NCBI GenBank assembly: GCA_963755905.1 | Contig: CAVWLM010000002.1 | Location: 160,754-224,753 of the forward strand | Direction: 5' to 3' | Source of the DNA: an uncultured delta proteobacterium | GTDB lineage: Bacteria; Desulfobacterota; Binatia; Binatales; Binataceae | DNA length: 64,000 nucleotides | Part shown: piece by piece, positions 1 to 64,000 of the stretch | How positions within the stretch are numbered: the first letter of the stretch is position 1 | How the letters are laid out: each line of letters starts with the position of its first letter | Translations under genes and position numbers: made by a program | Notes under the pieces: model-generated | Seen by the model: the letters and a program-made list of their open reading frames with translations, nothing else | Told to the model about the DNA's origin: nothing | The model's database searches: none

Positions 1-872
1 GCTGCCGATCCCGATGACGCCAATCAGCGCGGCGCTCGAGACCGCGCTGACCCCGAGCTCGCGCGCGAAGGCGGGTAGAAATACAAACGGCACGAAGAGC
101 GGTACCGAACATAGAAACGACGACGCGTAGAGCAGCATGAAAGCCGGCGTCCGCAGCGCTTCTCCAGTGCTGGGACCGCTGCTGCCGCGCGCGATGGGCG
201 GTCGCTTCGCGAGCGTGGCGGAAAGCAAAAGCAGCGAAGCACCCAACACACCGAACAGCTCGTATGTATGGCGCCATCCGTAAAGCGGAATGCACTTTGC
301 CGCGAGCGGCGCACCAACAATCGTGCCGAAGCCGATGCCCGAGACGGCGATGCCCAGCGCCGTGTTGCGCCGGCGCACGAACCATCCGCTGACCACTGCG
401 ACCATCGGCGCGTATCCGCACGCGACTCCGATACCGACGCCCACGCCGTAGGTCAGATAGCTCAGCCACAAATGGTCGATCCGGGAGGTCGATATGAGGC
501 CGGCGCCCACGAAGAGCGCGCCCGCCAGCATCACGGGCCGCGCGCCGATTCGGTCGGAGATGTGCCCGGCCGGAGCGCCCAGGATAAAAAAGATGAACGC
601 GGTAATCGAAAAGATCGCTGAAATTTGCGCACGGCTCGAATGGAACTCGGCGGTTATCGGCGCCACGAAAGCGCCGAAGCTGTAGACCAGCCCGAACATC
701 GTGAACATCGAGACAAACGCCGCGAACGCGATCACCCAGGCACGCGGCGAATCCGGCTCGGTCGGCAGAATGCGATCGAGCGACAGGACTCGATCGAGCG
801 AGAGGATGCGGCCGAACAAGCCGGAAGTTATGGTCAGCGCTTGCGCCCTGTGGATGACGGTTCTCGTGCGCA
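1..872 (-). CDS. MFS transporter (partial; C-terminus lies beyond the window start)
   Basis: Reverse-strand translation from ATG at 872 gives MRTRTVIH...FVSMFTMFGLVYSFGAF...GIGVACGYAPMVAVVSGWF..., multi-TM with MFS-like motifs. The ORF-track entry 24..320(-) is the wrong frame of this gene. Confidence 0.7.
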
Positions 873-1050
873 TCGTTGTGGTCGCGGCGCCGAGGTCAAC
901 AGAGCGCTGCCGGTGGCGCATCCTATTCACGCGGCACGCGAGCGGCAAGCGCGCGTGCGAAGTAGTCGGCGCTGTCGCTCTGATATACAACCCCGCGATA
1001 CCGGCGCCGTGAAAGGAGTCAGTTATGCGAACACTTGATGAATCGCCGGA

Positions 1051-1386
1051 CTACAAGTCGAGATGAAGGCGCATTGCGTCGCCGGTCTTGCGCATGAGCG
1101 CCGGTCCAAGCCGCCCCAGCGCCCCGCCCTTGATGCGCACCTTTGAAATTGTGCGAATCTGTTGCGCCTGCGTCTTCGAAGCTTTGGGCAGCCCGGTATC
1201 CCCGGCCGGTAGTGGAATCTCGAAAGGATATATCTTGCTGATCTGAGAAGTGATTGGCAGCACGGTTATCGTGCTTGCCGCCCGATTGTTCGCCTCAGTG
1301 CTTACGATGAGCACGGGGCGGCGCTTGTTGATTTCGGAGCCGACGGTCGGACTCAGATCAGCGTAGTAAATCTCACCACGTCTCAT
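1051..1386 (-). CDS. MazF/PemK-family endoribonuclease toxin (type II toxin-antitoxin)
   Basis: MRRGEIYYADLSPTVGSEINKRRPVLIVS... matches the PemK/MazF fold signature. The internal Met at 1386 is the likely start, since its ATG overlaps the antitoxin stop. Confidence 0.8.
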   Translation of the reverse strand: MRRGEIYYADLSPTVGSEINKRRPVLIVSTEANNRAASTITVLPITSQISKIYPFEIPLPAGDTGLPKASKTQAQQIRTISKVRIKGGALGRLGPALMRKTGDAMRLHLDL

Positions 1387-1597
1387 CGTCGAGCCCATCC
1401 GATGCGGGACTTTCCCAGGCTTTGTCGCTGCCCATACTTGCCTCGCGATAGGCGGCCTCCAGTTCCCGGCTCCGCAGGAGCTTGACCGCTTCCTCGAAAA
1501 CTTGAGAGCGGCTCCGCAGCGCGTGCTTTTTGCGATAGCTTTCGACAAACCTGACCAGCGAATCAGGAAGCGAAACGGAAAGCTTTGCGACACTCAT
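1373..1597 (-). CDS. Ribbon-helix-helix (CopG/MazE-like) antitoxin
   Basis: 74 aa with an N-terminal KLSVSLPDSLVRFVE RHH motif. The gene ends 14 nt inside the toxin start, the usual TA operon layout. Confidence 0.7.
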   Translation of the reverse strand: MSVAKLSVSLPDSLVRFVESYRKKHALRSRSQVFEEAVKLLRSRELEAAYREASMGSDKAWESPASDGLDDETW

Positions 1598-1839
1598 CGT
1601 GAAATCTGCCCTACCACTCGTACGATTTATGGTAGCAAGATTGGTATGCTCGATTCAATTCGGTCGAGAAAGTCGGATTTTTCGCATCGCTCCTACGTGA
1701 CGCGGCCAAGGCAACCGTCACGCTCGTCCCATCCGGCCACGCCGGGGCTTGGCCTCAAGGTGCGGCACCATGTAATAAAGACGTGGCGCGCAAGGGTCCG
1801 CATTTATTTGAAGTTGCGCCCACGGAGATAGACATTACG

Positions 1840-2841
1840 ATGCGACAGGGAATCACGATCCCGCTGGAAGCGTTTCAGAACCAATACTTCGTCGACCTGG
1901 TGCGTACGGCCGAGCGCTGCGGTTATGACGACGTCTGGTCATTCGAATCCTTTTCGACCGAAGCCTTCGCTCCGCTGGCCGCGGCGGCGATGCTCGCTCC
2001 CAACTTGCGCCTGGGCACCGCGATCGTGCCGGTTTTCACCCGCTCGCCGGCTTTGATCGCGATGTCGGCGGCGACCGTGCAACAACTTTCCGGCGGCCGG
2101 CTCATTCTGGGACTCGGAACTTCGACGCCTGTGATCGTTCAGCAGTGGATGGGCGTGCCGTTCGAGCATCCGCTTACCCGCGTGCGCGAGACGGTCGACG
2201 CAATCCGCAGCGCGTTCAACCGTGACAAGGTTACGGTCAAGGGCAAGACCGTCCAAATCAACGGCTTTCGCATGAACGTCACGCTGGACAAGCCGCCGCC
2301 GATCTATCTCGGCGCGCAGGGAGAGAAGATGCTCCGCCTGGTGGGCGCGATCGGCGACGGCTTGATCACCAATTTCATCACGCCCGAAAGTCTGCCTCCG
2401 ATGATCGAGCACGTGCGAGAGGGTCAACGGGCCGCCGGCAAGGACTCCAGCGCGCCGCTCGAAGTCCTCTGCCGCATCTTTGTCGGAGTCGATGAGGATA
2501 GCGACGCGTTGCGCAACGACCTGCGTCGCCATCTGACCGCCTACATGACCGTGCCCCAGTACAACAATTTCTTCCGCGAGATCGGTTTTGAGCACGAAGC
2601 CGCGACGGCTGCCGAGGCCTGGAATGCCGGCGATCGAAAGGCCGCGCTGGCCGCCGTGCCGGACCGGATGCTCGAGGAGATTTACGTCTTCGGCTCTCTG
2701 GACCGTTGCCGCGCGCGGCTGGCCGAATTTGCCAAGGCCGGCGTTACCGCGACGGCGTTGCAGCCGGAATCGTTCGCGCCCGATCCCAAAGAGCGCCGCG
2801 CCCGGATTCTTCGCGCGATCGAGGGTCTCGCCAACGCCTAG
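1840..2841 (+). CDS. LLM-class F420-dependent oxidoreductase (luciferase-like)
   Basis: TIM-barrel LLM motifs (FDDVWSFESF, AMLAPNLRLGTAIV, LILGLGTS). ORF opens at 1783, but MRQGITIPLE at 1840 is the more likely start. Confidence 0.8.
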   Translation: MRQGITIPLEAFQNQYFVDLVRTAERCGYDDVWSFESFSTEAFAPLAAAAMLAPNLRLGTAIVPVFTRSPALIAMSAATVQQLSGGRLILGLGTSTPVIVQQWMGVPFEHPLTRVRETVDAIRSAFNRDKVTVKGKTVQINGFRMNVTLDKPPPIYLGAQGEKMLRLVGAIGDGLITNFITPESLPPMIEHVREGQRAAGKDSSAPLEVLCRIFVGVDEDSDALRNDLRRHLTAYMTVPQYNNFFREIGFEHEAATAAEAWNAGDRKAALAAVPDRMLEEIYVFGSLDRCRARLAEFAKAGVTATALQPESFAPDPKERRARILRAIEGLANA

Positions 2842-2938
2842 CGCGAATCGGGATACGCTTTCGATCTTTTCGCGCGGCAGGGGACGCGCTAAGTAAGCAG
2901 GTGGGGGACGCCGGGAGAAGTTTCACCGGGAGACCAGG

Positions 2939-3502
2939 ATGGCAGTACGAACGAAGTCGATCAAACCGCCGACCGGAGGTTTCGTCGCCGACGTCAAGAA
3001 GATACGCGAGCGCGCGCGTCGGCACATGCAGTCTGGGGCCGTCACCGAGAGCTATCACGCCGACCGCGCGCAAGTGATCAAGGTGCTTAACGACGTGCTC
3101 GCGACCGAAATTGTCTGCGTGCTGCGCTACAAGTCGCACTTCTATCTTTCCAAGGGGCTTGACGCCGAGCCCGCGCGGGCCGAGTTCCTGCAGCACGCGG
3201 GCGAAGAACAGCAGCATGCGGACTGGGTCGCGGAGCGGATCACGCAGCTCGGCGGCGAGCCCAATTTCGATCCCAAGGGGCTCGCGGAGCGCAGCCATTC
3301 CGAGTACGGACGACATAACAGCCTAACCACGATGATCCAGGAAGATCTGGTTGCCGAGCGCGTCGCGATCGAATCCTACTCCGAGATCGTGCGATGGCTC
3401 GGCAATGACGATATGACCACGCGGCGCATCGTGGAGGACATCCTCAAGGTGGAAGAGGAGCACGCCGACGACATGGCCAATCTGCTCGCCAAGGTCGGTT
3501 AG
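2939..3502 (+). CDS. Ferritin-like diiron protein (bacterioferritin family)
   Basis: EEQQHADWVAERITQLGGEP, VEEEHADDMANLL and LATEIVCVLRYKSHFY match Bfr helix motifs. Confidence 0.6.
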   Translation: MAVRTKSIKPPTGGFVADVKKIRERARRHMQSGAVTESYHADRAQVIKVLNDVLATEIVCVLRYKSHFYLSKGLDAEPARAEFLQHAGEEQQHADWVAERITQLGGEPNFDPKGLAERSHSEYGRHNSLTTMIQEDLVAERVAIESYSEIVRWLGNDDMTTRRIVEDILKVEEEHADDMANLLAKVG

Positions 3503-3525
3503 CGCGCTCGAGGTTTGAGTCAGCG

Positions 3526-4623
3526 ATGAGTCAGATTAGTTCAACCGCAACCGGCGAGCAGCGCGAGCCGCTGGGCCTGGGGCTCTTCATGCCCAATTGC
3601 AGCAACGCATACTCGATCAGCACCTACAAACCGGTGCCCGACGATTGGACCTACGAGTCCAACGCGCAGATCGCGCGAGTTGCCGAGGCCGCCGGCTTCG
3701 ACTTTCTTTTTCCGGTCGCCAAGTGGAAGGGCTACGGCGGTAAGACGGATTTTCTCGGGATCTCGCTGGAGACCATGACCTGGGCGGGCGCGCTGCTCGC
3801 CACAACCCAGCGCATCCAGGTCTTCTCCACCGTGCATGTGCCGATTTTTCATCCATTGGTTGCCGCGAAGATGGGCGCCACGCTCGACCATATCGGCAAG
3901 GGGCGATGGGGTCTCAACGTGGTCAGTGGATGGAGCGAGCGCGAGTTCGGCATGATGGGGATCGAGGTCCTGCCGCATGGCGAACGCTACGAGCGCACCG
4001 CCGCCTATATCGAAATCATCAGGGGTTTGTGGACCAGCGAGCCGGGCACCTTCAACCACGAATCGAAGTGGTACCGGATTCGCGACGGATGGGTGATGCC
4101 GCAGCCGACCCGCAAGCCGCATCCGCCAATCGCCAATGCCGGCGGCTCGGAGGACGCGCGCCAGTTGGTGGCGCGGCTCTGCGACATGGCTTTTGTCTCC
4201 CCGCCGTCGATTGAAGCGAGCGCCGAGGTGACCGCCGATTTTCAAACACGCGCCGCGCGCTATGGACGCAGCGTCAAGTGCTGCTGTTTTCCGTTCGTGG
4301 TTTGGGGCGAGACGGAACGCGAGGCCCTGGATGAACGCCGCCGCATCCTGGAACAGATGGATCGCGAAGCGGCCCAAAACTGGGCCGGCGGTCTTTCCGG
4401 GCAAAGCGGCTCGTTCGACCAGTTCACGCTCGAGATGTTCGCGCTGGGCGGGGGTGGCTTGCCGATCTTCGGTACCCGCGAGCAGGTTGCCGAAAAGCTG
4501 GACCGGCTCTACCGCTTGGGGATGGACGGGCTGCTGATGGTGTTTCTCTCGTACTACGAGGATACGCTGCGCTTCCAGCGCGAGATCATGCCGCTGCTGC
4601 GCCAGCTCGGAACGATTCGCTGA
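3526..4623 (+). CDS. LLM-class flavin-dependent monooxygenase (RutA/SsuD-like)
   Basis: FDFLFPVAKWKGYGGKTDF...GRWGLNVVSGWSEREF resembles pyrimidine monooxygenase RutA. Confidence 0.8.
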   Translation: MSQISSTATGEQREPLGLGLFMPNCSNAYSISTYKPVPDDWTYESNAQIARVAEAAGFDFLFPVAKWKGYGGKTDFLGISLETMTWAGALLATTQRIQVFSTVHVPIFHPLVAAKMGATLDHIGKGRWGLNVVSGWSEREFGMMGIEVLPHGERYERTAAYIEIIRGLWTSEPGTFNHESKWYRIRDGWVMPQPTRKPHPPIANAGGSEDARQLVARLCDMAFVSPPSIEASAEVTADFQTRAARYGRSVKCCCFPFVVWGETEREALDERRRILEQMDREAAQNWAGGLSGQSGSFDQFTLEMFALGGGGLPIFGTREQVAEKLDRLYRLGMDGLLMVFLSYYEDTLRFQREIMPLLRQLGTIR

Positions 4624-4662
4624 GCCGGAAAGACCGGCGCCGAGAAGCTACCGCCGTGGAAG

Positions 4663-6015
4663 CTAGCGCCGTAGCGCACGGACGCTCACGCCTGGCGGTA
4701 TAGCAAGCTCGTGCGCGGCCGTGTCCGGTTCGGCACTGTCGGGAAGGACCATCAGCACCGAATCGACCCGATGAGTTCCGGCCGCAAGATTTTCCCATCC
4801 CGTCACCAGATATCCGATCTGAACAGCGCCGCCGGCGCAATCGGAGGACACCGGGCGCGCAGCGTGCGGAGCCGCGGCTCCGCCGCAATAGTAAAGACGG
4901 CGCCGAAGTGTCGCGAGGTCGGGCGAAGGCGTGAAGGTCTGCATCACGATCTTGCCGCCGCCCTTCAGCGCGAGCCATTTCACCTCCGGCGGATCGCGCA
5001 GGATCTCCGCCGCCGCGGTTGCGCTTCCAACCGCTGGGTCAAACGGCGTCAGCTCCATGTTCGGCCACCACAGCGTGAAGCCGCGTAGTCCGGTGAAATC
5101 GAACAAGATGCGCACGCGCACGTCGCCGAACAGCAGGCGCGGTACCCATAGCACTCGCGCGGTGAACGAATCCTCCGCGTACTCGCGGTAGAAGATCTCC
5201 TCGCTGAGCACGCGCGGCGATTCGATCCCGAAAACCAGCTTGACCGAATGGCTGACCCGGCGGATGACCCGGATCGGCCCGCCGTGCCAGGCCAGCACAT
5301 GGTTGGCTACGCCGCCGGCGTCGAGCCGCAGCTTGAACAACTTGAGCACCCGCGCGGTCAACCGCACCTGCGAACCATCGATGATGCTCGGAGAAAAGTT
5401 GCCGCGGCCGTCCGCGAGCTCGAGCCCGATCGGAAAATCGCCGCGAAAAGTCATCCGGTAGCTCCCGCCCGTGATACTGCTGTGCGCCGGATCGTAGCCG
5501 ACATAGAAGAGGGGGCTCAGATGCGGCGTCGGCACCGCGGTGATATAGGCGTAGCGGCGGTCGCCAGTCGCGGGGTCGAGCGTTTCGATCTCGAATGCAT
5601 CCGAAGGAAGCTCGCGCGACGCCGGCGCGGCGCGATCGCCGAGATCGGAGAGCATCATCGCGATTTCGTCGTTACGGTCGAGGATTCCGGGACGGTCGCC
5701 GGTCAGCGGCTCGGGTCCATCGGGCAGCGCGTAGCGGCCATTGGGCAGCACTTCATCCACCTGAAACGGAATCGGCGCCAGATGTCCGTCATGCGACGCG
5801 AGTACCTCGAGATGGTTCTCGGCGCTGCCGAGAAGCCGCGGTATCGCGGCGCCCTTCAGCACGATGGGGCGCCACGCCGACGGCCCGGAACCGGCGGGAG
5901 TAAAAGGGGCGGCATGGGCCGCGGAAGCGACAGCGAACGCCAACGCGATTGGAATTGCGCGGCCTAGGACGCGCACGCCGCGAAAGCTTCGCGGAACGCC
6001 GATACTGCGCGGCAT
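4663..6015 (-). CDS. Secreted hypothetical protein (cleavable signal peptide)
   Basis: MPRSIGV...AIPIALAFAVASAAHAAP is a signal peptide. No family recognised for the rest. Confidence 0.5.
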   Translation of the reverse strand: MPRSIGVPRSFRGVRVLGRAIPIALAFAVASAAHAAPFTPAGSGPSAWRPIVLKGAAIPRLLGSAENHLEVLASHDGHLAPIPFQVDEVLPNGRYALPDGPEPLTGDRPGILDRNDEIAMMLSDLGDRAAPASRELPSDAFEIETLDPATGDRRYAYITAVPTPHLSPLFYVGYDPAHSSITGGSYRMTFRGDFPIGLELADGRGNFSPSIIDGSQVRLTARVLKLFKLRLDAGGVANHVLAWHGGPIRVIRRVSHSVKLVFGIESPRVLSEEIFYREYAEDSFTARVLWVPRLLFGDVRVRILFDFTGLRGFTLWWPNMELTPFDPAVGSATAAAEILRDPPEVKWLALKGGGKIVMQTFTPSPDLATLRRRLYYCGGAAAPHAARPVSSDCAGGAVQIGYLVTGWENLAAGTHRVDSVLMVLPDSAEPDTAAHELAIPPGVSVRALRR

Positions 6016-6131
6016 GACGCAGTCTTCCATTGAACTCGCGCGCCGCCAATGGGTCGCAAGCGCGGCCGCGCCGGGGTATGCTTTCGAGCGCGGAACACGT
6101 TATCGAATATCCAGAGGCGCAAACGATCACG

Positions 6132-7856
6132 ATGAGCACACGCAAAACAGTCGCGATCGAAAATACGGCGCAGGCCTTTCTCGAAATGCTCGAAGTGCTG
6201 GGCGTGCGCTACCTGATCGGCAATGCGGGCACGGATTTCGCCTCGATCATCGACGCGTTTTCCCGGCGCGCCATCGATCGCAAATCCGCGCCCCGCGCGA
6301 TGATGGTCGCGCACGAGTGTTGCGCCGTCAGCATGGCGCACGGTTACTACCTGGTCACCGGCGAGCCGGCGGTAGCGATGGTTCATACCACGCCCGGCAC
6401 CGCCAACGCGCTCGGCGCGCTGATGAACGCGTTCCGTTCCAACGTGCCGCTGGTGTTATGCGCGGGCCGTACGCCGCTTAGCGAGGCCGGGATGCCCGGC
6501 GCGCGCGACACGCTGATCCACTGGGGCCAGGAATCGTTCGACCAGGGCTCGATCGTGCGCGAGTTCGTCAAATGGGATTACGAGTTGCGCAACTTCGCGC
6601 AGCTCGAGGCCGTGCTGCGCCGCGCGTTCGCGGTGGCGATGGCGGAGCCGCGCGGCCCGGTTTACCTAAGCCTGCCGCGCGAGGTGCTGGCCGAGGCGCA
6701 TAGCGAATTCAGCTACTCTCCCAAGGGCCTCGAGCCGCCGGTTATGCCGTCCGCGCCGTCGCCGGAGGCGCTCGCGGCGATGGCGCGGATGATCGCCGCC
6801 GCCGAACGGCCGCTCATCATCACGCGCATGTTGGGGCGTAACCCGGCGGCCGTTGCGAGCCTTGTCGCGCTGGCCGAGTCGTTCGCGCTGCCGGTGGTCG
6901 AGCATCCCAATCCCGCATACGTCAACTTTCCCAACCGTCATCTGCTGCATCTCGGTTACGATCCCGCGCCCTACCTGGACGACGCCGATCTGATCTTCGT
7001 GATCGATACGGACGTCCCGTGGATTCCGCATCTACGCGGTCCCGCCGCCGGATCGAAGGTGATCCATCTCGGCGTGAATCCGATTTATGACCGCTACCCT
7101 ATATGGGGATTCCAGTCCGACCTTGCCGTGCAGGCCGATTCCGCGGTGGCGCTGCCGATGCTGACCGAGGTGCTGGCCGCGATGCGTGCTCCTCATCGGG
7201 GAGCGATCGAGCGGCGCGCGGCGCGGCTGGCCGAGCAGCATCGTCGCCTGCTGGCGGCCGCGCAGGAGGAAATCGAGGCGGCGGCGCGTCAAGAGCGCGT
7301 GACTCTGGAATGGCTAGCCCATTGCCTGGACCGCGTGCGCGACGATCGGATGGGTTTCATCAATGAGTATGATCTGAGTCTGCGCCACATCGCTCTGGAC
7401 CGTCCCGGCACGCAGTTCGGCCACTCGACCGCGGGTCATCTCGGATGGGGCGTAGGCGCTGCGCTGGGCGTCAAGCTGGGCGCGCCGGACAAGACGGTCG
7501 TCGCGGTAGTCGGCGATGGGAGCTACATATTCAGCGTGCCGAGCGCGTGCCATCTCGCGTCGGCAACGTTGGGCCTGCCTACTTTGACGATTATCGCGAA
7601 CAACGGCGGGTGGGGCGCGGTGCATCGTGCCGTCCAAGGTGTGCATCCCGAAGGATGGTCGATGCGCACCGGCGACATGCCGTTCGTGCGCTTCGGGATG
7701 CAGCCCGCGTATGAAATTTTCGTGCGGGCCTACGGCGGTCACGGGGAGGCGGTGACCGATCCGAAGGAACTGCCCGCGGCCCTGGACCGCGCGCTCCATG
7801 CAGTGCGCGAAGAGCGCCGTCAGGCCGTGCTCAACATCGTCTGCCGCCCGCTATGA
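6132..7856 (+). CDS. Thiamine-diphosphate-dependent decarboxylase, benzoylformate decarboxylase (MdlC)-like
   Basis: YLIGNAGTDF...HTTPGTANALGALMNAFRSNVPLVL...IANNGGWGAV matches the TPP Pyr/PP domains and resembles MdlC. Start taken at MSTRKT (6132). Confidence 0.75.
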   Translation: MSTRKTVAIENTAQAFLEMLEVLGVRYLIGNAGTDFASIIDAFSRRAIDRKSAPRAMMVAHECCAVSMAHGYYLVTGEPAVAMVHTTPGTANALGALMNAFRSNVPLVLCAGRTPLSEAGMPGARDTLIHWGQESFDQGSIVREFVKWDYELRNFAQLEAVLRRAFAVAMAEPRGPVYLSLPREVLAEAHSEFSYSPKGLEPPVMPSAPSPEALAAMARMIAAAERPLIITRMLGRNPAAVASLVALAESFALPVVEHPNPAYVNFPNRHLLHLGYDPAPYLDDADLIFVIDTDVPWIPHLRGPAAGSKVIHLGVNPIYDRYPIWGFQSDLAVQADSAVALPMLTEVLAAMRAPHRGAIERRAARLAEQHRRLLAAAQEEIEAAARQERVTLEWLAHCLDRVRDDRMGFINEYDLSLRHIALDRPGTQFGHSTAGHLGWGVGAALGVKLGAPDKTVVAVVGDGSYIFSVPSACHLASATLGLPTLTIIANNGGWGAVHRAVQGVHPEGWSMRTGDMPFVRFGMQPAYEIFVRAYGGHGEAVTDPKELPAALDRALHAVREERRQAVLNIVCRPL

Positions 7857-7895
7857 TTTAGACCCCTGGATGGAGACGCTACAGGAGGAGCCCGA

Positions 7896-8621
7896 ATGAG
7901 CACGCTCCTGGACTACCGGCGCACGGCCGAAGGGATCGATCCACCTTACGCCCACAACGCTTATGCGAGCACGCACAAAAGAGCGCCGAAGCATCCGCCG
8001 ATTCGGATCGCCCATACGCTCTCCGAGATCACGGGACCGCGTCCAGGCGCCGAGCTGGTGGGCGCGGGAGACGCCGACCTCACACGCTTTGCCGGCGGCG
8101 AGGCGTTGGGCGAGCGCATCGTCGTGACCGGCCGCGTGCTCGACGAGGACGGCCATCCGGTTTCCGGCGCGCTGGTCGAGATCTGGCAGGCCAACTCGGC
8201 CGGCCGCTACGCCCACGATATCGATCAGCACGACGCTCCGCTTGACCCGCATTTTTCAGGAGTCGGCCGCGTGGCGACCGGCGCCGACGGCGCCTACCGC
8301 TTCTTCACCATCAAGCCCGCCGCCTATCCGTGGAAAAATCATTACAACGCGTGGCGCCCGCAGCATATTCATTTCAGCCTTTTCGGCCCCGCTTTCGCGA
8401 CCCGGCTCATTACGCAGATGTATTTCCCGGGCGATCCGCTGCTCGAGATCGATCCGATCTACCAGAGCGTGCCTGATCCGGCGGCGCGCGCGCGACTGAT
8501 CTGCGCCTTTGACATCGAAACAACCATACCGGAGCGCGCGTTGGGCTACCGTTTTGATATCGTGCTGCGCGGCCGCAACGCGACCCCGCAAGAACGCGCG
8601 GACAGCCGAGGCGCGAGATGA
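7896..8621 (+). CDS. pcaH: Protocatechuate 3,4-dioxygenase beta subunit
   Basis: GRVLDEDGHPVSGALVEIWQANSAGRY...RPQHIHFSLF are hallmark intradiol dioxygenase beta-chain motifs. Confidence 0.9.
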   Translation: MSTLLDYRRTAEGIDPPYAHNAYASTHKRAPKHPPIRIAHTLSEITGPRPGAELVGAGDADLTRFAGGEALGERIVVTGRVLDEDGHPVSGALVEIWQANSAGRYAHDIDQHDAPLDPHFSGVGRVATGADGAYRFFTIKPAAYPWKNHYNAWRPQHIHFSLFGPAFATRLITQMYFPGDPLLEIDPIYQSVPDPAARARLICAFDIETTIPERALGYRFDIVLRGRNATPQERADSRGAR

Positions 8622-9223
8622 GTCCCCGGCTAACGCCCTCGCAAACTATCGGCCCGTTTTTTCATCGCGCGCTGATCCACGAAGGGTGGAACGACCTTGT
8701 CGCCCGCGGCGCGGTTGGCGAGCGCATCGTGATCGAGGGGCGCGTGCTCGACGGCGACGGCGCGCCGGTCACCGACGCAATGATCGAGGTATGGCAGGCG
8801 AACGCCGCGGGCCGTTACGATCATCCCGAAGACCTCGAGCGTGATGAGCCGCGCGAAAATGGACGCCCGCCAAGACCGCTCGATCCCAACTTCCACGGGT
8901 TCGGCCGCATCGCAACCGGTCCGGACGGCCGCTTTCGCCTGCGCACCATCAGGCCGGGGCCGGTGCCGGGCGGCGATGGCGCGCCGCAGGCGCCGCATAT
9001 CAACCTGTCCGTCTTCGCGCGTGGGCTCCTGAAGCGGCTCGTCACGCGGATATATTTTCCCGACGAGCCGCTAAATGGGGCCGATCCGCTGCTGAGCGAG
9101 CTACCTGCCGGTCGCCGGGCTACGCTGATCGCGCGCTTCGCGGAAAGCATCGGGGATGAGCGCACCCTGCATTTCGACATCGTGTTGCAGGGCGGCAACG
9201 AGACCGTGTTTCTCGACGTGTAA
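8618..9223 (+). CDS. pcaG: Protocatechuate 3,4-dioxygenase alpha subunit
   Basis: GRVLDGDGAPVTDAMIEVWQANAAGRY. ATGA overlap with pcaH. Confidence 0.9.
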   Translation: MSPRLTPSQTIGPFFHRALIHEGWNDLVARGAVGERIVIEGRVLDGDGAPVTDAMIEVWQANAAGRYDHPEDLERDEPRENGRPPRPLDPNFHGFGRIATGPDGRFRLRTIRPGPVPGGDGAPQAPHINLSVFARGLLKRLVTRIYFPDEPLNGADPLLSELPAGRRATLIARFAESIGDERTLHFDIVLQGGNETVFLDV

Positions 9224-9256
9224 AACGATGCGCTTGCAGTTTCGCGGGCAGAGCCG

Positions 9257-10612
9257 ATGAGCGTCCATCCGGCGGATTCGGAAATCTCCGGAGCGCTCTG
9301 GGGAACAGCCGAGACGCGCGCGCTCTTTTCCGACATGGCGCATCTTCAGTTGATGCTCGACGTCGAGGCCGCGCTCGCGCGGGCCGAAGCGAGCCTCGGC
9401 CTGATCCCGCCGGAAATCGCCGAGACGATCACGAAGGCGGCGCGGGTCGAGAACCTGCGGATCGAGCGAATCGCCGAGGGCACGCGTGCCACCGGCGTGC
9501 CGGTCCCGGCTTTGGTGAGCGAGGTTGGCCGCGTGGCCGGCGAAGAGGCCGCGCGCTACCTGCATCTGGGCGCGACTACGCAGGATATTCTCGATACCGC
9601 GCTCGTGCTTCAGATGCGGAGTGCGCTCAAGTTTTTGCGGCGCGATCTGGTGGCGCTCGCCCGCACACTGGCGGCGCGCGCGAGCGCGTATCGCAACACG
9701 CCGATGGCCGGACGAACGCACCTGCAGCACGCGGTGCCGATAACTTTCGGGCTCAAGTGCGCGGTATGGGCGTCGCCGCTCGCGGCCCATGTCGAGCGGC
9801 TCGATCAGGCGGCGCGCCGTGCTCTCGTGGTGCAATTCGGCGGCGCCGCGGGAACGCTCGCCGCGCTCGGCACGAACGGAGTGGCGGTGACCGAGGCGTT
9901 GGCGTGCGAGCTTGGCCTGGGCGTGCCGGATGTGCCCTGGCATGCCGCGCGCGACACCATGGCGGAAATTGCCGCGCTGCTGGGGTTGGTATGTGGCAGC
10001 CTCTCCAAGTTTGCGTTCGACATCGCGCTGCTGATGCAGGTCGAGGTGGCCGAGGTTTTCGAGCCGCACGCCGCGGGCCGCGGCGGTTCGAGCACGATGC
10101 CGCAAAAGCGCAACCCGGTCGCCGCCGAGTACATCATTGCCGCCGCGCGTGGCGTACATGCGCTGGCGCCCTTGATGCTGACCGCGATGGGGCAGGATCA
10201 CGAGCGCGCCACGGGTCCCTGGCAAAGCGAGGCGCTGGCGCTGCCGCAATGTTTCGTCCTTTGCGCGGGTGCGATGGCGCATGCGCTCACGATCGCCGCG
10301 GGAATGACGATCGACGCGGCGCGGATGCGCCGTAACCTGGACCTTGGCGGCGGGCTGATCATGGCCGAGGCGGTGGCGACCGGACTGATGCCGGTGATGG
10401 GCCGTGCGGCGGCGCATCATGTGCTTCAGCGCGTTTCGGATCGTGCGATCGCCGAGGGCAAACCACTCCGCCAGGCGCTGCGCGACGACGCCGAGGTGCG
10501 GCGCCACCTGAGCGACGAGCAGATCGACGGCTTGACCGATCCGGCGGCTTACCTGGGCTCGGCGGGCGCTTTCGTCGACCGCGTAGTTGCGCGAATCGCG
10601 CGGCTCGGCTGA
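9257..10612 (+). CDS. pcaB: 3-carboxy-cis,cis-muconate cycloisomerase
   Basis: Fumarase/aspartase-family lyase with GSSTMPQKRNP and HLGATTQD. Immediately follows pcaHG. Confidence 0.85.
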   Translation: MSVHPADSEISGALWGTAETRALFSDMAHLQLMLDVEAALARAEASLGLIPPEIAETITKAARVENLRIERIAEGTRATGVPVPALVSEVGRVAGEEAARYLHLGATTQDILDTALVLQMRSALKFLRRDLVALARTLAARASAYRNTPMAGRTHLQHAVPITFGLKCAVWASPLAAHVERLDQAARRALVVQFGGAAGTLAALGTNGVAVTEALACELGLGVPDVPWHAARDTMAEIAALLGLVCGSLSKFAFDIALLMQVEVAEVFEPHAAGRGGSSTMPQKRNPVAAEYIIAAARGVHALAPLMLTAMGQDHERATGPWQSEALALPQCFVLCAGAMAHALTIAAGMTIDAARMRRNLDLGGGLIMAEAVATGLMPVMGRAAAHHVLQRVSDRAIAEGKPLRQALRDDAEVRRHLSDEQIDGLTDPAAYLGSAGAFVDRVVARIARLG

Positions 10613-10616
10613 CGCA

Positions 10617-12068
10617 TCAATGCACCGGCGGGCGTTTGGCGGCCCACGGACGCGCTTGTTCGAGTTGAGCGGCCACTCGCAGCAACGCCGCTTCGTCACC
10701 CAGGCGGCCGGCTATCTGAACCCCGACGGGTAGCCCGCCGGCGCTCCAGTGCAGAGGCAGCGAGATGGCCGGTTGGCCGGTGGTGTTGAAGAGCGGCGTG
10801 AAGGGCGCGTAGGAAAAAACCTGTCGCGTCCATTCCATCGCGGTCATGCCTTTGCGGTGCTGGTCGAGTTCGCCTAGCGGCGCTGGTAGGCGCGCGATTG
10901 TCGGGGTTACGAGCAAGTCCACGTTCTCGAAGAAAGCGCCGACCTGCCGCGACACCAGATTGCCGTGCGCAATCGCGTTGAGCAGGTCAGCGGCGGAGTA
11001 GCGCTTGCCGTCCTCGTAGCAGGCGAGCGTCACTGCTTCGAGGTTGTCGGGCCCCGGTTTGCGCTGGAGCGCCGCCGCCGCGGCGTCGATCGAAGTGACG
11101 GTGAACGCGGTCCAGATGACGTGTACGTTTTCGAGGAACGCGTCCCAGTCGTAGCGTGGGCGATCTTCGATCAGCGTGTGGCCGAGACTTTCGAGCAACC
11201 GTACCGTTTCGTGCACGGCCTTTTCGCATTCCGGGTCGACCTTGTCCCCTGAAGCGGGCGTGGCCGTCCAAGCGACACGCAGGCGCTCCGGCGCGGCCGC
11301 AATCAATTCGCGGTAAGGGCGAGCGGGCGCCACGGAATGGCCTGGCGCTCCCACGTCCGGACCGGCCACCGCGTCGAGCATCGCGGCAGCGTCGCGCACG
11401 CTGCGCGTCAACACGAACTCGCACGCCAGCCCGCAGAGCAGATCGCCATTGTCCGGGCCCGAGGGGATGCGATCGCGCGAGGGCTTGAGTCCGACCAGGC
11501 CGTTGCACGAGGCCGGAATGCGGATCGAGCCGCCGCCGTCGTTGGCGTGGGCGAGGGGCACGACGCGCGCCGCCACCGCCGCGCCCGACCCGCCGCTGGA
11601 GCCGCCGGCGCTGCGTCCGAGGTCCCACGGGTTGTGCACGGGGCCGAAGGCGCGGGTCTCGGTGGTCGGGCTATAGCCGAACTCCGGCGTCTGCGTGGTG
11701 CCCACCAGCACCAGGCCGGCGCGCCTAAAACGCGCCATCAGTTCGGTGTCCGCCGGCGCCACGAAGCCCTGCGTAAATTTCGATCCGCTGTCGCAACGGA
11801 CGCCCTTGGCGTGCAGAATGAGTTCCTTGATCATGAAGGGCACGCCGGTGAACGGACCTCGAGGAAGGCCGGCGCGAATTTCCGCCCCGGCCTCGTTGGG
11901 AAGCGTCTGCAGCACGGCGTTGATTTTGGGATTAATCTTCGCCACCGCCTCGAACGCGGCGGCGGCGAGTTCGTCCGGCGTCACCTCGCCGCGGGCGACC
12001 AGTTCGGCGAGTCCGAGTCCGTCGTGAGAGGCGTAATCGTCGAACGAAATCATGCGCCGGTCCTCCAT
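10617..12068 (-). CDS. Amidase (amidase-signature family)
   Basis: GGSSGGSGAAVAA...GGSIRIPAS is the AS signature region. Convergent with pcaB. Confidence 0.8.
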   Translation of the reverse strand: MEDRRMISFDDYASHDGLGLAELVARGEVTPDELAAAAFEAVAKINPKINAVLQTLPNEAGAEIRAGLPRGPFTGVPFMIKELILHAKGVRCDSGSKFTQGFVAPADTELMARFRRAGLVLVGTTQTPEFGYSPTTETRAFGPVHNPWDLGRSAGGSSGGSGAAVAARVVPLAHANDGGGSIRIPASCNGLVGLKPSRDRIPSGPDNGDLLCGLACEFVLTRSVRDAAAMLDAVAGPDVGAPGHSVAPARPYRELIAAAPERLRVAWTATPASGDKVDPECEKAVHETVRLLESLGHTLIEDRPRYDWDAFLENVHVIWTAFTVTSIDAAAAALQRKPGPDNLEAVTLACYEDGKRYSAADLLNAIAHGNLVSRQVGAFFENVDLLVTPTIARLPAPLGELDQHRKGMTAMEWTRQVFSYAPFTPLFNTTGQPAISLPLHWSAGGLPVGVQIAGRLGDEAALLRVAAQLEQARPWAAKRPPVH

Positions 12069-12436
12069 ACGCGGGCTTTGCCAGCCTGCGTTGGCTGGCT
12101 TCGCCGGCCTTCATTGAGTGGCTTTGGCAGACCGATCCGAGAGTCCACCCGTCCGGTCTTCTTAAAGTCACCGTCGGTATAAATGCCGCGTACCACATTT
12201 CGCTCAAAGCCGGCAAATTCGGGGCGCCGCCAATTGAGCGGCCTGACCAGCATTGCTTTAATGAATGAAGCGTCGGGGGGTGGCGCCAATCTGATCACCT
12301 GGACGAAATAGAAAAGTAACTCGGCGGCAACGTGGGTGTGACCGCAATCGGCCGCGGATATGTTCATGATGCGCGGTGCACGCGTCGTGCGGTTTGGAAA
12401 CCGGTCAGGCGGAGCAATGGAATCGAGGAGAAATAG

Positions 12437-13000
12437 ATGGGGCCGATTGGAGACGCGATCTTTCTGACCAAAGGAGTGGGGCGGCATAGCGAGAAGCTCA
12501 CCTCATTCGAGCTTGCGCTGCGCGACGCCCGTATCGCGGAGTTCAACCTGGTGCGGGTGAGTTCGATTTTTCCTCCAGGATGTAAAGTGATTCCGGTTCA
12601 GGAGGGTCTGAAGCATCTGAAGCCCGGCCAGATCGTTTACGCCGTGATGTACGACAACGCCACCAACGAACCGCATCGCCTGGTGGCGTCATCCGTAGGG
12701 CTCGCGATTCCGGCCGACAAGGATCAGTACGGCTATCTCTCGGAACACAAGAGTTTCGGCGAGACCGACCAGAAGGCGGGCGACTATGCCGAAGACCTCG
12801 CGGCGACGATGCTCGCCACCATCCTGGGCGTCGACTTCGATCCCAACGCGAGTTACGACGAGCGCAAGGATATCTGGAAGGTGTCGGACAAGATCGTCAC
12901 GACCCGCAACGTCACGCAATCGGCGATCGGCGATCGCGAGGGGCTATGGACCTCGGTCGTGGCGGCGGCGGTATTTGTCAACCTGCCGAGGAACAAGTAG
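12437..13000 (+). CDS. pdaD: Pyruvoyl-dependent arginine decarboxylase
   Basis: [18 protein letters not shown] matches the PdaD self-cleavage (Ser-Ser) region. Length ~187 aa fits. Confidence 0.75.
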
Positions 13001-13084
13001 CGCCAAAGCCCTCGCCGGCGCGCCGCGCCCGTATCTGCAGGAGCGACCGCGCCGCGCCAGGTGAGCGCCACGCGGCGGTCGCGT

Positions 13085-13852
13085 TTACAGCTCCATCGGA
13101 TCGCGGAAGTGATCGCGAAAAATTCGGGAGCGATGCTCCAGCAGCAGCGGTGCCAGCGCTTCCTTGATTGCCGGGTCGCTCGCGGTGAAGCCGGGCCTCC
13201 AGGCCTCGGGCATCGGACACTGTTCTTTCGGCAGTGGGTCCAGCAAATTGGCGAAGGACGTCCAGTAGATGTCGAGCGCGCTCAAGGAGTCGCCGACGAA
13301 GTAGTGCACGCCACGCGCGTACTGCGACTCGAGTTGAGCCGCCAGCGCCCTTAGCGATGCGGCGGTACGTTCACCGGCCGCCTTCGCGTCGCCCTCGTTA
13401 TAGCCATACTTGCTGCCCATCAGGCCTATGCCTGCGGGAGGGCTGCCGGATGCGTACGCTGGCGCAAAGAGCTGCAGGCGGCGATTCCAGCCGATACCCT
13501 TTTCTCCGCAGATCTCGTGAGAGAACCCGATCATGAGCGCGCGTTGCGTGGCGTCCGCCGGAATCAACGCGGGCTTGGGCGCCAGGCGCTCGGCCAGGTA
13601 AAGGATGTCGATCCATCGGTGGATAGGCTTTTCCTTGGCCCAAGCCACGATCGGCGCGCTGGCTTCGCCACCCCAGGCTACGATGTCGCCGTTCGGCTGT
13701 CCCGCCTGCCAGGGTGCGGCGAGGTACTCGAGCCCCTTGATTTCGAAGATGGTCTTGGCGGCCTGCCCCCACGGACTGGGCATGCCCTTGACCAGTACGA
13801 TTCGCAAACCCGGGTCGTCGATGATTTCCTCGAAGCTGTGATATTGAAGCAC
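13085..13852 (-). CDS. GST-like fold protein (hypothetical)
   Basis: Thioredoxin-like N-terminus and a helical C-terminus (YFVGDSLSALDIYW). Weak family call. Confidence 0.45.
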   Translation of the reverse strand: MLQYHSFEEIIDDPGLRIVLVKGMPSPWGQAAKTIFEIKGLEYLAAPWQAGQPNGDIVAWGGEASAPIVAWAKEKPIHRWIDILYLAERLAPKPALIPADATQRALMIGFSHEICGEKGIGWNRRLQLFAPAYASGSPPAGIGLMGSKYGYNEGDAKAAGERTAASLRALAAQLESQYARGVHYFVGDSLSALDIYWTSFANLLDPLPKEQCPMPEAWRPGFTASDPAIKEALAPLLLEHRSRIFRDHFRDPMEL

Positions 13853-13880
13853 GGCGTCCCCCCTTGTCCGAAGTAGTTTT

Positions 13881-14570
13881 CTAGCGAGTCAGAATTTTCC
13901 GCGCCATCTCTTCCACCTCGGCGGTGTTTTTGTTCTCCTGCAAGACCAGCGGTTCCGGCACTGCGATACCACGCTGGCATGCCGGACGCGCTTCCAACCG
14001 CGCAAGCCAGGCTTGCAGATTGACCAGGCCTTCGATGTTGACGCCGCTCCATTTGTAGATGCGTACCCAGCACCAGTTGGCGATATCAGCGATGCTATAT
14101 TCGTCGCACAGATATTCGCGGCCCACGAGTTGCCCTTCCAGCACTTCGAACAGGCGGCGGCACTCGTTGTGGTAGCGCTGGATGGCAGACGGAAGCTTTT
14201 CCGGAAAGTAGCGGTAGAACACGTTGGCCTGACCCATCATCGGCCCGATACCGCCCATCTGAAACATCAGCCACTGCGTCACCCGTGACTCGCCTTTTTC
14301 GTCCTTGGGCAGGAGCTTGCCGGTCTTGTGAGCCAGGTACAGCAGGATCGCTCCACTTTCGAATACCTGGAAATCGCCATTGGCGCGGTCGACGATCGCT
14401 GGAATACGGCCGTTGGGATTGATGCGCAGAAACTCTGGCTCTTTCTGGTGCCCCTTGCCCAGGTCGATACGGTGTACGGTATATGGCACCCCGGTCTCTT
14501 CCAGGTATACGGAGACTTTCCAGCCGTTGGGGGTGGACGCGGTGTATAGGTCGATCGACGGCGAACTCAT
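13881..14570 (-). CDS. Glutathione S-transferase (YfcG/YghU Nu-class-like)
   Basis: [20 protein letters not shown]...[11 protein letters not shown]...[11 protein letters not shown]. Confidence 0.8.
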
Positions 14571-14777
14571 CGTGGGTCTCTCCTGGCGGGCGCGTGATGG
14601 CTTGGGGCTTCCTGTCCGTTATCGGGCGCAACCGAGTCTATAACCGATCTCGGAACGATCAGTCAAGAAAGGTCTCGAGCCGCGATCTTGGCGGTGTTTC
14701 TCACACCTTGTTTATTGATGTTCTTGCGTGCGGGAGACCGCGAAAGTAAAATTCCGATTGTTCCAATATGATAGGAA

Positions 14778-15425
14778 ATGGCAGGCGTTAGACAATTCGA
14801 CGTTGACGAGGTTCTTGACCGCGCGATGACGCTGTTCTGGACCCGTGGCTACGAGGCCACGTCGATTCAGGACCTGGTCGAGGCCACCGGCATAAACCGC
14901 GGCAGCCTCTACGCGACCTTCGGCGATAAGCAAGGCGCGTTCCTCGCGGCGGTCGACCACTACCTTGAAGCGGTCGCAAACTCCCTGGTGGCGGAATTGT
15001 CCGACCCCGATCCGCGGCGCGCGATCGAACGAATGCTCGATTCGATTATCCGGCGCAACAGCGATCCGCGATTTCCGCGAGGTTGTCTTATAACCAATAG
15101 CGCGCTCGAATGTCCGTCCAGCGGAGACGCTATCGCCCGCAAGATTATGCACGCAGTCGGGCAGCAGGAATCGGCGATCTACCGCGTTCTGCGCCGGGCT
15201 CAAGATGAAGGTTCGCTGGCCGCGAACCGCGATACGCGGGCACTCGCACGCTTCTTTCTGGGCGTCGCCCAGGGCCTGAACGTGGTGAACAAGGCCGTCG
15301 CGAATCCCGAGATGCTCAAGGACATAGCCAGGACCGCGATGAAGGTTTGGGATGGAAGTGATGTGGCAGCAGGAGACCAGAGGCCGCGGACAAAAAAAGA
15401 TCGGCGCAAAGGCATCTGTCCGTAA
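14778..15425 (+). CDS. TetR/AcrR-family transcriptional regulator
   Basis: N-terminal HTH (TRGYEATSIQDLVEATGINRGSLYATFGDKQ). Confidence 0.85.
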   Translation: MAGVRQFDVDEVLDRAMTLFWTRGYEATSIQDLVEATGINRGSLYATFGDKQGAFLAAVDHYLEAVANSLVAELSDPDPRRAIERMLDSIIRRNSDPRFPRGCLITNSALECPSSGDAIARKIMHAVGQQESAIYRVLRRAQDEGSLAANRDTRALARFFLGVAQGLNVVNKAVANPEMLKDIARTAMKVWDGSDVAAGDQRPRTKKDRRKGICP

Positions 15426-15504
15426 GAGACTCTCCCTCCTCATCGAGACCGGATATATCTCGGTCGTCCGCAAATTCAGATAGACTGCGACTGATGTATG
15501 ACTC

Positions 15505-16902
15505 ATGAAAGCGGATCGGCTTAGCCGCAATGCACTGGGATTACCCCAAATCGTCGCCTCGACGCTGGCAAATATCGCGCCGGCGGTAAGTATCTATTTT
15601 GGTCTCGGAGTTATAGTCGGCGGCGCCGGCGTGGCGGCACCGCTGACGATTATCGTGGCGATGGCAGCGATTCTCTTTCTCAGCAACACGCTCGCGGAAT
15701 TCTCAAAATACAGACCGAGCACAGGATCTTTTGTCACGTTTATCGGCATGGCCTTCGGTCCCAGCGCCGGAGCCGCGGCATCACTATTCACTGTTGTCGG
15801 CTACGCCATAGCGGCGGCGGCGATTGTCGCGATCTCCGGGGGATGGGCGCATGACACGATCAAGCTTTATGCCGGGATCAACATACCGTGGCAATTGCTA
15901 TGTGTCGCCGCGACCGGTTTTTGCGGGTTTCTGGTCGCGCGCGGTGTAAAGATCTCGACCACCTGGGCCGCGATCTTTTTTTATTTCGAGCTCGGCCTCT
16001 TGCTGCTCGGCGCTGTGATCATGCTGGTCGTCAATCGCGAATCGCTTGGCTGGGCGCCGTTTTTGCCCTCCAATCTATCGGGCGGCCTGGCCGGCATGGG
16101 GCTTGGCTTTCCACTCGCCGTGTACTTTTTCGTGGGATGGGAGAACTCCGCGACCCTGGCCGAAGAAACCGAAAATCCCCGCAAGAACATTCCGCGAGCG
16201 TTGGTGATAGGCACACTCGCTATCGGTGTCGTGTATGTATTCCTTACCTATGCCACGGAAATTGCTTTTCATAACGATGCCAGGGCAATCGGCAGTTCCA
16301 CAATTCCGTTTATCGACGCGCTCAGGCGCTCGGCCGCCGGCCTTTTGATTATCGGCTATCTTGCCGGCATGACCAGCATATTCTCTTGCCTGCTTGGACT
16401 AACCAATTCACAGGCGCGGATTCTTTTCAGTGCCGGGCGTGAGGGTTTACTGCCGGTATTCTTCGGTAAAATCCATCCACAGCATAAAACGCCGCACATC
16501 GCGATGTGGGTTTATATCCTTACCGCGCTCGCGATTACCCTGATATTTGGCTGGAACCTCGACCCGGTCGATACCTTTAGTTATACCGGGACGTTAGGTG
16601 CGATCCCGATTATCATAGTGTATCTTGTCACCACTGTTGCGCTGCCGGTTTATATCCTCCGATTTCACAATTCCGAGTTCAGTCTTCTGAGACATTGCGT
16701 AATACCGTTCTGTGGTGTGGTTCTGACCCTCTTCCCGTTGTGGGGACTGGTTCAACCGGGACAACCGTCGCCGTTCAATCTGTTCCCCGCGATGGTTGGA
16801 ATCGGTCTTGTCATATCCATAATTTATGGAATCGCTCTGGCGCGCCGGTTCCCCAATCTTGTCCATAGTATTGGCAGCTACGTCGCTGACGAGGAGTACT
16901 AA
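15505..16902 (+). CDS. APC-family amino acid/polyamine permease
   Basis: 12-TM APC-like protein. FFVGWENSATLAEETENPRKNIPRA matches the consensus amphipathic region. Confidence 0.8.
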   Translation: MKADRLSRNALGLPQIVASTLANIAPAVSIYFGLGVIVGGAGVAAPLTIIVAMAAILFLSNTLAEFSKYRPSTGSFVTFIGMAFGPSAGAAASLFTVVGYAIAAAAIVAISGGWAHDTIKLYAGINIPWQLLCVAATGFCGFLVARGVKISTTWAAIFFYFELGLLLLGAVIMLVVNRESLGWAPFLPSNLSGGLAGMGLGFPLAVYFFVGWENSATLAEETENPRKNIPRALVIGTLAIGVVYVFLTYATEIAFHNDARAIGSSTIPFIDALRRSAAGLLIIGYLAGMTSIFSCLLGLTNSQARILFSAGREGLLPVFFGKIHPQHKTPHIAMWVYILTALAITLIFGWNLDPVDTFSYTGTLGAIPIIIVYLVTTVALPVYILRFHNSEFSLLRHCVIPFCGVVLTLFPLWGLVQPGQPSPFNLFPAMVGIGLVISIIYGIALARRFPNLVHSIGSYVADEEY

Positions 16903-16908
16903 ACAACG

Positions 16909-17688
16909 ATGGTGGTCGCAGCTCTACAGATGCAGCCGGCCGGCTCGGTCGAGGCTAATCTCGCCAAGATAGACAAGGCCGCTAAATCGGCGGCTGCTTT
17001 TGGCGCGGAACTGCTGGTGACGCCGGAGACGGGCATTACCGGGTATGCCATCTGGGACAGGATTCCGCTGCTCGCCGAAGATCGGGAGGGACCTGTCCTT
17101 CAGAGCCTCGATAAAATGTCACGCACATACAATTTAGCGATCGTTGCGGGATTTCCCGAACGAGATCACGATGTCGTCTACAATACAGCCGTCATAGCAC
17201 AACCCGACGGAACCCGGAGCTTCTATCGCAAAAGTCATCTCTTCGGACCTCATGAAAAATCGGCGTTTGCCGCGGCCGGCGACCGTTCACCGATCGTGAG
17301 TTTCAATGGCATGCGAGCCGGCATGCTCATTTGCTACGACGTCGAGTTCCCTGAAATGGTGCGTTCCGCCGTCCTGGCGGGCGCGGAAATGCTGATGGTG
17401 CCTACGGCTTTACCCAAAGCCGCCCCGGCAAATCGTGTTTCGCGATCGATGATTCCCAGCAGGGCTTTGGAAAACCATATCTTTATAATCTATGCGGGCT
17501 TATGTGGAGAGGAAAACGGAACCAGCTATCAAGGTGGTTCGGTAATTGTCGGGCCCGACGGCGAAGATTTAGCCCGTGCGGGCGCCGCTGAGTCGCTTCT
17601 AATCACTGAGATTGACCGACTCAGTTCTGCATTTTTAAACCTAGATCCCTATCTGGATGATCGGCGCCCGACTCTCTATCGCCTATAG
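16909..17688 (+). CDS. Carbon-nitrogen hydrolase (nitrilase superfamily amidohydrolase)
   Basis: ELLVTPETG...ICYDVEFPE (E-K-C catalytic triad context). Confidence 0.85.
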   Translation: MVVAALQMQPAGSVEANLAKIDKAAKSAAAFGAELLVTPETGITGYAIWDRIPLLAEDREGPVLQSLDKMSRTYNLAIVAGFPERDHDVVYNTAVIAQPDGTRSFYRKSHLFGPHEKSAFAAAGDRSPIVSFNGMRAGMLICYDVEFPEMVRSAVLAGAEMLMVPTALPKAAPANRVSRSMIPSRALENHIFIIYAGLCGEENGTSYQGGSVIVGPDGEDLARAGAAESLLITEIDRLSSAFLNLDPYLDDRRPTLYRL

Positions 17689-17809
17689 CGCAAGCCAAGC
17701 CAAGGCATCACCTCGCCGCGATGCAGACGGCAGACCCAACCCTCCGTCTCCCCGTGCTTCAGTCGAGCAGCCGGAGCACGGATCCGAGAAGGCGTCTATC
17801 TCTCTCGAG

Positions 17810-18064
17810 TTATGACTTTAGACGCGGATCGCTGTCCGCGACGCATTGGGTGGCCGAGAGGAACTTGGAGTAGTCAGGTGTAATGCCCGGGGTTTTAATC
17901 ATCGACTGCCTATCGGATTCGCAAGCGGCCGACGATTGGTAATAGGCAATCTTATCCCATTTCGACAGGGCTGCCTGGATGTCGAACTTTCCGACTTGCT
18001 GGTAGGGCGGCGTGATCAAGTACCAGGTAGCCAGCAGCGACGCTGCAGCGAGCGGCTTTTTCAT
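17810..18064 (-). CDS. Small secreted hypothetical protein
   Basis: 84 aa with an N-terminal signal peptide (MKKPLAAASLLATWYL). Confidence 0.4.
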   Translation of the reverse strand: MKKPLAAASLLATWYLITPPYQQVGKFDIQAALSKWDKIAYYQSSAACESDRQSMIKTPGITPDYSKFLSATQCVADSDPRLKS

Positions 18065-18389
18065 GAGACTCTCCTCCGGTTTCCGGCCGGCGTGATCCTA
18101 AGAGCGATGGTTTTCTCAGACCGCAAGTAAAACGAGACGGTTACGACGATGAAGCCACGCAGCAAGGGTCATGCCCGGTAGAAAGTCTTACTGATACTCA
18201 TTCAACAGTATGGTATCACCTACATCTTTTAGCCTAGTTCATTTGGGTTCGTCTGCTTCCATCGAACTGGGATGCTTAAAGTGACATCAGGATGCACGAG
18301 GGATGTGCAGTTACGTGAGGAGCCGGAAGACTATGCAGCGGGCGTTCGTTTTGTGGAGTATCGAATTCCCGCCGTAGCGAGGAGGGCGG

Positions 18390-19010
18390 CTAGCCGTGCT
18401 GGGCTTCCGCTTCGATCAGAATTTCCGCGGCTCGCACCAGCGCTGACGCGCGGCCGGCGGGACGTGCAGCCTCCGAGCAGAATCCCGACCCTTCGAGCAT
18501 TATGCCGAGCTGATCCGCGAGCCGCTCGGGGTCGCGTGCGCCCGCAGCCTTGGCAAGCTCGCGCAGACGGGCGTGGCGCTCGGCCCTGAACTTGACGATG
18601 ACCGCGCGCGCCGGATGCGCCGCCTCGGGAAACTCGGCCAGCGTGTTGCCGAACGGGCATCCACGGAAATCCCCCGAGATGGCGTTGTCCGCGGTCGCGG
18701 CGAACAACGCACGCAACTGTTTAGCCGGTGCGTCGGCATACCGCCTGATCGTCGCGTCCCACCATTGCCAGTATTCGGCGGCCGAGGATTCGAGGTACGC
18801 GCAGACCAGGTCGTCCTTGGAGCGGAAGTGGCGGTAGAAACTCATCTTGGCCACGCCAGAACGGGCGATTAGCGTATCGACACCCACGGCGCGGATGCCT
18901 TCGCGGTAGAAGGAGTCCCGCGCGGTCTGGAGGATGCGTTCGCGGACCGACAGCGGCTTTGCCGGCGCGTTCGGCGATCGCCTGCCTGGGTAATGGGTCT
19001 CGCCTGCCAT
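18390..19010 (-). CDS. TetR-family transcriptional regulator
   Basis: LSVRERILQTARDSFYREGIRAVGVDTLIARSGVAKMSFYRHF is a TetR HTH. Start taken at the internal Met (19010); the 5' extension of the ORF is Arg-rich junk. Confidence 0.8.
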   Translation of the reverse strand: MAGETHYPGRRSPNAPAKPLSVRERILQTARDSFYREGIRAVGVDTLIARSGVAKMSFYRHFRSKDDLVCAYLESSAAEYWQWWDATIRRYADAPAKQLRALFAATADNAISGDFRGCPFGNTLAEFPEAAHPARAVIVKFRAERHARLRELAKAAGARDPERLADQLGIMLEGSGFCSEAARPAGRASALVRAAEILIEAEAQHG

Positions 19011-19068
19011 GATCGTTGTCCTCTTCCGCCGTCCGCTTCGTTGGTGCCGGCAGCGCTTGCGTCGCCAC

Positions 19069-19115
19069 TTGACTGATACAGACAGACCTGTATCATATTG
19101 GACAGACCGGTCTGT
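19069..19115. promoter_or_regulatory. Putative sigma70 promoter (TTGACT-N16-TATCAT) overlapped by two inverted-repeat operator sites
   Basis: GATACAG-N6-CTGTATC at 19075-19094 and the perfect palindrome ACAGACCGGTCTGT at 19102-19115. They sit just upstream of the divergent TetR gene. Confidence 0.4.
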
Positions 19116-19144
19116 ATCAGATCGCCAGAATACATGAACAGGCC

Positions 19145-19429
19145 ATGGAGGAAAAGACAAAGACCATGCTCAACAACACCAAACCTACAACAATCAAAGC
19201 CGGACGGCCTGCAGCGCTACGCCACGCGCGCGGGGCCACGGCACTTCGCTGGCTTCAGGCGAGGCGCGGTCTTTCCACTGACGCACGGAAGGGTTCGCGA
19301 CCCGCGCCGCGGCCGGTGCCCGCCGACCGGATCGGTACGGCCCTCATCTTCCTGCTGAGCGTCGGCCTGGTGAGCGCCGGGGCGCTGATGATCGCGCAAA
19401 TCTGGGCGAACCAAGCTATGATTCGATAA
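19145..19429 (+). CDS. Hypothetical small protein with a C-terminal TM helix
   Basis: Weak ORF-only call; composition is partly Arg/Ala-rich. Confidence 0.2.
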   Translation: MEEKTKTMLNNTKPTTIKAGRPAALRHARGATALRWLQARRGLSTDARKGSRPAPRPVPADRIGTALIFLLSVGLVSAGALMIAQIWANQAMIR

Positions 19430-19591
19430 TAATTGGCAAGCAGGGTTCGGGCGGTCCGCCGCGTGGAATACGCGCGGCGGTCGCGCCTCGCGGATATCCG
19501 GAAAGTTTTGGGGCATCTCGGGTACTAGGACAGCCGCCGCTTTCAAGCGGGCGGCGGCAATCAAACAGGGGTCGAAAGGAGTTCTATAAAA

Positions 19592-20203
19592 ATGAAGCTA
19601 TATTATTCGCCGGGCGCGTGTTCTCTCTCTCCGCATATCGTTTTGCGGGAGGCGGGAATTACGGCCGACCTGGAACAGGTGGATCTCAAGACCAAGAAGA
19701 CCAAGAGCGGCGCCGACTTCACCGCGGTGAATCCGAAAGGGCAGGTGCCGACGCTGGTGCTCGACAGCGGCCAGACGTTAACCGAAGGACCGGCTATCGT
19801 GCAGTACCTGGCCGACCAGAAGCCGCAGTCCGGACTCGCTCCGCAAGCCGGAACCTTCGAGCGCTACCGGCTTCAGGAATGGCTCAATTTCATCACAGCC
19901 GAGCTTCACAAACCTTTCGGCGCGCTCTTCAGTTCGGCGACGCCCGATGACTACAAGCCGGTCGCGAAAGAGACGCTGGCCGCGCGCTTTGCCCATGTCG
20001 ATCGGCATCTCGCGAGCGGCGGTCCCTTCCTGATGGGCGCTCACTTCACGGTGGCGGACGCGTACCTGTTCGTGATGACGCTGTGGGCGAGATTTTTGAA
20101 AATCGATCTCGACCAGTGGACCAAGCTGAAGGCTTTCGCCGAGCAGGTAGCGGCGCGGCCCAAGGTCCACGAGGCGTTGAAGGAAGAGGGGTTGGCCAAG
20201 TAA
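19592..20203 (+). CDS. Glutathione S-transferase (GstA/GstB-like)
   Basis: MKLYYSPGACSLSPHIVLREAG...GQVPTL. Confidence 0.85.
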   Translation: MKLYYSPGACSLSPHIVLREAGITADLEQVDLKTKKTKSGADFTAVNPKGQVPTLVLDSGQTLTEGPAIVQYLADQKPQSGLAPQAGTFERYRLQEWLNFITAELHKPFGALFSSATPDDYKPVAKETLAARFAHVDRHLASGGPFLMGAHFTVADAYLFVMTLWARFLKIDLDQWTKLKAFAEQVAARPKVHEALKEEGLAK

Positions 20204-20225
20204 TTAACGCCGCCGCGTTTTCCGG

Positions 20226-20262
20226 CTGGAGGTCCCGGCTCGCCTGGGTCTCCAGCTTTTTT
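20226..20262 (+). terminator. Rho-independent terminator
   Basis: CTGGAGGTCCCGGCTCGCCTGGGTCTCCAG hairpin followed by TTTTTTT. Confidence 0.6.
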
Positions 20263-20467
20263 TGGCCTGCACGTCTAGCGTCATGCCCGACGCGACGTCA
20301 CGCTAGCGCGAACCGTGTGTCGGCCCCGCGCGGTCGCCGTCGCACGGCCAACGGTGGATTCAGGCCGCTAATAGCCAGTGGCGATGGCCACCACCAGCCA
20401 CGATCGCGGCGATTGCGATAACGCACCACGGGTCGATTCGGCTATAGTTACGCCCGAAGGAGCCCGC

Positions 20468-21646
20468 ATGAGCGCATATCTTTACGAAGTGCTCGAACGC
20501 CTCGTTGGCTTTGATACCGTCAGCTCCAACAGTGACGCGCCGGCGATGGAGTTCCTGGCCGAACGTCTGGGGTCGCATGGCTTCAAGGTTCATCTCCATC
20601 GCATCGAAGTCGCCGGCACGCCGCAGCTCAACCTGGTTGCATGGGCCGGCCCGCCGCTTCCCGACGGCCTGACCATCTCGGGCCATCTCGATACGGTACC
20701 CTACGCGGGGCAGCCGGGATGGAACCGCGACCCGCTCAAGCTCGGAGTTGACGCCGATCGCGTATGGGGCCGCGGCACGACCGACATGAAGGGCTTCCTT
20801 GCCGAGTGCGTCGCGGCGGCCGCCACGCTCGACCTCGCTAAGCTCAAACGTCCTCTAGTTTTCATCTTCACCAGTAACGAGGAAGTCGGATGCCTCGGGG
20901 CCGAGTCCGTTTGCGGCACGCTCGGCTCTATTTTGGGAGAGGTTCCGGCGCCCAAGCTGGTATGGATCGGCGAGCCGACCTCCTGGCAGGTACAGCACGC
21001 CCACAAAAGTATCGTGCTGTTCGACGTGACGGTGCGCGGAGTGGGCGGTCATAGCGGAGCGCCCGAGCAGGGAGTCAGCGCGATCGCGGTGGCCGGCCGC
21101 GCGCTCGAGGCAATCGGGCATCTGCAAGCCGAGCGGCGTACGCCGAGCGACAGGTTCATGAGTACTTTTCCCGACTCGCCCTATGACGTGCTCAACGTCG
21201 GGACCATCGCGGGCGGTATCGCGGCCAACATCATCGCCGAAGAGTGCCGTTTCGCGATCACCTACCGATCGCTGCCCGACGCCGAACCCCTGGAGATCTA
21301 TCGCGAAGTCGAGCGCCGGCTCGCCGCGCTCGACCGTCACGACTACGCCTCGCACAATCATCGCGCGACCATCGAGGTCAGTCCGCCGATGGTGGTGCCG
21401 CCGTTGCTCGCGGCGCGCGGCACCGCGCTCGAGCGCGCGCTGCTCGAGGTGACCGGGACGCATGAGGTCGGCGGCGCGCTGTTCGGAACGGACGGTGGAT
21501 GGTTCTCGCGCTTCGGGATGGTTCCGCTGATCTGCGGACCGGGCGACCTCGAACAGGCGCACAAGCCCAACGAGAACATCCGCCGCGAGGCGCTGGAGAG
21601 CGGCACCGGCAAGATACTCGAGGTCATCGCGCGTTTGATTCAATGA
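20468..21646 (+). CDS. M20-family metallopeptidase (acetylornithine deacetylase ArgE / DapE-like)
   Basis: GHLDTVP...WGRGTTDMKGFLA. Start taken at MSAYLYEVL. Confidence 0.8.
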   Translation: MSAYLYEVLERLVGFDTVSSNSDAPAMEFLAERLGSHGFKVHLHRIEVAGTPQLNLVAWAGPPLPDGLTISGHLDTVPYAGQPGWNRDPLKLGVDADRVWGRGTTDMKGFLAECVAAAATLDLAKLKRPLVFIFTSNEEVGCLGAESVCGTLGSILGEVPAPKLVWIGEPTSWQVQHAHKSIVLFDVTVRGVGGHSGAPEQGVSAIAVAGRALEAIGHLQAERRTPSDRFMSTFPDSPYDVLNVGTIAGGIAANIIAEECRFAITYRSLPDAEPLEIYREVERRLAALDRHDYASHNHRATIEVSPPMVVPPLLAARGTALERALLEVTGTHEVGGALFGTDGGWFSRFGMVPLICGPGDLEQAHKPNENIRREALESGTGKILEVIARLIQ

Positions 21647-21870
21647 TGTTCGCGCCGCGGTGAAGGTCATTGAATCAGCTGGTGAGGGCCGCGGCGCAAC
21701 GAGTCTGCCGCTTCCTGTCATCCTGAGCGAAGCGAAGGATCTACGCGAAGCGATGAATCTTCTTTGCCGGACCTCCCAGGAGATCGTCATGCTGATCGAA
21801 CGTTGCGCGAGATCTTTCGACTCCGGCAGCCTCCGCTCAAGATGACCGAAGAGACTCGTATCTGAGGCGT

Positions 21871-22473
21871 CTATACCGCGAACGTCGCGACCAACTCGCG
21901 CAACCGGTCTTTCGCGCCACTCAGTATCGAAACGCCGTCGCCAAACAACAGGGTGTCGAAATCGATCGACAGCAGGTTCTTCACACTGTCCCGCAGACGC
22001 GCCGGGTCGTCCATCACCTGCTCGCGCAGCAAGCCGCATCGGCCGGGCGGATTTCCAATCACTGCGTCGCCCACGATCAGGATCTTTCGCTCCGGCCAGT
22101 GCAGAGCGATCTCGCCGGGCGACTTGCCGGGCACCGCCACGACGGTGAACGGTCCGACGGTTTCACCCACGTGAAGTTCCTCGTCGAGGATAGCGCCCTG
22201 GCTGCGCGCATGAGCCGCGTCGGCGGGATGAATCGCGATCCGGGCGCCGGTCTGCTCGTGCACGCGATTGGCCGCGCGCACGTGGTTGCGGTTGGTGAGC
22301 AGGACCCGCGCCGGACGGGCGCGGACGATCTCCTCGAAGTCCGCGGCACTTGCCTCGACCGGGTCGATGCAGATATTTCCCTGCGGATGAGCGATCAGCA
22401 GGCCATTGAAGTTGTAGCCGTGGGGCGCGGAGAACCACGACCATGTCCGAATATCGCCCGCAATCGTTTCCAT
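21871..22473 (-). CDS. MBL-fold metallo-hydrolase
   Basis: Metallo-beta-lactamase-like topology (HPADAAH, GDAV). Confidence 0.7.
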   Translation of the reverse strand: METIAGDIRTWSWFSAPHGYNFNGLLIAHPQGNICIDPVEASAADFEEIVRARPARVLLTNRNHVRAANRVHEQTGARIAIHPADAAHARSQGAILDEELHVGETVGPFTVVAVPGKSPGEIALHWPERKILIVGDAVIGNPPGRCGLLREQVMDDPARLRDSVKNLLSIDFDTLLFGDGVSILSGAKDRLRELVATFAV

Positions 22474-22625
22474 CGATGACTTCTCCCGATAACTTCTCCG
22501 ACGGCTGGTCCGATGCTTTTGCGAATCGGCCGGCCGGCGGTTGGTCGTCCCGATTGTAGCGCCACACCCGCGCCGGGTTTCAAGCCGCGCTTGTGCGCCG
22601 GAGGTTACCCAAGAGGTTATACACG

Positions 22626-23171
22626 ATGAGCTACTGCGAAATCGCGCCGGGGCATCCGCTGCACGGTCCCTATCACGACCGCGAGTACGGCTTTCCCACG
22701 CGCGCCGAGGACAAGCTTTTCGAGCGGCTGGTGCTCGAGATCAATCAAGCCGGACTCTCGTGGCTGACCGTTTTACGCAAGCGCGAGGCGTTCTCCAGGG
22801 CCTTCGACGGTTTCGACGTCGATCGCGTGGCCGCGTACGGCGAACGCGAACGCGCGCGCCTCCTGGCCGACGCCGCAATCGTACGCAACCGGCTAAAGGT
22901 CGAAGCCGCGATCGAAAATGCACGCCGAATCGCCGCCCTGCGCGAGAGCCACGGGGGATTTGCGCGATGGCTTAGAACAAATCATCCGCTCGATAAAACG
23001 GAATGGGTGAAGCTGTTCAAGCGTACCTTCGTCTTCACGGGCGGCGAGATAACAGGCGAGTTCCTGATCAGTATCGGCTATCTGCCCGGGGCACACGTCG
23101 AAAGCTGTCCGGTGTACGCGAGGATCGGACGGCTGAATCCGCCTTGGATGCGCGAGAAGGCGAGACAATAA
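22626..23171 (+). CDS. tag: DNA-3-methyladenine glycosylase I
   Basis: CEIAPGHPLHGPYHDREYGFP...LVLEINQAGLSW is the Tag signature. Confidence 0.85.
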   Translation: MSYCEIAPGHPLHGPYHDREYGFPTRAEDKLFERLVLEINQAGLSWLTVLRKREAFSRAFDGFDVDRVAAYGERERARLLADAAIVRNRLKVEAAIENARRIAALRESHGGFARWLRTNHPLDKTEWVKLFKRTFVFTGGEITGEFLISIGYLPGAHVESCPVYARIGRLNPPWMREKARQ

Positions 23172-23189
23172 GGTCTGGACGGGGGGTTC

Positions 23190-23239
23190 TTGACAGCTAG
23201 GCGAGCATAATAGATATTGAGAATCATTCTCAATATCTA
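23190..23239 (+). promoter_or_regulatory. TTGACA -35 box followed by a perfect 29-bp palindrome (candidate operator)
   Basis: TTGACA at 23190-23195. TAGATATTGAGAATCATTCTCAATATCTA at 23211-23239 is a perfect inverted repeat in an AT-rich patch. Confidence 0.4.
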
Positions 23240-23647
23240 GGACGACGCAATTGGAAGAGAAAAAAAACTGTGTACTACGCCGGCTCGCCGGACGGGCGTC
23301 GTTCAGTGCCGATGCCTGCGTCTGCGGAGCGATTCACCTGACGATAGGATTCATCACCTTGCGGGTCGATCCATGCGCATTCCGTGAATTCGCCGCCGTA
23401 GTGATGGAGAGCCTGCGCCACCTCGAAGCCCCGGACTGTCCGACAATTCACTGAGGTTGTTTCCCACCAAGCACGTGGCTTGCGCCGCGAACCGCGGCTC
23501 ATCAAGCTTGCATAGGGCCGAATATCGCGCCGCAACTCGCATGCTTCGCGATGGCCCCGAGTTTTGCGATGTTGTTCCAGACGCCGAGGGCACTATCGAG
23601 AGGGACGGCCGGCAGGCGTGGTTCCGCAAGGGCGACAGGAGCAGGAT

Positions 23648-24523
23648 ATGAAAATCGGAGTCGCAACATTTCTCACCGAACATTCAGGTAATCCCGGCAC
23701 GATCGCGGCCGAGGCCGAGGGCGCCGGCTTCGAATCGTTCTGGGTCGCGGAGCATCTGGTCATCCCGGTCACTTACACGACCTGGTATCAGCGTTCGCCC
23801 GACGGCAAAGTGCCGGAGTCCTACGCCCATCTGGCCGATCCGTTTGTCGCACTGGCGGTGGCCGCGCAGGCGACCTCGCGCATCCGCCTCGGCACCAGCG
23901 TCTGTCTTTTGCCCGAGCGCAATCCGATAGAAACCGCCAAGGCCGCCGCGACGCTCGACCTGTACTCGGGCGGCCGATTGATGCTGGGGGTCGGCGCGGG
24001 CTGGTTTCCCGAGGAAGCCGCGATAATGGGTGTCGATTTCAAGCGCCGTTGGCGTCATCTGCGCGAATCTGTCGAGGCGATACGCGAGCTGTGGACCAAG
24101 CCAGAAGCGAGCTATGAGGGCGAAATCATCAAGTTTCCACCGGTCAGGCTTTTTCCCAAGCCGGTGCAAAAACCCTGTCCACCGATCTTTCTCGGCGCGC
24201 ACGACCCCGCGCGGGCATTGAAACGAGTCGCGCGATGGGCGGACGGATGGATGCCGGGCGGACTCAGCCCGGAACAGGCCGAAAAGTGCATACCGCAGGT
24301 CAAGCGGATGGCGCGCGAAAATGGGCGAGACTCCGAGCGTATGGAGTTTTCGGTGATGCTTGGTATCGGCTCGCAGCAGGCTCCGACGACCGAAGCGCTC
24401 GAGCGCTATGCCGCTGCCGGTATCACGCGGGTGATTATCCTGGCGGCCGAGACCGCCGCGCGCGACGGGGTCGAAGTGGTCAGGGGACTGGCGCCGCTCG
24501 TCGAGCGCGCGGCGCGGATCTGA
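23648..24523 (+). CDS. LLM-class F420-dependent oxidoreductase
   Basis: MKIGVATFLTE...FESFWVAEHL...LGTSVCLLPERNP. Start taken at MKIG (23648). Confidence 0.8.
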   Translation: MKIGVATFLTEHSGNPGTIAAEAEGAGFESFWVAEHLVIPVTYTTWYQRSPDGKVPESYAHLADPFVALAVAAQATSRIRLGTSVCLLPERNPIETAKAAATLDLYSGGRLMLGVGAGWFPEEAAIMGVDFKRRWRHLRESVEAIRELWTKPEASYEGEIIKFPPVRLFPKPVQKPCPPIFLGAHDPARALKRVARWADGWMPGGLSPEQAEKCIPQVKRMARENGRDSERMEFSVMLGIGSQQAPTTEALERYAAAGITRVIILAAETAARDGVEVVRGLAPLVERAARI

Positions 24524-24651
24524 CGCGTGGCCTTTTCGGCGGCCACGCAGGAATTGCCGCACGGGCGGCCTTGTCGCATCATGTAGCCAGTGACATAGTG
24601 CGATGATAAGCATCAGCGCAGTTCAATAAACGCAATTCCGGCATAGCACGC

Positions 24652-24960
24652 TTGATTATCGAAACGATCAAAATCGAATTGAACTCGATAGTAGTAGCGA
24701 CCGCGAACCAGATTTCCTGCGACCTCGAGGGCGACGCCGCGATCCTCAATCTGAAAACCGGCGTATACTATGGACTGGACGATATTGGCGCGTCGATTTG
24801 GCGGATGCTAAACGAGCCGCGTCGCGTCGATGATCTGGTCGACGCATTGCTCGGCGAGTATGAGGTGGACCGCGAGGAATGCCAGCGCGACGTGATCGCG
24901 TTGCTGGGCGAACTTGCCGTGCGCGGACTGGTCGAGGTAAGTGACACGCTCGAAAGTTGA
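24652..24960 (+). CDS. PqqD-family RiPP recognition element (lasso-peptide B1-like)
   Basis: ILNLKTGVYYGLDDIGASIWRMLNEPRRVDDLVDALLGEYEVDREECQRDVIALLGELAVRGLVE is near-consensus PqqD/B1. TTG start. Confidence 0.8.
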   Translation: MIIETIKIELNSIVVATANQISCDLEGDAAILNLKTGVYYGLDDIGASIWRMLNEPRRVDDLVDALLGEYEVDREECQRDVIALLGELAVRGLVEVSDTLES

Positions 24961-25469
24961 CTGCCCTCGGCGTTGTCGCGGGGCTGGACCGTCCCGCCTG
25001 GAAATCCCGTCGAGCGCGAGCGTCCAGGACCACGATGGTACGTCGAGCCGCTAAATTTCTTGGCCTGCCGTTCTCCGACCAGCGGCTGCTTATGCGTGCC
25101 GCGCTGGCGGTCGTCGGTGCAAAGGTCGCTATTAGAACCTTGCGCTTGCCCGCCGCGCGCGCGGCAGTTTTGCGCCTGGAACGCCTGGGATGGTTTGTCA
25201 TCCCGGCGCCCGCGGACCGTATTGTCTGGGCCGTGGCAGCAGCTGGAGGCACCATACCCGGCATGAAGAATTGCCTGGTGCAGGCGGTGGCGGCCGAGGC
25301 GATGCTCATCCGCGCGGGCCATCCGTGCGAATTCCGGATCGGCGCTGCGAAAAGCGGGCCGCACGGCCTGATCGCGCATGCATGGCTGGAGAATGAGGGC
25401 CGGGTTCTTATCGGCGATTTCGAGGTCGATCGCTACGCTCCGCTGATGGCGCGTCGTCCTCAGAATTAA
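24957..25469 (+). CDS. Transglutaminase-like cysteine protease (lasso-peptide B2-like leader peptidase)
   Basis: CLVQAVAAEAMLIRAGHPCEFRIGAAKSGPHGLIAHAWLENEGRVLIGD has the Cys...His...Asp arrangement of lasso B2. Overlaps the B1 stop. Confidence 0.8.
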   Translation: MTALGVVAGLDRPAWKSRRARASRTTMVRRAAKFLGLPFSDQRLLMRAALAVVGAKVAIRTLRLPAARAAVLRLERLGWFVIPAPADRIVWAVAAAGGTIPGMKNCLVQAVAAEAMLIRAGHPCEFRIGAAKSGPHGLIAHAWLENEGRVLIGDFEVDRYAPLMARRPQN

Positions 25470-25637
25470 GCCTGTATTTTCAATGATTTCGTCCTGTTCC
25501 TTGGGCTTATCGTAGAGTGTAGACTCGCCTCCGGATCAAGGGTTGCGGATGTGACGATTCGCGAACTGACCCGCAGGCGGCGCACAATCAAATCCTCCGT
25601 ACAGCCGCGTTCCTCTCGACCAGCGCGATCGCGCTAT

Positions 25638-26630
25638 ATGGCCTATGGGCTCGCGATTGATTCCGATCTGTCGCTGCCCCAGTTGGAAGCGACGCGCGGT
25701 CAATCCTGGCCGTTTCTGCTGGGGAAACTACGTATACGAGTGCGGCGGCAGGAGGCGCGCGAGCCGCAGGAGTGGCTGCTTCAGACCAGCCTCCCCGACG
25801 GGCAGCCGTGGATGTGGGCGGCACGCCAAGAGCGCGGCTTTCTGATCCGCTACTTCGGTCTGGCTGATTTCATAGTGAATTCGAGGGGTACGGAGATCGT
25901 TCTCACGCGCGCCGAACCGGTAAGCTCGAGCGATACCGTGGGCCATCTGCTGCTGGATCATGCGCTTCCGATGGTTTTGGGCCTGCGCGGAATCCCGACG
26001 CTCCATGCCTCCTCGGTGGTGACCCCGCGCGGCGTGTGCGCTTTCGTGGGGACCACCGGAGCCGGCAAATCTACGCTCGCCGCAAGCTTTTCCGCCGCTG
26101 GATATCCAGCCTTGGGCGACGATTGCCTAGCGATAGCGGAGGACGGCGGATTTTTCGCCATCCCGGCATACCCGGGCGTACGCTTATGGATGGATTCCGC
26201 ACGATCATTGTCGACGGAATGGTCCAATGCGCCCACCGTTGCGCATTACACGAACAAGCTGCGTATTTTTGATGCGTCCGCCCTCAAGAACTTCCCCACG
26301 CGGCTCGAACCGCTGGCGGTCATCTATTGCCTCGCGCGCGATACGGCAGGCGTCGATCCAGGCGCGGCGTCGCCCTCGATCGAGCCGATGCAGCCCAAGG
26401 ACGCCTTTCTGGAACTGCTATCTGCCAGCTTCATGCTGGACATCACCGACAGCTCGGTGCTGACCCGCAACCTTCGCTTTATCGAGCGCTTGTTCAAGGT
26501 GGTGGCGGTACGGCGGCTCAAAATTCCCGAGGGATTTTCTTCATTGCCCAAAGTACGCGAGACGGTTTTCAACGACCTTGGTGTGCCGGCTCCCCGCGCC
26601 ACCTTCGGCGCGCCCCTCGGAGCTAGATAG
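25638..26630 (+). CDS. HPr-kinase (HprK C-terminal domain)-like serine kinase
   Basis: HASSVVTPRGVCAFVGTTGAGKSTLAASF is a P-loop in HprK-like context. Start taken at MAYGL; the ORF opens at 25551. Confidence 0.7.
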   Translation: MAYGLAIDSDLSLPQLEATRGQSWPFLLGKLRIRVRRQEAREPQEWLLQTSLPDGQPWMWAARQERGFLIRYFGLADFIVNSRGTEIVLTRAEPVSSSDTVGHLLLDHALPMVLGLRGIPTLHASSVVTPRGVCAFVGTTGAGKSTLAASFSAAGYPALGDDCLAIAEDGGFFAIPAYPGVRLWMDSARSLSTEWSNAPTVAHYTNKLRIFDASALKNFPTRLEPLAVIYCLARDTAGVDPGAASPSIEPMQPKDAFLELLSASFMLDITDSSVLTRNLRFIERLFKVVAVRRLKIPEGFSSLPKVRETVFNDLGVPAPRATFGAPLGAR

Positions 26631-26665
26631 GAGGCGGCCAATCGCGTACGCCCCTGGCGTCGTCG

Positions 26666-27931
26666 ATGCGCGTCATCAACCCGATCGCATCTCTTCTGAA
26701 ATCCGGTTCGGCGGTGAGCCGTGAGGCTGAACTGCTCATCTGTTGCTCGACCTCGGTCGCGACGCCCGAGCGCACGGCGCGTTTGCGCGCGATCGTTCAG
26801 AGCGGCGTCGATTGGCCTCTCGCCACGCGGATGGCGTTGGTACAGGCGGTACTGCCACTCGTCTATCGCTACCTGACTGCGGAGCTTGCCGACGCCTTGC
26901 CGGCCGATGCGGCCACGAACCTGCGCCGGGCTTATCAGGGTAACTCTTTGCGCAACCTCCATCTCGCGCGCGAGCTAATCCGATTGACCGCACTTTTGGA
27001 GCGGGGCGGCGTCGAGACGCTAGCGCTCAAGGGTCCGGCGCTGGCGATGACCGCCTACGGCAGTGTCGCGATGCGGCAGTTCACCGACCTTGACCTGCTG
27101 GTGCGCAAGAGCGCGGTGCCACGCGCGGTCGAACTACTACATAACGAGGGCTACGCGCTCCGCGAGGGGTTCGGCCTGGCTGACCTCGGGCGGCGCGACA
27201 CCTACGAAATTGCGCTCACGCGGGCGGACCGGCTGACCGAAATCGATCTTCACTGGAGACTTATCCTGCCGTATTTTCCGTTTTCGCTCGACAGCGAAGA
27301 TCTGTGGCGGCGTGCCGTGCGGGTGGAGATCGAAGGCGGCGCCGTGCGTACGCTCGCGCCCGCCGATCATCTGCTCTATCTATGCGTGCACGGCGCCAAG
27401 CATGGATGGCAAACGCTCGGCGGGATTTGCGATCTGGCCGGGCTGATTCGCGCTTCGTCGCAGGCATCATCGCAAGCATTCTCAATCGACTGGGATGAGC
27501 TCTCGGCACGCGCCGAGCGAGCCAGTGCGCCGCGGGCGCTGTGGCTCGGCACGCTTCTCGCGCATGAGCTGCTCGACGCCGCGGTGCCGGCCGGCGTGCT
27601 CGCCGCGGCTCGTCGCGAGCCCGCGGTGATCCGCGCCGCGCGCTGTTTCGTCGGTTACGTGAGCGACCCGGGCGACGATGGGCCGGGATTCTACCAGCGA
27701 TGGTCGGTGCCGCTGCGCGTAATCGCGGAACCCGGAGCGCGGCTCCACTACCTGGCGGCTCGCGCGCTGCTGCCGAGCGCCGACGATCGCGAATTTTTGC
27801 GCCTGCCGCCGGTGCTCCATCCCCTGTACTATCTACTGCGTCCGGTCAGGGTGGCTCTAAAGGAGGGTCCCGCCGTCCTACGCAGGCTTATGCGTTCGGC
27901 CCTACGGCCGGCAGATCATTCATCGCGGTGA
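26666..27931 (+). CDS. Nucleotidyltransferase-family protein (uncharacterised NTase, often lasso-cluster associated)
   Basis: Family call by overall similarity (LALKGPALA...FTDLDLLV...LHWRL) plus context. Confidence 0.55.
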   Translation: MRVINPIASLLKSGSAVSREAELLICCSTSVATPERTARLRAIVQSGVDWPLATRMALVQAVLPLVYRYLTAELADALPADAATNLRRAYQGNSLRNLHLARELIRLTALLERGGVETLALKGPALAMTAYGSVAMRQFTDLDLLVRKSAVPRAVELLHNEGYALREGFGLADLGRRDTYEIALTRADRLTEIDLHWRLILPYFPFSLDSEDLWRRAVRVEIEGGAVRTLAPADHLLYLCVHGAKHGWQTLGGICDLAGLIRASSQASSQAFSIDWDELSARAERASAPRALWLGTLLAHELLDAAVPAGVLAAARREPAVIRAARCFVGYVSDPGDDGPGFYQRWSVPLRVIAEPGARLHYLAARALLPSADDREFLRLPPVLHPLYYLLRPVRVALKEGPAVLRRLMRSALRPADHSSR

Positions 27932-29835
27932 GCAAAACCCTCGAAGCTTATATCCGCGCGTTGTTCGAGGTCGGACGAGCTCGAATCGCCGGTGCGATCG
28001 CATTGATGTTTCTTTTTTCGGTCAGCGAGGGTGTCGGGATCGCGCTGCTCCTGCCGATCCTCCAGGCCTCCGGCTTCGACCTCGGCGCGCAGGGCACGGT
28101 TGGGCGCTACGCAAGAGCTTTCGATTCCGCGCTTGACTCTGTCGGCTTCCATCCGAGCCTGCTGTTGCTGCTGATGGTGTTCGCGGGATTGGTCGGGGCG
28201 CGGGCGCTTCTGGGGCGTTGGCAGATAGTCGCGATGGTCTCGGTGCAGCAGAATTTCGGCGCCCGTCTGCGTCAGGGACTGTACCACGCGATCGCCAACG
28301 CCAACTGGCTCGCGCTTTCGCGGATGCGCTCGTCGGACCTGGCTCACGCGCTGACGGCGGAGATAGACCGGGTCGAAGCCGCGACCTTCGAAGTGCTTAG
28401 CCTCGCCTCCTCGGCGCTGCTGTTCCTGCTCTATCTTGCGATCGCGCTTGCGGTCTCGGCGGGGATGACAGCGCTCGCGCTAGGTTGTGGAATCGTCCTT
28501 GTCGCATTGCTGCGCGGACGCGCGGCGCTTCTGCGCGGCGCAGGCGCCGACTTGTCGGAGCGGACCAAGGGACTGTACCGCGCCACGGTCGAGCATCTGC
28601 AGAGTCTCAAGGCAGCCAAAATGTACGGCCTGCAGGAGCGCAATGCCGAATCCTACGCGACGCTCAGCCGCGAGGTCTCCCGAGCCGGCGTCGATATCGA
28701 GCGCCAGCAGGCCGCCACCAACTCGCTCTTCGAGATTGGTTCGGTCGTGATCCTGGCTGCCGTGCTCTACGTCTCGATTCGCGTGCTGGGGGTCGCTCCG
28801 TTCGCGGTGCTGTTGCTGCTGGCGATGTTCGCGCGCGTGATGCCGCGCGTCATTCAATGCCATCAACTGTACCAGGAGTGCATGCATGCGCTGCCCGCGT
28901 TCGAGAACGTAAACGATCTGGCCGGGCGTTGCGCAGCGATGGCCGAGCCGGCGATCGTTCTCGCTCACGCGCTCGAATTTCGAAATTCGCTGAAGCTCGA
29001 GGGTGTCTCGTTCTCGTATCGGCGCGCGAATGACGCCGCATCCGCCAACCAGTCTGACCAATCGAGCCAATCTCCCCAATGGTCTCCCGCTCAATCCAAA
29101 AATCCGCCCGCGGTGCGCGATCTCGACCTGACGGTGCGTCTGGGTGAGGTCGTGGCGCTGGTCGGTCCTTCGGGTGCGGGCAAGAGCACGATTGCCGATT
29201 TGATGACGGGTTTGTTGCCGCCTGATTCGGGAAACGTCACAGTCGACGGCGTTGTGCTGGACGAAACCCGTGCGCGCGCTTGGCGCGAGCAGGTAGGTTA
29301 TGTCTCGCAAGACACCTACCTCTTTCACGACACTGTGCGGGCCAATCTGCTGTGGGCAAGGCCGCAGGCGAGCGAGGCCGAATTGCGCGAGGCGCTCGGC
29401 CTCGCCGCGGCGCAACAATTCGTCGACGCTCTGGCGGAGGGACTCGACACGGTAATCGGCGAGCGGGGCTCGTCGATTTCGCACGGTGAGCGCCAGCGTA
29501 TCGCGCTCGCGCGGGCGCTGTTGCGCCGGCCTCGTTTGCTCATCCTCGACGAGGCGACCAACAGCCTCGACGCGCACAACGAGCAGCGAATCCTTGACGC
29601 GATCGAACGGCTACGTGGCGATCTGACCATCGTGATGATCGCGCATCGGATTGCGGCCGTGCGGCGGGCCGACCGGATCAACGTAGTGGACGGCGGTTCG
29701 ATCGTGGAATCGGGGAGTTGGAATGAACTATGCGCTCGAGAGCATGGGCGCTTTCGAGCGTTATGCGAGAGCCAGGGAATCGCACCCGTGCCGCTGGCCC
29801 CGGCGGCGCCTCCGTCAATAGGCCGTCTGGCATAA
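27928..29835 (+). CDS. ABC transporter, fused permease/ATPase exporter (lasso McjD-like)
   Basis: Six-TM domain followed by an NBD (GPSGAGKST Walker A, ILDEATNSLD Walker B, IAHR H-loop). GTG start overlapping the upstream stop. Confidence 0.8.
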   Translation: MSKTLEAYIRALFEVGRARIAGAIALMFLFSVSEGVGIALLLPILQASGFDLGAQGTVGRYARAFDSALDSVGFHPSLLLLLMVFAGLVGARALLGRWQIVAMVSVQQNFGARLRQGLYHAIANANWLALSRMRSSDLAHALTAEIDRVEAATFEVLSLASSALLFLLYLAIALAVSAGMTALALGCGIVLVALLRGRAALLRGAGADLSERTKGLYRATVEHLQSLKAAKMYGLQERNAESYATLSREVSRAGVDIERQQAATNSLFEIGSVVILAAVLYVSIRVLGVAPFAVLLLLAMFARVMPRVIQCHQLYQECMHALPAFENVNDLAGRCAAMAEPAIVLAHALEFRNSLKLEGVSFSYRRANDAASANQSDQSSQSPQWSPAQSKNPPAVRDLDLTVRLGEVVALVGPSGAGKSTIADLMTGLLPPDSGNVTVDGVVLDETRARAWREQVGYVSQDTYLFHDTVRANLLWARPQASEAELREALGLAAAQQFVDALAEGLDTVIGERGSSISHGERQRIALARALLRRPRLLILDEATNSLDAHNEQRILDAIERLRGDLTIVMIAHRIAAVRRADRINVVDGGSIVESGSWNELCAREHGRFRALCESQGIAPVPLAPAAPPSIGRLA

Positions 29836-29948
29836 GCTGGAAATCCTGATTCCCGAAGCGCGTCGGCATCCAGGCGCGCAATCATTGGAAGAGGCGAGCG
29901 GAGTCTTTTCGGCCAATCAGTCCTTTATCCGGTCGGAGCGGCTGTCGC

Positions 29949-31370
29949 TTAGCCCAGGTGCGGTACCGATCCGGGTGCCGCCTCGAGCACGGCCGCACGC
30001 CACTCGCGCTTGATCGGCAGGATCGGTGGCATCGGCGCAAAATCCGGCTCCGGCGTAGGCGCGGCGATCGAATCGATGTTCAAGGTGCGCGAAGCTTTCC
30101 GCATGAAGAGATTATAGATCAGCCATTGCGCGCGATGCCGCCTGCCGCGCAACGGAAATCGGCTGGCCATCGAAGACGCCGAATAAAAATTTGCGTAAGC
30201 GCGCTCCAGGCCGATACGAAGCTCGTCCGCCGACATCTGCGCCGGCTGAAATACGACGTGGCCTTGATCGTACATCGTCCAGTCGAAGGAAACGATTCGG
30301 TTCGCCTTCTTCATCTCGTACCAGGTGAGCGTGCCCGGATAGGGCGTGAGCGCCGAATAGGCACAGGCATCGAATTTGGCGCCGACATTGAAGGCGACCG
30401 TTTCGTCGAAGACCGATCGATCGTCGCCGTCGAAGCCATACATGAACAACCCGAATACCATGATCCCGTATGAATGCACTTTCTCGACCAACGCGGCGAA
30501 GGTCTCGGGCCGATTGACGTGCTTGTGTACGCTTTCGAGCGTCGCGCGTGCGATCGACTCGAAGCCGATGCTCAACATCGTGCAACCGCTTTCGGCGGCG
30601 AGCTCGAGCATGCGATCGTCCTGCGCCAGTTTAGAGGTGACGCCGGCTTGCCATTGGATGCCGCGTCCTTTCAGCGCACGCATCACTTCCTTGGGACGCT
30701 CCGAGGTGCCGAAAAAGTCAGCGTCGTTGATCGAGACCGTGCGCGAGCCGCAGTTCTCCATCTCGTAAATGACCTCATCGACCGGCCGATAGCGGAATTT
30801 CAGGCCGTTCATGAGCGGTTCGGCGCAGAAAGTGCAGCCCTGGTGGCAGCCGCGCGAAGTCTGAACAAAGGTGCGGTTCACGTAACGGTTCTTTTTCAGC
30901 AAATCGTAACGCGGCATCGGCATCCCGGCCATCGGATGCAACGTATCCGACTTATACGTGCCTCGCATCGAGTGCTGCTCGAGGTCATCGAGCAGCTTTC
31001 CGATAACGAACTCGACCTCGCCGATAACGACGGCATCGCAATGCTTCAGCGCTTCCTGCGGCATGAAGCTTGGATGCACACCGCCCATCGCGACGGGCAC
31101 GCCTTTGGCGCGGAATCGGTCCGCGATTTCATAGCCGCGATTGACGTAACTGGTCATCGCGGAAATCCCGACGAGGTCCGCTTTCAAATCGAAATCGATC
31201 GTTTCGATGTTTTCGTCCGTAAGCACCACTTCGTACTGGTCCCGCGGAATGGACGCGGCGACCGCGAGTAAGCCTGCGAGCGGAGAATAGAGTGCGCGGT
31301 TCATGTATACCGGCCGAGTGGTAACAGAATCGGTCTTCGGATTAATAAGATGAATGATGCGAGTGCGCAC
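29949..31370 (-). CDS. B12-binding domain radical SAM protein
   Basis: N-terminal B12-binding region (DLVGISAMTSY) and SRGCHQGCTFCAE, a CxxxCxxC motif. GTG start with a GGAGA RBS. Confidence 0.8.
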   Translation of the reverse strand: MRTRIIHLINPKTDSVTTRPVYMNRALYSPLAGLLAVAASIPRDQYEVVLTDENIETIDFDLKADLVGISAMTSYVNRGYEIADRFRAKGVPVAMGGVHPSFMPQEALKHCDAVVIGEVEFVIGKLLDDLEQHSMRGTYKSDTLHPMAGMPMPRYDLLKKNRYVNRTFVQTSRGCHQGCTFCAEPLMNGLKFRYRPVDEVIYEMENCGSRTVSINDADFFGTSERPKEVMRALKGRGIQWQAGVTSKLAQDDRMLELAAESGCTMLSIGFESIARATLESVHKHVNRPETFAALVEKVHSYGIMVFGLFMYGFDGDDRSVFDETVAFNVGAKFDACAYSALTPYPGTLTWYEMKKANRIVSFDWTMYDQGHVVFQPAQMSADELRIGLERAYANFYSASSMASRFPLRGRRHRAQWLIYNLFMRKASRTLNIDSIAAPTPEPDFAPMPPILPIKREWRAAVLEAAPGSVPHLG

Positions 31371-31933
31371 TAGGTTCTCCTGTACTTACTATCCGAAGTT
31401 ATAGCCACTAGCGGGTATCGATAATTGCAGAGAAAAAGACCCATCGCTTCGGTTGCCCAGACTCTCACTCCCAAAGAATCCATCGAGGACGTATGAGAAT
31501 TTATCAGATTGCCAGTCGGTCCGATACCGAGCGCTCGAAGTGTGAAGCCTGGAAGCTTTAGGGGACGACGATCAGGCGAGCGATAAATATGCGACGTTCG
31601 GATAATTTGACAGTTATCCGTGAAGTGTCCATGAACAGTCCGGATTCCGGCACTACCTTAACGCGCTTCAAAGCGTATGGAAGGAAGAATTTTATACCCG
31701 GAATTAATTACACGGGGAGCATCAATTGCGGGTCGCCCGTAGTTGAGAAAAGGGCGCAAGTTCCATCTCCCACAGAACAAATACGCGCTGGCACAGTGTG
31801 TGCGTTCTCACCGAAACGAACGTCGAGTCACTACGAATCATCGGGTGACAAGCCAGGCGATTTGTCTGCATCCGCTTTAATCGAATCGGATGCGGAAAGT
31901 TTGTTCAGAATCCGCGGTTAGCCGCGGGAGGAG

Positions 31934-32158
31934 ATGAGACCGATGAAATATCCAAACAGGTTCGTTCGAATTCTTTTAAGCGCAACCGTATGTTTCGCGA
32001 TGGCAGGATGCTTTTCCTACAGCAAAGAGGAAAGCACCGCGGTTCCGACCGTCGAGACGCCTGCGACGACCTCGTCGACTACGACTACAACCACGGTTCC
32101 GGACACCAGTACGACGATAGAGAAGCGTACTACCACGACATTTCCCAGCAATCCGTAG
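31934..32158 (+). CDS. Small Thr-rich lipoprotein
   Basis: Lipobox FAMAGC followed by TTSSTTTTTTVPDTSTT. GGGAGGAG RBS. Confidence 0.5.
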   Translation: MRPMKYPNRFVRILLSATVCFAMAGCFSYSKEESTAVPTVETPATTSSTTTTTTVPDTSTTIEKRTTTTFPSNP

Positions 32159-32257
32159 CTCGTCGCTGGAATGTGAGCGAGCGGCACTTGCTGGATATCG
32201 AGGCCGAGCATCGCGTTGGTGTTACAGGTGCGCGGCGCTTTGCGGGAGTGAAGTGAG

Positions 32258-32683
32258 ATGAGGGATACCAGCAATCACAGTTGGCAGCGATCGCTTGCGG
32301 TACGGCTGATACTCGGCGGGATGGGCGTCAGCGGGATGACCGTCACTATGGTGAGCGCGCGTGCCATAGCCCAGACGACCGTGAACAGCGAGAGTATGCA
32401 TCAAGAGAACCTGTCAGCGCATAGCGTCGAGAGTCATCACTATGCCTCGCCGGCGGATCGCGCGCGGGATGCGCTGTTGATTGTGAAGGTCAAGGCCGCG
32501 ATTGCCGATGAGGGGCTGGCTGATAACTATCCGCTGACCGTCGACGCCGATCATGGGAGAGTGACTCTTACTGGCGTCCTCGCTTCTCCCCAGGACGTGC
32601 GGCGCGCGGTCACCCTGGTGGCCAGGATTGACGGCGTGACGGGCGTGAACAACCGGCTAACGTGGCAGAAAGGTCCGCAGTGA
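32258..32683 (+). CDS. BON-domain protein (OsmY-like)
   Basis: VKAAIADEGLADNYPLTVDADHGRVTLTGVLASPQDVRRAVTLVARIDGVTGVNNRL is a BON domain. Confidence 0.7.
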   Translation: MRDTSNHSWQRSLAVRLILGGMGVSGMTVTMVSARAIAQTTVNSESMHQENLSAHSVESHHYASPADRARDALLIVKVKAAIADEGLADNYPLTVDADHGRVTLTGVLASPQDVRRAVTLVARIDGVTGVNNRLTWQKGPQ

Positions 32684-32754
32684 CGTCCAGGAACAAACGC
32701 GCAAGAGATCAGCTAATCCGAGCGAGCGGTTGCCGCTCGGCTAAGGAGAGTCCA

Positions 32755-33108
32755 ATGAAATCCCCAATTCTCAAGGTTCTGTCGGCGGCCCTCGGTCTAA
32801 GTGCTTTGCTGGCGGCAGGATGCGTCAGCCATGAGGAGAAGACCACGGCCTATGTACCGCCCGCTCCGGTGGCGGTTGTACCGGCGCCAACCGTGGTGGT
32901 GACCGCGCCGCGGCCCGCCCCGGCGAGCGTCCAGCCTGACGTCAGCTCCACCAGTCAGACCACCGAAACATACAACGCCACAAGCTCCGACAACGCGTCC
33001 AATCCCAGTGGCGACAGCACCACAACCAGCTATCGGCAGCACAGTGAGTCGAGCACGGTTAAAACAGTGCCGGTTCCTCCTCCGCCTTCGGTCACCACAA
33101 TTTACTAG
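32755..33108 (+). CDS. Ser/Thr/Pro-rich lipoprotein
   Basis: MKSPILKVLSAALGLSALLAAGC lipobox. AAGGAGAG RBS. Confidence 0.55.
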   Translation: MKSPILKVLSAALGLSALLAAGCVSHEEKTTAYVPPAPVAVVPAPTVVVTAPRPAPASVQPDVSSTSQTTETYNATSSDNASNPSGDSTTTSYRQHSESSTVKTVPVPPPPSVTTIY

Positions 33109-33388
33109 AAGCGCGAACAGGCCTAATCCCCGGCGCAGTGAACAAGACGCTGCGTTACGATCCGTCGGTTGCGACGTGGCGCCGGATGGTCCGGCGTCAT
33201 GTCACGCTCGATGGCGTCGATTTGCGCTCGGCCGGCTTGAAGCGCGAATCGCATTGGAAGATTTGATAACCTGCTTTTCGGATTTGAGGATCGACAGGAG
33301 CCGCAACATTTCCTTCCGTCGAACACCTCATTTCGTGGGCCCCAGGAGCTTTGGGTCCGAGCTCGATCTGGGAATTGCAGGTAACGGC

Positions 33389-34075
33389 ATGCGCGCCGCG
33401 GAACGCGATAAGTTGTTGTTGACTCTGGCGATCACTTCGGGTTCCGCCGACGGATGGAGCTACATGGGACTGGGGCATGCCTTTGTAGCTAATATGACCG
33501 GAAATACGGTGCTGCTGGGTATCGCGACATTCGGTGAACGTCTCAATCTATTACCTCCGTTGATTTCGCTGGTGTGCTACGCAGCCGGAGTCGCTATCGG
33601 ATCCTTGGTCACTCGCAAGGTAAAGCAGAGTTCGATCTGGTCGAAGTCCATTTCCCTGGTCCTGTTTTTTGAATTTCTTCTGTTGGTCGCGGCAGAGGCA
33701 ACATGGATCAGATCCGGAGGAAGGCCGAATCCGATGACGAAAGCCCTGCTGCTCGGCGACGTTGCCACAGCCATTGGACTTCAGAGCGGCGCTATGTTGC
33801 CGCTTAAGCTGCCAGGCATCATTACCACTTACATCACAGGCACCTGGACCACGCTGGTGAGCGGCCTTGTGTTGATGGGCAGCGGACAGGAACGTGTGCA
33901 CGGTAACCAGGCCGCCTTCGAGGATCGTCTCATAATTCAGATTGTATTCCTGGTCATTTACTTCTTATCGGCGGTGGCGACAGGATGGATCTTCCGTTAT
34001 AAGCCGGAGTTAGTAGGGGTAATAGCCTCGACTCCGATCCTGGTCGTCGTGGCTTACGGAGCGTTGCGGAATTAG
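33389..34075 (+). CDS. DUF1275 (YoaK-like) membrane protein
   Basis: Multi-TM. GWSYMGLGHAFVANMTGNTVLLGIA matches the DUF1275 N-terminus. Confidence 0.6.
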   Translation: MRAAERDKLLLTLAITSGSADGWSYMGLGHAFVANMTGNTVLLGIATFGERLNLLPPLISLVCYAAGVAIGSLVTRKVKQSSIWSKSISLVLFFEFLLLVAAEATWIRSGGRPNPMTKALLLGDVATAIGLQSGAMLPLKLPGIITTYITGTWTTLVSGLVLMGSGQERVHGNQAAFEDRLIIQIVFLVIYFLSAVATGWIFRYKPELVGVIASTPILVVVAYGALRN

Positions 34076-34247
34076 CTTGTGACTCGAGCGTTCCAGCCGC
34101 TCTTTCCTCGCACGATGCCTCCGCGGCTTGCCCCCTTGCGCGGCTAGATTCCGTCTTTGCGCGACACCTCGTCGCTCCAGCTTCGCGATGAAGGACTGAG
34201 AGGGACTCGACTCTGGCTCATCCGCGGATCGTTAGGCGGGCCGCGAC

Positions 34248-35432
34248 TTGACGTCGAGTTCGATGAGCGGCTACGAATCGGATGTTTTGAAAGTCAGCAA
34301 AGACATTCCGGAGCAATCGACCGGCTGCCATCGGAATTCGGAGCGATATTTCAAGCCCCTGATGTATCTGCTTGCCGCGTTGGCGGCATACGTGAGTGGG
34401 GCCAACATGCATTTGGGCTACGCCTATGCAGCGGATGCACCCGCGCAGGCTGGCCTGACCGTGCCCCAGGTCAATTCGCTACTGACCCCACCCGGTCGGG
34501 ACGGCGAGAAGGTCCCGATCCAGGTCGCGTTGGACGTTATCAATTTGTCCGACATAGATGAGGTCACTCAGCGTTTCAGGGTCGTAGCCTACCTGCTGGC
34601 TAAATGGACGGATCCCCGCCTCGCGTTCACTCCAAAGGCCGCATGGGAGAAATTTCGAGTTTATCACCCTGACGAAGTATGGACGCCGCATTTCGATTTC
34701 GCCAACGGCGTCGTGCCGCACTCCGCGTCTGACGTCACCCTGCGGGTCTTTCCCGATGGGACGGTCAAATATTTCGAACGTTCCAGCGCCGAGCTTTCCA
34801 ATAGTTTTCATCTTCGCCGTTTTCCATTCGATCGGCAGCGCCTGGAAATACTTATTCATCCGCCGCTCAGCGAAGCCGCGCTGGTACATTTCCTCGGCAC
34901 AGCCAATGGACCGTCGATTAGTGTGGAGAGACGAGTCTATTCGTCTCTGGCGGAATGGGCGATCGTAGGAATCCTGGCAAATGCCGAACTAATTCCCGTA
35001 TTCGGCACGGACACCACAAGCCAGATGCGATTCACAATCCAGGTCAAACGAAAGTTCAACTTCTATATATGGAAGGTATTCTTCCCCTTGCTACTCATGG
35101 TGCTCCTTTCGTGGACAGTCTTCTGGATCGACAGCTCGGAGCTAAGCAGTCAGGTTACTATCTCGGTCACGACGGTTCTCACCGTTATCGCCTTCGCATT
35201 TGCGATCTCGACCAACTTGCCGAAGGTTCCATACCTGACCTTTATCGACGTGTTTTTCTTGAGCTGCTACGTGTTTGTCTTTATCACAGCCATCGAACTC
35301 ACCCTGGTACACCTCGCCGGTCGGAGCAAACGCGACAAGATGGGAGAAGCTATTCGGCGCTTCAGCAGGATCGGCTTGCCCGTGCTATTCGTCCTCACCA
35401 ACCTGCTGACGATCGCGGTCTACTTCGGTTAG
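34248..35432 (+). CDS. Pentameric ligand-gated ion channel (prokaryotic Cys-loop receptor family)
   Basis: Extracellular LBD motifs (VINLSDIDEVTQRFRVVAYLLAKWTDPRL) followed by four TM helices. A probable signal peptide starts at M 34362. Confidence 0.75.
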   Translation: MTSSSMSGYESDVLKVSKDIPEQSTGCHRNSERYFKPLMYLLAALAAYVSGANMHLGYAYAADAPAQAGLTVPQVNSLLTPPGRDGEKVPIQVALDVINLSDIDEVTQRFRVVAYLLAKWTDPRLAFTPKAAWEKFRVYHPDEVWTPHFDFANGVVPHSASDVTLRVFPDGTVKYFERSSAELSNSFHLRRFPFDRQRLEILIHPPLSEAALVHFLGTANGPSISVERRVYSSLAEWAIVGILANAELIPVFGTDTTSQMRFTIQVKRKFNFYIWKVFFPLLLMVLLSWTVFWIDSSELSSQVTISVTTVLTVIAFAFAISTNLPKVPYLTFIDVFFLSCYVFVFITAIELTLVHLAGRSKRDKMGEAIRRFSRIGLPVLFVLTNLLTIAVYFG

Positions 35433-35680
35433 TTGCGACGCGCACGGCGCGCTGGCTTCGCGAACAAGGAGGAACGCTATGAGGCCGCGGATCGGCATCA
35501 AAAGACTGACCCGCGCGATCGAAGCTGAGGTGAGAGGAATGAGGTCGTCGGCGTCTCGGGCGAATATTAGTTGAGAGCGATGCACCGTCGTTGCATTACG
35601 CCATACCAAGTGATTGATCAGGGTGGGGATCAAGCCGAAAAGACTTCGCAATGCTCGAACACGTTGGGGGGAGAACGCGT

Positions 35681-36832
35681 ATGCGCCCGTGCATAATCAT
35701 ACCAGGGATTCAGGGTTCCGCACTACAGAATGTGTATCCGCTCTCGCCGCTAACGACCTGGTCTACTTTGACTATCGTCGGGGAAAAGTTCGCAGCGCCT
35801 GATTTCGACAGTCTAGCGCTCGATGACGCTGCGATGGCGGACCGTGATGAGCACGTCGTCAGCCGACCGTCACAATTGCTCGAAATCGCGTACGGACCGC
35901 TGACCCAGGCGCTTCAAGGACGGCTGGACGTGCCGGCGTATCTGTTTCCATATGACTGGCGCTATTCGATCGCGCAGAGCGCGCAGGCGCTGGTTCAATA
36001 TGTCAACCGTTTGAAGTTAAAGTCGATGCCGTCAGTTCAAAAATGGGACGGCCTGTTTGATTTCGCGGTTCACAGCATGGGAGGCCTTGTTCTGAGGGCT
36101 TTTCTGGACGCCTGGCAAAGATCGGGCGCAGCGCCGTTACCCATCGGACAGATCTGTTTTATAGCAACGCCGCATCTCGGCGCGCTCGACGCGGCCGTGG
36201 CGCTGATCAGCGGTGAGACGCCATTGTTCGGCGGCTACAAAGAATTGCGAAAGCTCGCAAGGACTTTCCCCGCAGTATATGAGCTTCTACCTCGTTTTCC
36301 CAATGCGATAGTGCGAGCCGGAGCGCCGATCGATATCTTCGACGTGAAGAACTGGCAAAAGAATACCGTGGATCCTGACGTCGGCAATAGTGGATTCGAC
36401 GTTGAACCGGTTCATCTAATCGCCGCGAAAAGAGTCCTGACAACGCTGCCACTGCCGAGTGACCCGCCGTTCAAGATTCTTCCCGGCGATCAGCTTGTGA
36501 TCTTCGGTAATAAACCCAACGCGGTAATGGTTGAGGTCCAGGTGGGACCGGCCCCGGACTGCTGGTACGACTTCGATGGTGCGACCAAGGGCGCCGGCGA
36601 CGATGTGGTGCCAGTGCAGTCGGCGCGGCTCGCGGGTGTATCGTCGGTGGAGATTCAGGAAGACGATGTTTCTTATTTCCACCCGGTCGAGCGCGGTATG
36701 GCCTCATCCGATATGCACGCGTTTCTTCCTGCGCTCGACGAGGTCGCGACGATCGTCGCGCGATTCTTTCAGGGAGAGCGGGGGCTGGACCTGCTGCCCA
36801 AAGGCCTGCCGAGCTCTAGATTCCATCCCTGA
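35681..36832 (+). CDS. Alpha/beta-hydrolase lipase (LCAT/PGAP1-like)
   Basis: AVHSMGG is a GxSxG nucleophile elbow. Confidence 0.55.
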   Translation: MRPCIIIPGIQGSALQNVYPLSPLTTWSTLTIVGEKFAAPDFDSLALDDAAMADRDEHVVSRPSQLLEIAYGPLTQALQGRLDVPAYLFPYDWRYSIAQSAQALVQYVNRLKLKSMPSVQKWDGLFDFAVHSMGGLVLRAFLDAWQRSGAAPLPIGQICFIATPHLGALDAAVALISGETPLFGGYKELRKLARTFPAVYELLPRFPNAIVRAGAPIDIFDVKNWQKNTVDPDVGNSGFDVEPVHLIAAKRVLTTLPLPSDPPFKILPGDQLVIFGNKPNAVMVEVQVGPAPDCWYDFDGATKGAGDDVVPVQSARLAGVSSVEIQEDDVSYFHPVERGMASSDMHAFLPALDEVATIVARFFQGERGLDLLPKGLPSSRFHP

Positions 36833-37381
36833 CGCTGGGACTTTGCCGCTCTACAAGGAGCAAGAGCCGATAGCCCGGACCGCAGATCTCTCCTAACTCG
36901 AGCACGTGTTCTTGAATCTCGCCTGAGCGCGGAGCCATCGAAATCTGGCACCGCGACTATAACTTTGCGACCGCATGGCAGTCTCGGCGCCTTCACGCCA
37001 AACGAGTTCGCGATGCTCCAGGGACACGAACTACAACCTCGAGTTTTCAATATAGACGAGCGACCCGGCCTCTAAAGTCATACGAACTTTCTGATTGTCT
37101 TCGGAGCATATGAATAAGGTAGGAGTCAAAAAGGTCTATTTGGCGACAAGGCGTAAAATAGGAGGTTTTAATTCTTTATTTAAGAGTGAAACCTGCAAAA
37201 ATGTCAAACGTACTAAGGTGAGCAAAAATGAGCGAGCCATAGAAGATCAGCTGAATACGGATGACCACTGATAGAGGTGGGCTTTGTGACGACTTGAGTC
37301 GCAGACATTCGGTACGGCTCAGTCCAAAGGGTCTGTCTCAACACCGCAGACCAACCACCTCAAAATTAAGGCGTAGTCCCG

Positions 37382-38470
37382 ATGATTTACGAGGGACGAA
37401 TTCCATCGTTGGACGGTCTGCGTGGTATAGCCGCGATAGCGGTGGTTGGCTTCCATTACAACATCTTCTTTCTACCGCAGGCTCGGCTGCCGTTTGTCGG
37501 TCGGGGATATCTCGCAGTCGATTTCTTCTTCCTGCTCAGCGGCTTCGTGTTGGCACACGTCTATGGACGTGAGCTTGCGTCCGATTGGCGGTCGCATTGG
37601 CAAAAATTCGCGATGGCGCGTTTTGCCCGCATCTACCCCCTATTCGCCCTTACAACGATAGTTATGGCGACGATTCACCTGTCCGGCGCACCGCTAAGGC
37701 TGGTTTTGTTTTCCGGCCGGTCGCTGATGCTTCAACCATTTCTACTGCAACAATGGTCTGGCCTAAGTTGGAACTACCCATCCTGGTCAATCAGCACCGA
37801 AGCCGAAGCCTACGTCTTTTTCGTCATCTTTGCCGGCCTGCTCGTCAAGGGAAAACATCCAGGCCTGATCGGTGTATGCTGTGTCGTCATTTTGACTACG
37901 CTTTGCATCACTAAGGACGGAGATCTGAATCTCTACAGCGGAATTCCCGCTCTGCTCCGCACACTAGTCGAATTTTCGTTTGGGGTTCTTCTTTATCGCG
38001 CCCATTCGAACTACAAGGGATTCGCGGCCGGATGGGTAGGAATTCTCGCTATTCTGTTCTTCGGCTTGGCAATGAAAACGAAACTGGATTTCTTAGCCTT
38101 GGGTGCGTTTGCCAGTCTCATTTACTATAGCGTCAACGCGACCGACGGGTTTGCAAGGCTGCTAAACTCTCGTCCCTCAGTGGCCCTCGGCAACTGGTCG
38201 TATTCAATTTATCTTTGGCACGCGCCAATCCAATACGCTGTCATGGTCGTATTTGCCGCCAGTGGCTATCCGGTTAGCAATCTCAACGTTTCAAGTGCAA
38301 GATTGTTGGCATTGGCGACGATTTTGGTTGTTGTGCGGCTGTCGGCTTACAGCTACCGATCCTTTGAGGCTCCAGCACGTCGCTTTTTAACGCAATCGCT
38401 AACGAGAACCTCGTCCGGAGTGCTGACGCCGATGCAAACCGATCAGATGAACCGCTACCCGCTTCGATAA
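37382..38470 (+). CDS. Acyltransferase family 3 (OafA/YrhL-like O-acyltransferase)
   Basis: LDGLRGIAAIAVVGFH...LAVDFFFLLSGFVL is the AT3 signature; about 10 TM helices. Confidence 0.8.
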   Translation: MIYEGRIPSLDGLRGIAAIAVVGFHYNIFFLPQARLPFVGRGYLAVDFFFLLSGFVLAHVYGRELASDWRSHWQKFAMARFARIYPLFALTTIVMATIHLSGAPLRLVLFSGRSLMLQPFLLQQWSGLSWNYPSWSISTEAEAYVFFVIFAGLLVKGKHPGLIGVCCVVILTTLCITKDGDLNLYSGIPALLRTLVEFSFGVLLYRAHSNYKGFAAGWVGILAILFFGLAMKTKLDFLALGAFASLIYYSVNATDGFARLLNSRPSVALGNWSYSIYLWHAPIQYAVMVVFAASGYPVSNLNVSSARLLALATILVVVRLSAYSYRSFEAPARRFLTQSLTRTSSGVLTPMQTDQMNRYPLR

Positions 38471-38539
38471 CGGCCTAAGCGGGCCATGATGTAACTTCGA
38501 CCATCGACGACGAGAGCAAGGAGGGTCCAGGAATGAAGA

Positions 38540-39399
38540 TTACGACGGTTGGTGGCGGCGCCATGGCGAACCCGGCTTTGACCGCGGTATTGGGACGCTT
38601 GCCAACTATCATCGATGCTAACGAGACGCTGCCGATCTTGCCCACGACGACCACCGTGGTGAGCGCCGCCAGCGCCAGCCAGTGCTTTCCCAGCAGTTAC
38701 GGATCGACGAGCATCCCGACCGAGACGAAAAAGATCGCGGCGAAAATGTCGCGCACCGGCTCGATCAAGTGCTCAACTTGCACTCCCTGTCCCGACTCGG
38801 CAACCAGCGAGCCGGCCAGAAATGCGCCGAGCGCGACCGTGTTAGCCCGCCCGTTCGGCGATCGTCGCGAAGGCGAAGCACAGCCCCAGGCTCGCAATCA
38901 AGAGCGCTTCCGGCCGATTGAACCGCGCGATCCCACGCACCACGAAAGGGACGGTGATCAATCCGACCGCAATCAGCACAACTACAAATGAACTCAGGAG
39001 GCCCGCGGTGATCGAGAACGCGTGAAGCGACTCTCTAGTCCCGTTAGACATAGTAATCAGCACCGCCAGCAGTAAGATCGCGACCACGTCCTCGCACAGC
39101 ACTATGCCGAAGACCAGCTCGCGCACGCTGGGGTCCACCTTCACCTCTTCGAAGGCCTTGGCCACGATGACGGCCCCGGAAATCGAGACCATCGCGCCAG
39201 TCAACAGGCTTTCCCACGGGGTCCAGCCCATCAGGCGCCCCACCAGATGGCCGAGCCAGACCATCGAAACGACCTGAACCACGGCGACCAATCCGGCGGT
39301 GGGAGCAAGGCGTATCAGCCGACTAAACCTGAACTCCAGGCCGATCGCGAAAACCAGCAGGATGACACCAAGATCCGAGACGAGCTGGACCCGTTCCAT
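38540..39399 (-). pseudogene. Decayed cation:proton antiporter (CPA2/Kef-type) remnant
   Basis: Kef-like TM segments (LVFAIGLEF..., AAIFFVSVGMLVDP | LLGKHWLALAAL...) are spread across three reading frames. The gene is truncated at both ends. Confidence 0.55.
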
Positions 39400-39439
39400 G
39401 TTGGCGTACACCCCGGGCACATGTGGCCCGACCACAATC

Positions 39440-39600
39440 CCGCATGGCCTACGGTATTCGTTCGCGTCTGCCCTGATCGCAGCAGGCAGGCGGGTCACCG
39501 AAGTGCAATCCATCCTCGGACATAGCTCTCCCGCAATCACGCCTGGGGGTTTATGCGCACTGGTTCCGAGCCACCAAACCACCGCGATGGATACCGTCGT
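39440..39600 (+). pseudogene. Tyrosine-recombinase (phage-type integrase) C-terminal remnant
   Basis: LRYSFASALIAAGRRVTEVQSILGHSSPAIT matches the integrase box II region. The catalytic Tyr context is degenerate and there is no intact upstream domain. Confidence 0.45.
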
Positions 39601-39735
39601 CCGGTCTCTTCTTTTCCCGGATTCGGCACGGAGGCAAAAAGTGGGCACTAGAACGACGACACCGGCCAACGTTCAACCTCCTAGCCGACTGCGCGCATCT
39701 CATAAACTTGCGAAATGACTGCGGAATTTTCAAGT

Positions 39736-39816
39736 TGCGAGAGGGGGGACTTGAACCCCCACGCCTTGCGGCACCGGATCCTAAGTCCGGCGCGTCTGCC
39801 ATTCCGCCACTCTCGC
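39736..39816 (-). tRNA. tRNA-Leu (anticodon UAG)
   Basis: Cloverleaf folded by hand: GCGAGAG acceptor, anticodon loop CTTAGGA, long variable arm, GGGGG-TTCAAGT-CCCCC T-arm. Closely resembles E. coli tRNA-Leu. Confidence 0.85.
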
Positions 39817-39857
39817 GCAGATGAGAACTTATTGTAGATCTCCGCTGGTATCGATAC

Positions 39858-41390
39858 CTAGTTCGAGACAGCTTTGAATAGTACGGCAAGGTCATGCCGT
39901 ACAATCTTGCCCATTGCATTTTTGGGCAACGAGGAAGTGATCCGAATCACTTTCGGAACTTTGAAGTCGGCCAGGCGTGAGCGGCAGAAGGCTTCGATCT
40001 CGTTCTCGTTGGCGGAGCTTTTGAGTACTACCGCCGCCCATACCTCCTCGCCGTACTTAGTGTCCGAGACTCCAAAGACTGCCGCCTCGGCCACCGCGGG
40101 ATGCTCCAGCAGGACAGCTTCCACTTCCTTTGGTGAAATTTTTTCTCCGCCCCGGTTGATCATCTCCTTGATGCGTCCGGTCAGGCTGAGGTAGCCGGCA
40201 TTATCAAGAACTCCGATGTCGCCGGTGCGAAACCAGCCTTCGACAAAGGCGGCGGCATTAGCTTCGGGATTATCGCGATAGCCGTGCATCACGCTGGGGC
40301 CGCGGATGACCACTTCGCCCGCAGTGTTCGCGGGAAGCTGTTTGCCTGCTTCGTCGATGGTTGCGATCTCGACCCCTGTTGCGAGTCCAACGGTCCCGGA
40401 CTTATGCGGGTGGGGCGGGAGAGGATTGGAGGCCGCCTGATGCGCCGTCTCGGTCATCCCGTATGCTTCCAGCACCGGGGCGCCAAAGCGTTTCTCGAGA
40501 TTCGCAAGAACAACGGGCGCGAGCGCCGCGGAACAGGAGCGGATGAATCGCGGGCCATGATCTGGCGCGCCGTCGCCATCCGCCCGCAACAGAAGCACCT
40601 GATGAATGGTCGGCACTGCCGTAAACCAGGTGGCATGATGCTCGCGGAAAAGCGGCCAGAAACCTGAAGCGGCAAAACGTGGTGGCACGATCAGTGTGCC
40701 TCCCGAAGCCAGCGTGGACAACGCGGCCCCAATCAGCCCGTGGCCGTGAAAGAGCGGCATGACCACCAGGCTGCGATCTTCGGGCTGCAAGGCGTAGTGG
40801 GCGGCAATAGTTGTCGCCGAGCAAGAGACGTTGCGGTGTGTAAGCGGAACGCCTTTTGGCTGCCCCGTAGTACCACTGGTGTACATCAGCAGCGCTACAT
40901 CGTCAGGCTTCGGGGCTTCGGCGTTTAACCGCGAGGAAGCCGCCAGGTTTACCAGCTCCACGACCCCGGTAGGCGCCAGACGTGGCTGCCATACCGGCAG
41001 CGACAGGGCGGCTGCCGCTTCCGCCGCCCCGGAATCACTGTTTTCGGCAACGACCGCTTTGGCTTGTCCGGCGGCAATCAGATAGCGCAATTCGGCACCT
41101 TTGTTTGCCGGGTTTATCGGCGCCGCCACCAGCCGCGCCCGCGTCAGCGCGAGAAAGATGACCAGGAACTCGACGCCGTTCGGCAGTACCATCACGACCA
41201 CATCGCCAGCCTTGAGACCGGCGCCGACGAATTGCGACGCAAGTCTCTCAATCTGATCGGCCAGTGATTTGTAGCTGACGACGAGTCCGGGAGCCGGTGC
41301 TATGATTGCGGCCGCGGAAGACTCGGGTTCCGTCAGCAACTGCTCGAGAGTCGTGCGTAACTCCATACTCGGGTCGGGTTCCTCCTTCAA
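39858..41390 (-). CDS. AMP-dependent synthetase/ligase (acyl-CoA synthetase family)
   Basis: YTSGTTGQPKGV AMP-binding motif. Ends 4 nt downstream of oxc. Confidence 0.8.
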   Translation of the reverse strand: MKEEPDPSMELRTTLEQLLTEPESSAAAIIAPAPGLVVSYKSLADQIERLASQFVGAGLKAGDVVVMVLPNGVEFLVIFLALTRARLVAAPINPANKGAELRYLIAAGQAKAVVAENSDSGAAEAAAALSLPVWQPRLAPTGVVELVNLAASSRLNAEAPKPDDVALLMYTSGTTGQPKGVPLTHRNVSCSATTIAAHYALQPEDRSLVVMPLFHGHGLIGAALSTLASGGTLIVPPRFAASGFWPLFREHHATWFTAVPTIHQVLLLRADGDGAPDHGPRFIRSCSAALAPVVLANLEKRFGAPVLEAYGMTETAHQAASNPLPPHPHKSGTVGLATGVEIATIDEAGKQLPANTAGEVVIRGPSVMHGYRDNPEANAAAFVEGWFRTGDIGVLDNAGYLSLTGRIKEMINRGGEKISPKEVEAVLLEHPAVAEAAVFGVSDTKYGEEVWAAVVLKSSANENEIEAFCRSRLADFKVPKVIRITSSLPKNAMGKIVRHDLAVLFKAVSN

Positions 41391-41394
41391 TTAC

Positions 41395-43107
41395 TCACTT
41401 CTTCGATACGACGCCGCTTTTGGGGTTGAGATTGCCGATATGGCCGCTTTCCGTGCCCACTTTCGGATCGATTACACAATTGATCAGCGCGGGTTTGCCA
41501 GAAGCCAGCGCGTCGGCGAGAGCGTTGGTGAGATTCTGCGGATTATCGACGTAATGACCAATGCCGCCAAAGGCTTCGATGAGTTTTTCGTAGTGCGCCT
41601 GCTTCATCAGGATTGTCGGCGCCGGGTCGCTGTCGCCGCCACGATTGACATCGTCGCCGCGGTAAATCCCGCCATTGTTGAAGACGATAACGACGACCGG
41701 CAGTTGATAGCGGCAAATGGTTTCGATTTCCATGCCGCTAAAGCCAAAGGCGCTGTCGCCCTCGATAGCCACTACTGGCTCACCGCTTACAACCGCTGCC
41801 CCGATCGCGTAGCCCATTCCAATACCCATTACGCCCCATGTCCCACTGTCCAGGCGCTTGCGTGGCAGCCGCATGTCGATGACATTGCGCGCGATGTCGA
41901 GGGTGTTTGCACCCTCGTTGACAAGATAGACCTCCGGCTTGTCGGCAAGCACGCCACGGATGGCGTTAAGAGCGCTGTAGAAGCCCATCGGATGAGGATT
42001 GGCCGCGAGCAGGGTTTTCATGCGCTCCTGGTTGTGCCGTTTGCGCTGCGCAAGTTCCTCCAGCCATTTAGGGTCAGGCTTGATCCGCCCGGGTTTGAGC
42101 ACCGCCAAAAGACTAGCCATGCAGGATGCGATATCTCCCACCACCGGCGCGGCTATGGGACGATTGCTATCCATTTCGGCCGGCATGATATCAATTTGAA
42201 CGAATTGCGCCGCAGATGAGAATTGGGGACTGTTGCCATGATTGAGAAGCCAGTTCAGCCGCGCGCCAATCAGCATCACAAGGTCGGCCTCGGCGAGCGC
42301 GAAAGATCGAGCGGCCGCGGCGGACTGCGAATGATCATCGGCCAGCAATCCCTTGGCCATCGACATCGGAATGAAAGGGATTCCGGTCTTCTCGATAAAC
42401 GAGCGAATGTCCGTGTCCGCCTGGGCATACGCAGCCCCCTTGCCCAGAATGATCAGCGGCCGTTTGGCCTGTCCGAGCAGGTCCAGCGCCCGCTCGATCG
42501 AATCGGACGCCGGGATCTGTCGGGGCGCCGGGTCGATGACGCGCACCAACGACCGCGCAGCGGTCTCGGCGTCGAGGGTCGCGCCTAAGACACTAGCTGG
42601 AAGATCGAGATAGACGCCGCCTGGACGTCCGGAGACCGCGGCACGGATCGCGCGCGCGACACCAATTCCGATGTCCTCGGGCCGATTGATCCGGTATGCA
42701 GCCTTCGCATACGGCTTGGCCGCGTTCATCTGATCGAGCTCTTCATAGTCGCCCTGCTGGAGATCGACGATGGCCCGATCGCTCGACCCACTTATCTGGA
42801 TCATGGGGAAGCTGTTGGTGGTGGCGTTTGCCAGCGCCACCATGCCGTTAAGAAAGCCGGGAGCGGAGACGGTCAGGCAAATACCGGGTTTCTGAGTAAG
42901 GTAGCCGGCGATCGCCGCCGCGTTTCCCGCGGATTGTTCGTGACGAAAGCCGATATAGCGAATGCCCTCGGCCTGAGCCAGCCGGGCCAGGTCCGTTATC
43001 GGGATGCCCGCCACGCCAAAGATCGTATCCAGACCGTTTAGCTTCATGGCCTCGATCACCAGATGGAAGCCATCGGTGATCGAGGGGGAGTTCGTTTCGT
43101 TCGGCAT
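41395..43107 (-). CDS. oxc: Oxalyl-CoA decarboxylase (TPP-dependent)
   Basis: Near-colinear identity blocks with Oxalobacter Oxc: [85 protein letters not shown]. Confidence 0.9.
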   Translation of the reverse strand: [570 protein letters not shown]

Positions 43108-43223
43108 GTGAATCGCCCTCGTGATTATAGGAATTTCGCCGGTATGCGCCGCCAAAGAACTATCCGAGGCCGGTCGCGAGCCCGGCCCGTGCGCGAGACG
43201 GCCGCGGAGGATTTGGTCGGCGC

Positions 43224-44476
43224 TCAGACGACCTTGTCGTTGTGCATCCTGCCGATATCCTCGGTGCTGTATCCCAGATTTCTCAGCACCTCGTCCGTAT
43301 GCTCGCCCAGCAGCGGGGCGCCAGTGATCTCCGGTTTAAAGCTGGAAAACTTGATGGGGCTGCCGACCGTCAGATAGTTGCCGCGTTCCTCCTGCTGCAC
43401 CTCAACCACCGTACCGCTCGCGCGCAGGGCAGGATCGTTGTCGATTTCCTTCATCGATAGGACGGGCCGCACGGCACGCCGAACTTACGCAGGATGCTCG
43501 ACCGCTTCAAACTTGGTCTTGTCGGCGAGCAACTTTTCGATCTCGGCGAAAATCTCGAAGATGTGGGGCTGCCGCGCGCGAGGCAGTAGCGTAGGCGGGA
43601 TCGTTCGCCCATTGCGGCTTGCCTATCGCCTCGCAGGTCGGCCCCCAATTCTGTTCCTGAATCGTGAAATAGATGTAGGCGTTCGGATCCGTTTCCCAGC
43701 CCTTGCATTTGAGTATCCAGCCTGGCTGTCCGCCGCCGCCGGCGTTCCCGCCGCGCGGTACCACGTCGGTAAATTTCCCGTTCGGATACTGCGGATACTC
43801 TTCGAGGTAGCCGACGTGGTCCAAACGTTCCTGATCGCGCAACTTGACGCGGCACAGATTCAGCACCGCGTCCTGCATCGACACGGAGACTTTCTGGCCT
43901 TTGCCGGTCTTTTCGCGGCCGATCAGCGCGGTCAGGATGCCGATCGCCAGATGCATTCCGGTGTTGCTATCGCCAAGCGCCGCCGCGCTGACCGTCGGCG
44001 GGCCGTCCCAGAATCCAGTGGTCGAGGCGGCGCCGCCGGCGCACTGCGCCACGTTTTCGTAAACCTTGAGGTCCGCGTAAGGCGAGCCCTCGCTGAAGCC
44101 CTTGATCGAGCCGAAAATGATCCGTGGGTTGAGTTCCTGAATACGTTCCCAGGTGAAGCCCATCCGGTCCATCGCACCGGGCGCGAAATTCTCGACCAGG
44201 ACGTCGGCCTCGCGAATAAGCTTCTCCATGATCGCCTTGCCTTCCGCGGTCTTGGTATTCAGGGTCAGCGACTTCTTGTTGCTGTTGAGCATCGATGAAG
44301 TACAGCGCATCCAAATTGGGGACGTCCCGCAGTTGGCGGCGCGTAACATCTCCGACACCGGGCCGTTCGACTTTCAGCACTTCGGCGCCGAACCACGCCA
44401 ACAGTTGCGTACATGCCGGCCCGGCCTGCACGCCCGTGAAGTCAATCACTTTGATTCCCGCCAATGGCAGCGCCAT
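43224..44476 (-). pseudogene. frc: Formyl-CoA:oxalate CoA-transferase, interrupted by two single-nucleotide frameshifts
   Basis: Three consecutive ORFs in different frames are colinear with Frc: [41 protein letters not shown]...[24 protein letters not shown], and [25 protein letters not shown]. The shifts map near 44297 (+1) and 43485 (-1). Confidence 0.7.
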
Positions 44477-44713
44477 GCTCGAATGCTCCTCGCAACGTGC
44501 GAAATGGAAGTACAACCCTTCGGGCCGCTGGCCCGCTGATCCTGTCAGCCCTACGTTGCGCCTTGTTGGTCAGTCAATAGTGAGTTGTACCGACAGTAGG
44601 TGCATAAAAATTGCATGAATCTGTCTGGCACGCTAGAAGCGAAGTCGGCGGGCTATCGTGGTTCCAGGCAACTTTAAGATGGGGACGCCCAGCAGAACCA
44701 TGGCTGCCGAGGA

Positions 44714-45388
44714 TTGACGACGATGCCGCGCCCTGAGTTTTTCGGAAAGCTAGGTCTGTTCGTCGTCAGCGAGTTCCTGGATCTCGCGACTTGCGGGCGG
44801 CTCCGATCGGAGATACTCGAGGCCGCTTCGCGCAAAGGGAAAATTCTCGCAAAGACGCGCGAGTTCGAGGTTGACGACTCTATTCGCCGAGTGTTGTGCT
44901 CGGACGTTCCGAAGTCCACGGAGATCCTTGTCGAAGCACGGCTGGCACAACTGAAGCCGCAACTGGAAGAGCATTTTCAAACGTCATTGACCGGTTGCGA
45001 CGGTCCTTATTTTTTTAGGTATGGACCGGAGGACTTCTACAAACCGCATCGCGACGTCGTGCCCGATTCTCCCGCCGAGGTCGAAAACCGGCGAGTCTCA
45101 GTGATCGTCTTCCTGAACGCACAAGGCGAGGATTCGTCCGCCGAAGACTGCTATGGCGGAGGCGCTTTGACTTTCTACGGTCTGATCCAGGGCGCCCAGT
45201 GGGAGAACTGTGGGTTCCCGCTCGAGGCCACGCCCGGCCTGTTGGTCGCATTTCGTCCAGGCATTCTTCACGAGGTCAGCCCAGTCGCCTACGGTCAACG
45301 GTTCACGATCGCGGCGTGGTTCACCGGCGGATCGTCCGCGGAATTTCCGCGGAATCTTCCGCCGCCGGTCCACACGGCTCCGAATTGA
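44714..45388 (+). CDS. 2OG-Fe(II) oxygenase (prolyl 4-hydroxylase-like)
   Basis: HRD...VSVIVFLN...H spacing typical of P4Hc-type dioxygenases. Confidence 0.7.
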   Translation: MTTMPRPEFFGKLGLFVVSEFLDLATCGRLRSEILEAASRKGKILAKTREFEVDDSIRRVLCSDVPKSTEILVEARLAQLKPQLEEHFQTSLTGCDGPYFFRYGPEDFYKPHRDVVPDSPAEVENRRVSVIVFLNAQGEDSSAEDCYGGGALTFYGLIQGAQWENCGFPLEATPGLLVAFRPGILHEVSPVAYGQRFTIAAWFTGGSSAEFPRNLPPPVHTAPN

Positions 45389-45527
45389 AAGTCCGTGCCC
45401 AGGTCCGCAAGCGCAGCAATCGAGCCGTGAAGGGTAAGGCTAAAACGCCGAGACAGCGAAAGCGACAATGACCCGCCCGACGACCTGTACTCGGACGTCG
45501 AACAAATAGGAATTCAGGACTGGAAAT

Positions 45528-48401
45528 TCAGGCGCCGAGTGGGAAGTTGCCGGCCGTGTGTATCGGACGCTGCCGCCCACTGTCGGTGGCTGTGCTTGGG
45601 TAAGGATCGATGGAACCCTGCGTCACGCGCAGGCGCTCACGGAGTTTGTCGGCGAGCCCGCGCACGTAAGGCTCGCGGAACATCGGCTGGCCGTGAAATC
45701 CCTCGACGTCGACGATTTCGAGGCCGCCGGCTGCGAGCTCACCCCATCCGAGCAATGGATCGGTCTCGTAGATCTCGCTAGACGGTTGCGCGGGCACTCG
45801 GAACAATGTGATCGGGCGCGGATAGGGGAGCGGATGATAGTGTCGCTTGGCCGCGAAAGCCACGTTAAGAAACGACAGGTACAGGCTTTCCTGCGAAACT
45901 GGACGCCCGGCTAGTCTGCGCCAGCAAGTATCCATTCGCCGCGCCCAAATCCTGAACATCTCGCGACGCATCTCGGACCATCGACGATCCGGCGGCTGTG
46001 GAAAAGGGTTGCCGAGGCGGCGAAACAGACGAAATCGCGCGGGCGCTTCGCGGCGGAGCCTCGGATATCCGGGTGCGCGCGTATCGAATAGAGCCAGCAG
46101 GCCAACTTCCTGTCCAGCTCGCACCAATTGTTGCGCGATCTCGAACGCCACGATACCTCCGTACGAGGATCCGCCGAGAAAATACGGTCCGCGAGGCTGT
46201 AGCGCTCGCATCTCTCGCACGAAGTACGCGGCGAGCGAATCCACCGTGCGTAGCGGCGGATGCTGGCCGTCCTGTCCCGGCGGCTGCAAGCCATAAAAAG
46301 GCTGATCGAGCCCCAGATGACGCGGCAGTTCGGAGAGCGAGAGCACGTCGGTGCCGGCGCCCGCCGCGCAAAAGAACCCGGGCCGGTCGCCGTGCGGTTG
46401 CAGTGCCACAATCGCTGGCCACGCCGGCGACCAACTCGCGTCGCGCAGGACCTCGGCCTGTCGCGCCACGTTCGGAGCCTCGAGCAATAGCGAAATCGGC
46501 AGCCGGCGTCCGCAGACGCTTTCGATCCTGCCGACCAACTCCAGAGCGAGAATCGAGTCTCCCCCGAGCTCGAAGAAGTCGTCGCGGACGCCGACCGGCT
46601 GAAGCTTGAGCACGTCTTCCCATATCGCCGCCAGGCATAACTCGAGGCGGTCGCGCGGCGGATGCGCGCCGGAACGCGCCGGCTCCGGATTGGGCAGCGC
46701 GTCGCGGTCGACCTTTCCATTGGATGTGAGCGGTAGAGAATCGACGCACACGAACACCGAAGGGACCATCGAGGCTGGGAGCGTGCGCCCAAGCTGGCCG
46801 CGCAGCGCCGCGGGCGAGGCCGAGCCCACCACGTAGGCCACCAGACGAGTTTCCCCCCAACGGTCGGGCCGGCCTACTACCGCGGCCTCGCGAATTTCGG
46901 GATTCGTCAGCAGCGCCGCTTCGACCTCGGCGGTCTCGACTGATTGACCGCGGACCTTCACCATCGATTCGCGCCGGCCCAGATGGACTAGACATCCGTC
47001 GGGCAGGATCATTCCGCGGTCGCCTGTGCGGAACATCCGCCTCCCGTCGGGACAGGTCGAGAGCGCGGCGGCAGTGAGTTCGGGATTGTGCCAATACCCG
47101 CAGAAAAGATAGTCGCTCCTGATCGCGAGGTCGCCCGCGCGGCCATCTGTCAGCTCGCGGCCTTCTTCGTCCAGCACGACGATTTCCGTATCCGCCAATT
47201 CATAGCCGACCGGAATTACCGATCCGTCGAACGTGGAAGCCTCGTCGATGAAGAACATTCGGATGCTGTTCATTTCAGTGGCGCCGAGGCTCGCGCACAA
47301 AATGCTCGTCCTGGGCAGATGTCGGCGGAAAAGCTCGACATCTCTGAGCGTGGTCGCCTCGCCGCCCAGCTTGACCAGGCGCAGAGACGGCATCGACGCA
47401 TCTTCCGGCAGCGAAGCCACGAGGCGCCTGAATACCGTCGGCACCGAATGGTAGAGCGTAATTTCTTCGCTTGCGATCCAGGAGCCCAGGTCGGCGAATC
47501 CCCGCGCACGCAGATCGAAAGGATGCAACGAGGCGCCGTTCAGCAGCGCGCCGAAGATATCCGACACCGAGGCCCCGACCTCGTACACAGGCAGCAGGGC
47601 ATGACGGTCGGTGGCGTCGAGGTGCACGCCGTTGGTGTACTTCATAATGTTGTGCAGGACGTTGCGATGACTCTGCACGACACCCTTGGGTTTCCCCGTG
47701 GATCCCGAGGTGTAGAGGATGTACGCGATCGCGCCGGGCGAAATTGGCAGGCCGAGGTTTTCTGTGGAGAGCCGGTTTCCGATTCCGTCGATTGAAATGA
47801 TCGTGATAGGGCCGGCCTCTTCCGGAGGAATTCCGGTCGATTCGTGCGCAATCTCCCGCGCTGTCGCGGCGTTGAGATCGTTGGTGAGGATCGTTTCGGC
47901 GCCGCAATCCTTCAGGATAGCGGCGAGCCGTGCGGCCGGATGGGCCGAGCTCATCGGGACGTAGCATCGCCCGGCCTTGAGCACACCGAGCATCGCGGCT
48001 ATCTCCGGCGCTCCGTGTTCGAACAGGAGCGCGACAGGGGTGCCGTTTGACGATCGCGCATCTGATAGCAAGGCGCGGCCGATACAATTCGCCCGGGCGT
48101 TCAGCTCGCCGTAGCTCCATTCATGTGCGCTGTCGCGAATTGCCAGTGCGCCCGCCCGCCGCGCCACCTGGTCCTCGAAGCGGGCGGCGATCGATTGCTC
48201 GACCGCGCTCCGGTCGAAAGGCGTGAACGCATTGCACGGCCCTGGGCATCGACGCGCATGTGCGCGCGAAGGGTCGGCTGTGGCTCGCAAGGAATCGGCA
48301 GTGGCTTCGGATGAATCGAGCATGTTTGGCGAAGCAGGGCCGCGAAGATTGGCCTTCGCTTGCAGTAAAATAGCCGTTTCCCTTAGCAGTGCAAGCGACA
48401 A
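45528..48401 (-). CDS. Single-module non-ribosomal peptide synthetase (A-PCP-TE)
   Basis: Adenylation core motifs (YTSGSTGKPKGV), PCP motif DDFFELGGDSILAL, C-terminal thioesterase GGSSYGG. Confidence 0.8.
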   Translation of the reverse strand: MSLALLRETAILLQAKANLRGPASPNMLDSSEATADSLRATADPSRAHARRCPGPCNAFTPFDRSAVEQSIAARFEDQVARRAGALAIRDSAHEWSYGELNARANCIGRALLSDARSSNGTPVALLFEHGAPEIAAMLGVLKAGRCYVPMSSAHPAARLAAILKDCGAETILTNDLNAATAREIAHESTGIPPEEAGPITIISIDGIGNRLSTENLGLPISPGAIAYILYTSGSTGKPKGVVQSHRNVLHNIMKYTNGVHLDATDRHALLPVYEVGASVSDIFGALLNGASLHPFDLRARGFADLGSWIASEEITLYHSVPTVFRRLVASLPEDASMPSLRLVKLGGEATTLRDVELFRRHLPRTSILCASLGATEMNSIRMFFIDEASTFDGSVIPVGYELADTEIVVLDEEGRELTDGRAGDLAIRSDYLFCGYWHNPELTAAALSTCPDGRRMFRTGDRGMILPDGCLVHLGRRESMVKVRGQSVETAEVEAALLTNPEIREAAVVGRPDRWGETRLVAYVVGSASPAALRGQLGRTLPASMVPSVFVCVDSLPLTSNGKVDRDALPNPEPARSGAHPPRDRLELCLAAIWEDVLKLQPVGVRDDFFELGGDSILALELVGRIESVCGRRLPISLLLEAPNVARQAEVLRDASWSPAWPAIVALQPHGDRPGFFCAAGAGTDVLSLSELPRHLGLDQPFYGLQPPGQDGQHPPLRTVDSLAAYFVREMRALQPRGPYFLGGSSYGGIVAFEIAQQLVRAGQEVGLLALFDTRAPGYPRLRREAPARFRLFRRLGNPFPQPPDRRWSEMRREMFRIWARRMDTCWRRLAGRPVSQESLYLSFLNVAFAAKRHYHPLPYPRPITLFRVPAQPSSEIYETDPLLGWGELAAGGLEIVDVEGFHGQPMFREPYVRGLADKLRERLRVTQGSIDPYPSTATDSGRQRPIHTAGNFPLGA

Positions 48402-48502
48402 TTCGCCGCCGGCTCACCGGTCGCGGATGAGAAGGCGAAATGCTAATATCGGTGGGTTCGAGCTTAGGCCAATCAGGTTGGCGAAAAGGACCAAAAGGTT
48501 AA

Positions 48503-49621
48503 GTGCGTAAACAGATCACCCCCATTACGACTCCCACGACGGCGGTGCGGCCAAGCGGTTGTATCTTTTTGGCAGCGGCGCTGATCGCCTCCACCACGGC
48601 CCTGGCCGCTTTTGTGCTCGCGCTTACGCTCCCGGCGCGTGCCGCCGCGGCAACCGACTCGGGTCCGATTCTCGCGGAAATCGGCAATCACAAGATCACT
48701 CAGCAGGAAGTCGATGCCAAGATAAAACTCGAGCTATATGACGCCCGCAAAGCGGCGGTCGACGAGCTGGTGGACGACTACCTGCTCCAGCAGGCCGCCA
48801 AGAAGGAAAAGCTGAGCGTTGCCGATTACGTCAAGCGCGAAGTCGACGACAAAGCGGCGGCCGACGTTGACGACGCGACAGCCAAGAAGTTTTACGATGA
48901 CAACAAGGACAAGATTCCGGCCCTCAAAGAGGCCGGGTCATACGACAAGATCAAGGATCGCCTGATCGCGGCGCTGCGCCAGCGCGACGCCCAGCAGCAA
49001 CACGAGCAGCTTCTTGCCCGGTTGCGCAAGGACGCCGGCGCCAAGATCCTGCTCACTCCGCCACGGATCGCCGTCAACCTCGGCGCCGCCAGCCATCCCA
49101 CGCTCGGTCCCAAGGATGCTCCGGTAACGATGATCGAGTTCGCCGACTTCCAATGCCCGTTCTGCAAGCGTTCCGAGGACGCGGTCAGGGCCGTACATGA
49201 CAAGTACGGCGATCGCGTGCGCCTGGTGTTCATGGATTTTCCGCTGAGCTTCCATCCGCATGCGATGCCTGCGGCCAACGCCGCGCGTTGCGCCGCCGCG
49301 CAGGACAAGTTCTGGCAGTATCATGACGCGCTGTTCGCCGATCAGTCCAAGCTTGAGCCCGCCGATCTGAAGGCGACCGCTAAGACGCTCGGACTCGACA
49401 CCGCCAAGTTCGACGCCTGCTTCGACAAGAACCAGTACAGCCAGGCGATCCAGAAGGACGTGGATGAGGGCCGCAAGTTGAACGTGACCGGCACGCCGAC
49501 TTTCTTCATCGACGGGCGCGAGATCGTCGGGGCCGAGCCGACCGAGAATTTCGAAAGTGTGATTGATCAGGAACTCGCAAAGAACGGCGACCACAACAAG
49601 AAAACCGCCGCCGCCGAGTAA
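48503..49621 (+). CDS. DsbA-family thiol:disulfide oxidoreductase with N-terminal chaperone-like domain
   Basis: Signal/anchor N-terminus. FADFQCPFCKR is a CxxC thioredoxin-fold active site. Confidence 0.75.
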   Translation: MRKQITPITTPTTAVRPSGCIFLAAALIASTTALAAFVLALTLPARAAAATDSGPILAEIGNHKITQQEVDAKIKLELYDARKAAVDELVDDYLLQQAAKKEKLSVADYVKREVDDKAAADVDDATAKKFYDDNKDKIPALKEAGSYDKIKDRLIAALRQRDAQQQHEQLLARLRKDAGAKILLTPPRIAVNLGAASHPTLGPKDAPVTMIEFADFQCPFCKRSEDAVRAVHDKYGDRVRLVFMDFPLSFHPHAMPAANAARCAAAQDKFWQYHDALFADQSKLEPADLKATAKTLGLDTAKFDACFDKNQYSQAIQKDVDEGRKLNVTGTPTFFIDGREIVGAEPTENFESVIDQELAKNGDHNKKTAAAE

Positions 49622-49667
49622 AAGGTGGACTGACCGTAGCATCCTGCTCTGACGACAGGAGCCTGGA

Positions 49668-49700
49668 CCGCCGGCCGTACCTCGGCCGGCGGTTTTTGTT
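49668..49700. terminator. Bidirectional rho-independent terminator between convergent genes
   Basis: CCGCCGGCCG-tacctc-GGCCGGCGG followed by TTTTTGTTT. Confidence 0.5.
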
Positions 49701-49725
49701 TGGACTTGAAGCGCGAAGGTCGATT

Positions 49726-51036
49726 TCAATACGGATAGAACACGAAGAATAACGTTGACAGGATATTCAGCGCCCACAAACCGGGCCGGATATCGCGACC
49801 TCGTCCCGCCGCGACCTTGAACCACGGATACAGGACGAAGCCGGCCGTTACGCCGACCCCGATGTTATAGGTGAAGCTCATCAGCGCGATTATCGCGAAG
49901 GCCGGCATCAGTTCGGTGTAGTCGTCGAAATCGATCTTCCTGATGGGCGCGATCATCATCGCACCAACGATGACCAGCGCCGGGCCGTAGGCCTGCGGTG
50001 GAATTGCCGTTACTGTCGGCGCGAAGAATAGCGACACACCGAACAGCGCCGCCGTTACTACTGCAGTCATCCCGGTACGCCCGCCGACGCTCACGCCGGC
50101 CGCCGACTCGACGTATGCGCCGGCGGTGGTTGTGCCGACCAGGGCCGCGAACGTGGTCGCAAGGGCGTCGGCCATCATCGGCCGCTCGATCTGCGGCAGA
50201 TGGCCGTGCTCGTCGAGCAGGCCGGCGCGCTCCGAGACGCCCACCAGCGTGCCCAGCGTATCCACCAGCGCCATCACGAAGATCGTCAGCAGCACGCCGA
50301 AGAAGCCCCAGCCGAACGCCGCTCTGAAATCGAGCTTGAACAGAATCGGGGCGGGGCTGGGCGGCGCGCTAACCCATCGATGGGGCATGCTCGCGACGCC
50401 GAACGCGAACGCCGCGGCCGAGGCCATGAGGATTCCAATCAGGATCGCGCCGGGCACGCGCCACAGCGTAAGCATCGCGATAGCGACGAAGCCGAAGATT
50501 GCCACCATAGCCGGCGCCGAGTTGAGCGCCCCGATCCTGACCGGGGCGCCGGCGATTCCGAGCGTCACGATACCCGCCTCGTTGAGCCCAATGAAGGCGA
50601 GGAACAGCCCGATGCCCGCCGCGAAGCTGAAGCGCAGTCCCGGCGGCACCGCCTCCATCATCCATTGCCGCACGCGCGCGGCCGTCAGCAGCGTGAACAG
50701 GACTCCCGCGATGAACACCGCGCCCAGCGCGGTTTGCCACCGAAAGCCAAGCACACGCACCACCGTAAAAGCGACGAAGGCGTTTTCGCCCATGTACGGC
50801 GCGATCGCGAACGGCCGGTTGGCGTAAAGTCCCATCACCAGCGTGCCGAACATTGCGGTCATGACGGTCGCGACCATCGAAGGGCCCTCCGGGATGCCCG
50901 CCGCCTTCAAAATCGCCGGGTTGACCGCGACGATGTATGCCATCGTGACAAAGGTGGTGACGCCGCCCAGGACCTCGCGGCGCAGATTGGTGCCGGCGCG
51001 CTCGAAGCCGAAGAACGCGGCGAGTCTATGCTCCAT
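49726..51036 (-). CDS. NCS2-family purine permease (AzgA-like guanine/hypoxanthine permease)
   Basis: 12-TM protein. REVLGGVTTFVTMAYIVAVNPAIL is the AzgA-like N-terminus. Start taken at MEHRL (51036). Confidence 0.8.
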   Translation of the reverse strand: MEHRLAAFFGFERAGTNLRREVLGGVTTFVTMAYIVAVNPAILKAAGIPEGPSMVATVMTAMFGTLVMGLYANRPFAIAPYMGENAFVAFTVVRVLGFRWQTALGAVFIAGVLFTLLTAARVRQWMMEAVPPGLRFSFAAGIGLFLAFIGLNEAGIVTLGIAGAPVRIGALNSAPAMVAIFGFVAIAMLTLWRVPGAILIGILMASAAAFAFGVASMPHRWVSAPPSPAPILFKLDFRAAFGWGFFGVLLTIFVMALVDTLGTLVGVSERAGLLDEHGHLPQIERPMMADALATTFAALVGTTTAGAYVESAAGVSVGGRTGMTAVVTAALFGVSLFFAPTVTAIPPQAYGPALVIVGAMMIAPIRKIDFDDYTELMPAFAIIALMSFTYNIGVGVTAGFVLYPWFKVAAGRGRDIRPGLWALNILSTLFFVFYPY

Positions 51037-51172
51037 CGATGGCGACCCTTCCTCGCGCGTCGGCGGCCTGCCGTGCCGGGCGCGCTCGTATAGATATCCG
51101 GCGCGGCGCATACGCATCAACGCTGGCAGCAAGTCAGGGATGGTGCGAAAATCGCGTACTGGAGAAATCCTG

Positions 51173-52006
51173 ATGGAGAATCCCAAGCCGGTAGCCAAGC
51201 CCTCAAACCCCACCCGTGTCGCCGTGAAGAAAGCGCCGCGCACGCTCTGCGTCGACGTTGGCGGCACTGGTATCAAGGCCCAGTTGCTCGACGAACGCGG
51301 CCATCCGTTGACCGATCGCGCGCGTACCCTGACGCCACCACATGCGACGCCGCGTCAGGTGGTCGCCATCATCCGTAAGCTGGCCAAGGGCGCGGGCGAG
51401 TTCGATCGGGTCTCAGTGGGCTTTCCGGGCGTCACCAAGAATGGCCTCATCTATACCGCGGCCAATCTGGGAAAGGGTTGGAACAATTTTCCACTCGAGC
51501 AAAAGCTCAGGCACGTGCTCGGACGCCCCGTCCGCGTCGCCAACGATGCCGACGTGCAGGGATTGGGCTCGGTCTCCGGTCACGGTGTCGAACTGCTCAT
51601 TACGCTCGGGACCGGCGTGGGATCCGTGATTTTCGTCAACGGCAACCGCATCCACCTGGAACTGGGGCATCATCCTTTCCACAAGGGCAGAACGTACGAG
51701 GACGAGCTGGGCCATCGAATGTTGGTCAAGAAGGGCAAGAAGTGGTGGAACAAACGGTTGCGCGAGGCGATCGAGGATCTGCAGATCGCGTTCAATTACG
51801 ATCGGCTTTTCATCGGGGGCGGCGACAGCAAGTTCATTCGCTTTGAGCCGCCCGAGGGCGTGAAGATCGTCGGCAACGAGGAGGGACTGCTCGGCGGAAT
51901 CAAGCTGTGGCAGGACGTGGATGCGAAACGGACTCCCGCGGCGGGCCCGGAAGAGCCGAGGCTTGTCAAGAATAGCCGCAAGCGACCCATCGAGGGAAAA
52001 GCATAA
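51173..52006 (+). CDS. ppgK: Polyphosphate glucokinase (ROK family)
   Basis: LCVDVGGTGIKAQLLD, ITLGTGVGSVIFVNG and LFIGGGDSKF are colinear with PPGK. Start taken at MENPKP; the ORF-track entry 50843 is a 5' over-extension. Confidence 0.75.
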   Translation: MENPKPVAKPSNPTRVAVKKAPRTLCVDVGGTGIKAQLLDERGHPLTDRARTLTPPHATPRQVVAIIRKLAKGAGEFDRVSVGFPGVTKNGLIYTAANLGKGWNNFPLEQKLRHVLGRPVRVANDADVQGLGSVSGHGVELLITLGTGVGSVIFVNGNRIHLELGHHPFHKGRTYEDELGHRMLVKKGKKWWNKRLREAIEDLQIAFNYDRLFIGGGDSKFIRFEPPEGVKIVGNEEGLLGGIKLWQDVDAKRTPAAGPEEPRLVKNSRKRPIEGKA

Positions 52007-52022
52007 AACATAGGGAGGGCGT

Positions 52023-52451
52023 GTGATGCCTCGTGGAAGCATGAATCACCTGGCGCTGTCCGCAAGTGATCTGGAACGCTCGGCCGCATTTTATGATCGC
52101 GTGCTCGGCTTTCTCGGTTACAAGCGCGTAGAGGTGGCGCAGACGACGCAGCAACTGATGAAGACGCGGTTGTTCGCGTGGGCCGGCCCCCATGGTTCAG
52201 TCACGTTGCGTCCGGCCAAGGAGGAGTCCGCGTCGCGCAAACACGACCGCGGCGCGCCGGGGCTGAATCACTTTGCCTTCAACGCCGAGGGACGCGATGA
52301 CGTCGATCGGATGCACGAGTTCCTCAAGAGCATCGGGGCGGAAATCCTTGACGCACCCGCGGAGTATCCCTACGGGCAGGGTTATTATGCGGTCTATTTC
52401 ACCGATCCCGACGGCGTCAAATTCGAGTTCGTGCACTGGCCGAGAACCTAA
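52023..52451 (+). CDS. VOC-family (glyoxalase/bleomycin-resistance fold) protein
   Basis: MNHLALSASDLERSAAFYDRVLGF...GLNHFAF. Confidence 0.7.
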   Translation: MMPRGSMNHLALSASDLERSAAFYDRVLGFLGYKRVEVAQTTQQLMKTRLFAWAGPHGSVTLRPAKEESASRKHDRGAPGLNHFAFNAEGRDDVDRMHEFLKSIGAEILDAPAEYPYGQGYYAVYFTDPDGVKFEFVHWPRT

Positions 52452-52563
52452 AAACGCACGAGTCGCCCCGCAAACTTGACTTGTACAGAGAGCCCTAAGT
52501 ATAAATCGAGGGCTTGTATTTGTTTCGATCGGCGCGGAGTGAAACGTTCTGCGGGAGGAGCGG

Positions 52564-53772
52564 ATGGTAACGGGTTTACGGCGGCGACTATTTAGACTGG
52601 CCCCATTGTTTCTCCTGCTGAGCGGGCCCGCTTTCGCTCAGGTCCCCAGCACCCCGACTCTTCAGTTTCCATACACCCAGCCTCCCGCCGAGGGCGTTGG
52701 CGTCAGCAAGATGCCCGCGCCTAATCCGCACTGGGTGATAGTCAACGCTCCGCTTTACGGCAATTTCATCGTATCGCAGGTTTACGTGATCGACGGCGAT
52801 TCGAGAAAAATTCTCGGCATGCTGACGACCGGAATGATCGCGACGGTGGCCCTGTCGCCCGACCATAGCCGCATTTTCACCGGCGACACGTTTTTCTCGC
52901 GTGGTACGCGCGGCAGCCGCACCGACGTCATAACCGTTTACGACACCTCCAACCTCGAGCCGGTGGGTGAGATCGTAATTCCCCCGAAACGTCAGCTTGC
53001 TGCCCCCGACAATTTGCAGCTCAGCGCAACCTCCGACGGACACCTGTTGCTGGTCGCCAATATGACGCCTGCGACCTCGGTGACCGTGATCGATATCGCG
53101 TCGTCCAAGGTGCTAGGCGAGATCCCGATAACCGGATGCGCGGAATTTCAGCTTACCGGCAACCGGCAATTCGCCTCACTGTGCGGCGACGGATCGCTCA
53201 TGGTGACGAACTTCGACGACACGGGTAAATTGCTCACTCAAAAGCGCAGCCCCGTGTTCTTCGAACCCGAGAAGGACCCGGTCTACGGCGCGCCGGCGAT
53301 TATCAAGAGCGAGAACTACTACGTGACCTATCACGGAGTTGTGCATCCGGTTGACCTCTCGACCGATCCGCCGACTCCGGGCACGACGTGGTCCTTGACT
53401 ACCGACCAGGAGCGAGAGGCGGGATGGAGACCGGGCGGCAGCCAGCCAATCTGGGGACATGCCTCGGACGGTCTCCTCTATGCCCTGATGCATCAGGGCG
53501 GCGAGTGGACGCATAAGCAGGCCGGTAACGAGATCTGGGTTTTCAACGCGAAGGACGGCAAGCGAACCGAGCGCCTGTCGCTTCCCGAACCGGCGGCCGC
53601 GATTTTCGTAACGCCTGATGACAAGCCGCTGATTTTCGCCGCGACGCCCACCGACGTCCTGCAAATGGGAGCGCCGCCGTGGTCGCTCCAGATATTGTCG
53701 GCGGAAAGCGGCAGGTACCTGGGCAAAGTCGACCAGTTGGGAGGTATCCCGTCCAACATGTTCGGCCTGTAA
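52564..53772 (+). CDS. TTQ-dependent amine dehydrogenase heavy (large, beta-propeller) subunit
   Basis: Signal peptide, then blocks colinear with MauB (EAGWRPGGSQPIWGH, GEWTHKQAGNEIWVFNAKDGKRT). Confidence 0.75.
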   Translation: MVTGLRRRLFRLAPLFLLLSGPAFAQVPSTPTLQFPYTQPPAEGVGVSKMPAPNPHWVIVNAPLYGNFIVSQVYVIDGDSRKILGMLTTGMIATVALSPDHSRIFTGDTFFSRGTRGSRTDVITVYDTSNLEPVGEIVIPPKRQLAAPDNLQLSATSDGHLLLVANMTPATSVTVIDIASSKVLGEIPITGCAEFQLTGNRQFASLCGDGSLMVTNFDDTGKLLTQKRSPVFFEPEKDPVYGAPAIIKSENYYVTYHGVVHPVDLSTDPPTPGTTWSLTTDQEREAGWRPGGSQPIWGHASDGLLYALMHQGGEWTHKQAGNEIWVFNAKDGKRTERLSLPEPAAAIFVTPDDKPLIFAATPTDVLQMGAPPWSLQILSAESGRYLGKVDQLGGIPSNMFGL

Positions 53773-53803
53773 TGGACGGTGTGTAATTTGAGGAGAATCG
53801 AGA

Positions 53804-54313
53804 ATGGATGACCTGGTAGAACGACTGGCGCGCAAGCTTGCGGCGCATACCTCCCGCCGGCGGCTGCTGGGGATGCTCGGAACGGCCTTGCTGGGCGGGG
53901 TGGCGCTGCCGCTGCTGCCCGTGCATCGCATCGCGAGCGCGGCCGAAGCGGCGGACTCGGCTGGCGAGCCTGGCGATCAAATGAGCTGCGACTACTGGCG
54001 GTATTGCGGTTTCGACGGGAATCTTTGCGGATGCTGCGGTGGAACTCTCACCGAATGCCCGGCGGGATCGATCATGTCGCCCACGGGATGGGTCGGCACC
54101 TGCCGGCATCCGGTCGATGGCAAAGATTACATCATCGCGTACCGCGATTGCTGCGGAAAGGAATATTGCGGCCGCTGTGCCTGTCACGGAGATAAGGGCG
54201 ATTTGCCGATCTATCGCACGCAACTCGATAATGAAGTGCTCTGGTGCTTCGGCGTCAAGAGTGGATGGGCGGTGAATTGCACCACGGCGGTCAACCTGGG
54301 CGTCAAGTCGTAA
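53804..54313 (+). CDS. mauA: TTQ-dependent amine dehydrogenase light (small) subunit
   Basis: Tat signal (SRRRLLGML). CDYWRYCGFDGNLCGCCGG...YIIAYRDCCGKEYCGRCAC is near-identical to the MauA TTQ/Cys core. Confidence 0.85.
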   Translation: MDDLVERLARKLAAHTSRRRLLGMLGTALLGGVALPLLPVHRIASAAEAADSAGEPGDQMSCDYWRYCGFDGNLCGCCGGTLTECPAGSIMSPTGWVGTCRHPVDGKDYIIAYRDCCGKEYCGRCACHGDKGDLPIYRTQLDNEVLWCFGVKSGWAVNCTTAVNLGVKS

Positions 54314-54653
54314 CCTCGGTCGAGTCGTGAGGGATTGGCGCGGCGCGGCCTGAAGACCGGCGTGCCCCCGGACGGCGGGTAGGACACGGCTCGCGAGACT
54401 GCGCGGGCCGTTTTCGTTGGGCTGGATGAGAATACCGCCCAGGATGATTGCTTGCGGCGCCGACAGGCCGAGGCGTCCGGTAAAAATGACAAACTCACGG
54501 TCGGCCGCCAGGGCACATTGTTAGAGGACATCGCGCGGCATCGGCCGCCCTCGTGCCAGCCGCGCATCGCGCTTATCAACGTAACTGCGACAAAGGCACT
54601 TTCCGTGCGACGCGACCCCCGCTAACGTAAGAGTGCCCCTGGGAACAATTCAC

Positions 54654-54743
54654 GGAGGGGTGGCCGAGCGGTTGAAGGCACCGGTCTTGAAAACCGGCAG
54701 CGGCGGAAGTCGCTCGTGGGTTCGAATCCCACCCCCTCCGCCA
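54654..54743 (+). tRNA. tRNA-Ser (anticodon UGA), CCA encoded
   Basis: GGAGGGG acceptor, anticodon loop CTTGAAA, long variable arm, GTGGG-TTCGAAT-CCCAC T-arm, terminal CCA. Confidence 0.9.
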
Positions 54744-54992
54744 AGGATTGCGCGAAGCCGTGAAATTTTGCGTAACGTCCGCCAGATTCATGCGTATGGA
54801 GCGTTTTGCGAGTTAAAGAACCAGCAGGGAGATGCCATCCGGAACATACCCGCACCGCTAACTCGGATTCGCTCTGTTTCGATTGAGCATTCACTTGTCC
54901 GTAGCCGCGAGAACGCACAGACTAAGTGCAACGCGGATAACATCCACAGACTGTCGATGGCGGCCTTGTGCAGAGCCGCAGAGGACTAGCGA

Positions 54993-56729
54993 ATGCCCAG
55001 GTTCGACACGGTCGTAAGAAACGGAATGATCATCGACGGCACCCGCGCGCCGCGCTTTTTCGGTGATGTAGGAATCAAGGATGGCAGAATTGCCGAGATC
55101 GGCAAGCTCGAAGCCCACGACGGCGTGCGAGAGATTGACGCTGCCGGACTGATTGTCGCACCGGGGTTTATCGATCTGCACACTCACTACGACGCGCAGG
55201 TTTTCTGGGATCCGCATTGCTCGATTTCGGGATGGCACGGCGTGACCTCGGTCGCGATCGGAAATTGCGGCTTCGGCTTCGCGCCCGTTCGGCCCGAGCA
55301 GCGCGAACGCGCGATGCTTACGATGACTCGCCTGGAGAGCATTCCGTACGTCTCAATGAAGGCCGGTATGCCCTGGGATTGGGTGACGTTTCCGCAGTTT
55401 CTCGACAGCCTGGAGCGTCAGCCCAAGGGCGTCAATCTGCTGCCCTGTGTCCCCCTCGGGCCGCTCATCACGTGGGTGATGGGAAGTCCGGAGGAGGCCA
55501 AGCATCGGCCGCCCACCGCCGCCGAAGAGCGTGAGATAGTTCGCCTTTTCAGCGAGGCCATGGACGCCGGCGCCTGCGGCTGGTCGGCGCAGCGCCTGCA
55601 CCCCGACGGTCCGGTTTGCCTACAGCGCGACTATGACGGCACGCCGATGGTCACCGACGTCATGGGCGATGAAACCTGCCGCAATCTGGCTCGCGAGCTC
55701 GGTCAGCGTAATTCGGGTTTCATGCAACTGTCGATGGCCACGGCGGATCCTTTTCACGACCTGAAAGAACTCGAGGCGCTCGCCGAACTGAGCCGGCGCC
55801 CCCTGATCTACCAGGCGCTCGTTGCATTCGACCGCCAACCGGAAATCCATCGGTTCCTGATCGCATGGTTCGACCACTGCCATGCCCGGGGATTGCGCGT
55901 CTACCCGCAGGCTCATACCAATACAACCAGTTTTACCTTTACCCTTGCGGACTGGAACCTGTTTGATGACTCCGAGGCCTGGCGCGAGGCGACCCTGGGC
56001 ACCACTCAGGAGCGGTTGACGAAACTGAGCGATCCGCGACGCCGCGCGAAACTCAAAGACTACGCCAACGGCCAGCGGATGGTGACCGGCGATCTGGAGA
56101 ATTTCGTCATCCAGAAGGTTTACACGCCTCGCTTCAAGCACCTGGAAGGTATGACCCTTAAGGACGCGTGCGAGAAGATGGAGGAGCATATCGTCGATGC
56201 GATGCTGGAGATCGCGGTTGCCGATGAGCTGCGCACGGTGTTCGACGCGCCTCCGCCGCATACTCGCCTCGATTTGCTGAAGGAAATCGTCAACTACCCG
56301 TATACCATTCCTGGCCTGTCCGACGGCGGGGCGCACACCAAGTTTTTCTGTGGCGGACGCTATCCAACCGAATTTTTGACCTCATTCACTCGCGACCAGA
56401 ACATGCTGAGCCTGGAAGAGGCGCACTGGAAACTGAGCGCGTGGCCGGCGATATGCGCGGGAGTTTCGGACCGTGGCGTGCTGCGCGAGGGATATGCCGC
56501 CGATATCGTCATGTACGACTACGACAGTTTGGGGATGGACCCGAGCGTGATCGTGCACGACCTTCCCGGCGGCGAATGGCGGCGCGTGCAACGGGCCCGA
56601 GGCTACCGCTACATCATGGTAAACGGCGAGGTCACGATCGTCGACGGACAACCGACGGAACACTCACCCGGGTTGCTGCTGCGGCACGGAAATGGCTGGA
56701 ACAGGCCGCAGATGCGGCGCGCAATCTGA
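54993..56729 (+). CDS. N-acyl-D-amino-acid deacylase (D-aminoacylase) family amidohydrolase
   Basis: APGFIDLHTHYD...GNCGFGFAP. Confidence 0.8.
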   Translation: MPRFDTVVRNGMIIDGTRAPRFFGDVGIKDGRIAEIGKLEAHDGVREIDAAGLIVAPGFIDLHTHYDAQVFWDPHCSISGWHGVTSVAIGNCGFGFAPVRPEQRERAMLTMTRLESIPYVSMKAGMPWDWVTFPQFLDSLERQPKGVNLLPCVPLGPLITWVMGSPEEAKHRPPTAAEEREIVRLFSEAMDAGACGWSAQRLHPDGPVCLQRDYDGTPMVTDVMGDETCRNLARELGQRNSGFMQLSMATADPFHDLKELEALAELSRRPLIYQALVAFDRQPEIHRFLIAWFDHCHARGLRVYPQAHTNTTSFTFTLADWNLFDDSEAWREATLGTTQERLTKLSDPRRRAKLKDYANGQRMVTGDLENFVIQKVYTPRFKHLEGMTLKDACEKMEEHIVDAMLEIAVADELRTVFDAPPPHTRLDLLKEIVNYPYTIPGLSDGGAHTKFFCGGRYPTEFLTSFTRDQNMLSLEEAHWKLSAWPAICAGVSDRGVLREGYAADIVMYDYDSLGMDPSVIVHDLPGGEWRRVQRARGYRYIMVNGEVTIVDGQPTEHSPGLLLRHGNGWNRPQMRRAI

Positions 56730-56734
56730 ATGGG

Positions 56735-57358
56735 CTATTCGCGGGTGCTGAGGAGCGCGTTGACCGAATTGGTCTCGCTTCGCAGGAACAGTACGTGACA
56801 AGAGTTTTCCAAGAGGTGCGTCAGGTATAGGCATTCATCCAACGTCTCTGCCAGGGCGAAGGTGCCGTGACCGCGTACCGCGACGATTTTACTCTCCGCT
56901 AAGGCGCGCGCGATGCTCGCCGGGTTTTCGCCCAGTCTTTCCTGGTCCTGTGATTCCAGCACGGGAGTCCGGCCGAGCACGTCCTTGGCTTCGTTGTAGG
57001 TTGGCGGGATCGTTTCGGCGCACACCAGACTGGCGGCGACGGTATAGATTGGATGACAATGAAGAATCGCGCCTCGTCCGTTTGCCGCCTGTCTGTAGAT
57101 TCCGCGGTGAACGTAGAATTCGCAGGAAGCCTCGCCACGGTCACTCTCGAATGAATTGACAACGATCAGGTCCGAGTAGGGATTGAGACTCCTCAGCGAT
57201 CGGCCGCTTTTTGTGATGAGGATATTGTCCGTGGGCAGAAGGACCGAAACGTTGCCGGACCTCAATGAGTTCAAGCCGAGCTCCCAGGTCGCCTGTGCGG
57301 CATTGACGATCTCACTTCGTGTCGTCGATGAGTCCTCGTACACGGCGGTGTCCTCCAT
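56735..57358 (-). CDS. Class II aldolase/adducin-family protein
   Basis: LHCHPIYTVAAS...VRGHGTFA. Confidence 0.7.
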   Translation of the reverse strand: MEDTAVYEDSSTTRSEIVNAAQATWELGLNSLRSGNVSVLLPTDNILITKSGRSLRSLNPYSDLIVVNSFESDRGEASCEFYVHRGIYRQAANGRGAILHCHPIYTVAASLVCAETIPPTYNEAKDVLGRTPVLESQDQERLGENPASIARALAESKIVAVRGHGTFALAETLDECLYLTHLLENSCHVLFLRSETNSVNALLSTRE

Positions 57359-57840
57359 TGAGGTAGGAGCAACCTGTGCTTAGCGTTTGGCGGGTTTGGG
57401 GGTCCGTACGCAGAAGCAGCCGGCTTTCGTACCTTTGGAGGGCAACTTAGTATGCTCTTCCGCCTAGGTCAACGCGCTCTAGGGGCACGAGTCTCAGTCG
57501 CGTCGAAACGTGAGAGGGGCGAACGGGTTTTCGGCTCCCGTCGGACTCCGAGCCCCCAATGGCCGCGAGCCCGGGGCGCCCGTCTCTGGCCCGCCGAGAG
57601 CGCCGCCACCACGTTAGAGGGGATGATTCGGATGCCGTGCGCCTGGCAGTCTGTCAGCTTCGGGTATTGCCGTAAAAGGAGCTATGATGGCATCGTTGGA
57701 TTCGACCTCGGATTCAGGAGATTAGCTGGCAGGCCTGCCATCGTCGCGCTAACCGCTTAAGCGACGCGCGGAAAGCGCGTATGAAACCACCGCGCGCCGC
57801 GAACCAAAGGTCGTCGGCGGCAAAGGATACATCGGACCGG

Positions 57841-58302
57841 ATGAAACGCTCACTATTGCTATCAGCAGTGCTCGCGCTATCGCTCGCAGTTCCGTTCGCG
57901 TCGTCCCGGGCCGCCGGCCCGAGCAGTGGAATTCGCGTGGTGGTGCAGGGTTTGCGCAATGACCAGGGCCGCGTCGGATGTTCTCTTTTCAAGGGTCCAG
58001 ACGGCTTCCCACGCGACAAGGATAAGCAGTTCCGTGGTATGTGGACCAAGAAGCATAACCATGTGGCCGTGTGCGACTTCCCCGGCGTTCCCGCCGGGAC
58101 CTACGCGGCCACCGTCCTCGACGACACCAACATGAATGGCAAGATGGATTTCAATTTCATAGGTTTCCCGACGAAGGGCTACGGATTCTCGAACGACGCG
58201 AAGGCGACGCTCTCGGCGCCATCGTTCGATGCGGCGAGCTTCAAATATACCGGCGAAGGCTCGCTGCCGGTGATCATCAATATAGTTTACCGGACCAACT
58301 GA
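57841..58302 (+). CDS. DUF2141-domain secreted protein
   Basis: Signal peptide. GxRVVVQGLRNDQGRV...DDTNMNGKMDFNFIGFPTKGYGFSN. Confidence 0.55.
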   Translation: MKRSLLLSAVLALSLAVPFASSRAAGPSSGIRVVVQGLRNDQGRVGCSLFKGPDGFPRDKDKQFRGMWTKKHNHVAVCDFPGVPAGTYAATVLDDTNMNGKMDFNFIGFPTKGYGFSNDAKATLSAPSFDAASFKYTGEGSLPVIINIVYRTN

Positions 58303-58364
58303 GGCATGGCGCTGATCCGGATCGGATATAAAAGGTCGAGCTCTCGAATCCGAAAGAGTGGCCT

Positions 58365-58787
58365 ATGAGAATCGAACTGGCTCAGTTGCGGAATTTCGCG
58401 GAGAGGTATACCGCGGCGTGGTGTAGTAAAGATCCCGCGAGCGTGGCGGCGTTCTATTCGCCGAATGGCTCGCTCAACGTCAACGGCGGGGCTCCCGCTG
58501 TGGGGCGCGTAGCGATCGGAGAGGTTGCTCGGGGCTTCATGAGCGCCTTTCCGGATATAGTGGTGACCATGGACAGCGTCGTCGTTCAGGGCGACCGCGC
58601 CATTTACCATTGGACTCTAACCGGTACCAACACCGGGCCTGGCGGGACCGGGAAGCGAGTTCGCATCAGCGGGTTCGAGGACTGGGAGATCGGTGGCGAC
58701 GGGCTAATCGCGGAGTCACAAGGTCACTTTGACGATACTGAGTATCAGCGCCAGCTCAAACATGGCGCCGAGGAATCGCAGAAGTGA
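58365..58787 (+). CDS. SnoaL-like / NTF2-fold (ester-cyclase-like) protein
   Basis: LRNFAERYTAAWCSKDPASVAAFYSPNG. Confidence 0.6.
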   Translation: MRIELAQLRNFAERYTAAWCSKDPASVAAFYSPNGSLNVNGGAPAVGRVAIGEVARGFMSAFPDIVVTMDSVVVQGDRAIYHWTLTGTNTGPGGTGKRVRISGFEDWEIGGDGLIAESQGHFDDTEYQRQLKHGAEESQK

Positions 58788-58865
58788 TTTGAGGGGGCAT
58801 GCCACCGCGAACGCGCGTACCTTCTGACTATTGGACTCGGGCTGGTTCTTTTCGCGGGCGGCAAA

Positions 58866-59915
58866 TCAGCGCATTGGTTCGACGACGGTTTCGTGGAAGC
58901 GGCGGAAGTTATCGATCGCGCGTCCGTTACCCAGGGGCCACAGCACTATCTCATCCGCGCCCGCTCGGAACGTTTCTTCAACCTTCTGCCGCACCAGGTC
59001 GGGTGGTCCGCTGACGGCCATGGCCGCGATCATCGCGGAATTGACGAAGCGTGAGAAACGCTCCGGGATGCCGATGAAGTAGCGATCGTATAGCTGGAGA
59101 TGACGGGGCTCGGGTATCTTGTCCACTTCGTCGGCGAAGGCGGCCAGATACTCCGGCATTTCCGACCGTGCGCCGCGGAAGTTGTCCAGCGCATACCGCA
59201 GAAACGCGAGAATCTGCGGACCCAATGCTTCGCGCGCGCTCGATGAATCCGGCGCCTCGCCCGGTCCGGTCACGTATGCGCCGAGCATCGCCACGATCTT
59301 GAACGGTTCACCGACGCCCGCCGCGGCACGCCCCGCGCGAGCATTGTCGACCGACTTTTTCAGTTCCAGTCCGATCGCTGCCGACGCGATTAGCCCATCT
59401 CCCAGTTCGCCCGCCATCGCGGTCGTCTTCGGTCCTGTCGCACCCACGTAGAACGGAATGTGCGGCGTCAGCCTTATGAAGCCGTCCGCCTGATGCACCA
59501 GGCGGACTTTGCTGGAGCGCGCACCCTCATGGTAAGTGGCTATGCCGCCGCGCAAAAGGTCCCGGATCGTTTCGCATTCGCGCCGGAATTCCGACATCGA
59601 CACAGGCGGCATCCCCATTACGCGTCGCGCGGTGTTGCCCGTGGCAAATCCCAGTATGGTTCTCCCCGGCGCAAGCTCATTGATGGTCGCGATCGAATGC
59701 GCGGTAACCGGCGCGATTCGGTTCTGCGCCACCGAAACCGCCGTGCCCAGCGTGAGCCGGCTCGTGTGGAACGCCGCCAGGGCCATCGTCGCGTAGACGT
59801 CCGAATAGACCATCGGCGAGTCGTAAAGCCAACAGCTATCGAAGCCGATGGCCTCGAGCTCGCGTGATTCCTTGTAGATATCGATATAGGCCGGAAAGGC
59901 TACACCAAATCTCAT
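58866..59915 (-). CDS. LLM-class F420/flavin-dependent oxidoreductase
   Basis: MRFGVAFP...TLGTAVSV...ILGFATG. Confidence 0.8.
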   Translation of the reverse strand: MRFGVAFPAYIDIYKESRELEAIGFDSCWLYDSPMVYSDVYATMALAAFHTSRLTLGTAVSVAQNRIAPVTAHSIATINELAPGRTILGFATGNTARRVMGMPPVSMSEFRRECETIRDLLRGGIATYHEGARSSKVRLVHQADGFIRLTPHIPFYVGATGPKTTAMAGELGDGLIASAAIGLELKKSVDNARAGRAAAGVGEPFKIVAMLGAYVTGPGEAPDSSSAREALGPQILAFLRYALDNFRGARSEMPEYLAAFADEVDKIPEPRHLQLYDRYFIGIPERFSRFVNSAMIAAMAVSGPPDLVRQKVEETFRAGADEIVLWPLGNGRAIDNFRRFHETVVEPMR

Positions 59916-59931
59916 TACTTACTTCCTGCCA

Positions 59932-60945
59932 TCACAAGCGAGGTATTACCCTTTCTCCGAAGACGCGGATCGATTCGAGAGTCTCCTGATGAGAGGGGCC
60001 GCCGGGTTGGCGGAACCGGACGATGAGGTAGTCTGGCTTGATCACTTCGCGCCACATCTGAAGCTGTTCGAGGCATTCGTCGGGCGAACCGACGATGAGC
60101 CGGTCTTTGGCGGCCTTGGCGAACGTCAACTCCTCGGCACGCTTGACGTCCTTCAAGTACTCGTCAGGCAGGTAACTGTTGTTTTCGAAGTAGAAGCGAT
60201 GCGTAACCATGGTGGGACCACTCACCGCCTCGGCGGCGGCGAAGCTGGGCGCCACGATCGCGTCGCGCATCAGGCAGATATATGGCTTGCGCCCGTTTTT
60301 CGCGGCAGCCTCCCTATAGGTTTCGGCGAATTGCCTGATTATGGGAAGTGATTGAACCGGGTCGGCGATCCATCCGTCAGCCAGCCGGGCGGCGCGGCGC
60401 AGCCCGACCGCGGTCCATGAAGCCATCCAGATTGGAGGACCCGCGGGAAGCATCGGTCTAAGCGTAACCAGGGCGTCGTTGAGCTGAAAATGTTTGCCGC
60501 TGAAGTCGAAGCGCTTGCCGGTCCAGCATCGGCGGATGATCTCGATCGATTCCGTGGTGCGAGTGGCGCGTTCTTCGACCGGGATGCCGAACGCGGAGAA
60601 ATCATTCGGTTGATAGCCGACGCCGACACTGAGCACCAGGCGTCCCTTGGTTGCCAGATCGATCAGCGCGCAATCTTCGGCGACGTGCACCGGATGATGC
60701 AGCGGCATCAGAAGCACGCAGGTGCCGACTCGCAGCCGCTTGGTGCGCGCTCCGATAAGCGCCGCCATCAGCAACGGTGACGGGACGTAGCCGTCGGGCT
60801 GCTGATGATGTTCGCTGATGAAGCATCCGTCCCATCCCGCGGACTCGGCCGCCGCAGCTTCGGCGAACACCTCCTCCAGCAAACGAGCCATGTTCTTGCC
60901 GTCGGGCGGGTCCTGAGTGCAGGGGAAATATCCAACCGGGAGCAC
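59932..60945 (-). CDS. LLM-class flavin-dependent oxidoreductase
   Basis: Start reassigned to GTG at 60945, 5 nt after an AAGGAG RBS (VLPVGYF...). The long 5' extension of the ORF is Arg-rich junk. Confidence 0.7.
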   Translation of the reverse strand: MLPVGYFPCTQDPPDGKNMARLLEEVFAEAAAAESAGWDGCFISEHHQQPDGYVPSPLLMAALIGARTKRLRVGTCVLLMPLHHPVHVAEDCALIDLATKGRLVLSVGVGYQPNDFSAFGIPVEERATRTTESIEIIRRCWTGKRFDFSGKHFQLNDALVTLRPMLPAGPPIWMASWTAVGLRRAARLADGWIADPVQSLPIIRQFAETYREAAAKNGRKPYICLMRDAIVAPSFAAAEAVSGPTMVTHRFYFENNSYLPDEYLKDVKRAEELTFAKAAKDRLIVGSPDECLEQLQMWREVIKPDYLIVRFRQPGGPSHQETLESIRVFGERVIPRL

Positions 60946-61007
60946 GTAAACTCCTTTCGAGATTCGGCGCTTAGCTGGCGAGAACTCCGCTCTTGCTGGC
61001 CGGCTCG

Positions 61008-61631
61008 CTACTCTTCGAACGCCTTGTTGAAGCCGTAGCCGACCATCTGCGCGTGAAAGCCGGCGACGTCGTGCGAGAGAATCAGGAGGTCGCTTTTCTT
61101 GCCGGAGCGATCTTTCACATGGTCGCGCAGCAGCGCTTCGGGCCGGAATCCCATGCTCTGAAAAGTGGAGATCGCTCCTTTTTGATCGACCGTCATCTGG
61201 GCGATCATCTTTTCGATCCCCTGTCCCAGAGCGATCGCAAAGGCCTCCTGGGTAAGCAAGCGGCCCAATCCCTTGCCGCGCATCTTCGGCGAAACCAGGA
61301 CGCGAAGCTCCGCCACGTGGGGTGACCACGAGAGTTCTCCGCGGTCGACGGTGGCGTAGCCGACGACCGTGCCGTCGTGCTCGGCGAGGATGCTGCTGAT
61401 GCGTCCGCGTTCGATTCCATTGAGCCACACGTCGATCGCTTCCGGCCTGGTGATATCGCGGCGCAGGAATAGAAGATCGTGCTCGGGAAGCGAGCGGGCG
61501 AACGACAGCGCGTTCTCCCGATCGGCGTCGGTCATTTTGCGCAGGTTGACGGCGAAGCCGTTCAGGGAAACCTCGCGAGGGTACCTGCGCGGAGTTTCGC
61601 CCTTGTCATGTGTCGCAGTGTTTTGCGTCAT
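61008..61631 (-). CDS. GNAT-family N-acetyltransferase
   Basis: RGKGLGRLLTQEA is acetyl-CoA-binding motif A. The ATG overlaps the phaC stop (ATGA). Confidence 0.7.
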   Translation of the reverse strand: MTQNTATHDKGETPRRYPREVSLNGFAVNLRKMTDADRENALSFARSLPEHDLLFLRRDITRPEAIDVWLNGIERGRISSILAEHDGTVVGYATVDRGELSWSPHVAELRVLVSPKMRGKGLGRLLTQEAFAIALGQGIEKMIAQMTVDQKGAISTFQSMGFRPEALLRDHVKDRSGKKSDLLILSHDVAGFHAQMVGYGFNKAFEE

Positions 61632-62713
61632 ATGGATCGCTCCGAAAGCCAGCGGTCGACCGCGGGCCACAGCCGGTTTTTCGCGTTAGGCCCCGCCAAT
61701 ACGCTCACGTGTCCGCCCTTCAATACGATCTCTTCCTTATCCTTGCTGCCTACCAGCGAAAGCAGATCCTTCGCCGATTCCAACGGCACTATATGGTCGT
61801 GTTCGGCCATGACCGCCAGAAGGGGCACGCGCACCGTGTCGAGTTTCACCGCGCGCCCCCGCAGGACCATCTGGCCGTCGTAAAGTTTGTTCTCCCATAG
61901 AACTTCCTTGTGGTACTGGCGGAAGCACTCGCCGGCGAACGGGATCTGATCGTTCGCCCAGCGATCGATCATGCGGTACGACTTCACGAAGGCATCGTTC
62001 CAGATGTTGTCCCACAGGCGGATTTGCGAGGCGATCTTCGCTGCCGGCTTCAACATATCGAAGGCGCTGATGAGCATTTCGGGTGGGACGTTGCCCAGCG
62101 TATCGACGATTCGATCCACGTCGAAGTAGCGAGGGTCGGTCCATTGGCGGAACATCTTCATCCCGGTGGAATCGATGGGCGTCGTCAGGCAAATGAGGTT
62201 TTTCAAGGGCCCGTCGGGATGCGCCGCCGCGTACATCAGCGACAGTTGTCCTCCCATGCAGTAGCCGAAAACGGAAAGGTCCGGCTCGCCGCTGTCGGCG
62301 CCGATTCGCCTGATGCATTCGGGGAGGAAATCCAGCACGTAGTTCTCGATTCGGAGCCGGGAGTCTTCCGGCCGCGGCACGCCCCAGTCGATCATGTAGA
62401 CGTCGTAGCCTTGCTTGAGCAGGAACTCGACCAGGCTCTGGCTGGGAGCGAGGTCGAAAATGTATGGCTTGCACAACAGCGACATCACGAGAACCACGGG
62501 CACCCGATAGACCTCGGAAGCGAGCGGCCGGTAGTGGTACAACCTGAGCGTGCCGCTGGAGTAAATCGCGTCTTTGGGGGTCAAGCCGGTCGGCGGATCG
62601 CTTGTCGTGAAATAATTGAGCCCCTTGATGTTCCGAAGGAATGCCCGTTCGACTTCGGCTCGAACCTGATCGGCTACCGTCGGGGTTTCGGACTGCTGAG
62701 TGGCAGTGCTCAT
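61628..62713 (-). CDS. phaC: Class III poly(3-hydroxyalkanoate) synthase, catalytic subunit
   Basis: About 360 aa. Lipase-box GYCMGG (G-x-C-x-G) and VLVMSLLCKPYIFDL. Confidence 0.85.
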   Translation of the reverse strand: MSTATQQSETPTVADQVRAEVERAFLRNIKGLNYFTTSDPPTGLTPKDAIYSSGTLRLYHYRPLASEVYRVPVVLVMSLLCKPYIFDLAPSQSLVEFLLKQGYDVYMIDWGVPRPEDSRLRIENYVLDFLPECIRRIGADSGEPDLSVFGYCMGGQLSLMYAAAHPDGPLKNLICLTTPIDSTGMKMFRQWTDPRYFDVDRIVDTLGNVPPEMLISAFDMLKPAAKIASQIRLWDNIWNDAFVKSYRMIDRWANDQIPFAGECFRQYHKEVLWENKLYDGQMVLRGRAVKLDTVRVPLLAVMAEHDHIVPLESAKDLLSLVGSKDKEEIVLKGGHVSVLAGPNAKNRLWPAVDRWLSERSI

Positions 62714-63123
62714 GATTTTTCACCCGCTGGTTTTTTGGTACGTGGAGGCCGAGGAGTTGAATCCGCCGCCTCGCCCGCGCCGTCTTTCCCGCCGAATGAC
62801 CGCACGGTGGCGGCTTCAATCGCCGCCAGTCGTTCCTCGATAGCGGTCAGGCGGCCGCCAAGTTCGAGGACGTCGCTGCGCGTCGGCAGATTGAGCGAGG
62901 TGAGGTACCGCTCCACCGTCTCTCCCAGCTTCTTTTGCATCTGCATGAAGAGGTTGGTGAATTGGCCAAGGAACCGGCCGAACTGGTCGGTCCCCATCAC
63001 TCCGTTGAGGAAGCTGTTCCATTGGCGCTCGGATTCGTTGAGCCACTCGCGCCAGGAGGAGAAAGGATCAGAACCAGGGTTCCGCTGCTGTTCGGCCACG
63101 CTCGTTCCCTCCTCTGTATTCAA
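62710..63123 (-). CDS. Short PhaE-like subunit of class III PHA synthase (putative)
   Basis: 137 aa. LNLPTRSDVLEL matches the conserved PhaE C-terminal motif LNLPTRSEVDE. Translationally coupled to phaC. Confidence 0.5.
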   Translation of the reverse strand: MNTEEGTSVAEQQRNPGSDPFSSWREWLNESERQWNSFLNGVMGTDQFGRFLGQFTNLFMQMQKKLGETVERYLTSLNLPTRSDVLELGGRLTAIEERLAAIEAATVRSFGGKDGAGEAADSTPRPPRTKKPAGEKS

Positions 63124-63290
63124 GACGCCTAGTCGCGTTTCGCGCTTGAGTCAAACGAGTCGGAAGTAGCGATCGCGACAAACGGCTGGAACTGGCTTCG
63201 CGGGCGCTTCCGCCGGGTTGACGCTACCGTCTATCTTCGCAAAATATTCTGCACTACCCTCTCGGGTGGAATCGGCTGAAGGAGATCGCG

Positions 63291-64000
63291 ATGAGAAGAG
63301 TCAGCAAGAATGTCTATACGGAAGTCTACTTCTGGGGCTGCAATCCCGGCTTCGTCGAAACCAGTGACGGCGTGGTCATGATCGATTCGCCTCAGCAGCC
63401 AATCGACGCCGTACGATGGCGCGAGATGTTGCAGGAGAAGGGCCGCATCCATCATCTGATCAACACCGAACCGCATGCCGACCACACCCTGGGTAACGCG
63501 TATTTCCCCGACGTCGAGATAATCGGCCACGTCAAGCTGCAGGCTTGTTTCGATCAGTACCTGAACATGATGTACACGCCGGAAGTGCGCCTGGAACGGA
63601 TGAAAACGGAAGATCCCGACAGCGTCTTCCTGATGGGCCATCCGGACTATCCCGCATCCAACGGGCCGAAGCGGATTTTCAACGACGAACTGACGCTGCA
63701 CGTCGGGAATCACACGATAAAGATCATCCACATGCCCGGGCATACCGCGCCGCAGACCTCGGTCTACCTGCCGGAAGAGGGCGTGGTCTTCACCGGCGAC
63801 AACGTCTTCCAGAAATGCAAGACCTTCGTCCAGGAAGCCGACCCGTGGGAATGGCTTGGAGCGCTCAAGCGTATCGAGGCGCTCGACGTTGAAACGATCG
63901 TTCCGGGACACGGCGAACCGTGCGACAAAAGCTACCTCAGGCGACAGGCGGAAATTATCGAGAACTGGGTCGAACTGGTCGAGGGTTTCGTGCGCCGGGG
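63291..64000 (+). CDS. MBL-fold metallo-hydrolase (partial; runs off the window end)
   Basis: HLINTEPHADHT (HxHxDH) and PGHGEP. AAGGAG RBS. Confidence 0.7.
   Translation, partial: MRRVSKNVYTEVYFWGCNPGFVETSDGVVMIDSPQQPIDAVRWREMLQEKGRIHHLINTEPHADHTLGNAYFPDVEIIGHVKLQACFDQYLNMMYTPEVRLERMKTEDPDSVFLMGHPDYPASNGPKRIFNDELTLHVGNHTIKIIHMPGHTAPQTSVYLPEEGVVFTGDNVFQKCKTFVQEADPWEWLGALKRIEALDVETIVPGHGEPCDKSYLRRQAEIIENWVELVEGFVRR

What the first reader, a model, noticed from the sequence alone, without database searches (positions are those of the whole stretch)
39858..44476. Oxalate operon with intact oxc, a doubly frameshifted frc, and a co-transcribed AMP-ligase
The locus reads frc-oxc-ligase on the minus strand. 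Oxalyl-CoA decarboxylase is intact and highly conserved. Formyl-CoA transferase is split across three frames by two single-nucleotide indels. The acyl-CoA synthetase immediately downstream could supply oxalyl-CoA in an ATP-dependent way (AAE3-type oxalate-CoA ligase logic), making Frc dispensable. Alternatively the indels are assembly errors.
Basis: seen in the sequence. Interest (0 to 1): 0.55.

Follow-up and report, generated by a model that had tools for sequence, protein, structure and literature searches.

The report
Oxalate operon; frc breaks likely artefacts
This is an ordinary bacterial oxalate-breakdown operon (frc, oxc and a plant-type oxalate-CoA ligase), and the "broken" frc gene is most probably an assembly error, because near-identical strains carry it intact.

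Summary
The minus strand of 39858-44476 does read frc-oxc-ligase. Oxc is a full oxalyl-CoA decarboxylase, above the curated cut-offs. The ligase is a close relative of the plant and yeast oxalate-CoA ligases: 50% identical to AtAAE3, with the oxalate-contacting Ser, His and Lys conserved. Its homologues sit next to oxc in several phyla.

frc is interrupted by four single-base indels, not two: +1 at 44295, 43584 and 43494, and -1 at 43467/8.

Contigs 98.9-99.5% identical to the window (L001, L003), and a more distant relative (L167), carry an intact 416-aa frc in the same operon. The window's frc has no private substitution. Once the four bases are corrected it has no stop codon, and dN/dS against the other alleles is 0.16-0.20. 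Three of the four lesions coincide in position with anomalies in a second megabase-size contig (L002). The inserted bases look like merges of two alleles.

The best reading is a consensus artefact in a strain-variable region (about 0.8). frc, oxc and ligase occur together with frc intact in many lineages. The ligase therefore most likely primes or tops up the Frc/Oxc cycle rather than replacing Frc. Interest is low.

The parts
43224..44476 (-). [quoted passage not shown] It is 416 codons long once four single-base indels are corrected. As written in the window it is split into five segments in three frames.
   Evidence: Pieces match TIGR03253/NF003809 at profile positions 2-62, 61-305 and 336-416. 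Alignment to intact 416-aa alleles in L001, L003 and L167.
44295..44295 (-). Lesion 1: one extra base in codon 61. The gene strand reads TTC ATCG ATG. The intact alleles have ACG or ACC (Thr, 72 of 72 relatives). L002 has ATC at the same spot.
43584..43584 (-). Lesion 2: one extra base in codon 298. The gene strand reads ACT GCCT CGC. Known alleles have CCT or GCT. GCCT is the shortest string that contains both.
43494..43494 (-). Lesion 3: one extra base in codon 327. The gene strand reads GAG CATC CTG. Intact alleles have CAC, and the commonest codon in relatives is ATC. The identical insertion is present in contig L002.
43467..43468 (-). Lesion 4: one missing base in codon 336. The gene strand reads TGC G-G CCC. 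Intact alleles have GCG (Ala). L002 is anomalous at the same codon (GGA).
41395..43107 (-). oxc, oxalyl-CoA decarboxylase (thiamine-diphosphate enzyme), 570 aa, intact.
   Evidence: NF006721 995.6 bits (cut-off 557) and TIGR03254 972 bits (cut-off 739.4). The exact protein is also encoded on L001.
39858..41366 (-). AAE3/Pcs60-type acyl-CoA synthetase, predicted oxalate-CoA ligase, 502 aa. It starts 28 nt after the oxc stop codon (4 nt if the TTG at 41390 is used).
   Evidence: PDB best hits are the oxalate-CoA ligases 5ie0, 6qjz and 8aff. It is 50% identical to AtAAE3, with H214, H216, C288, S289, M314, H319 and K500 conserved. The exact protein is found on five other contigs. Homologues are named 'oxalate---CoA ligase' by JGI.
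39736..39816 (-). tRNA-Leu (anticodon TAG), 41 nt downstream of the ligase. It marks the end of the cluster. Three short-read contigs of related strains break at or inside it.
44477..44722 (.). Intergenic region between frc and a divergently transcribed 2OG-Fe(II) oxygenase gene. It is the presumed promoter region of the operon. No known RNA family was found in it.
   Evidence: the promoter scan was not informative

Best explanation
The locus is a working three-gene oxalate catabolic operon.

- The ligase makes oxalyl-CoA from oxalate, ATP and CoA.
- Frc passes the CoA from formyl-CoA to a new oxalate, releasing formate.

Frc and Oxc therefore form an ATP-free cycle. The ligase most likely starts that cycle and refills it when thioester is lost.

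The four single-base indels that break frc in this window are most probably consensus errors of a long-read-type metagenome assembly, not mutations in the organism. They lie in the one stretch where co-occurring strains differ strongly.

What is shown:
- the gene identities
- the conservation of the oxalate-contacting residues
- the conserved linkage of the ligase to oxc
- intact frc in near-identical strains
- the anatomy of the lesions

What is inferred:
- the technical origin of the indels
- the priming role of the ligase
- co-transcription of the three genes
For: 1. Intact frc in close relatives. Three independent assemblies carry an intact 416-aa frc followed by oxc and the ligase. L001 is a MEGAHIT contig, 98.9% identical to the window. 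L003 is 99.5% identical. L167 is 86% identical. Against L167, the only indels inside the three coding regions are the same four frc positions.

2. No private substitutions. Among the 114 variable frc sites, the window matches L003 at 89 and L002 at 25. It is never alone. It has three private indels and one shared with L002.

3. No sign of decay. With the four bases corrected, the window allele has no stop codon. dN/dS is 0.16-0.20 against the intact alleles and 0.13 against L002. It has four residues not seen in the other relatives compared (about 50 full-length Frc), two of them shared with the intact L001/L003 alleles; seven intact relatives have 2-12.

4. A second contig broken at the same spots. 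L002 is a 1.76-Mb contig of the same species. Its frc is also broken and its oxc is split by its own indel. It shares the exact insertion at 43494 and is anomalous at the same codons 61 and 336. Yet its frc differs from the window's at 7% of sites with dN/dS 0.13. Shared descent from a dead gene does not fit that.

5. Insertion bias and hybrid strings. Seven of the eight distinct indel events in the two contigs are +1 insertions. ATCG, GCCT and CATC are each the shortest string containing two natural codon variants at that site.

6. A local hot spot of strain variation. 25 of 80 mismatches to L003 and about 85 of 136 to L002 lie in frc.

7. A split by assembly type. The window and L002 also share a T-run length at 33313 that differs from L003 and from the MEGAHIT contig L168.

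8. Ligase identity.

9. Frc and ligase together is a common design. frc, oxc and the ligase co-occur with intact frc in L011, L089, L092-94, L127, L132, L164 and L167.

10. Experimental support for the priming logic. E. coli Nissle carrying oxlT, oxc and frc did not degrade oxalate until a yeast oxalyl-CoA synthetase was added (PMC8899768).
Against: - No reads could be examined. The sequencing platform of the window is inferred only from the megabase contig sizes reported in the look-ups.
- The rest of the window looks clean. There are two other private indels in about 20 kb, and Pfam domain coverage is complete in nearly all of the roughly 30 other ORFs tested. A cluster of four frameshifts in one gene is also what a real pseudogene looks like.
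- A second contig with a broken frc could be read as parallel loss.
- No intact protein identical to any of eight repaired versions of the window allele exists in the 15-billion-sequence collection.
- The co-location of the lesions with allele-variable sites is only marginally significant (P = 0.053).
- A true pseudogene, the Na+/H+ exchanger, lies 200 nt downstream, so this lineage does tolerate dead genes.
- Ligase-oxc pairs without a nearby frc exist (L007, L009, L010, L012 and mycobacteria). Frc can therefore be dispensable in principle.
Confidence: 0.8

Rival explanations
1. frc is a real, very recent pseudogene in this strain, and independently in the L002 strain. It is tolerated because the ATP-dependent oxalate-CoA ligase supplies oxalyl-CoA, as in plants, yeast and mycobacteria.
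For: - The indels cluster in frc while neighbouring genes are clean (P = 1.6e-4).
- L002 also has a broken frc.
- Ligase-oxc pairs without an adjacent frc exist in other genomes.
- A genuine pseudogene lies next door.
- No intact copy of this exact allele was found.
Against: - frc is intact in strains 98.9-99.5% identical to the window.
- The window allele has zero private substitutions against three to four indels.
- There is no nonsense codon, and the repaired protein has four residues not seen in the other relatives compared (seven intact relatives have 2-12).
- dN/dS is 0.13-0.20.
- Seven of eight indel events are insertions, contrary to the usual deletional bias (my own knowledge).
- The lesions coincide in position in two contigs whose frc alleles are 7% apart.
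- The hybrid codon strings fit a merge of alleles.
Confidence: 0.12
2. The ligase is an ordinary fatty-acid or malonyl-CoA synthetase that merely lies next to oxc and has no role in oxalate metabolism.
For: - The best NCBIfam model is named 'FadD7 family fatty acid--CoA ligase' (517 bits), followed by long-chain-fatty-acid and malonyl-CoA models.
- Two pocket residues differ from the plant enzyme (V215G and A313G). This could widen the pocket.
Against: - The score is below the FadD7 cut-off of 650.
- PDB oxalate-CoA ligases score 361-459 bits, against 245 for malonyl-CoA synthetase and 225 for FadD13.
- Ser289 and His319, reported as specific to oxalyl-CoA synthetases (PMC8905533), are conserved.
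- All 16 oxc-adjacent bacterial homologues have the HGH/CS/GM/H signature. Most non-adjacent paralogues lack it.
- The mycobacterial FadD7-type genes themselves lie next to oxc (L016, L018, L023).
Confidence: 0.08
3. frc is expressed through programmed frameshifting or another recoding mechanism.
For: None beyond the presence of frameshifts.
Against: - It would need four separate shifts, in both directions.
- There are no slippery-sequence patterns at the sites.
- All relatives encode Frc in a single frame.
Confidence: 0.01

Closest known systems
Oxalobacter formigenes / E. coli type frc-oxc oxalate pathway (Frc EC 2.8.3.16, Oxc EC 4.1.1.8)
   Same: The same two enzymes, both matching the equivalog models. 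They are adjacent on one strand. The cycle is the same: oxalyl-CoA is decarboxylated to formyl-CoA, which recharges oxalate.
   Different: Here a third gene for an ATP-dependent oxalate-CoA ligase follows oxc. No OxlT-type antiporter gene is adjacent. As written in this window, frc carries four indels, which I judge to be artefacts.
Plant and yeast CoA-dependent oxalate pathway (AtAAE3, LsOCS, ScPcs60 followed by OXC)
   Same: The ligase is 50% identical to AtAAE3. It conserves the residues that contact oxalate and is followed functionally by Oxc.
   Different: In the plant pathway described in the literature read here, formyl-CoA is handled by a formyl-CoA hydrolase and no Frc is part of it (PMC9090294). 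Here Frc is present. The bacterial clade has Gly in place of Val215 and Ala313.
SYNB8802 synthetic operon scaaE3-oxdC-frc in E. coli Nissle (PMC8899768)
   Same: The same three activities in one transcription unit. The experiment shows that Frc plus Oxc need a ligase to get started in a naive host.
   Different: It is engineered, with a yeast ligase and Oxalobacter genes. The natural cluster here has the order frc-oxc-ligase and its own bacterial ligase.
Mycobacterial oxc / FadD7-type ligase pair
   Same: Ligase homologues (44% identical, signature HGH/CS/GM/H) lie divergently next to oxc in Mycobacterium aquaticum, Mycolicibacterium brisbanense and Mycobacterium sp. (L016, L018, L023).
   Different: No frc lies within 6 kb in those loci. 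The window ligase scores below the FadD7 equivalog cut-off (517 against 650), so it is a related clade and not that family.

Membership tests
Formyl-CoA transferase (Frc; TIGR03253 / NF003809) | Full-length match to the family model above the curated cut-off | tested here: met
   The middle piece alone scores 462.9 bits on NF003809 (cut-off 442). The three pieces together cover profile positions 2-62, 61-305 and 336-416.
Formyl-CoA transferase (Frc; TIGR03253 / NF003809) | A single uninterrupted reading frame of about 416 codons | tested here: not met
   The window has four 1-nt indels. The frame is uninterrupted in L001, L003 and L167.
Formyl-CoA transferase (Frc; TIGR03253 / NF003809) | Catalytic Asp in the GDSNTG motif and the GGGGQ glycine loop (residue roles recalled from the O. 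formigenes structures, not checked here) | tested here: met
   The translation contains [11 protein letters not shown] and [10 protein letters not shown].
Oxalyl-CoA decarboxylase (TIGR03254 / NF006721) | Equivalog model score above the cut-off over the full length | tested here: met
   995.6 bits (cut-off 557) and 972 bits (cut-off 739.4), covering profile positions 8-572 of 574.
Oxalate-CoA ligase (AAE3 / Pcs60 type, EC 6.2.1.8) | Closer to characterised oxalate-CoA ligases than to any other characterised acyl-CoA synthetase | tested here: met
   5ie0 scores 459 bits, 6qjz 453 and 8aff 361. The next, malonyl-CoA synthetase, scores 245. The ligase is 50% identical to AtAAE3 over 464 residues.
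Oxalate-CoA ligase (AAE3 / Pcs60 type, EC 6.2.1.8) | Oxalate-contacting residues Ser289, His319 and Lys500 (AtAAE3 numbering; PMC8905533) | tested here: met
   All three are conserved, as are His214, His216, Cys288 and Met314. Val215 and Ala313 are replaced by Gly. The same signature is found in all 16 oxc-adjacent bacterial homologues.
Oxalate-CoA ligase (AAE3 / Pcs60 type, EC 6.2.1.8) | ATP-dependent formation of oxalyl-CoA with a preference for oxalate | not testable with these tools
   This needs an enzyme assay.
FadD7 family fatty acid-CoA ligase (NF004511, equivalog) | Score at or above the curated cut-off of 650 bits | tested here: not met
   517.4 bits. The ligase is related to this family but is not a member of the equivalog.

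The most novel reading that the evidence does not exclude
The frc lesions are real. Within one soil species, some strains (the window and L002) are losing the CoA-transferase and relying on the ATP-dependent AAE3-type ligase plus Oxc. Sister strains (L001, L003) keep the ATP-free Frc cycle. That would be a replacement of one oxalate-activation strategy by another, caught in progress.
Probability: 0.1. Interest if true: 0.5.

Novelty: new member of a known kind. Interest (0 to 1): 0.15.

Why it matters
There are two practical points.

First, the case shows how a strain-variable gene in a megabase metagenome contig can look like a pseudogene. Anyone counting "lost" frc genes in such assemblies would be misled.

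Second, it adds to the evidence that bacteria widely pair Oxc, and often Frc as well, with an AAE3/Pcs60-type oxalate-CoA ligase. The pairing is visible in annotation pipelines: JGI names the homologues oxalate-CoA ligase. Two recent papers on bacterial oxalotrophy (one a comprehensive review) that I searched do not mention a ligase. I found no paper on a bacterial enzyme of this type, or one linking mycobacterial FadD7 to oxalate.

If confirmed by assay, the ligase would explain how the Frc/Oxc cycle gets its first CoA thioester. That gap was noticed experimentally when the pathway was moved into E. coli (PMC8899768).

Tried and rejected
- Exact look-ups with the longest ORF forms of Oxc and the ligase found nothing. 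They worked once the ATG starts were used.
- A look-up of the window-specific 2OG oxygenase variant, meant to find the window's own source contig, found nothing. The >1 Mb contig that the look-ups count as carrying the window's exact proteins was never returned. The source and platform therefore remain inferred.
- The JGI metagenome scan with the repaired Frc gave nothing closer than 90% identity. It did supply synteny examples.
- An exact look-up of eight repaired versions of the window Frc found none in the collection.
- The genome-contig scan found no relative of the ligase above 65% identity, so the organism is not identified. The nearest named ligases are from Candidatus Binatus and Binataceae at 66-68%.
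- A test for other split genes in the window by Pfam coverage of ten overlapping ORF pairs found none. All were separate complete genes. Uniformly poor consensus quality is therefore rejected as the cause.
- Rfam found only the two tRNAs. The promoter and terminator scan gave counts no higher than in shuffled sequence.
- A GCATC-type methylation motif at the lesions was considered. It is present at only two of the four sites, so I did not pursue it.
- Programmed frameshifting was rejected (four shifts, in both directions).
- Two-block recombination between the L003-type and L002-type alleles was rejected as the origin of the window allele, because the two kinds of site are interleaved.


Full report
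**What is in the sequence**

On the minus strand the window reads frc (43224-44476), oxc (41395-43107) and an AMP-forming ligase (39858-41366). A tRNA-Leu(TAG) follows at 39736-39816.

Oxc matches both curated oxalyl-CoA decarboxylase equivalog models far above their cut-offs: 995.6 bits against 557, and 972 against 739.4.

The three frc ORF pieces match the formyl-CoA transferase models at profile positions 2-62, 61-305 and 336-416. Positions 305-336 are missing from these pieces. Reading the DNA and aligning it to intact alleles shows four single-base lesions rather than two:
- an extra base at 44295
- an extra base at 43584
- an extra base at 43494
- a missing base at 43467/8

The last two cancel in frame, but they enclose 26 nt containing a TAA.

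**Near-identical sequences from elsewhere**

Exact-protein look-ups found contigs that are 98.9-100% identical to this part of the window.
- L001 is a MEGAHIT contig. L003 is a 22-kb JGI contig. Both carry an intact 416-aa frc followed by the identical oxc and ligase.
- L167 is a more distant relative (86% DNA identity, Frc 96%) with the same three genes, all intact.
- Across the three coding regions, the only indels between the window and L167 are the same four frc positions.
- L002 is a 1.76-Mb contig of the same species. Its frc is also broken, and its oxc is split by its own one-base insertion at 42515.

**Are the lesions mutations or errors?**

Arguments for a real pseudogene:
- The lesions cluster. 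Four of six window-private indels in 21.5 kb fall in frc (P = 1.6e-4).
- The rest of the window looks sound by Pfam domain coverage.
- A second contig shows a broken frc.
- A genuine pseudogene lies just downstream.

Arguments against a real pseudogene:
- Of 114 variable frc sites, the window agrees with L003 at 89 and with L002 at 25. It is never alone. The allele therefore has three private indels, one shared indel and no private substitution.
- Deleting the three extra bases and filling the gap gives a 416-codon frame with no stop. dN/dS is 0.16-0.20 against the intact alleles and 0.13 against L002. Only four residues are not seen in the other relatives compared (about 50 full-length Frc sequences), two of them shared with the intact L001/L003 alleles; seven intact relatives have 2-12.
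- Seven of the eight distinct indel events in the window and L002 are +1 insertions.
- The inserted strings ATCG (codon 61), GCCT (codon 298) and CATC (codon 327) are each the shortest string that contains two natural codon variants at that site. The pairs are ACG with ATC, CCT with GCT, and CAC with ATC.
- L002 shares the identical insertion at 43494. It is also anomalous at codons 61 and 336, where relatives are invariant or nearly invariant. Yet its frc differs from the window's at 7% of sites, with a signature of purifying selection. A frameshift inherited from a common dead ancestor does not fit that.
- The window and L002 also share a T-run length at 33313 that differs from L003 and from the MEGAHIT contig L168.

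frc is the local hot spot of strain polymorphism. It holds 25 of the 80 mismatches to L003 and about 85 of the 136 to L002. A consensus built from mixed strains is expected to fail in exactly such a place.

I conclude, at about 0.8, that the lesions are technical. The exact cause is unresolved: collapse of co-occurring alleles, or position-specific long-read error. The co-location with polymorphic sites is by itself only marginal (P = 0.053). No reads were available.

**The ligase**

- Its best solved relatives are the three structurally characterised oxalate-CoA ligases: AtAAE3 at 459 bits, Lathyrus OCS at 453 and yeast Pcs60 at 361. Malonyl-CoA synthetase follows at 245.
- It is 50% identical to AtAAE3 over 464 residues.
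- The AtAAE3 oxalate pocket is formed by Val215-His216, Cys288-Ser289, Ala313-Met314, His319 and Lys500. Ser289 and His319 are reported as specific to oxalyl-CoA synthetases (PMC8905533).
- The window protein keeps His216, Cys288, Ser289, Met314, His319 and Lys500. It has Gly at positions 215 and 313.
- In 86 homologues taken from the fetched loci, all 16 that lie next to oxc show the same signature, HGH/CS/GM/H. Most paralogues not next to oxc have HVF/AA/GM/S or similar.
- The oxc-linked set spans MAGs labelled Deltaproteobacteria and Proteobacteria, soil metagenome contigs, and three mycobacterial genomes in which the FadD7-type gene lies divergently beside oxc.
- The window protein scores 517 bits on the FadD7 equivalog model, below its cut-off of 650. 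It is a related clade, not that family.
- JGI already names many homologues 'oxalate---CoA ligase', and NCBI names one 'oxalate--CoA ligase-like'.

**How the operon most likely works**

frc, oxc and the ligase occur together, with frc intact, in L001, L003, L167, L011, L089, L092-94, L127, L132 and L164. The ligase is therefore a regular partner of Frc, not a substitute for it.

Frc needs a CoA thioester donor before the cycle can run. In E. coli Nissle, oxlT, oxc and frc gave no oxalate degradation until a yeast oxalyl-CoA synthetase was added (PMC8899768).

The inferred mechanism is that the ligase spends ATP to make the first oxalyl-CoA and to replace lost thioester. Frc and Oxc then turn over oxalate without ATP.

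Ligase-oxc pairs without a nearby frc also exist (L007, L009, L010, L012 and mycobacteria). A ligase-only route is therefore biologically plausible. This is why the pseudogene reading keeps a probability of about 0.1.

**Comparison with what is known, and novelty**

Both enzyme routes are known: Frc/Oxc in bacteria, and AAE3/OXC in plants and yeast. The natural combination in one bacterial operon corresponds to the engineered SYNB8802 design.

I found no paper describing a bacterial oxalate-CoA ligase or linking FadD7 to oxalate. Two papers on bacterial oxalotrophy do not mention a ligase. Annotation pipelines already make the assignment.

The locus is a new member of a known kind. Its one striking feature, the broken frc, is most likely not real. 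Interest is low.

**Limits**

- The organism is unidentified. No genome in the species-representative collection has a ligase above 65% identity, and the nearest named ones are Candidatus Binatus/Binataceae.
- Co-transcription is inferred from the gaps of 116 nt and 28 nt. The promoter and terminator scan was uninformative.

Noticed in passing
window 38475-39669 (-): A remnant of a Na+/H+ exchanger (CPA-type) gene. An in-frame stop is shared by the window, L002 and L003. The N-terminus looks truncated. Each of the three contigs also has one private 1-nt indel (38843 in the window, 39454 in L002, 39277 in L003). It looks like a genuine pseudogene, and is a useful contrast to frc.
   Followed up: partly
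window 44723-45388 (+), indel at 45344: The 2OG-Fe(II) oxygenase gene divergent from frc has a window-private 1-nt deletion that changes its C-terminus (about 221-224 aa). L001, L002 and L003 encode 249 aa. It lies in a stretch where L001 is highly divergent, and is probably another consensus error.
   Followed up: partly
window 42515-44465 compared with L002: L002 differs from the window almost only in a 1.95-kb tract covering frc and the 5' third of oxc (dS about 0.23, against about 0.3% divergence in the flanks). The tract is bounded at both ends by L002 indels. It is either a recombination import or a haplotype switch in the assembly.
   Followed up: partly
window 33313: The length of a T-run (TT against TTT) in an intergenic region separates the two megabase-type contigs (window, L002) from L003 and the MEGAHIT contig L168. 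The +T at 43494 shows the same split. This hints at a platform-specific error.
   Followed up: partly
window 39736-39816 (tRNA-Leu TAG): Three short-read contigs of related strains end at or inside this tRNA gene: L001 at 39736, L005 at 39791 and L006 at 39790. This suggests a strain-variable junction next to the tRNA, perhaps an integration site.
   Followed up: no
window ~34263-35432 (+): A 389-aa bacterial homologue of pentameric ligand-gated ion channels (Neur_chan_LBD plus Neur_chan_memb), conserved in L002, L003 and L168.
   Followed up: no
window 45528-48401 (-): A stand-alone NRPS-like gene (adenylation domain, carrier domain, thioesterase) two genes upstream of the oxalate operon. Its called length differs between contigs (879 aa in L001, 821 aa in L002).
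   Followed up: no
window 6018-10612 (+): An aromatic-degradation cluster: a TPP enzyme, protocatechuate 3,4-dioxygenase beta and alpha subunits, and a 3-carboxymuconate cycloisomerase-type lyase. The window also holds at least five luciferase-like monooxygenase genes.
   Followed up: no
window 15505-17688 (+): An amino-acid permease gene and a nitrilase/CN-hydrolase-like gene lie in a stretch of lower G+C (0.55, against about 0.62 elsewhere). It may be acquired DNA.
   Followed up: no
window 61628-63150 (-), 52543-53772 (+): A class III PHA synthase gene pair (PhaC-like and PhaE-like), and a protein resembling the methylamine dehydrogenase heavy chain.
   Followed up: no

Follow-up and report, generated by a model that had tools for sequence, protein, structure and literature searches.

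A stand-alone A-PCP-TE gene of an uncultured Binataceae bacterium probably encodes a self-contained NRPS-like enzyme for a substrate other than an amino acid

Introduction

Genome-mining tools flag many NRPS-like genes with the domain order A-PCP-TE (adenylation, carrier and thioesterase domain), and such genes are commonly taken to stand for amino-acid-derived chemistry. One such gene is located in a stretch of 64,000 nucleotides (the window) from an uncultured member of the Binataceae, between genes for a small oxygenase and a DsbA-like protein. The locus raises two questions: which kind of acid is activated by the encoded enzyme, and do the neighbouring genes take part in its function? A first-pass annotation had favoured an amino-acid-derived product and the oxygenase as tailoring partner. 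In this study, it is considered probable, on the basis of the sequence, that the gene product is functional as a self-contained NRPS-like enzyme, the substrate of which is not an amino acid and next to which the oxygenase gene is located by chance.

Results

Organization of the locus

Three genes were identified by Pfam profiles with E-values that exclude chance. The features are listed with their coordinates in the window:

45528..48323, minus strand: NRPS-like gene, domain order A-PCP-TE, 931 aa (Pfam and NCBIfam)
46713..48179, minus strand: adenylation domain, residues 49-537 (HMMER alignments, motifs)
46449..46634, minus strand: carrier (PCP) domain, residues 564-625 (PF00550, 5.5e-14)
45624..46373, minus strand: thioesterase (TE) domain, residues ~651-900 (PF00975, 1.7e-20)
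44723..45388, plus strand: small 2OG-Fe(II) oxygenase, P4H/YbiX-like family (PF13640, 2OG-FeII_Oxy_3, 5.5e-13)
48503..49621, plus strand: exported DsbA-like thiol:disulfide oxidoreductase (Thioredoxin_4, PF13462, 2e-33; DSBA, PF01323, 1.3e-22)

The first-pass annotation, which had described a stand-alone, condensation-free A-PCP-TE protein beside an oxygenase and DsbA, was confirmed for all three genes and their positions. Its interval, 44714-49621, extends precisely from the first base of the oxygenase reading frame to the stop of dsbA. On the open reading frame 45528-48401 (minus strand), the profiles AMP-binding (PF00501, 2.8e-62), AMP-binding_C (PF13193, 4.8e-15), PP-binding (5.5e-14) and Thioesterase (1.7e-20) were matched, and the condensation domain (PF00668) was absent from the protein according to Pfam. 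The ATG at 48323 is the likely start of the gene, because the N-terminus MLDS/MIDS is conserved in orthologues; the TTG at 48401 is the boundary of the open reading frame only. A 100% identical protein (P0001) is encoded on a 1.76 Mb ENA contig. The reading frame is unbroken across 931 codons, every catalytic motif is intact and no export signal was found on the protein. The dN/dS ratio, calculated against four orthologues, is 0.20-0.23, and by this measure the gene is under purifying selection.

The NRPS-like gene is monocistronic, with dsbA divergent upstream and the oxygenase gene convergent downstream, and would form a transcription unit of its own. No sigma-70-like promoter was found in a scan of positions 44500-49800. 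Terminator-like sites were not more frequent in this interval than in shuffled sequences, with the exception of a strong site with a 13-bp stem after dsbA (49665-49695). A riboswitch search of positions 43000-51500 (Rfam) returned a single chance match to a miRNA (E 0.38).

Other NRPS or PKS domains were not found in any other open reading frame of at least 250 aa in the 64-kb window, which is in line with the first-pass annotation. A condensation-domain gene was detected neither within approximately 45 kb on one side of the NRPS-like gene nor within approximately 15 kb on the other. The stand-alone architecture and the lack of any other NRPS/PKS gene in the window therefore require a minimal NRPS-like unit.

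Adenylation domain and substrate pocket

The A domain is of the NRPS type and contains all motifs for ATP and adenylate; core motifs are legible in the translation (A3 YTSGSTGKPKG, A7 FRTGD, A8 GRRESMVKVRG, A10 NGKVDR). Alignment scores of the protein were 454 bits with LgrA and 227 bits with GrsA PheA; the score to the NCBIfam model of the amino acid adenylation domain (TIGR01733) was 298.4 bits and hence under the cutoff of 317.4. The specificity code, obtained from two independent HMMER alignments and additionally from MAFFT and BLAST mapping, is GASHKGSSIK. It is composed of G250, A251, S254, H292, K318, G320, S345, S353, I354 and K537, the equivalents of GrsA residues 235, 236, 239, 278, 299, 301, 322, 330, 331 and 517, respectively; GrsA numbers are used for pocket positions such as Asp235 in the following. 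Gly250 (codon 47574-47576) occupies the Asp235 column, and in the HMMER alignments to both LgrA A domains a Gly was found opposite the Asp of FD(x)S. Of the core Asp and Lys, the lack of which the first-pass annotation would have counted against its own proposal, the Asp is missing, whereas Lys517 is present as Lys537 in SNGKVDR. The column mapping is regarded as valid, because canonical codes were recovered with the same pipeline from multimodular NRPS loci, namely DILQLGLIWK (Gly), DVQF[IV]A[QH]VVK (Pro-like), DAFWLGGTFK (Val-like) and VDWVVSLADK (beta-Ala-like).

Asp235 binds the alpha-amine of the substrate, and domains that activate keto acids have another residue in its place (PMC11355689, PMC10949194, PMC4558948), although HcaB illustrates that the status of this residue is no absolute predictor of keto-acid use (PMC10949194). 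Since Gly is found at this position and Asp235 is also missing in 87 of the 88 stand-alone homologues, an amino acid is an unlikely substrate of the A domain; the amino-acid-derived product proposed by the first-pass annotation is not supported by the extracted code. The pocket is polar and basic (His278 and Lys299, with Ser239, Ser322 and Ser330), and no specificity match for GASHKGSSIK was obtained among the characterised codes compared. The substrate is more likely an anionic acid, such as a 2-oxo or hydroxy acid, a class deduced solely from the missing Asp235 and the polarity of the pocket. A 2-oxo-dicarboxylate would be the most specific guess, made with low confidence.

Carrier and thioesterase domains

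The carrier domain contains the phosphopantetheine attachment site Ser590 within GGDSI (codon 46554-46556), and this Ser is invariant in the family (90 of 90 sequences). The TE is a type-I thioesterase, and its catalytic triad consists of Ser720 (GGSSYGG), Asp747 (LFDTRAP) and His877 (GFHGQ), which are conserved across the family. The lid between Asp and His is 122 residues long and Arg-rich (20 Arg). The TE aligns over its full length with that of AB3403 (4zxh, 71 bits), and the triad residues match the AB3403 motifs.

Homologues and orthologous loci

The family of stand-alone A-PCP-TE enzymes that includes the window protein is broad and unnamed and occurs in Binatota, Acidobacteriota, Nostocales, Verrucomicrobiota and Gemmatimonadota. 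Asp235 is present in only one of 88 stand-alone homologues, while His278 is found in 71, Lys or Arg at position 299 in 67 and Lys517 in all of them. Code position 1 is occupied by G, S, A, M, L, T, N or D in these proteins, never by Val. The closest relatives outside the family are canonical C-A-T-TE termination modules (40-47% identical). A literature search for a characterised bacterial family combining the A-PCP-TE architecture with this code yielded only RalA/EchA, the shinorine enzyme and unannotated orphans.

In four loci, a gene encoding an isochorismatase-aldehyde-dehydrogenase (ALDH) fusion is located directly upstream of the A-PCP-TE gene, the code of which is GASHKGG[SV]IK and differs from that of the window protein at one or two positions. 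The ALDH-fusion gene visibly overlaps the start of the A-PCP-TE gene in two loci (L005 and L021), and the pair is kept even between A-PCP-TE proteins that are just 41% identical. The best NCBIfam matches of the fusion are models of 2-oxoglutarate-semialdehyde dehydrogenases, at scores far under the cutoff. Such an upstream partner fits a substrate acid formed through aldehyde oxidation. The fusion gene is absent from the 64-kb window, and clustering of the neighbours in 85 loci, most of which proved to be multimodular NRPSs with Asp235 codes, revealed no family-wide partner gene.

Two further associations were considered and rejected. Kinase genes (APH in L003 and L006, Pkinase in L004) are not a family feature, as they did not recur beyond these loci apart from one weak case on the opposite strand. 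Genes of oxalate metabolism adjacent in the window (oxalyl-CoA decarboxylase, acyl-CoA ligase and CoA-transferase) are not a plausible source of the substrate, because they are missing beside the orthologues in all six related loci. Two orthologues look damaged, one without residues ~70-296 (L171) and the other frameshifted near residue 650 (L172); this may be due to long-read assembly errors or may be the sign of a dispensable gene.

Neighbouring oxygenase and DsbA-like genes

The open reading frame of the oxygenase comprises positions 44714-45388, with the ATG at 44723 as probable start. The binding residues for Fe(II) and 2OG are intact (His109-x-Asp111, His183 and Arg193). The first-pass annotation had placed this gene divergently to the NRPS-like gene; the divergent neighbour is in fact dsbA, whereas the oxygenase gene (plus strand) and the NRPS-like gene (minus strand) are convergent, tail to tail, with a spacer of 139 bp. 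Its suggested role as a partner of the NRPS was not borne out by synteny, since an oxygenase homologue was found within 6-10 kb of the NRPS-like gene in none of six loci with approximately 80% identity. Among all fetched loci, both genes adjoin only in a 97%-identical fragment (L100). In the ENA assembly ERZ25039540, an 82%-identical oxygenase is encoded amid genes of acyl-CoA metabolism on a different contig (>1 Mb) than the NRPS orthologue, and no NRPS is found near a 71%-identical orthologue. The 3' flank of the NRPS-like gene is a hotspot of rearrangement; a transposase is encoded there in L002, an integrase in L087. The oxygenase is probably a chance neighbour and not a partner; it would be specific for this species and located at a variable junction.

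The DsbA-like protein starts with a hydrophobic anchor, includes a segment similar to SurA_N and carries its active site, CPFC, at residue 218; its export signal was judged by eye from the hydrophobic N-terminus. The gene is kept in all six related loci (83-89% identical protein), where the flank on this side (permease, ROK, amine dehydrogenase) is collinear as well. A divergent dsbA is missing in loci with 53% identity (L003 and L006) and in more distant members. The adjacency of DsbA pointed out by the first-pass annotation is real, but it is syntenic among close relatives only, concerns an exported protein and has no counterpart further out; it would reflect conserved gene order within a narrow clade.

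Discussion

Comparison with known systems

The best match among solved structures that also covers the TE is the termination module AB3403 from Acinetobacter baumannii (PDB 4ZXH/4ZXI; 325 bits over the entire protein), the product of which is not known (PMC10510592). The motifs GGxxxGG, DTRAP and GxH are located at the same positions in both proteins, whereas AB3403 has an N-terminal C domain and a Cys opposite the nucleophile Ser of the window protein. In the A domains for 2-oxo acids of depsipeptide NRPSs (StsA, HctE/F, CesA, Vlm), a small or aliphatic residue likewise stands in for Asp235 (PMC10949194, PMC4558948). These domains, however, belong to multimodular lines in which a KR is embedded and C domains follow, and apart from this position they have a code similar to that for the cognate amino acid; the window enzyme is stand-alone and has a TE, and the rest of its code matches no amino-acid code compared. 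Carboxylic acid reductases and other A-PCP-R enzymes are stand-alone as well and adenylate a non-amino carboxylic acid, which is loaded onto the carrier (PMC10510592), but their product is released by an NADPH-dependent reductase instead of a hydrolase-fold thioesterase.

Alternative explanations

The non-reducing A-T-TE synthetases (bacterial RalA and EchA, fungal AtrA and TdiA, polyporic acid synthetases) share with the window protein the three domains without a condensation domain and the lack of Asp235, which implies a non-amino-acid substrate. A counterpart of these enzymes would load two aromatic 2-oxo acids, which are condensed by the TE to a terphenylquinone or furanone, as is the case for all characterised non-reducing NRPS-like enzymes (PMC9047271). 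A polar residue at code position 5, which is Lys in the window protein, correlates with para-hydroxylated substrates in that family (PMC10316625). The family is marked by Val at code position 1 (PMC10316625), however, whereas Gly is present here and Ala or Ser in orthologues, and the polar, basic pocket (His278, Lys299) is not aromatic-friendly. Judged by pairwise identity, the window protein is also closer to the C-A-T-TE modules (40-47%) than to the sole A-T-TE open reading frame of the published ralfuranone region on the Ralstonia GMI1000 megaplasmid (L170:13455-16268; 25%, 135 bits), which we infer to be RalA from the published cluster range RSp1419-1434. Furthermore, the window open reading frames scanned contain no aminotransferase domain, and a function of the quinone or furanone type is unlikely. 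An action in trans with NRPS/PKS proteins encoded elsewhere, e.g. as loading and off-loading unit for a distant condensation enzyme, is distinctly improbable: stand-alone A-PCP proteins often work in this way and a partner, absent from the window, could be encoded elsewhere in the genome, but a TE of its own is unusual in a pure loading unit, and C-domain genes were found neither in the flanks of approximately 45 and 15 kb nor in the gene calls of the orthologous loci. That the gene is a decaying relic without current function is barely credible. The seemingly damaged orthologues (an internal gap of ~225 residues in L171, the frameshift in L172) and the rearranged 3' flank would fit, but the intact frame and motifs and the low dN/dS do not, and other genes are split in these long-read assemblies too, which points to sequencing errors.

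According to the model of the first-pass annotation, an alpha-amino acid is activated and released by the TE as aminoacyl ester, lactone or dipeptide; the P4H-like oxygenase would act as a hydroxylase, either on the substrate or on the product. In favour of this model are the A-PCP-TE architecture, the intact HxD...H...R motif of the oxygenase and the adjacency of the two genes, seen in the window as well as in L100. A precedent is the characterised cyanobacterial shinorine enzyme (Ava_3855-type), a stand-alone A-PCP-TE protein that is proposed to activate serine and moves one activated unit to a small-molecule acceptor (PMC4558948); it is encoded in a mycosporine gene cluster, whereas the window gene has neither Asp235 nor such a cluster. 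With Gly in place of Asp235, an oxygenase gene that is convergent and not co-transcribed, and oxygenase orthologues that are missing from the six related loci and located elsewhere, the amino-acid model is very unlikely. A functional pair of the DsbA-like and NRPS-like genes, e.g. for making or handling a thiol- or disulfide-containing metabolite, seems rather improbable. It would be consistent with the divergent arrangement maintained in the six related loci and with L087, where the NRPS gene is followed on its own strand by genes for a second DsbA paralogue and a pyridine-nucleotide-disulfide oxidoreductase. However, the six loci come from close relatives (~80% amino acid identity), and the entire DsbA-side flank is collinear, so that common ancestry suffices as an explanation; the arrangement is lost in the 53% clade and beyond, and only one of the two proteins is exported. 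The disulfide-rich light chain of amine dehydrogenase, encoded nearby, would be a more natural client of DsbA.

Proposed function and implications

With Gly in the place of Asp235, the residue that binds the amine, the A domain of the self-contained enzyme preferred here would adenylate a carboxylic acid without alpha-amino group. The polar and basic pocket points to an acid, e.g. of the 2-oxo or 2-hydroxy type, that carries an anionic or hydrogen-bonding group at its distal end. The acyl group would be loaded onto the phosphopantetheine of Ser590, with the PPTase encoded elsewhere, handed over to Ser720 of the TE and released either hydrolytically or onto an external nucleophile.

The window gene is an ordinary orphan of an uncharacterised family and not part of a cluster, and its immediate value is therefore modest. 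Checking one residue (Asp235) and comparing gene order were enough to overturn the earlier ideas on the substrate and on the tailoring partner. Beyond this gene, it is tentatively conceivable, though doubtful, that the loss of Asp235 combined with His278, Lys/Arg299 and an Arg-rich TE lid is the signature of a broad clade, with the window protein as a member, that activates anionic non-amino acids (e.g. 2-oxo-dicarboxylates or other dicarboxylates) and passes them to an acceptor; in some lineages, a translationally coupled isochorismatase-ALDH fusion might supply such acids. If true, the clade would perform a chemistry other than peptide synthesis or the dimerisation of aryl-pyruvates by known A-T-TE enzymes. 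The family delimited here is widespread and unnamed and can be recognised by its pocket signature; its ALDH partner, conserved in one subgroup, offers a start for finding the substrate in phyla nearly untouched experimentally, such as Binatota and Acidobacteriota.

Gene arrangement at the locus

The three genes at this locus were verified by ORF list and Pfam scan. They are listed here together with an oxalate-catabolism group (39858-44515, - strand):

44714-45388, + strand, small PF13640 2OG-Fe(II) oxygenase, probable start ATG at 44723
45528-48401, - strand, NRPS-like ORF of 957 codons (AMP-binding, AMP-binding_C, PP-binding and Thioesterase in Pfam)
48503-49621, + strand, DsbA/Thioredoxin_4 protein
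39858-41390, - strand, FadD7-like acyl-CoA ligase
41395-43155, - strand, oxalyl-CoA decarboxylase (996 bits)
43967-44515 and 43507-44358, - strand, family III CoA-transferase, split into two overlapping ORFs in different frames

No Condensation domain was found in the NRPS-like ORF by Pfam scan. Translation most likely begins with the ATG at 48323, giving a protein of 931 aa, since orthologues align from that methionine and the N-terminal MLDS/MIDS is conserved. The oxygenase gene, described as divergently placed in the first-pass annotation, is convergent with the NRPS-like gene (139 bp spacer); the divergent one is the DsbA gene (179 bp spacer). Pfam scans of the other large ORFs in the window detected no condensation, ketosynthase or additional carrier domains, which confirms a single NRPS module without any other NRPS/PKS gene in the window. 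The sole other AMP-binding protein is the FadD7-like ligase. The two CoA-transferase ORFs correspond to profile positions 1-48 (43967-44515) and 56-273 of 366 (43507-44358), the C-terminal part was not found, and the gene is either a pseudogene or affected by a long-read frameshift error.

Elsewhere in the window, an NTP_transf_5 nucleotidyltransferase, an ABC exporter and a B12-binding radical SAM enzyme adjoin at 26666-31370, which resembles a RiPP-type neighbourhood. In L172, one of the orthologous loci, the NTP_transf_5 and ABC pair follows the NRPS-like orthologue within approx. 2 kb on the downstream side, indicating a rearrangement between these two regions. A homologue of prokaryotic pentameric ligand-gated ion channels (Neur_chan_LBD and Neur_chan_memb; 34248-35432, + strand) adjoins an LCAT-like acyltransferase (35651-36832).

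Adenylation domain and specificity code

Motifs A3 (YTSGSTGKPKG), A7 (FRTGD), A8 (GRRESMVKVRG) and A10 (NGKVDR) are all intact, so that the adenylation domain should be able to adenylate some substrate. The "amino acid adenylation domain" model scored 298.4 bits, slightly under the curated cutoff of 317.4. The ten Stachelhaus positions were mapped by motif as well as by alignment and the codon coordinates were checked, resulting in the code G-A-S-H-K-G-S-S-I-K (positions 235, 236, 239, 278, 299, 301, 322, 330, 331 and 517). In a HMMER comparison, YEVGASVSD aligned with SFSFDGSALD and YIFDISVAE of both LgrA A domains, placing Gly in the Asp235 column. As control, the identical column mapping was run on multimodular NRPSs from the same searches and recovered textbook or near-textbook codes (DILQLGLIWK, Gly; DVQF[IV]A[QH]VVK, Pro-like; DAFWLGGTFK, Val-like; DLTKIGHVGK, Asp/Asn-like; VDWVVSLADK, beta-Ala-like), so the extraction is sound. 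The GrsA and Val codes were additionally compared with a published table (PMC11355689).

Asp235 binds the alpha-amine, and an aliphatic residue is found there in keto-acid-activating domains (PMC11355689, PMC10949194, PMC4558948). In a set of 88 stand-alone homologues (780-960 aa), Asp235 is present in only one, while His278 is found in 71, Lys/Arg299 in 67 and Lys517 in all. A missing core Asp or Lys had been named beforehand as the sign against an amino-acid-activating module; here, Asp235 is replaced by Gly and Lys517 is kept. The amino-acid-derived product proposed earlier is therefore disfavoured, and the substrate is probably something other than an alpha-amino acid.

Carrier and thioesterase domains

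The carrier serine Ser590 (GGDSI) is invariant in 90/90 sequences. The thioesterase aligns end to end with that of the AB3403 termination module and contains a triad of Ser720 (GGSSYGG), Asp747 (LFDTRAP) and His877 (GFHGQ). Across the family, the nucleophile is Ser in 61 and Cys in 26 of 90 sequences, and the Asp and His columns are conserved in 78 and 80, respectively. The lid between Asp and His comprises 122 residues, 20 of them Arg. With a dN/dS of 0.20-0.23 against four approx. 80%-identical orthologues, the gene appears to encode a functional single-gene enzyme. Two further orthologue copies seem damaged, one by an internal gap of approx. 225 residues (L171, 4831-6924; residues ~70-296 missing), the other by a frameshift near residue 650 (L172, 2030-4797); an oxygenase orthologue (L167, 6992-7622) is likewise frameshifted. 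Since other genes are also split in these long-read assemblies, the L171 and L172 damage is plausibly a sequencing or assembly error; all three cases may reflect either long-read assembly error or gene decay.

Conservation of the neighbouring genes

A 100%-identical protein was found on a 1.76 Mb ENA contig, and named homologues are annotated as Candidatus Binataceae. Six independent loci with approx. 79-82%-identical orthologues (L001/L007, L002/L009, L008, L087, L171 and L172), from metagenome-assembled genomes labelled "uncultured delta proteobacterium", were compared. None of the six contained an oxygenase homologue (tblastn, E < 1e-3). Downstream of the orthologue, a cupin (L001), a DDE transposase (L002) or a 195-aa hypothetical protein (L008, L171, L172) is encoded instead. 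In L087 (5113-10465), a 253-aa unknown gene is accompanied by a second DsbA-like gene, paralogous to the first at 48% identity, and by genes for a class I pyridine-nucleotide-disulfide oxidoreductase and a phage-type integrase. This set, together with the transposase at the same place in L002, marks the region 3' of the NRPS-like gene as an insertion hotspot. Besides the window, the oxygenase adjoins the NRPS-like gene only in L100, a 1.9-kb fragment with 97.4% DNA identity and thus from the same species. Members of the oxygenase family are small proteins that stand alone ("YbiX/SM-20-related"). An 82% orthologue in ERZ25039540 (ENA) lies amid acyl-CoA metabolism genes on contig_7000, with the NRPS orthologue on a separate contig (contig_11165), and a 71% orthologue has no NRPS nearby. 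The proposed role of the oxygenase as hydroxylase partner is therefore unsupported; the two genes are not syntenic in relatives, and the oxygenase is a species-specific chance neighbour.

The divergent DsbA gene is retained in all six orthologous loci (83-89% identity). However, these close relatives share the gene order of the whole flank on this side (permease, ROK, amine dehydrogenase), and the neighbours differ at 53% identity, so that this real adjacency is weak evidence for a functional link. In the sister clade at that identity (L003:8001-13653 and L006:8001-14067; code [GA]APHRG..[IV]K), a different set is conserved downstream, with genes for an APH-family kinase, a 150-aa protein and an Amidohydro_2 protein. 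Two Ser/Thr-kinase genes come after the homologue in L004, from Cylindrospermum. Homologues of the heavy and light chains of methylamine dehydrogenase (TTQ amine dehydrogenase; 52564-54313, + strand) are collinear with the DsbA-like gene in L001 and L002. The DsbA protein is predicted to be exported and has a CPFC site; one idea is that the exported, disulfide-rich light chain is a likelier client than the cytoplasmic NRPS-like protein.

Relation to known enzymes and possible substrate

Characterised non-reducing A-T-TE (A-PCP-TE) enzymes, in bacteria RalA and EchA, dimerise aromatic 2-oxo acids and carry Val at code position 1 (PMC9047271, PMC10316625). The window protein shares their architecture and the loss of Asp235, but has Gly at this position. 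The ralfuranone region of the Ralstonia GMI1000 megaplasmid (RSp1419-1434; PMC4989320) holds one A-T-TE ORF of 937 aa, which we infer to be RalA; its identity to the window protein is just 25% (135 bits), far lower than that of canonical NRPS modules. On both grounds, the window protein is not assigned to the RalA/EchA family. The cyanobacterial shinorine A-PCP-TE enzyme follows a different substrate logic, activating serine within a dedicated cluster (PMC4558948). Keto-acid domains of depsipeptide synthetases also have Asp235 replaced, but are located in multimodular lines. The nearest relatives outside the family are canonical C-A-T-TE termination modules (code DAMHVGGVxK, 40-47% identity), which suggests that the stand-alone family is derived from such modules.

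No family-wide shared neighbour was found among the neighbour genes of the fetched loci. In a subgroup with the code GASHKGG[SV]IK, one or two positions off that of the window protein, an isochorismatase-aldehyde-dehydrogenase fusion gene is located directly upstream of the A-PCP-TE gene in 4/4 loci (L005:6142-8004, L021:7770-9932, L019:7854-9965 and L018:2-607), visibly overlapping its start in L005 and L021. The pairing is kept even though the A-PCP-TE proteins of L005 and L021 are only 41% and the fusion proteins 49% identical. The fusion gene is absent from the 64-kb window. Top models for the aldehyde-dehydrogenase halves were dicarboxylate-semialdehyde dehydrogenases (2-oxoglutarate semialdehyde, 2,5-dioxovalerate and succinylglutamate semialdehyde), with scores far below cutoffs. 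L005 also encodes a LeuB-like beta-decarboxylating dehydrogenase, a type of enzyme yielding 2-oxo acids. A Wzt-type ABC ATPase, methyltransferases and a UbiA prenyltransferase are further encoded in the L005 neighbourhood. Going by the basic His278/Lys299 pocket together with the fusion and LeuB-like genes seen in the subgroup, the substrate is best guessed to be a non-amino acid of anionic character, perhaps a 2-oxo-dicarboxylate.

The family is broad and uncharacterised, with a recognisable pocket signature. A distinct acid-transfer chemistry common to this whole family appears rather unlikely. For the enzyme encoded in the window, the likeliest activity, judging by its domains and pocket residues, is activation of a non-amino carboxylic acid that is then released via the enzyme's own thioesterase.
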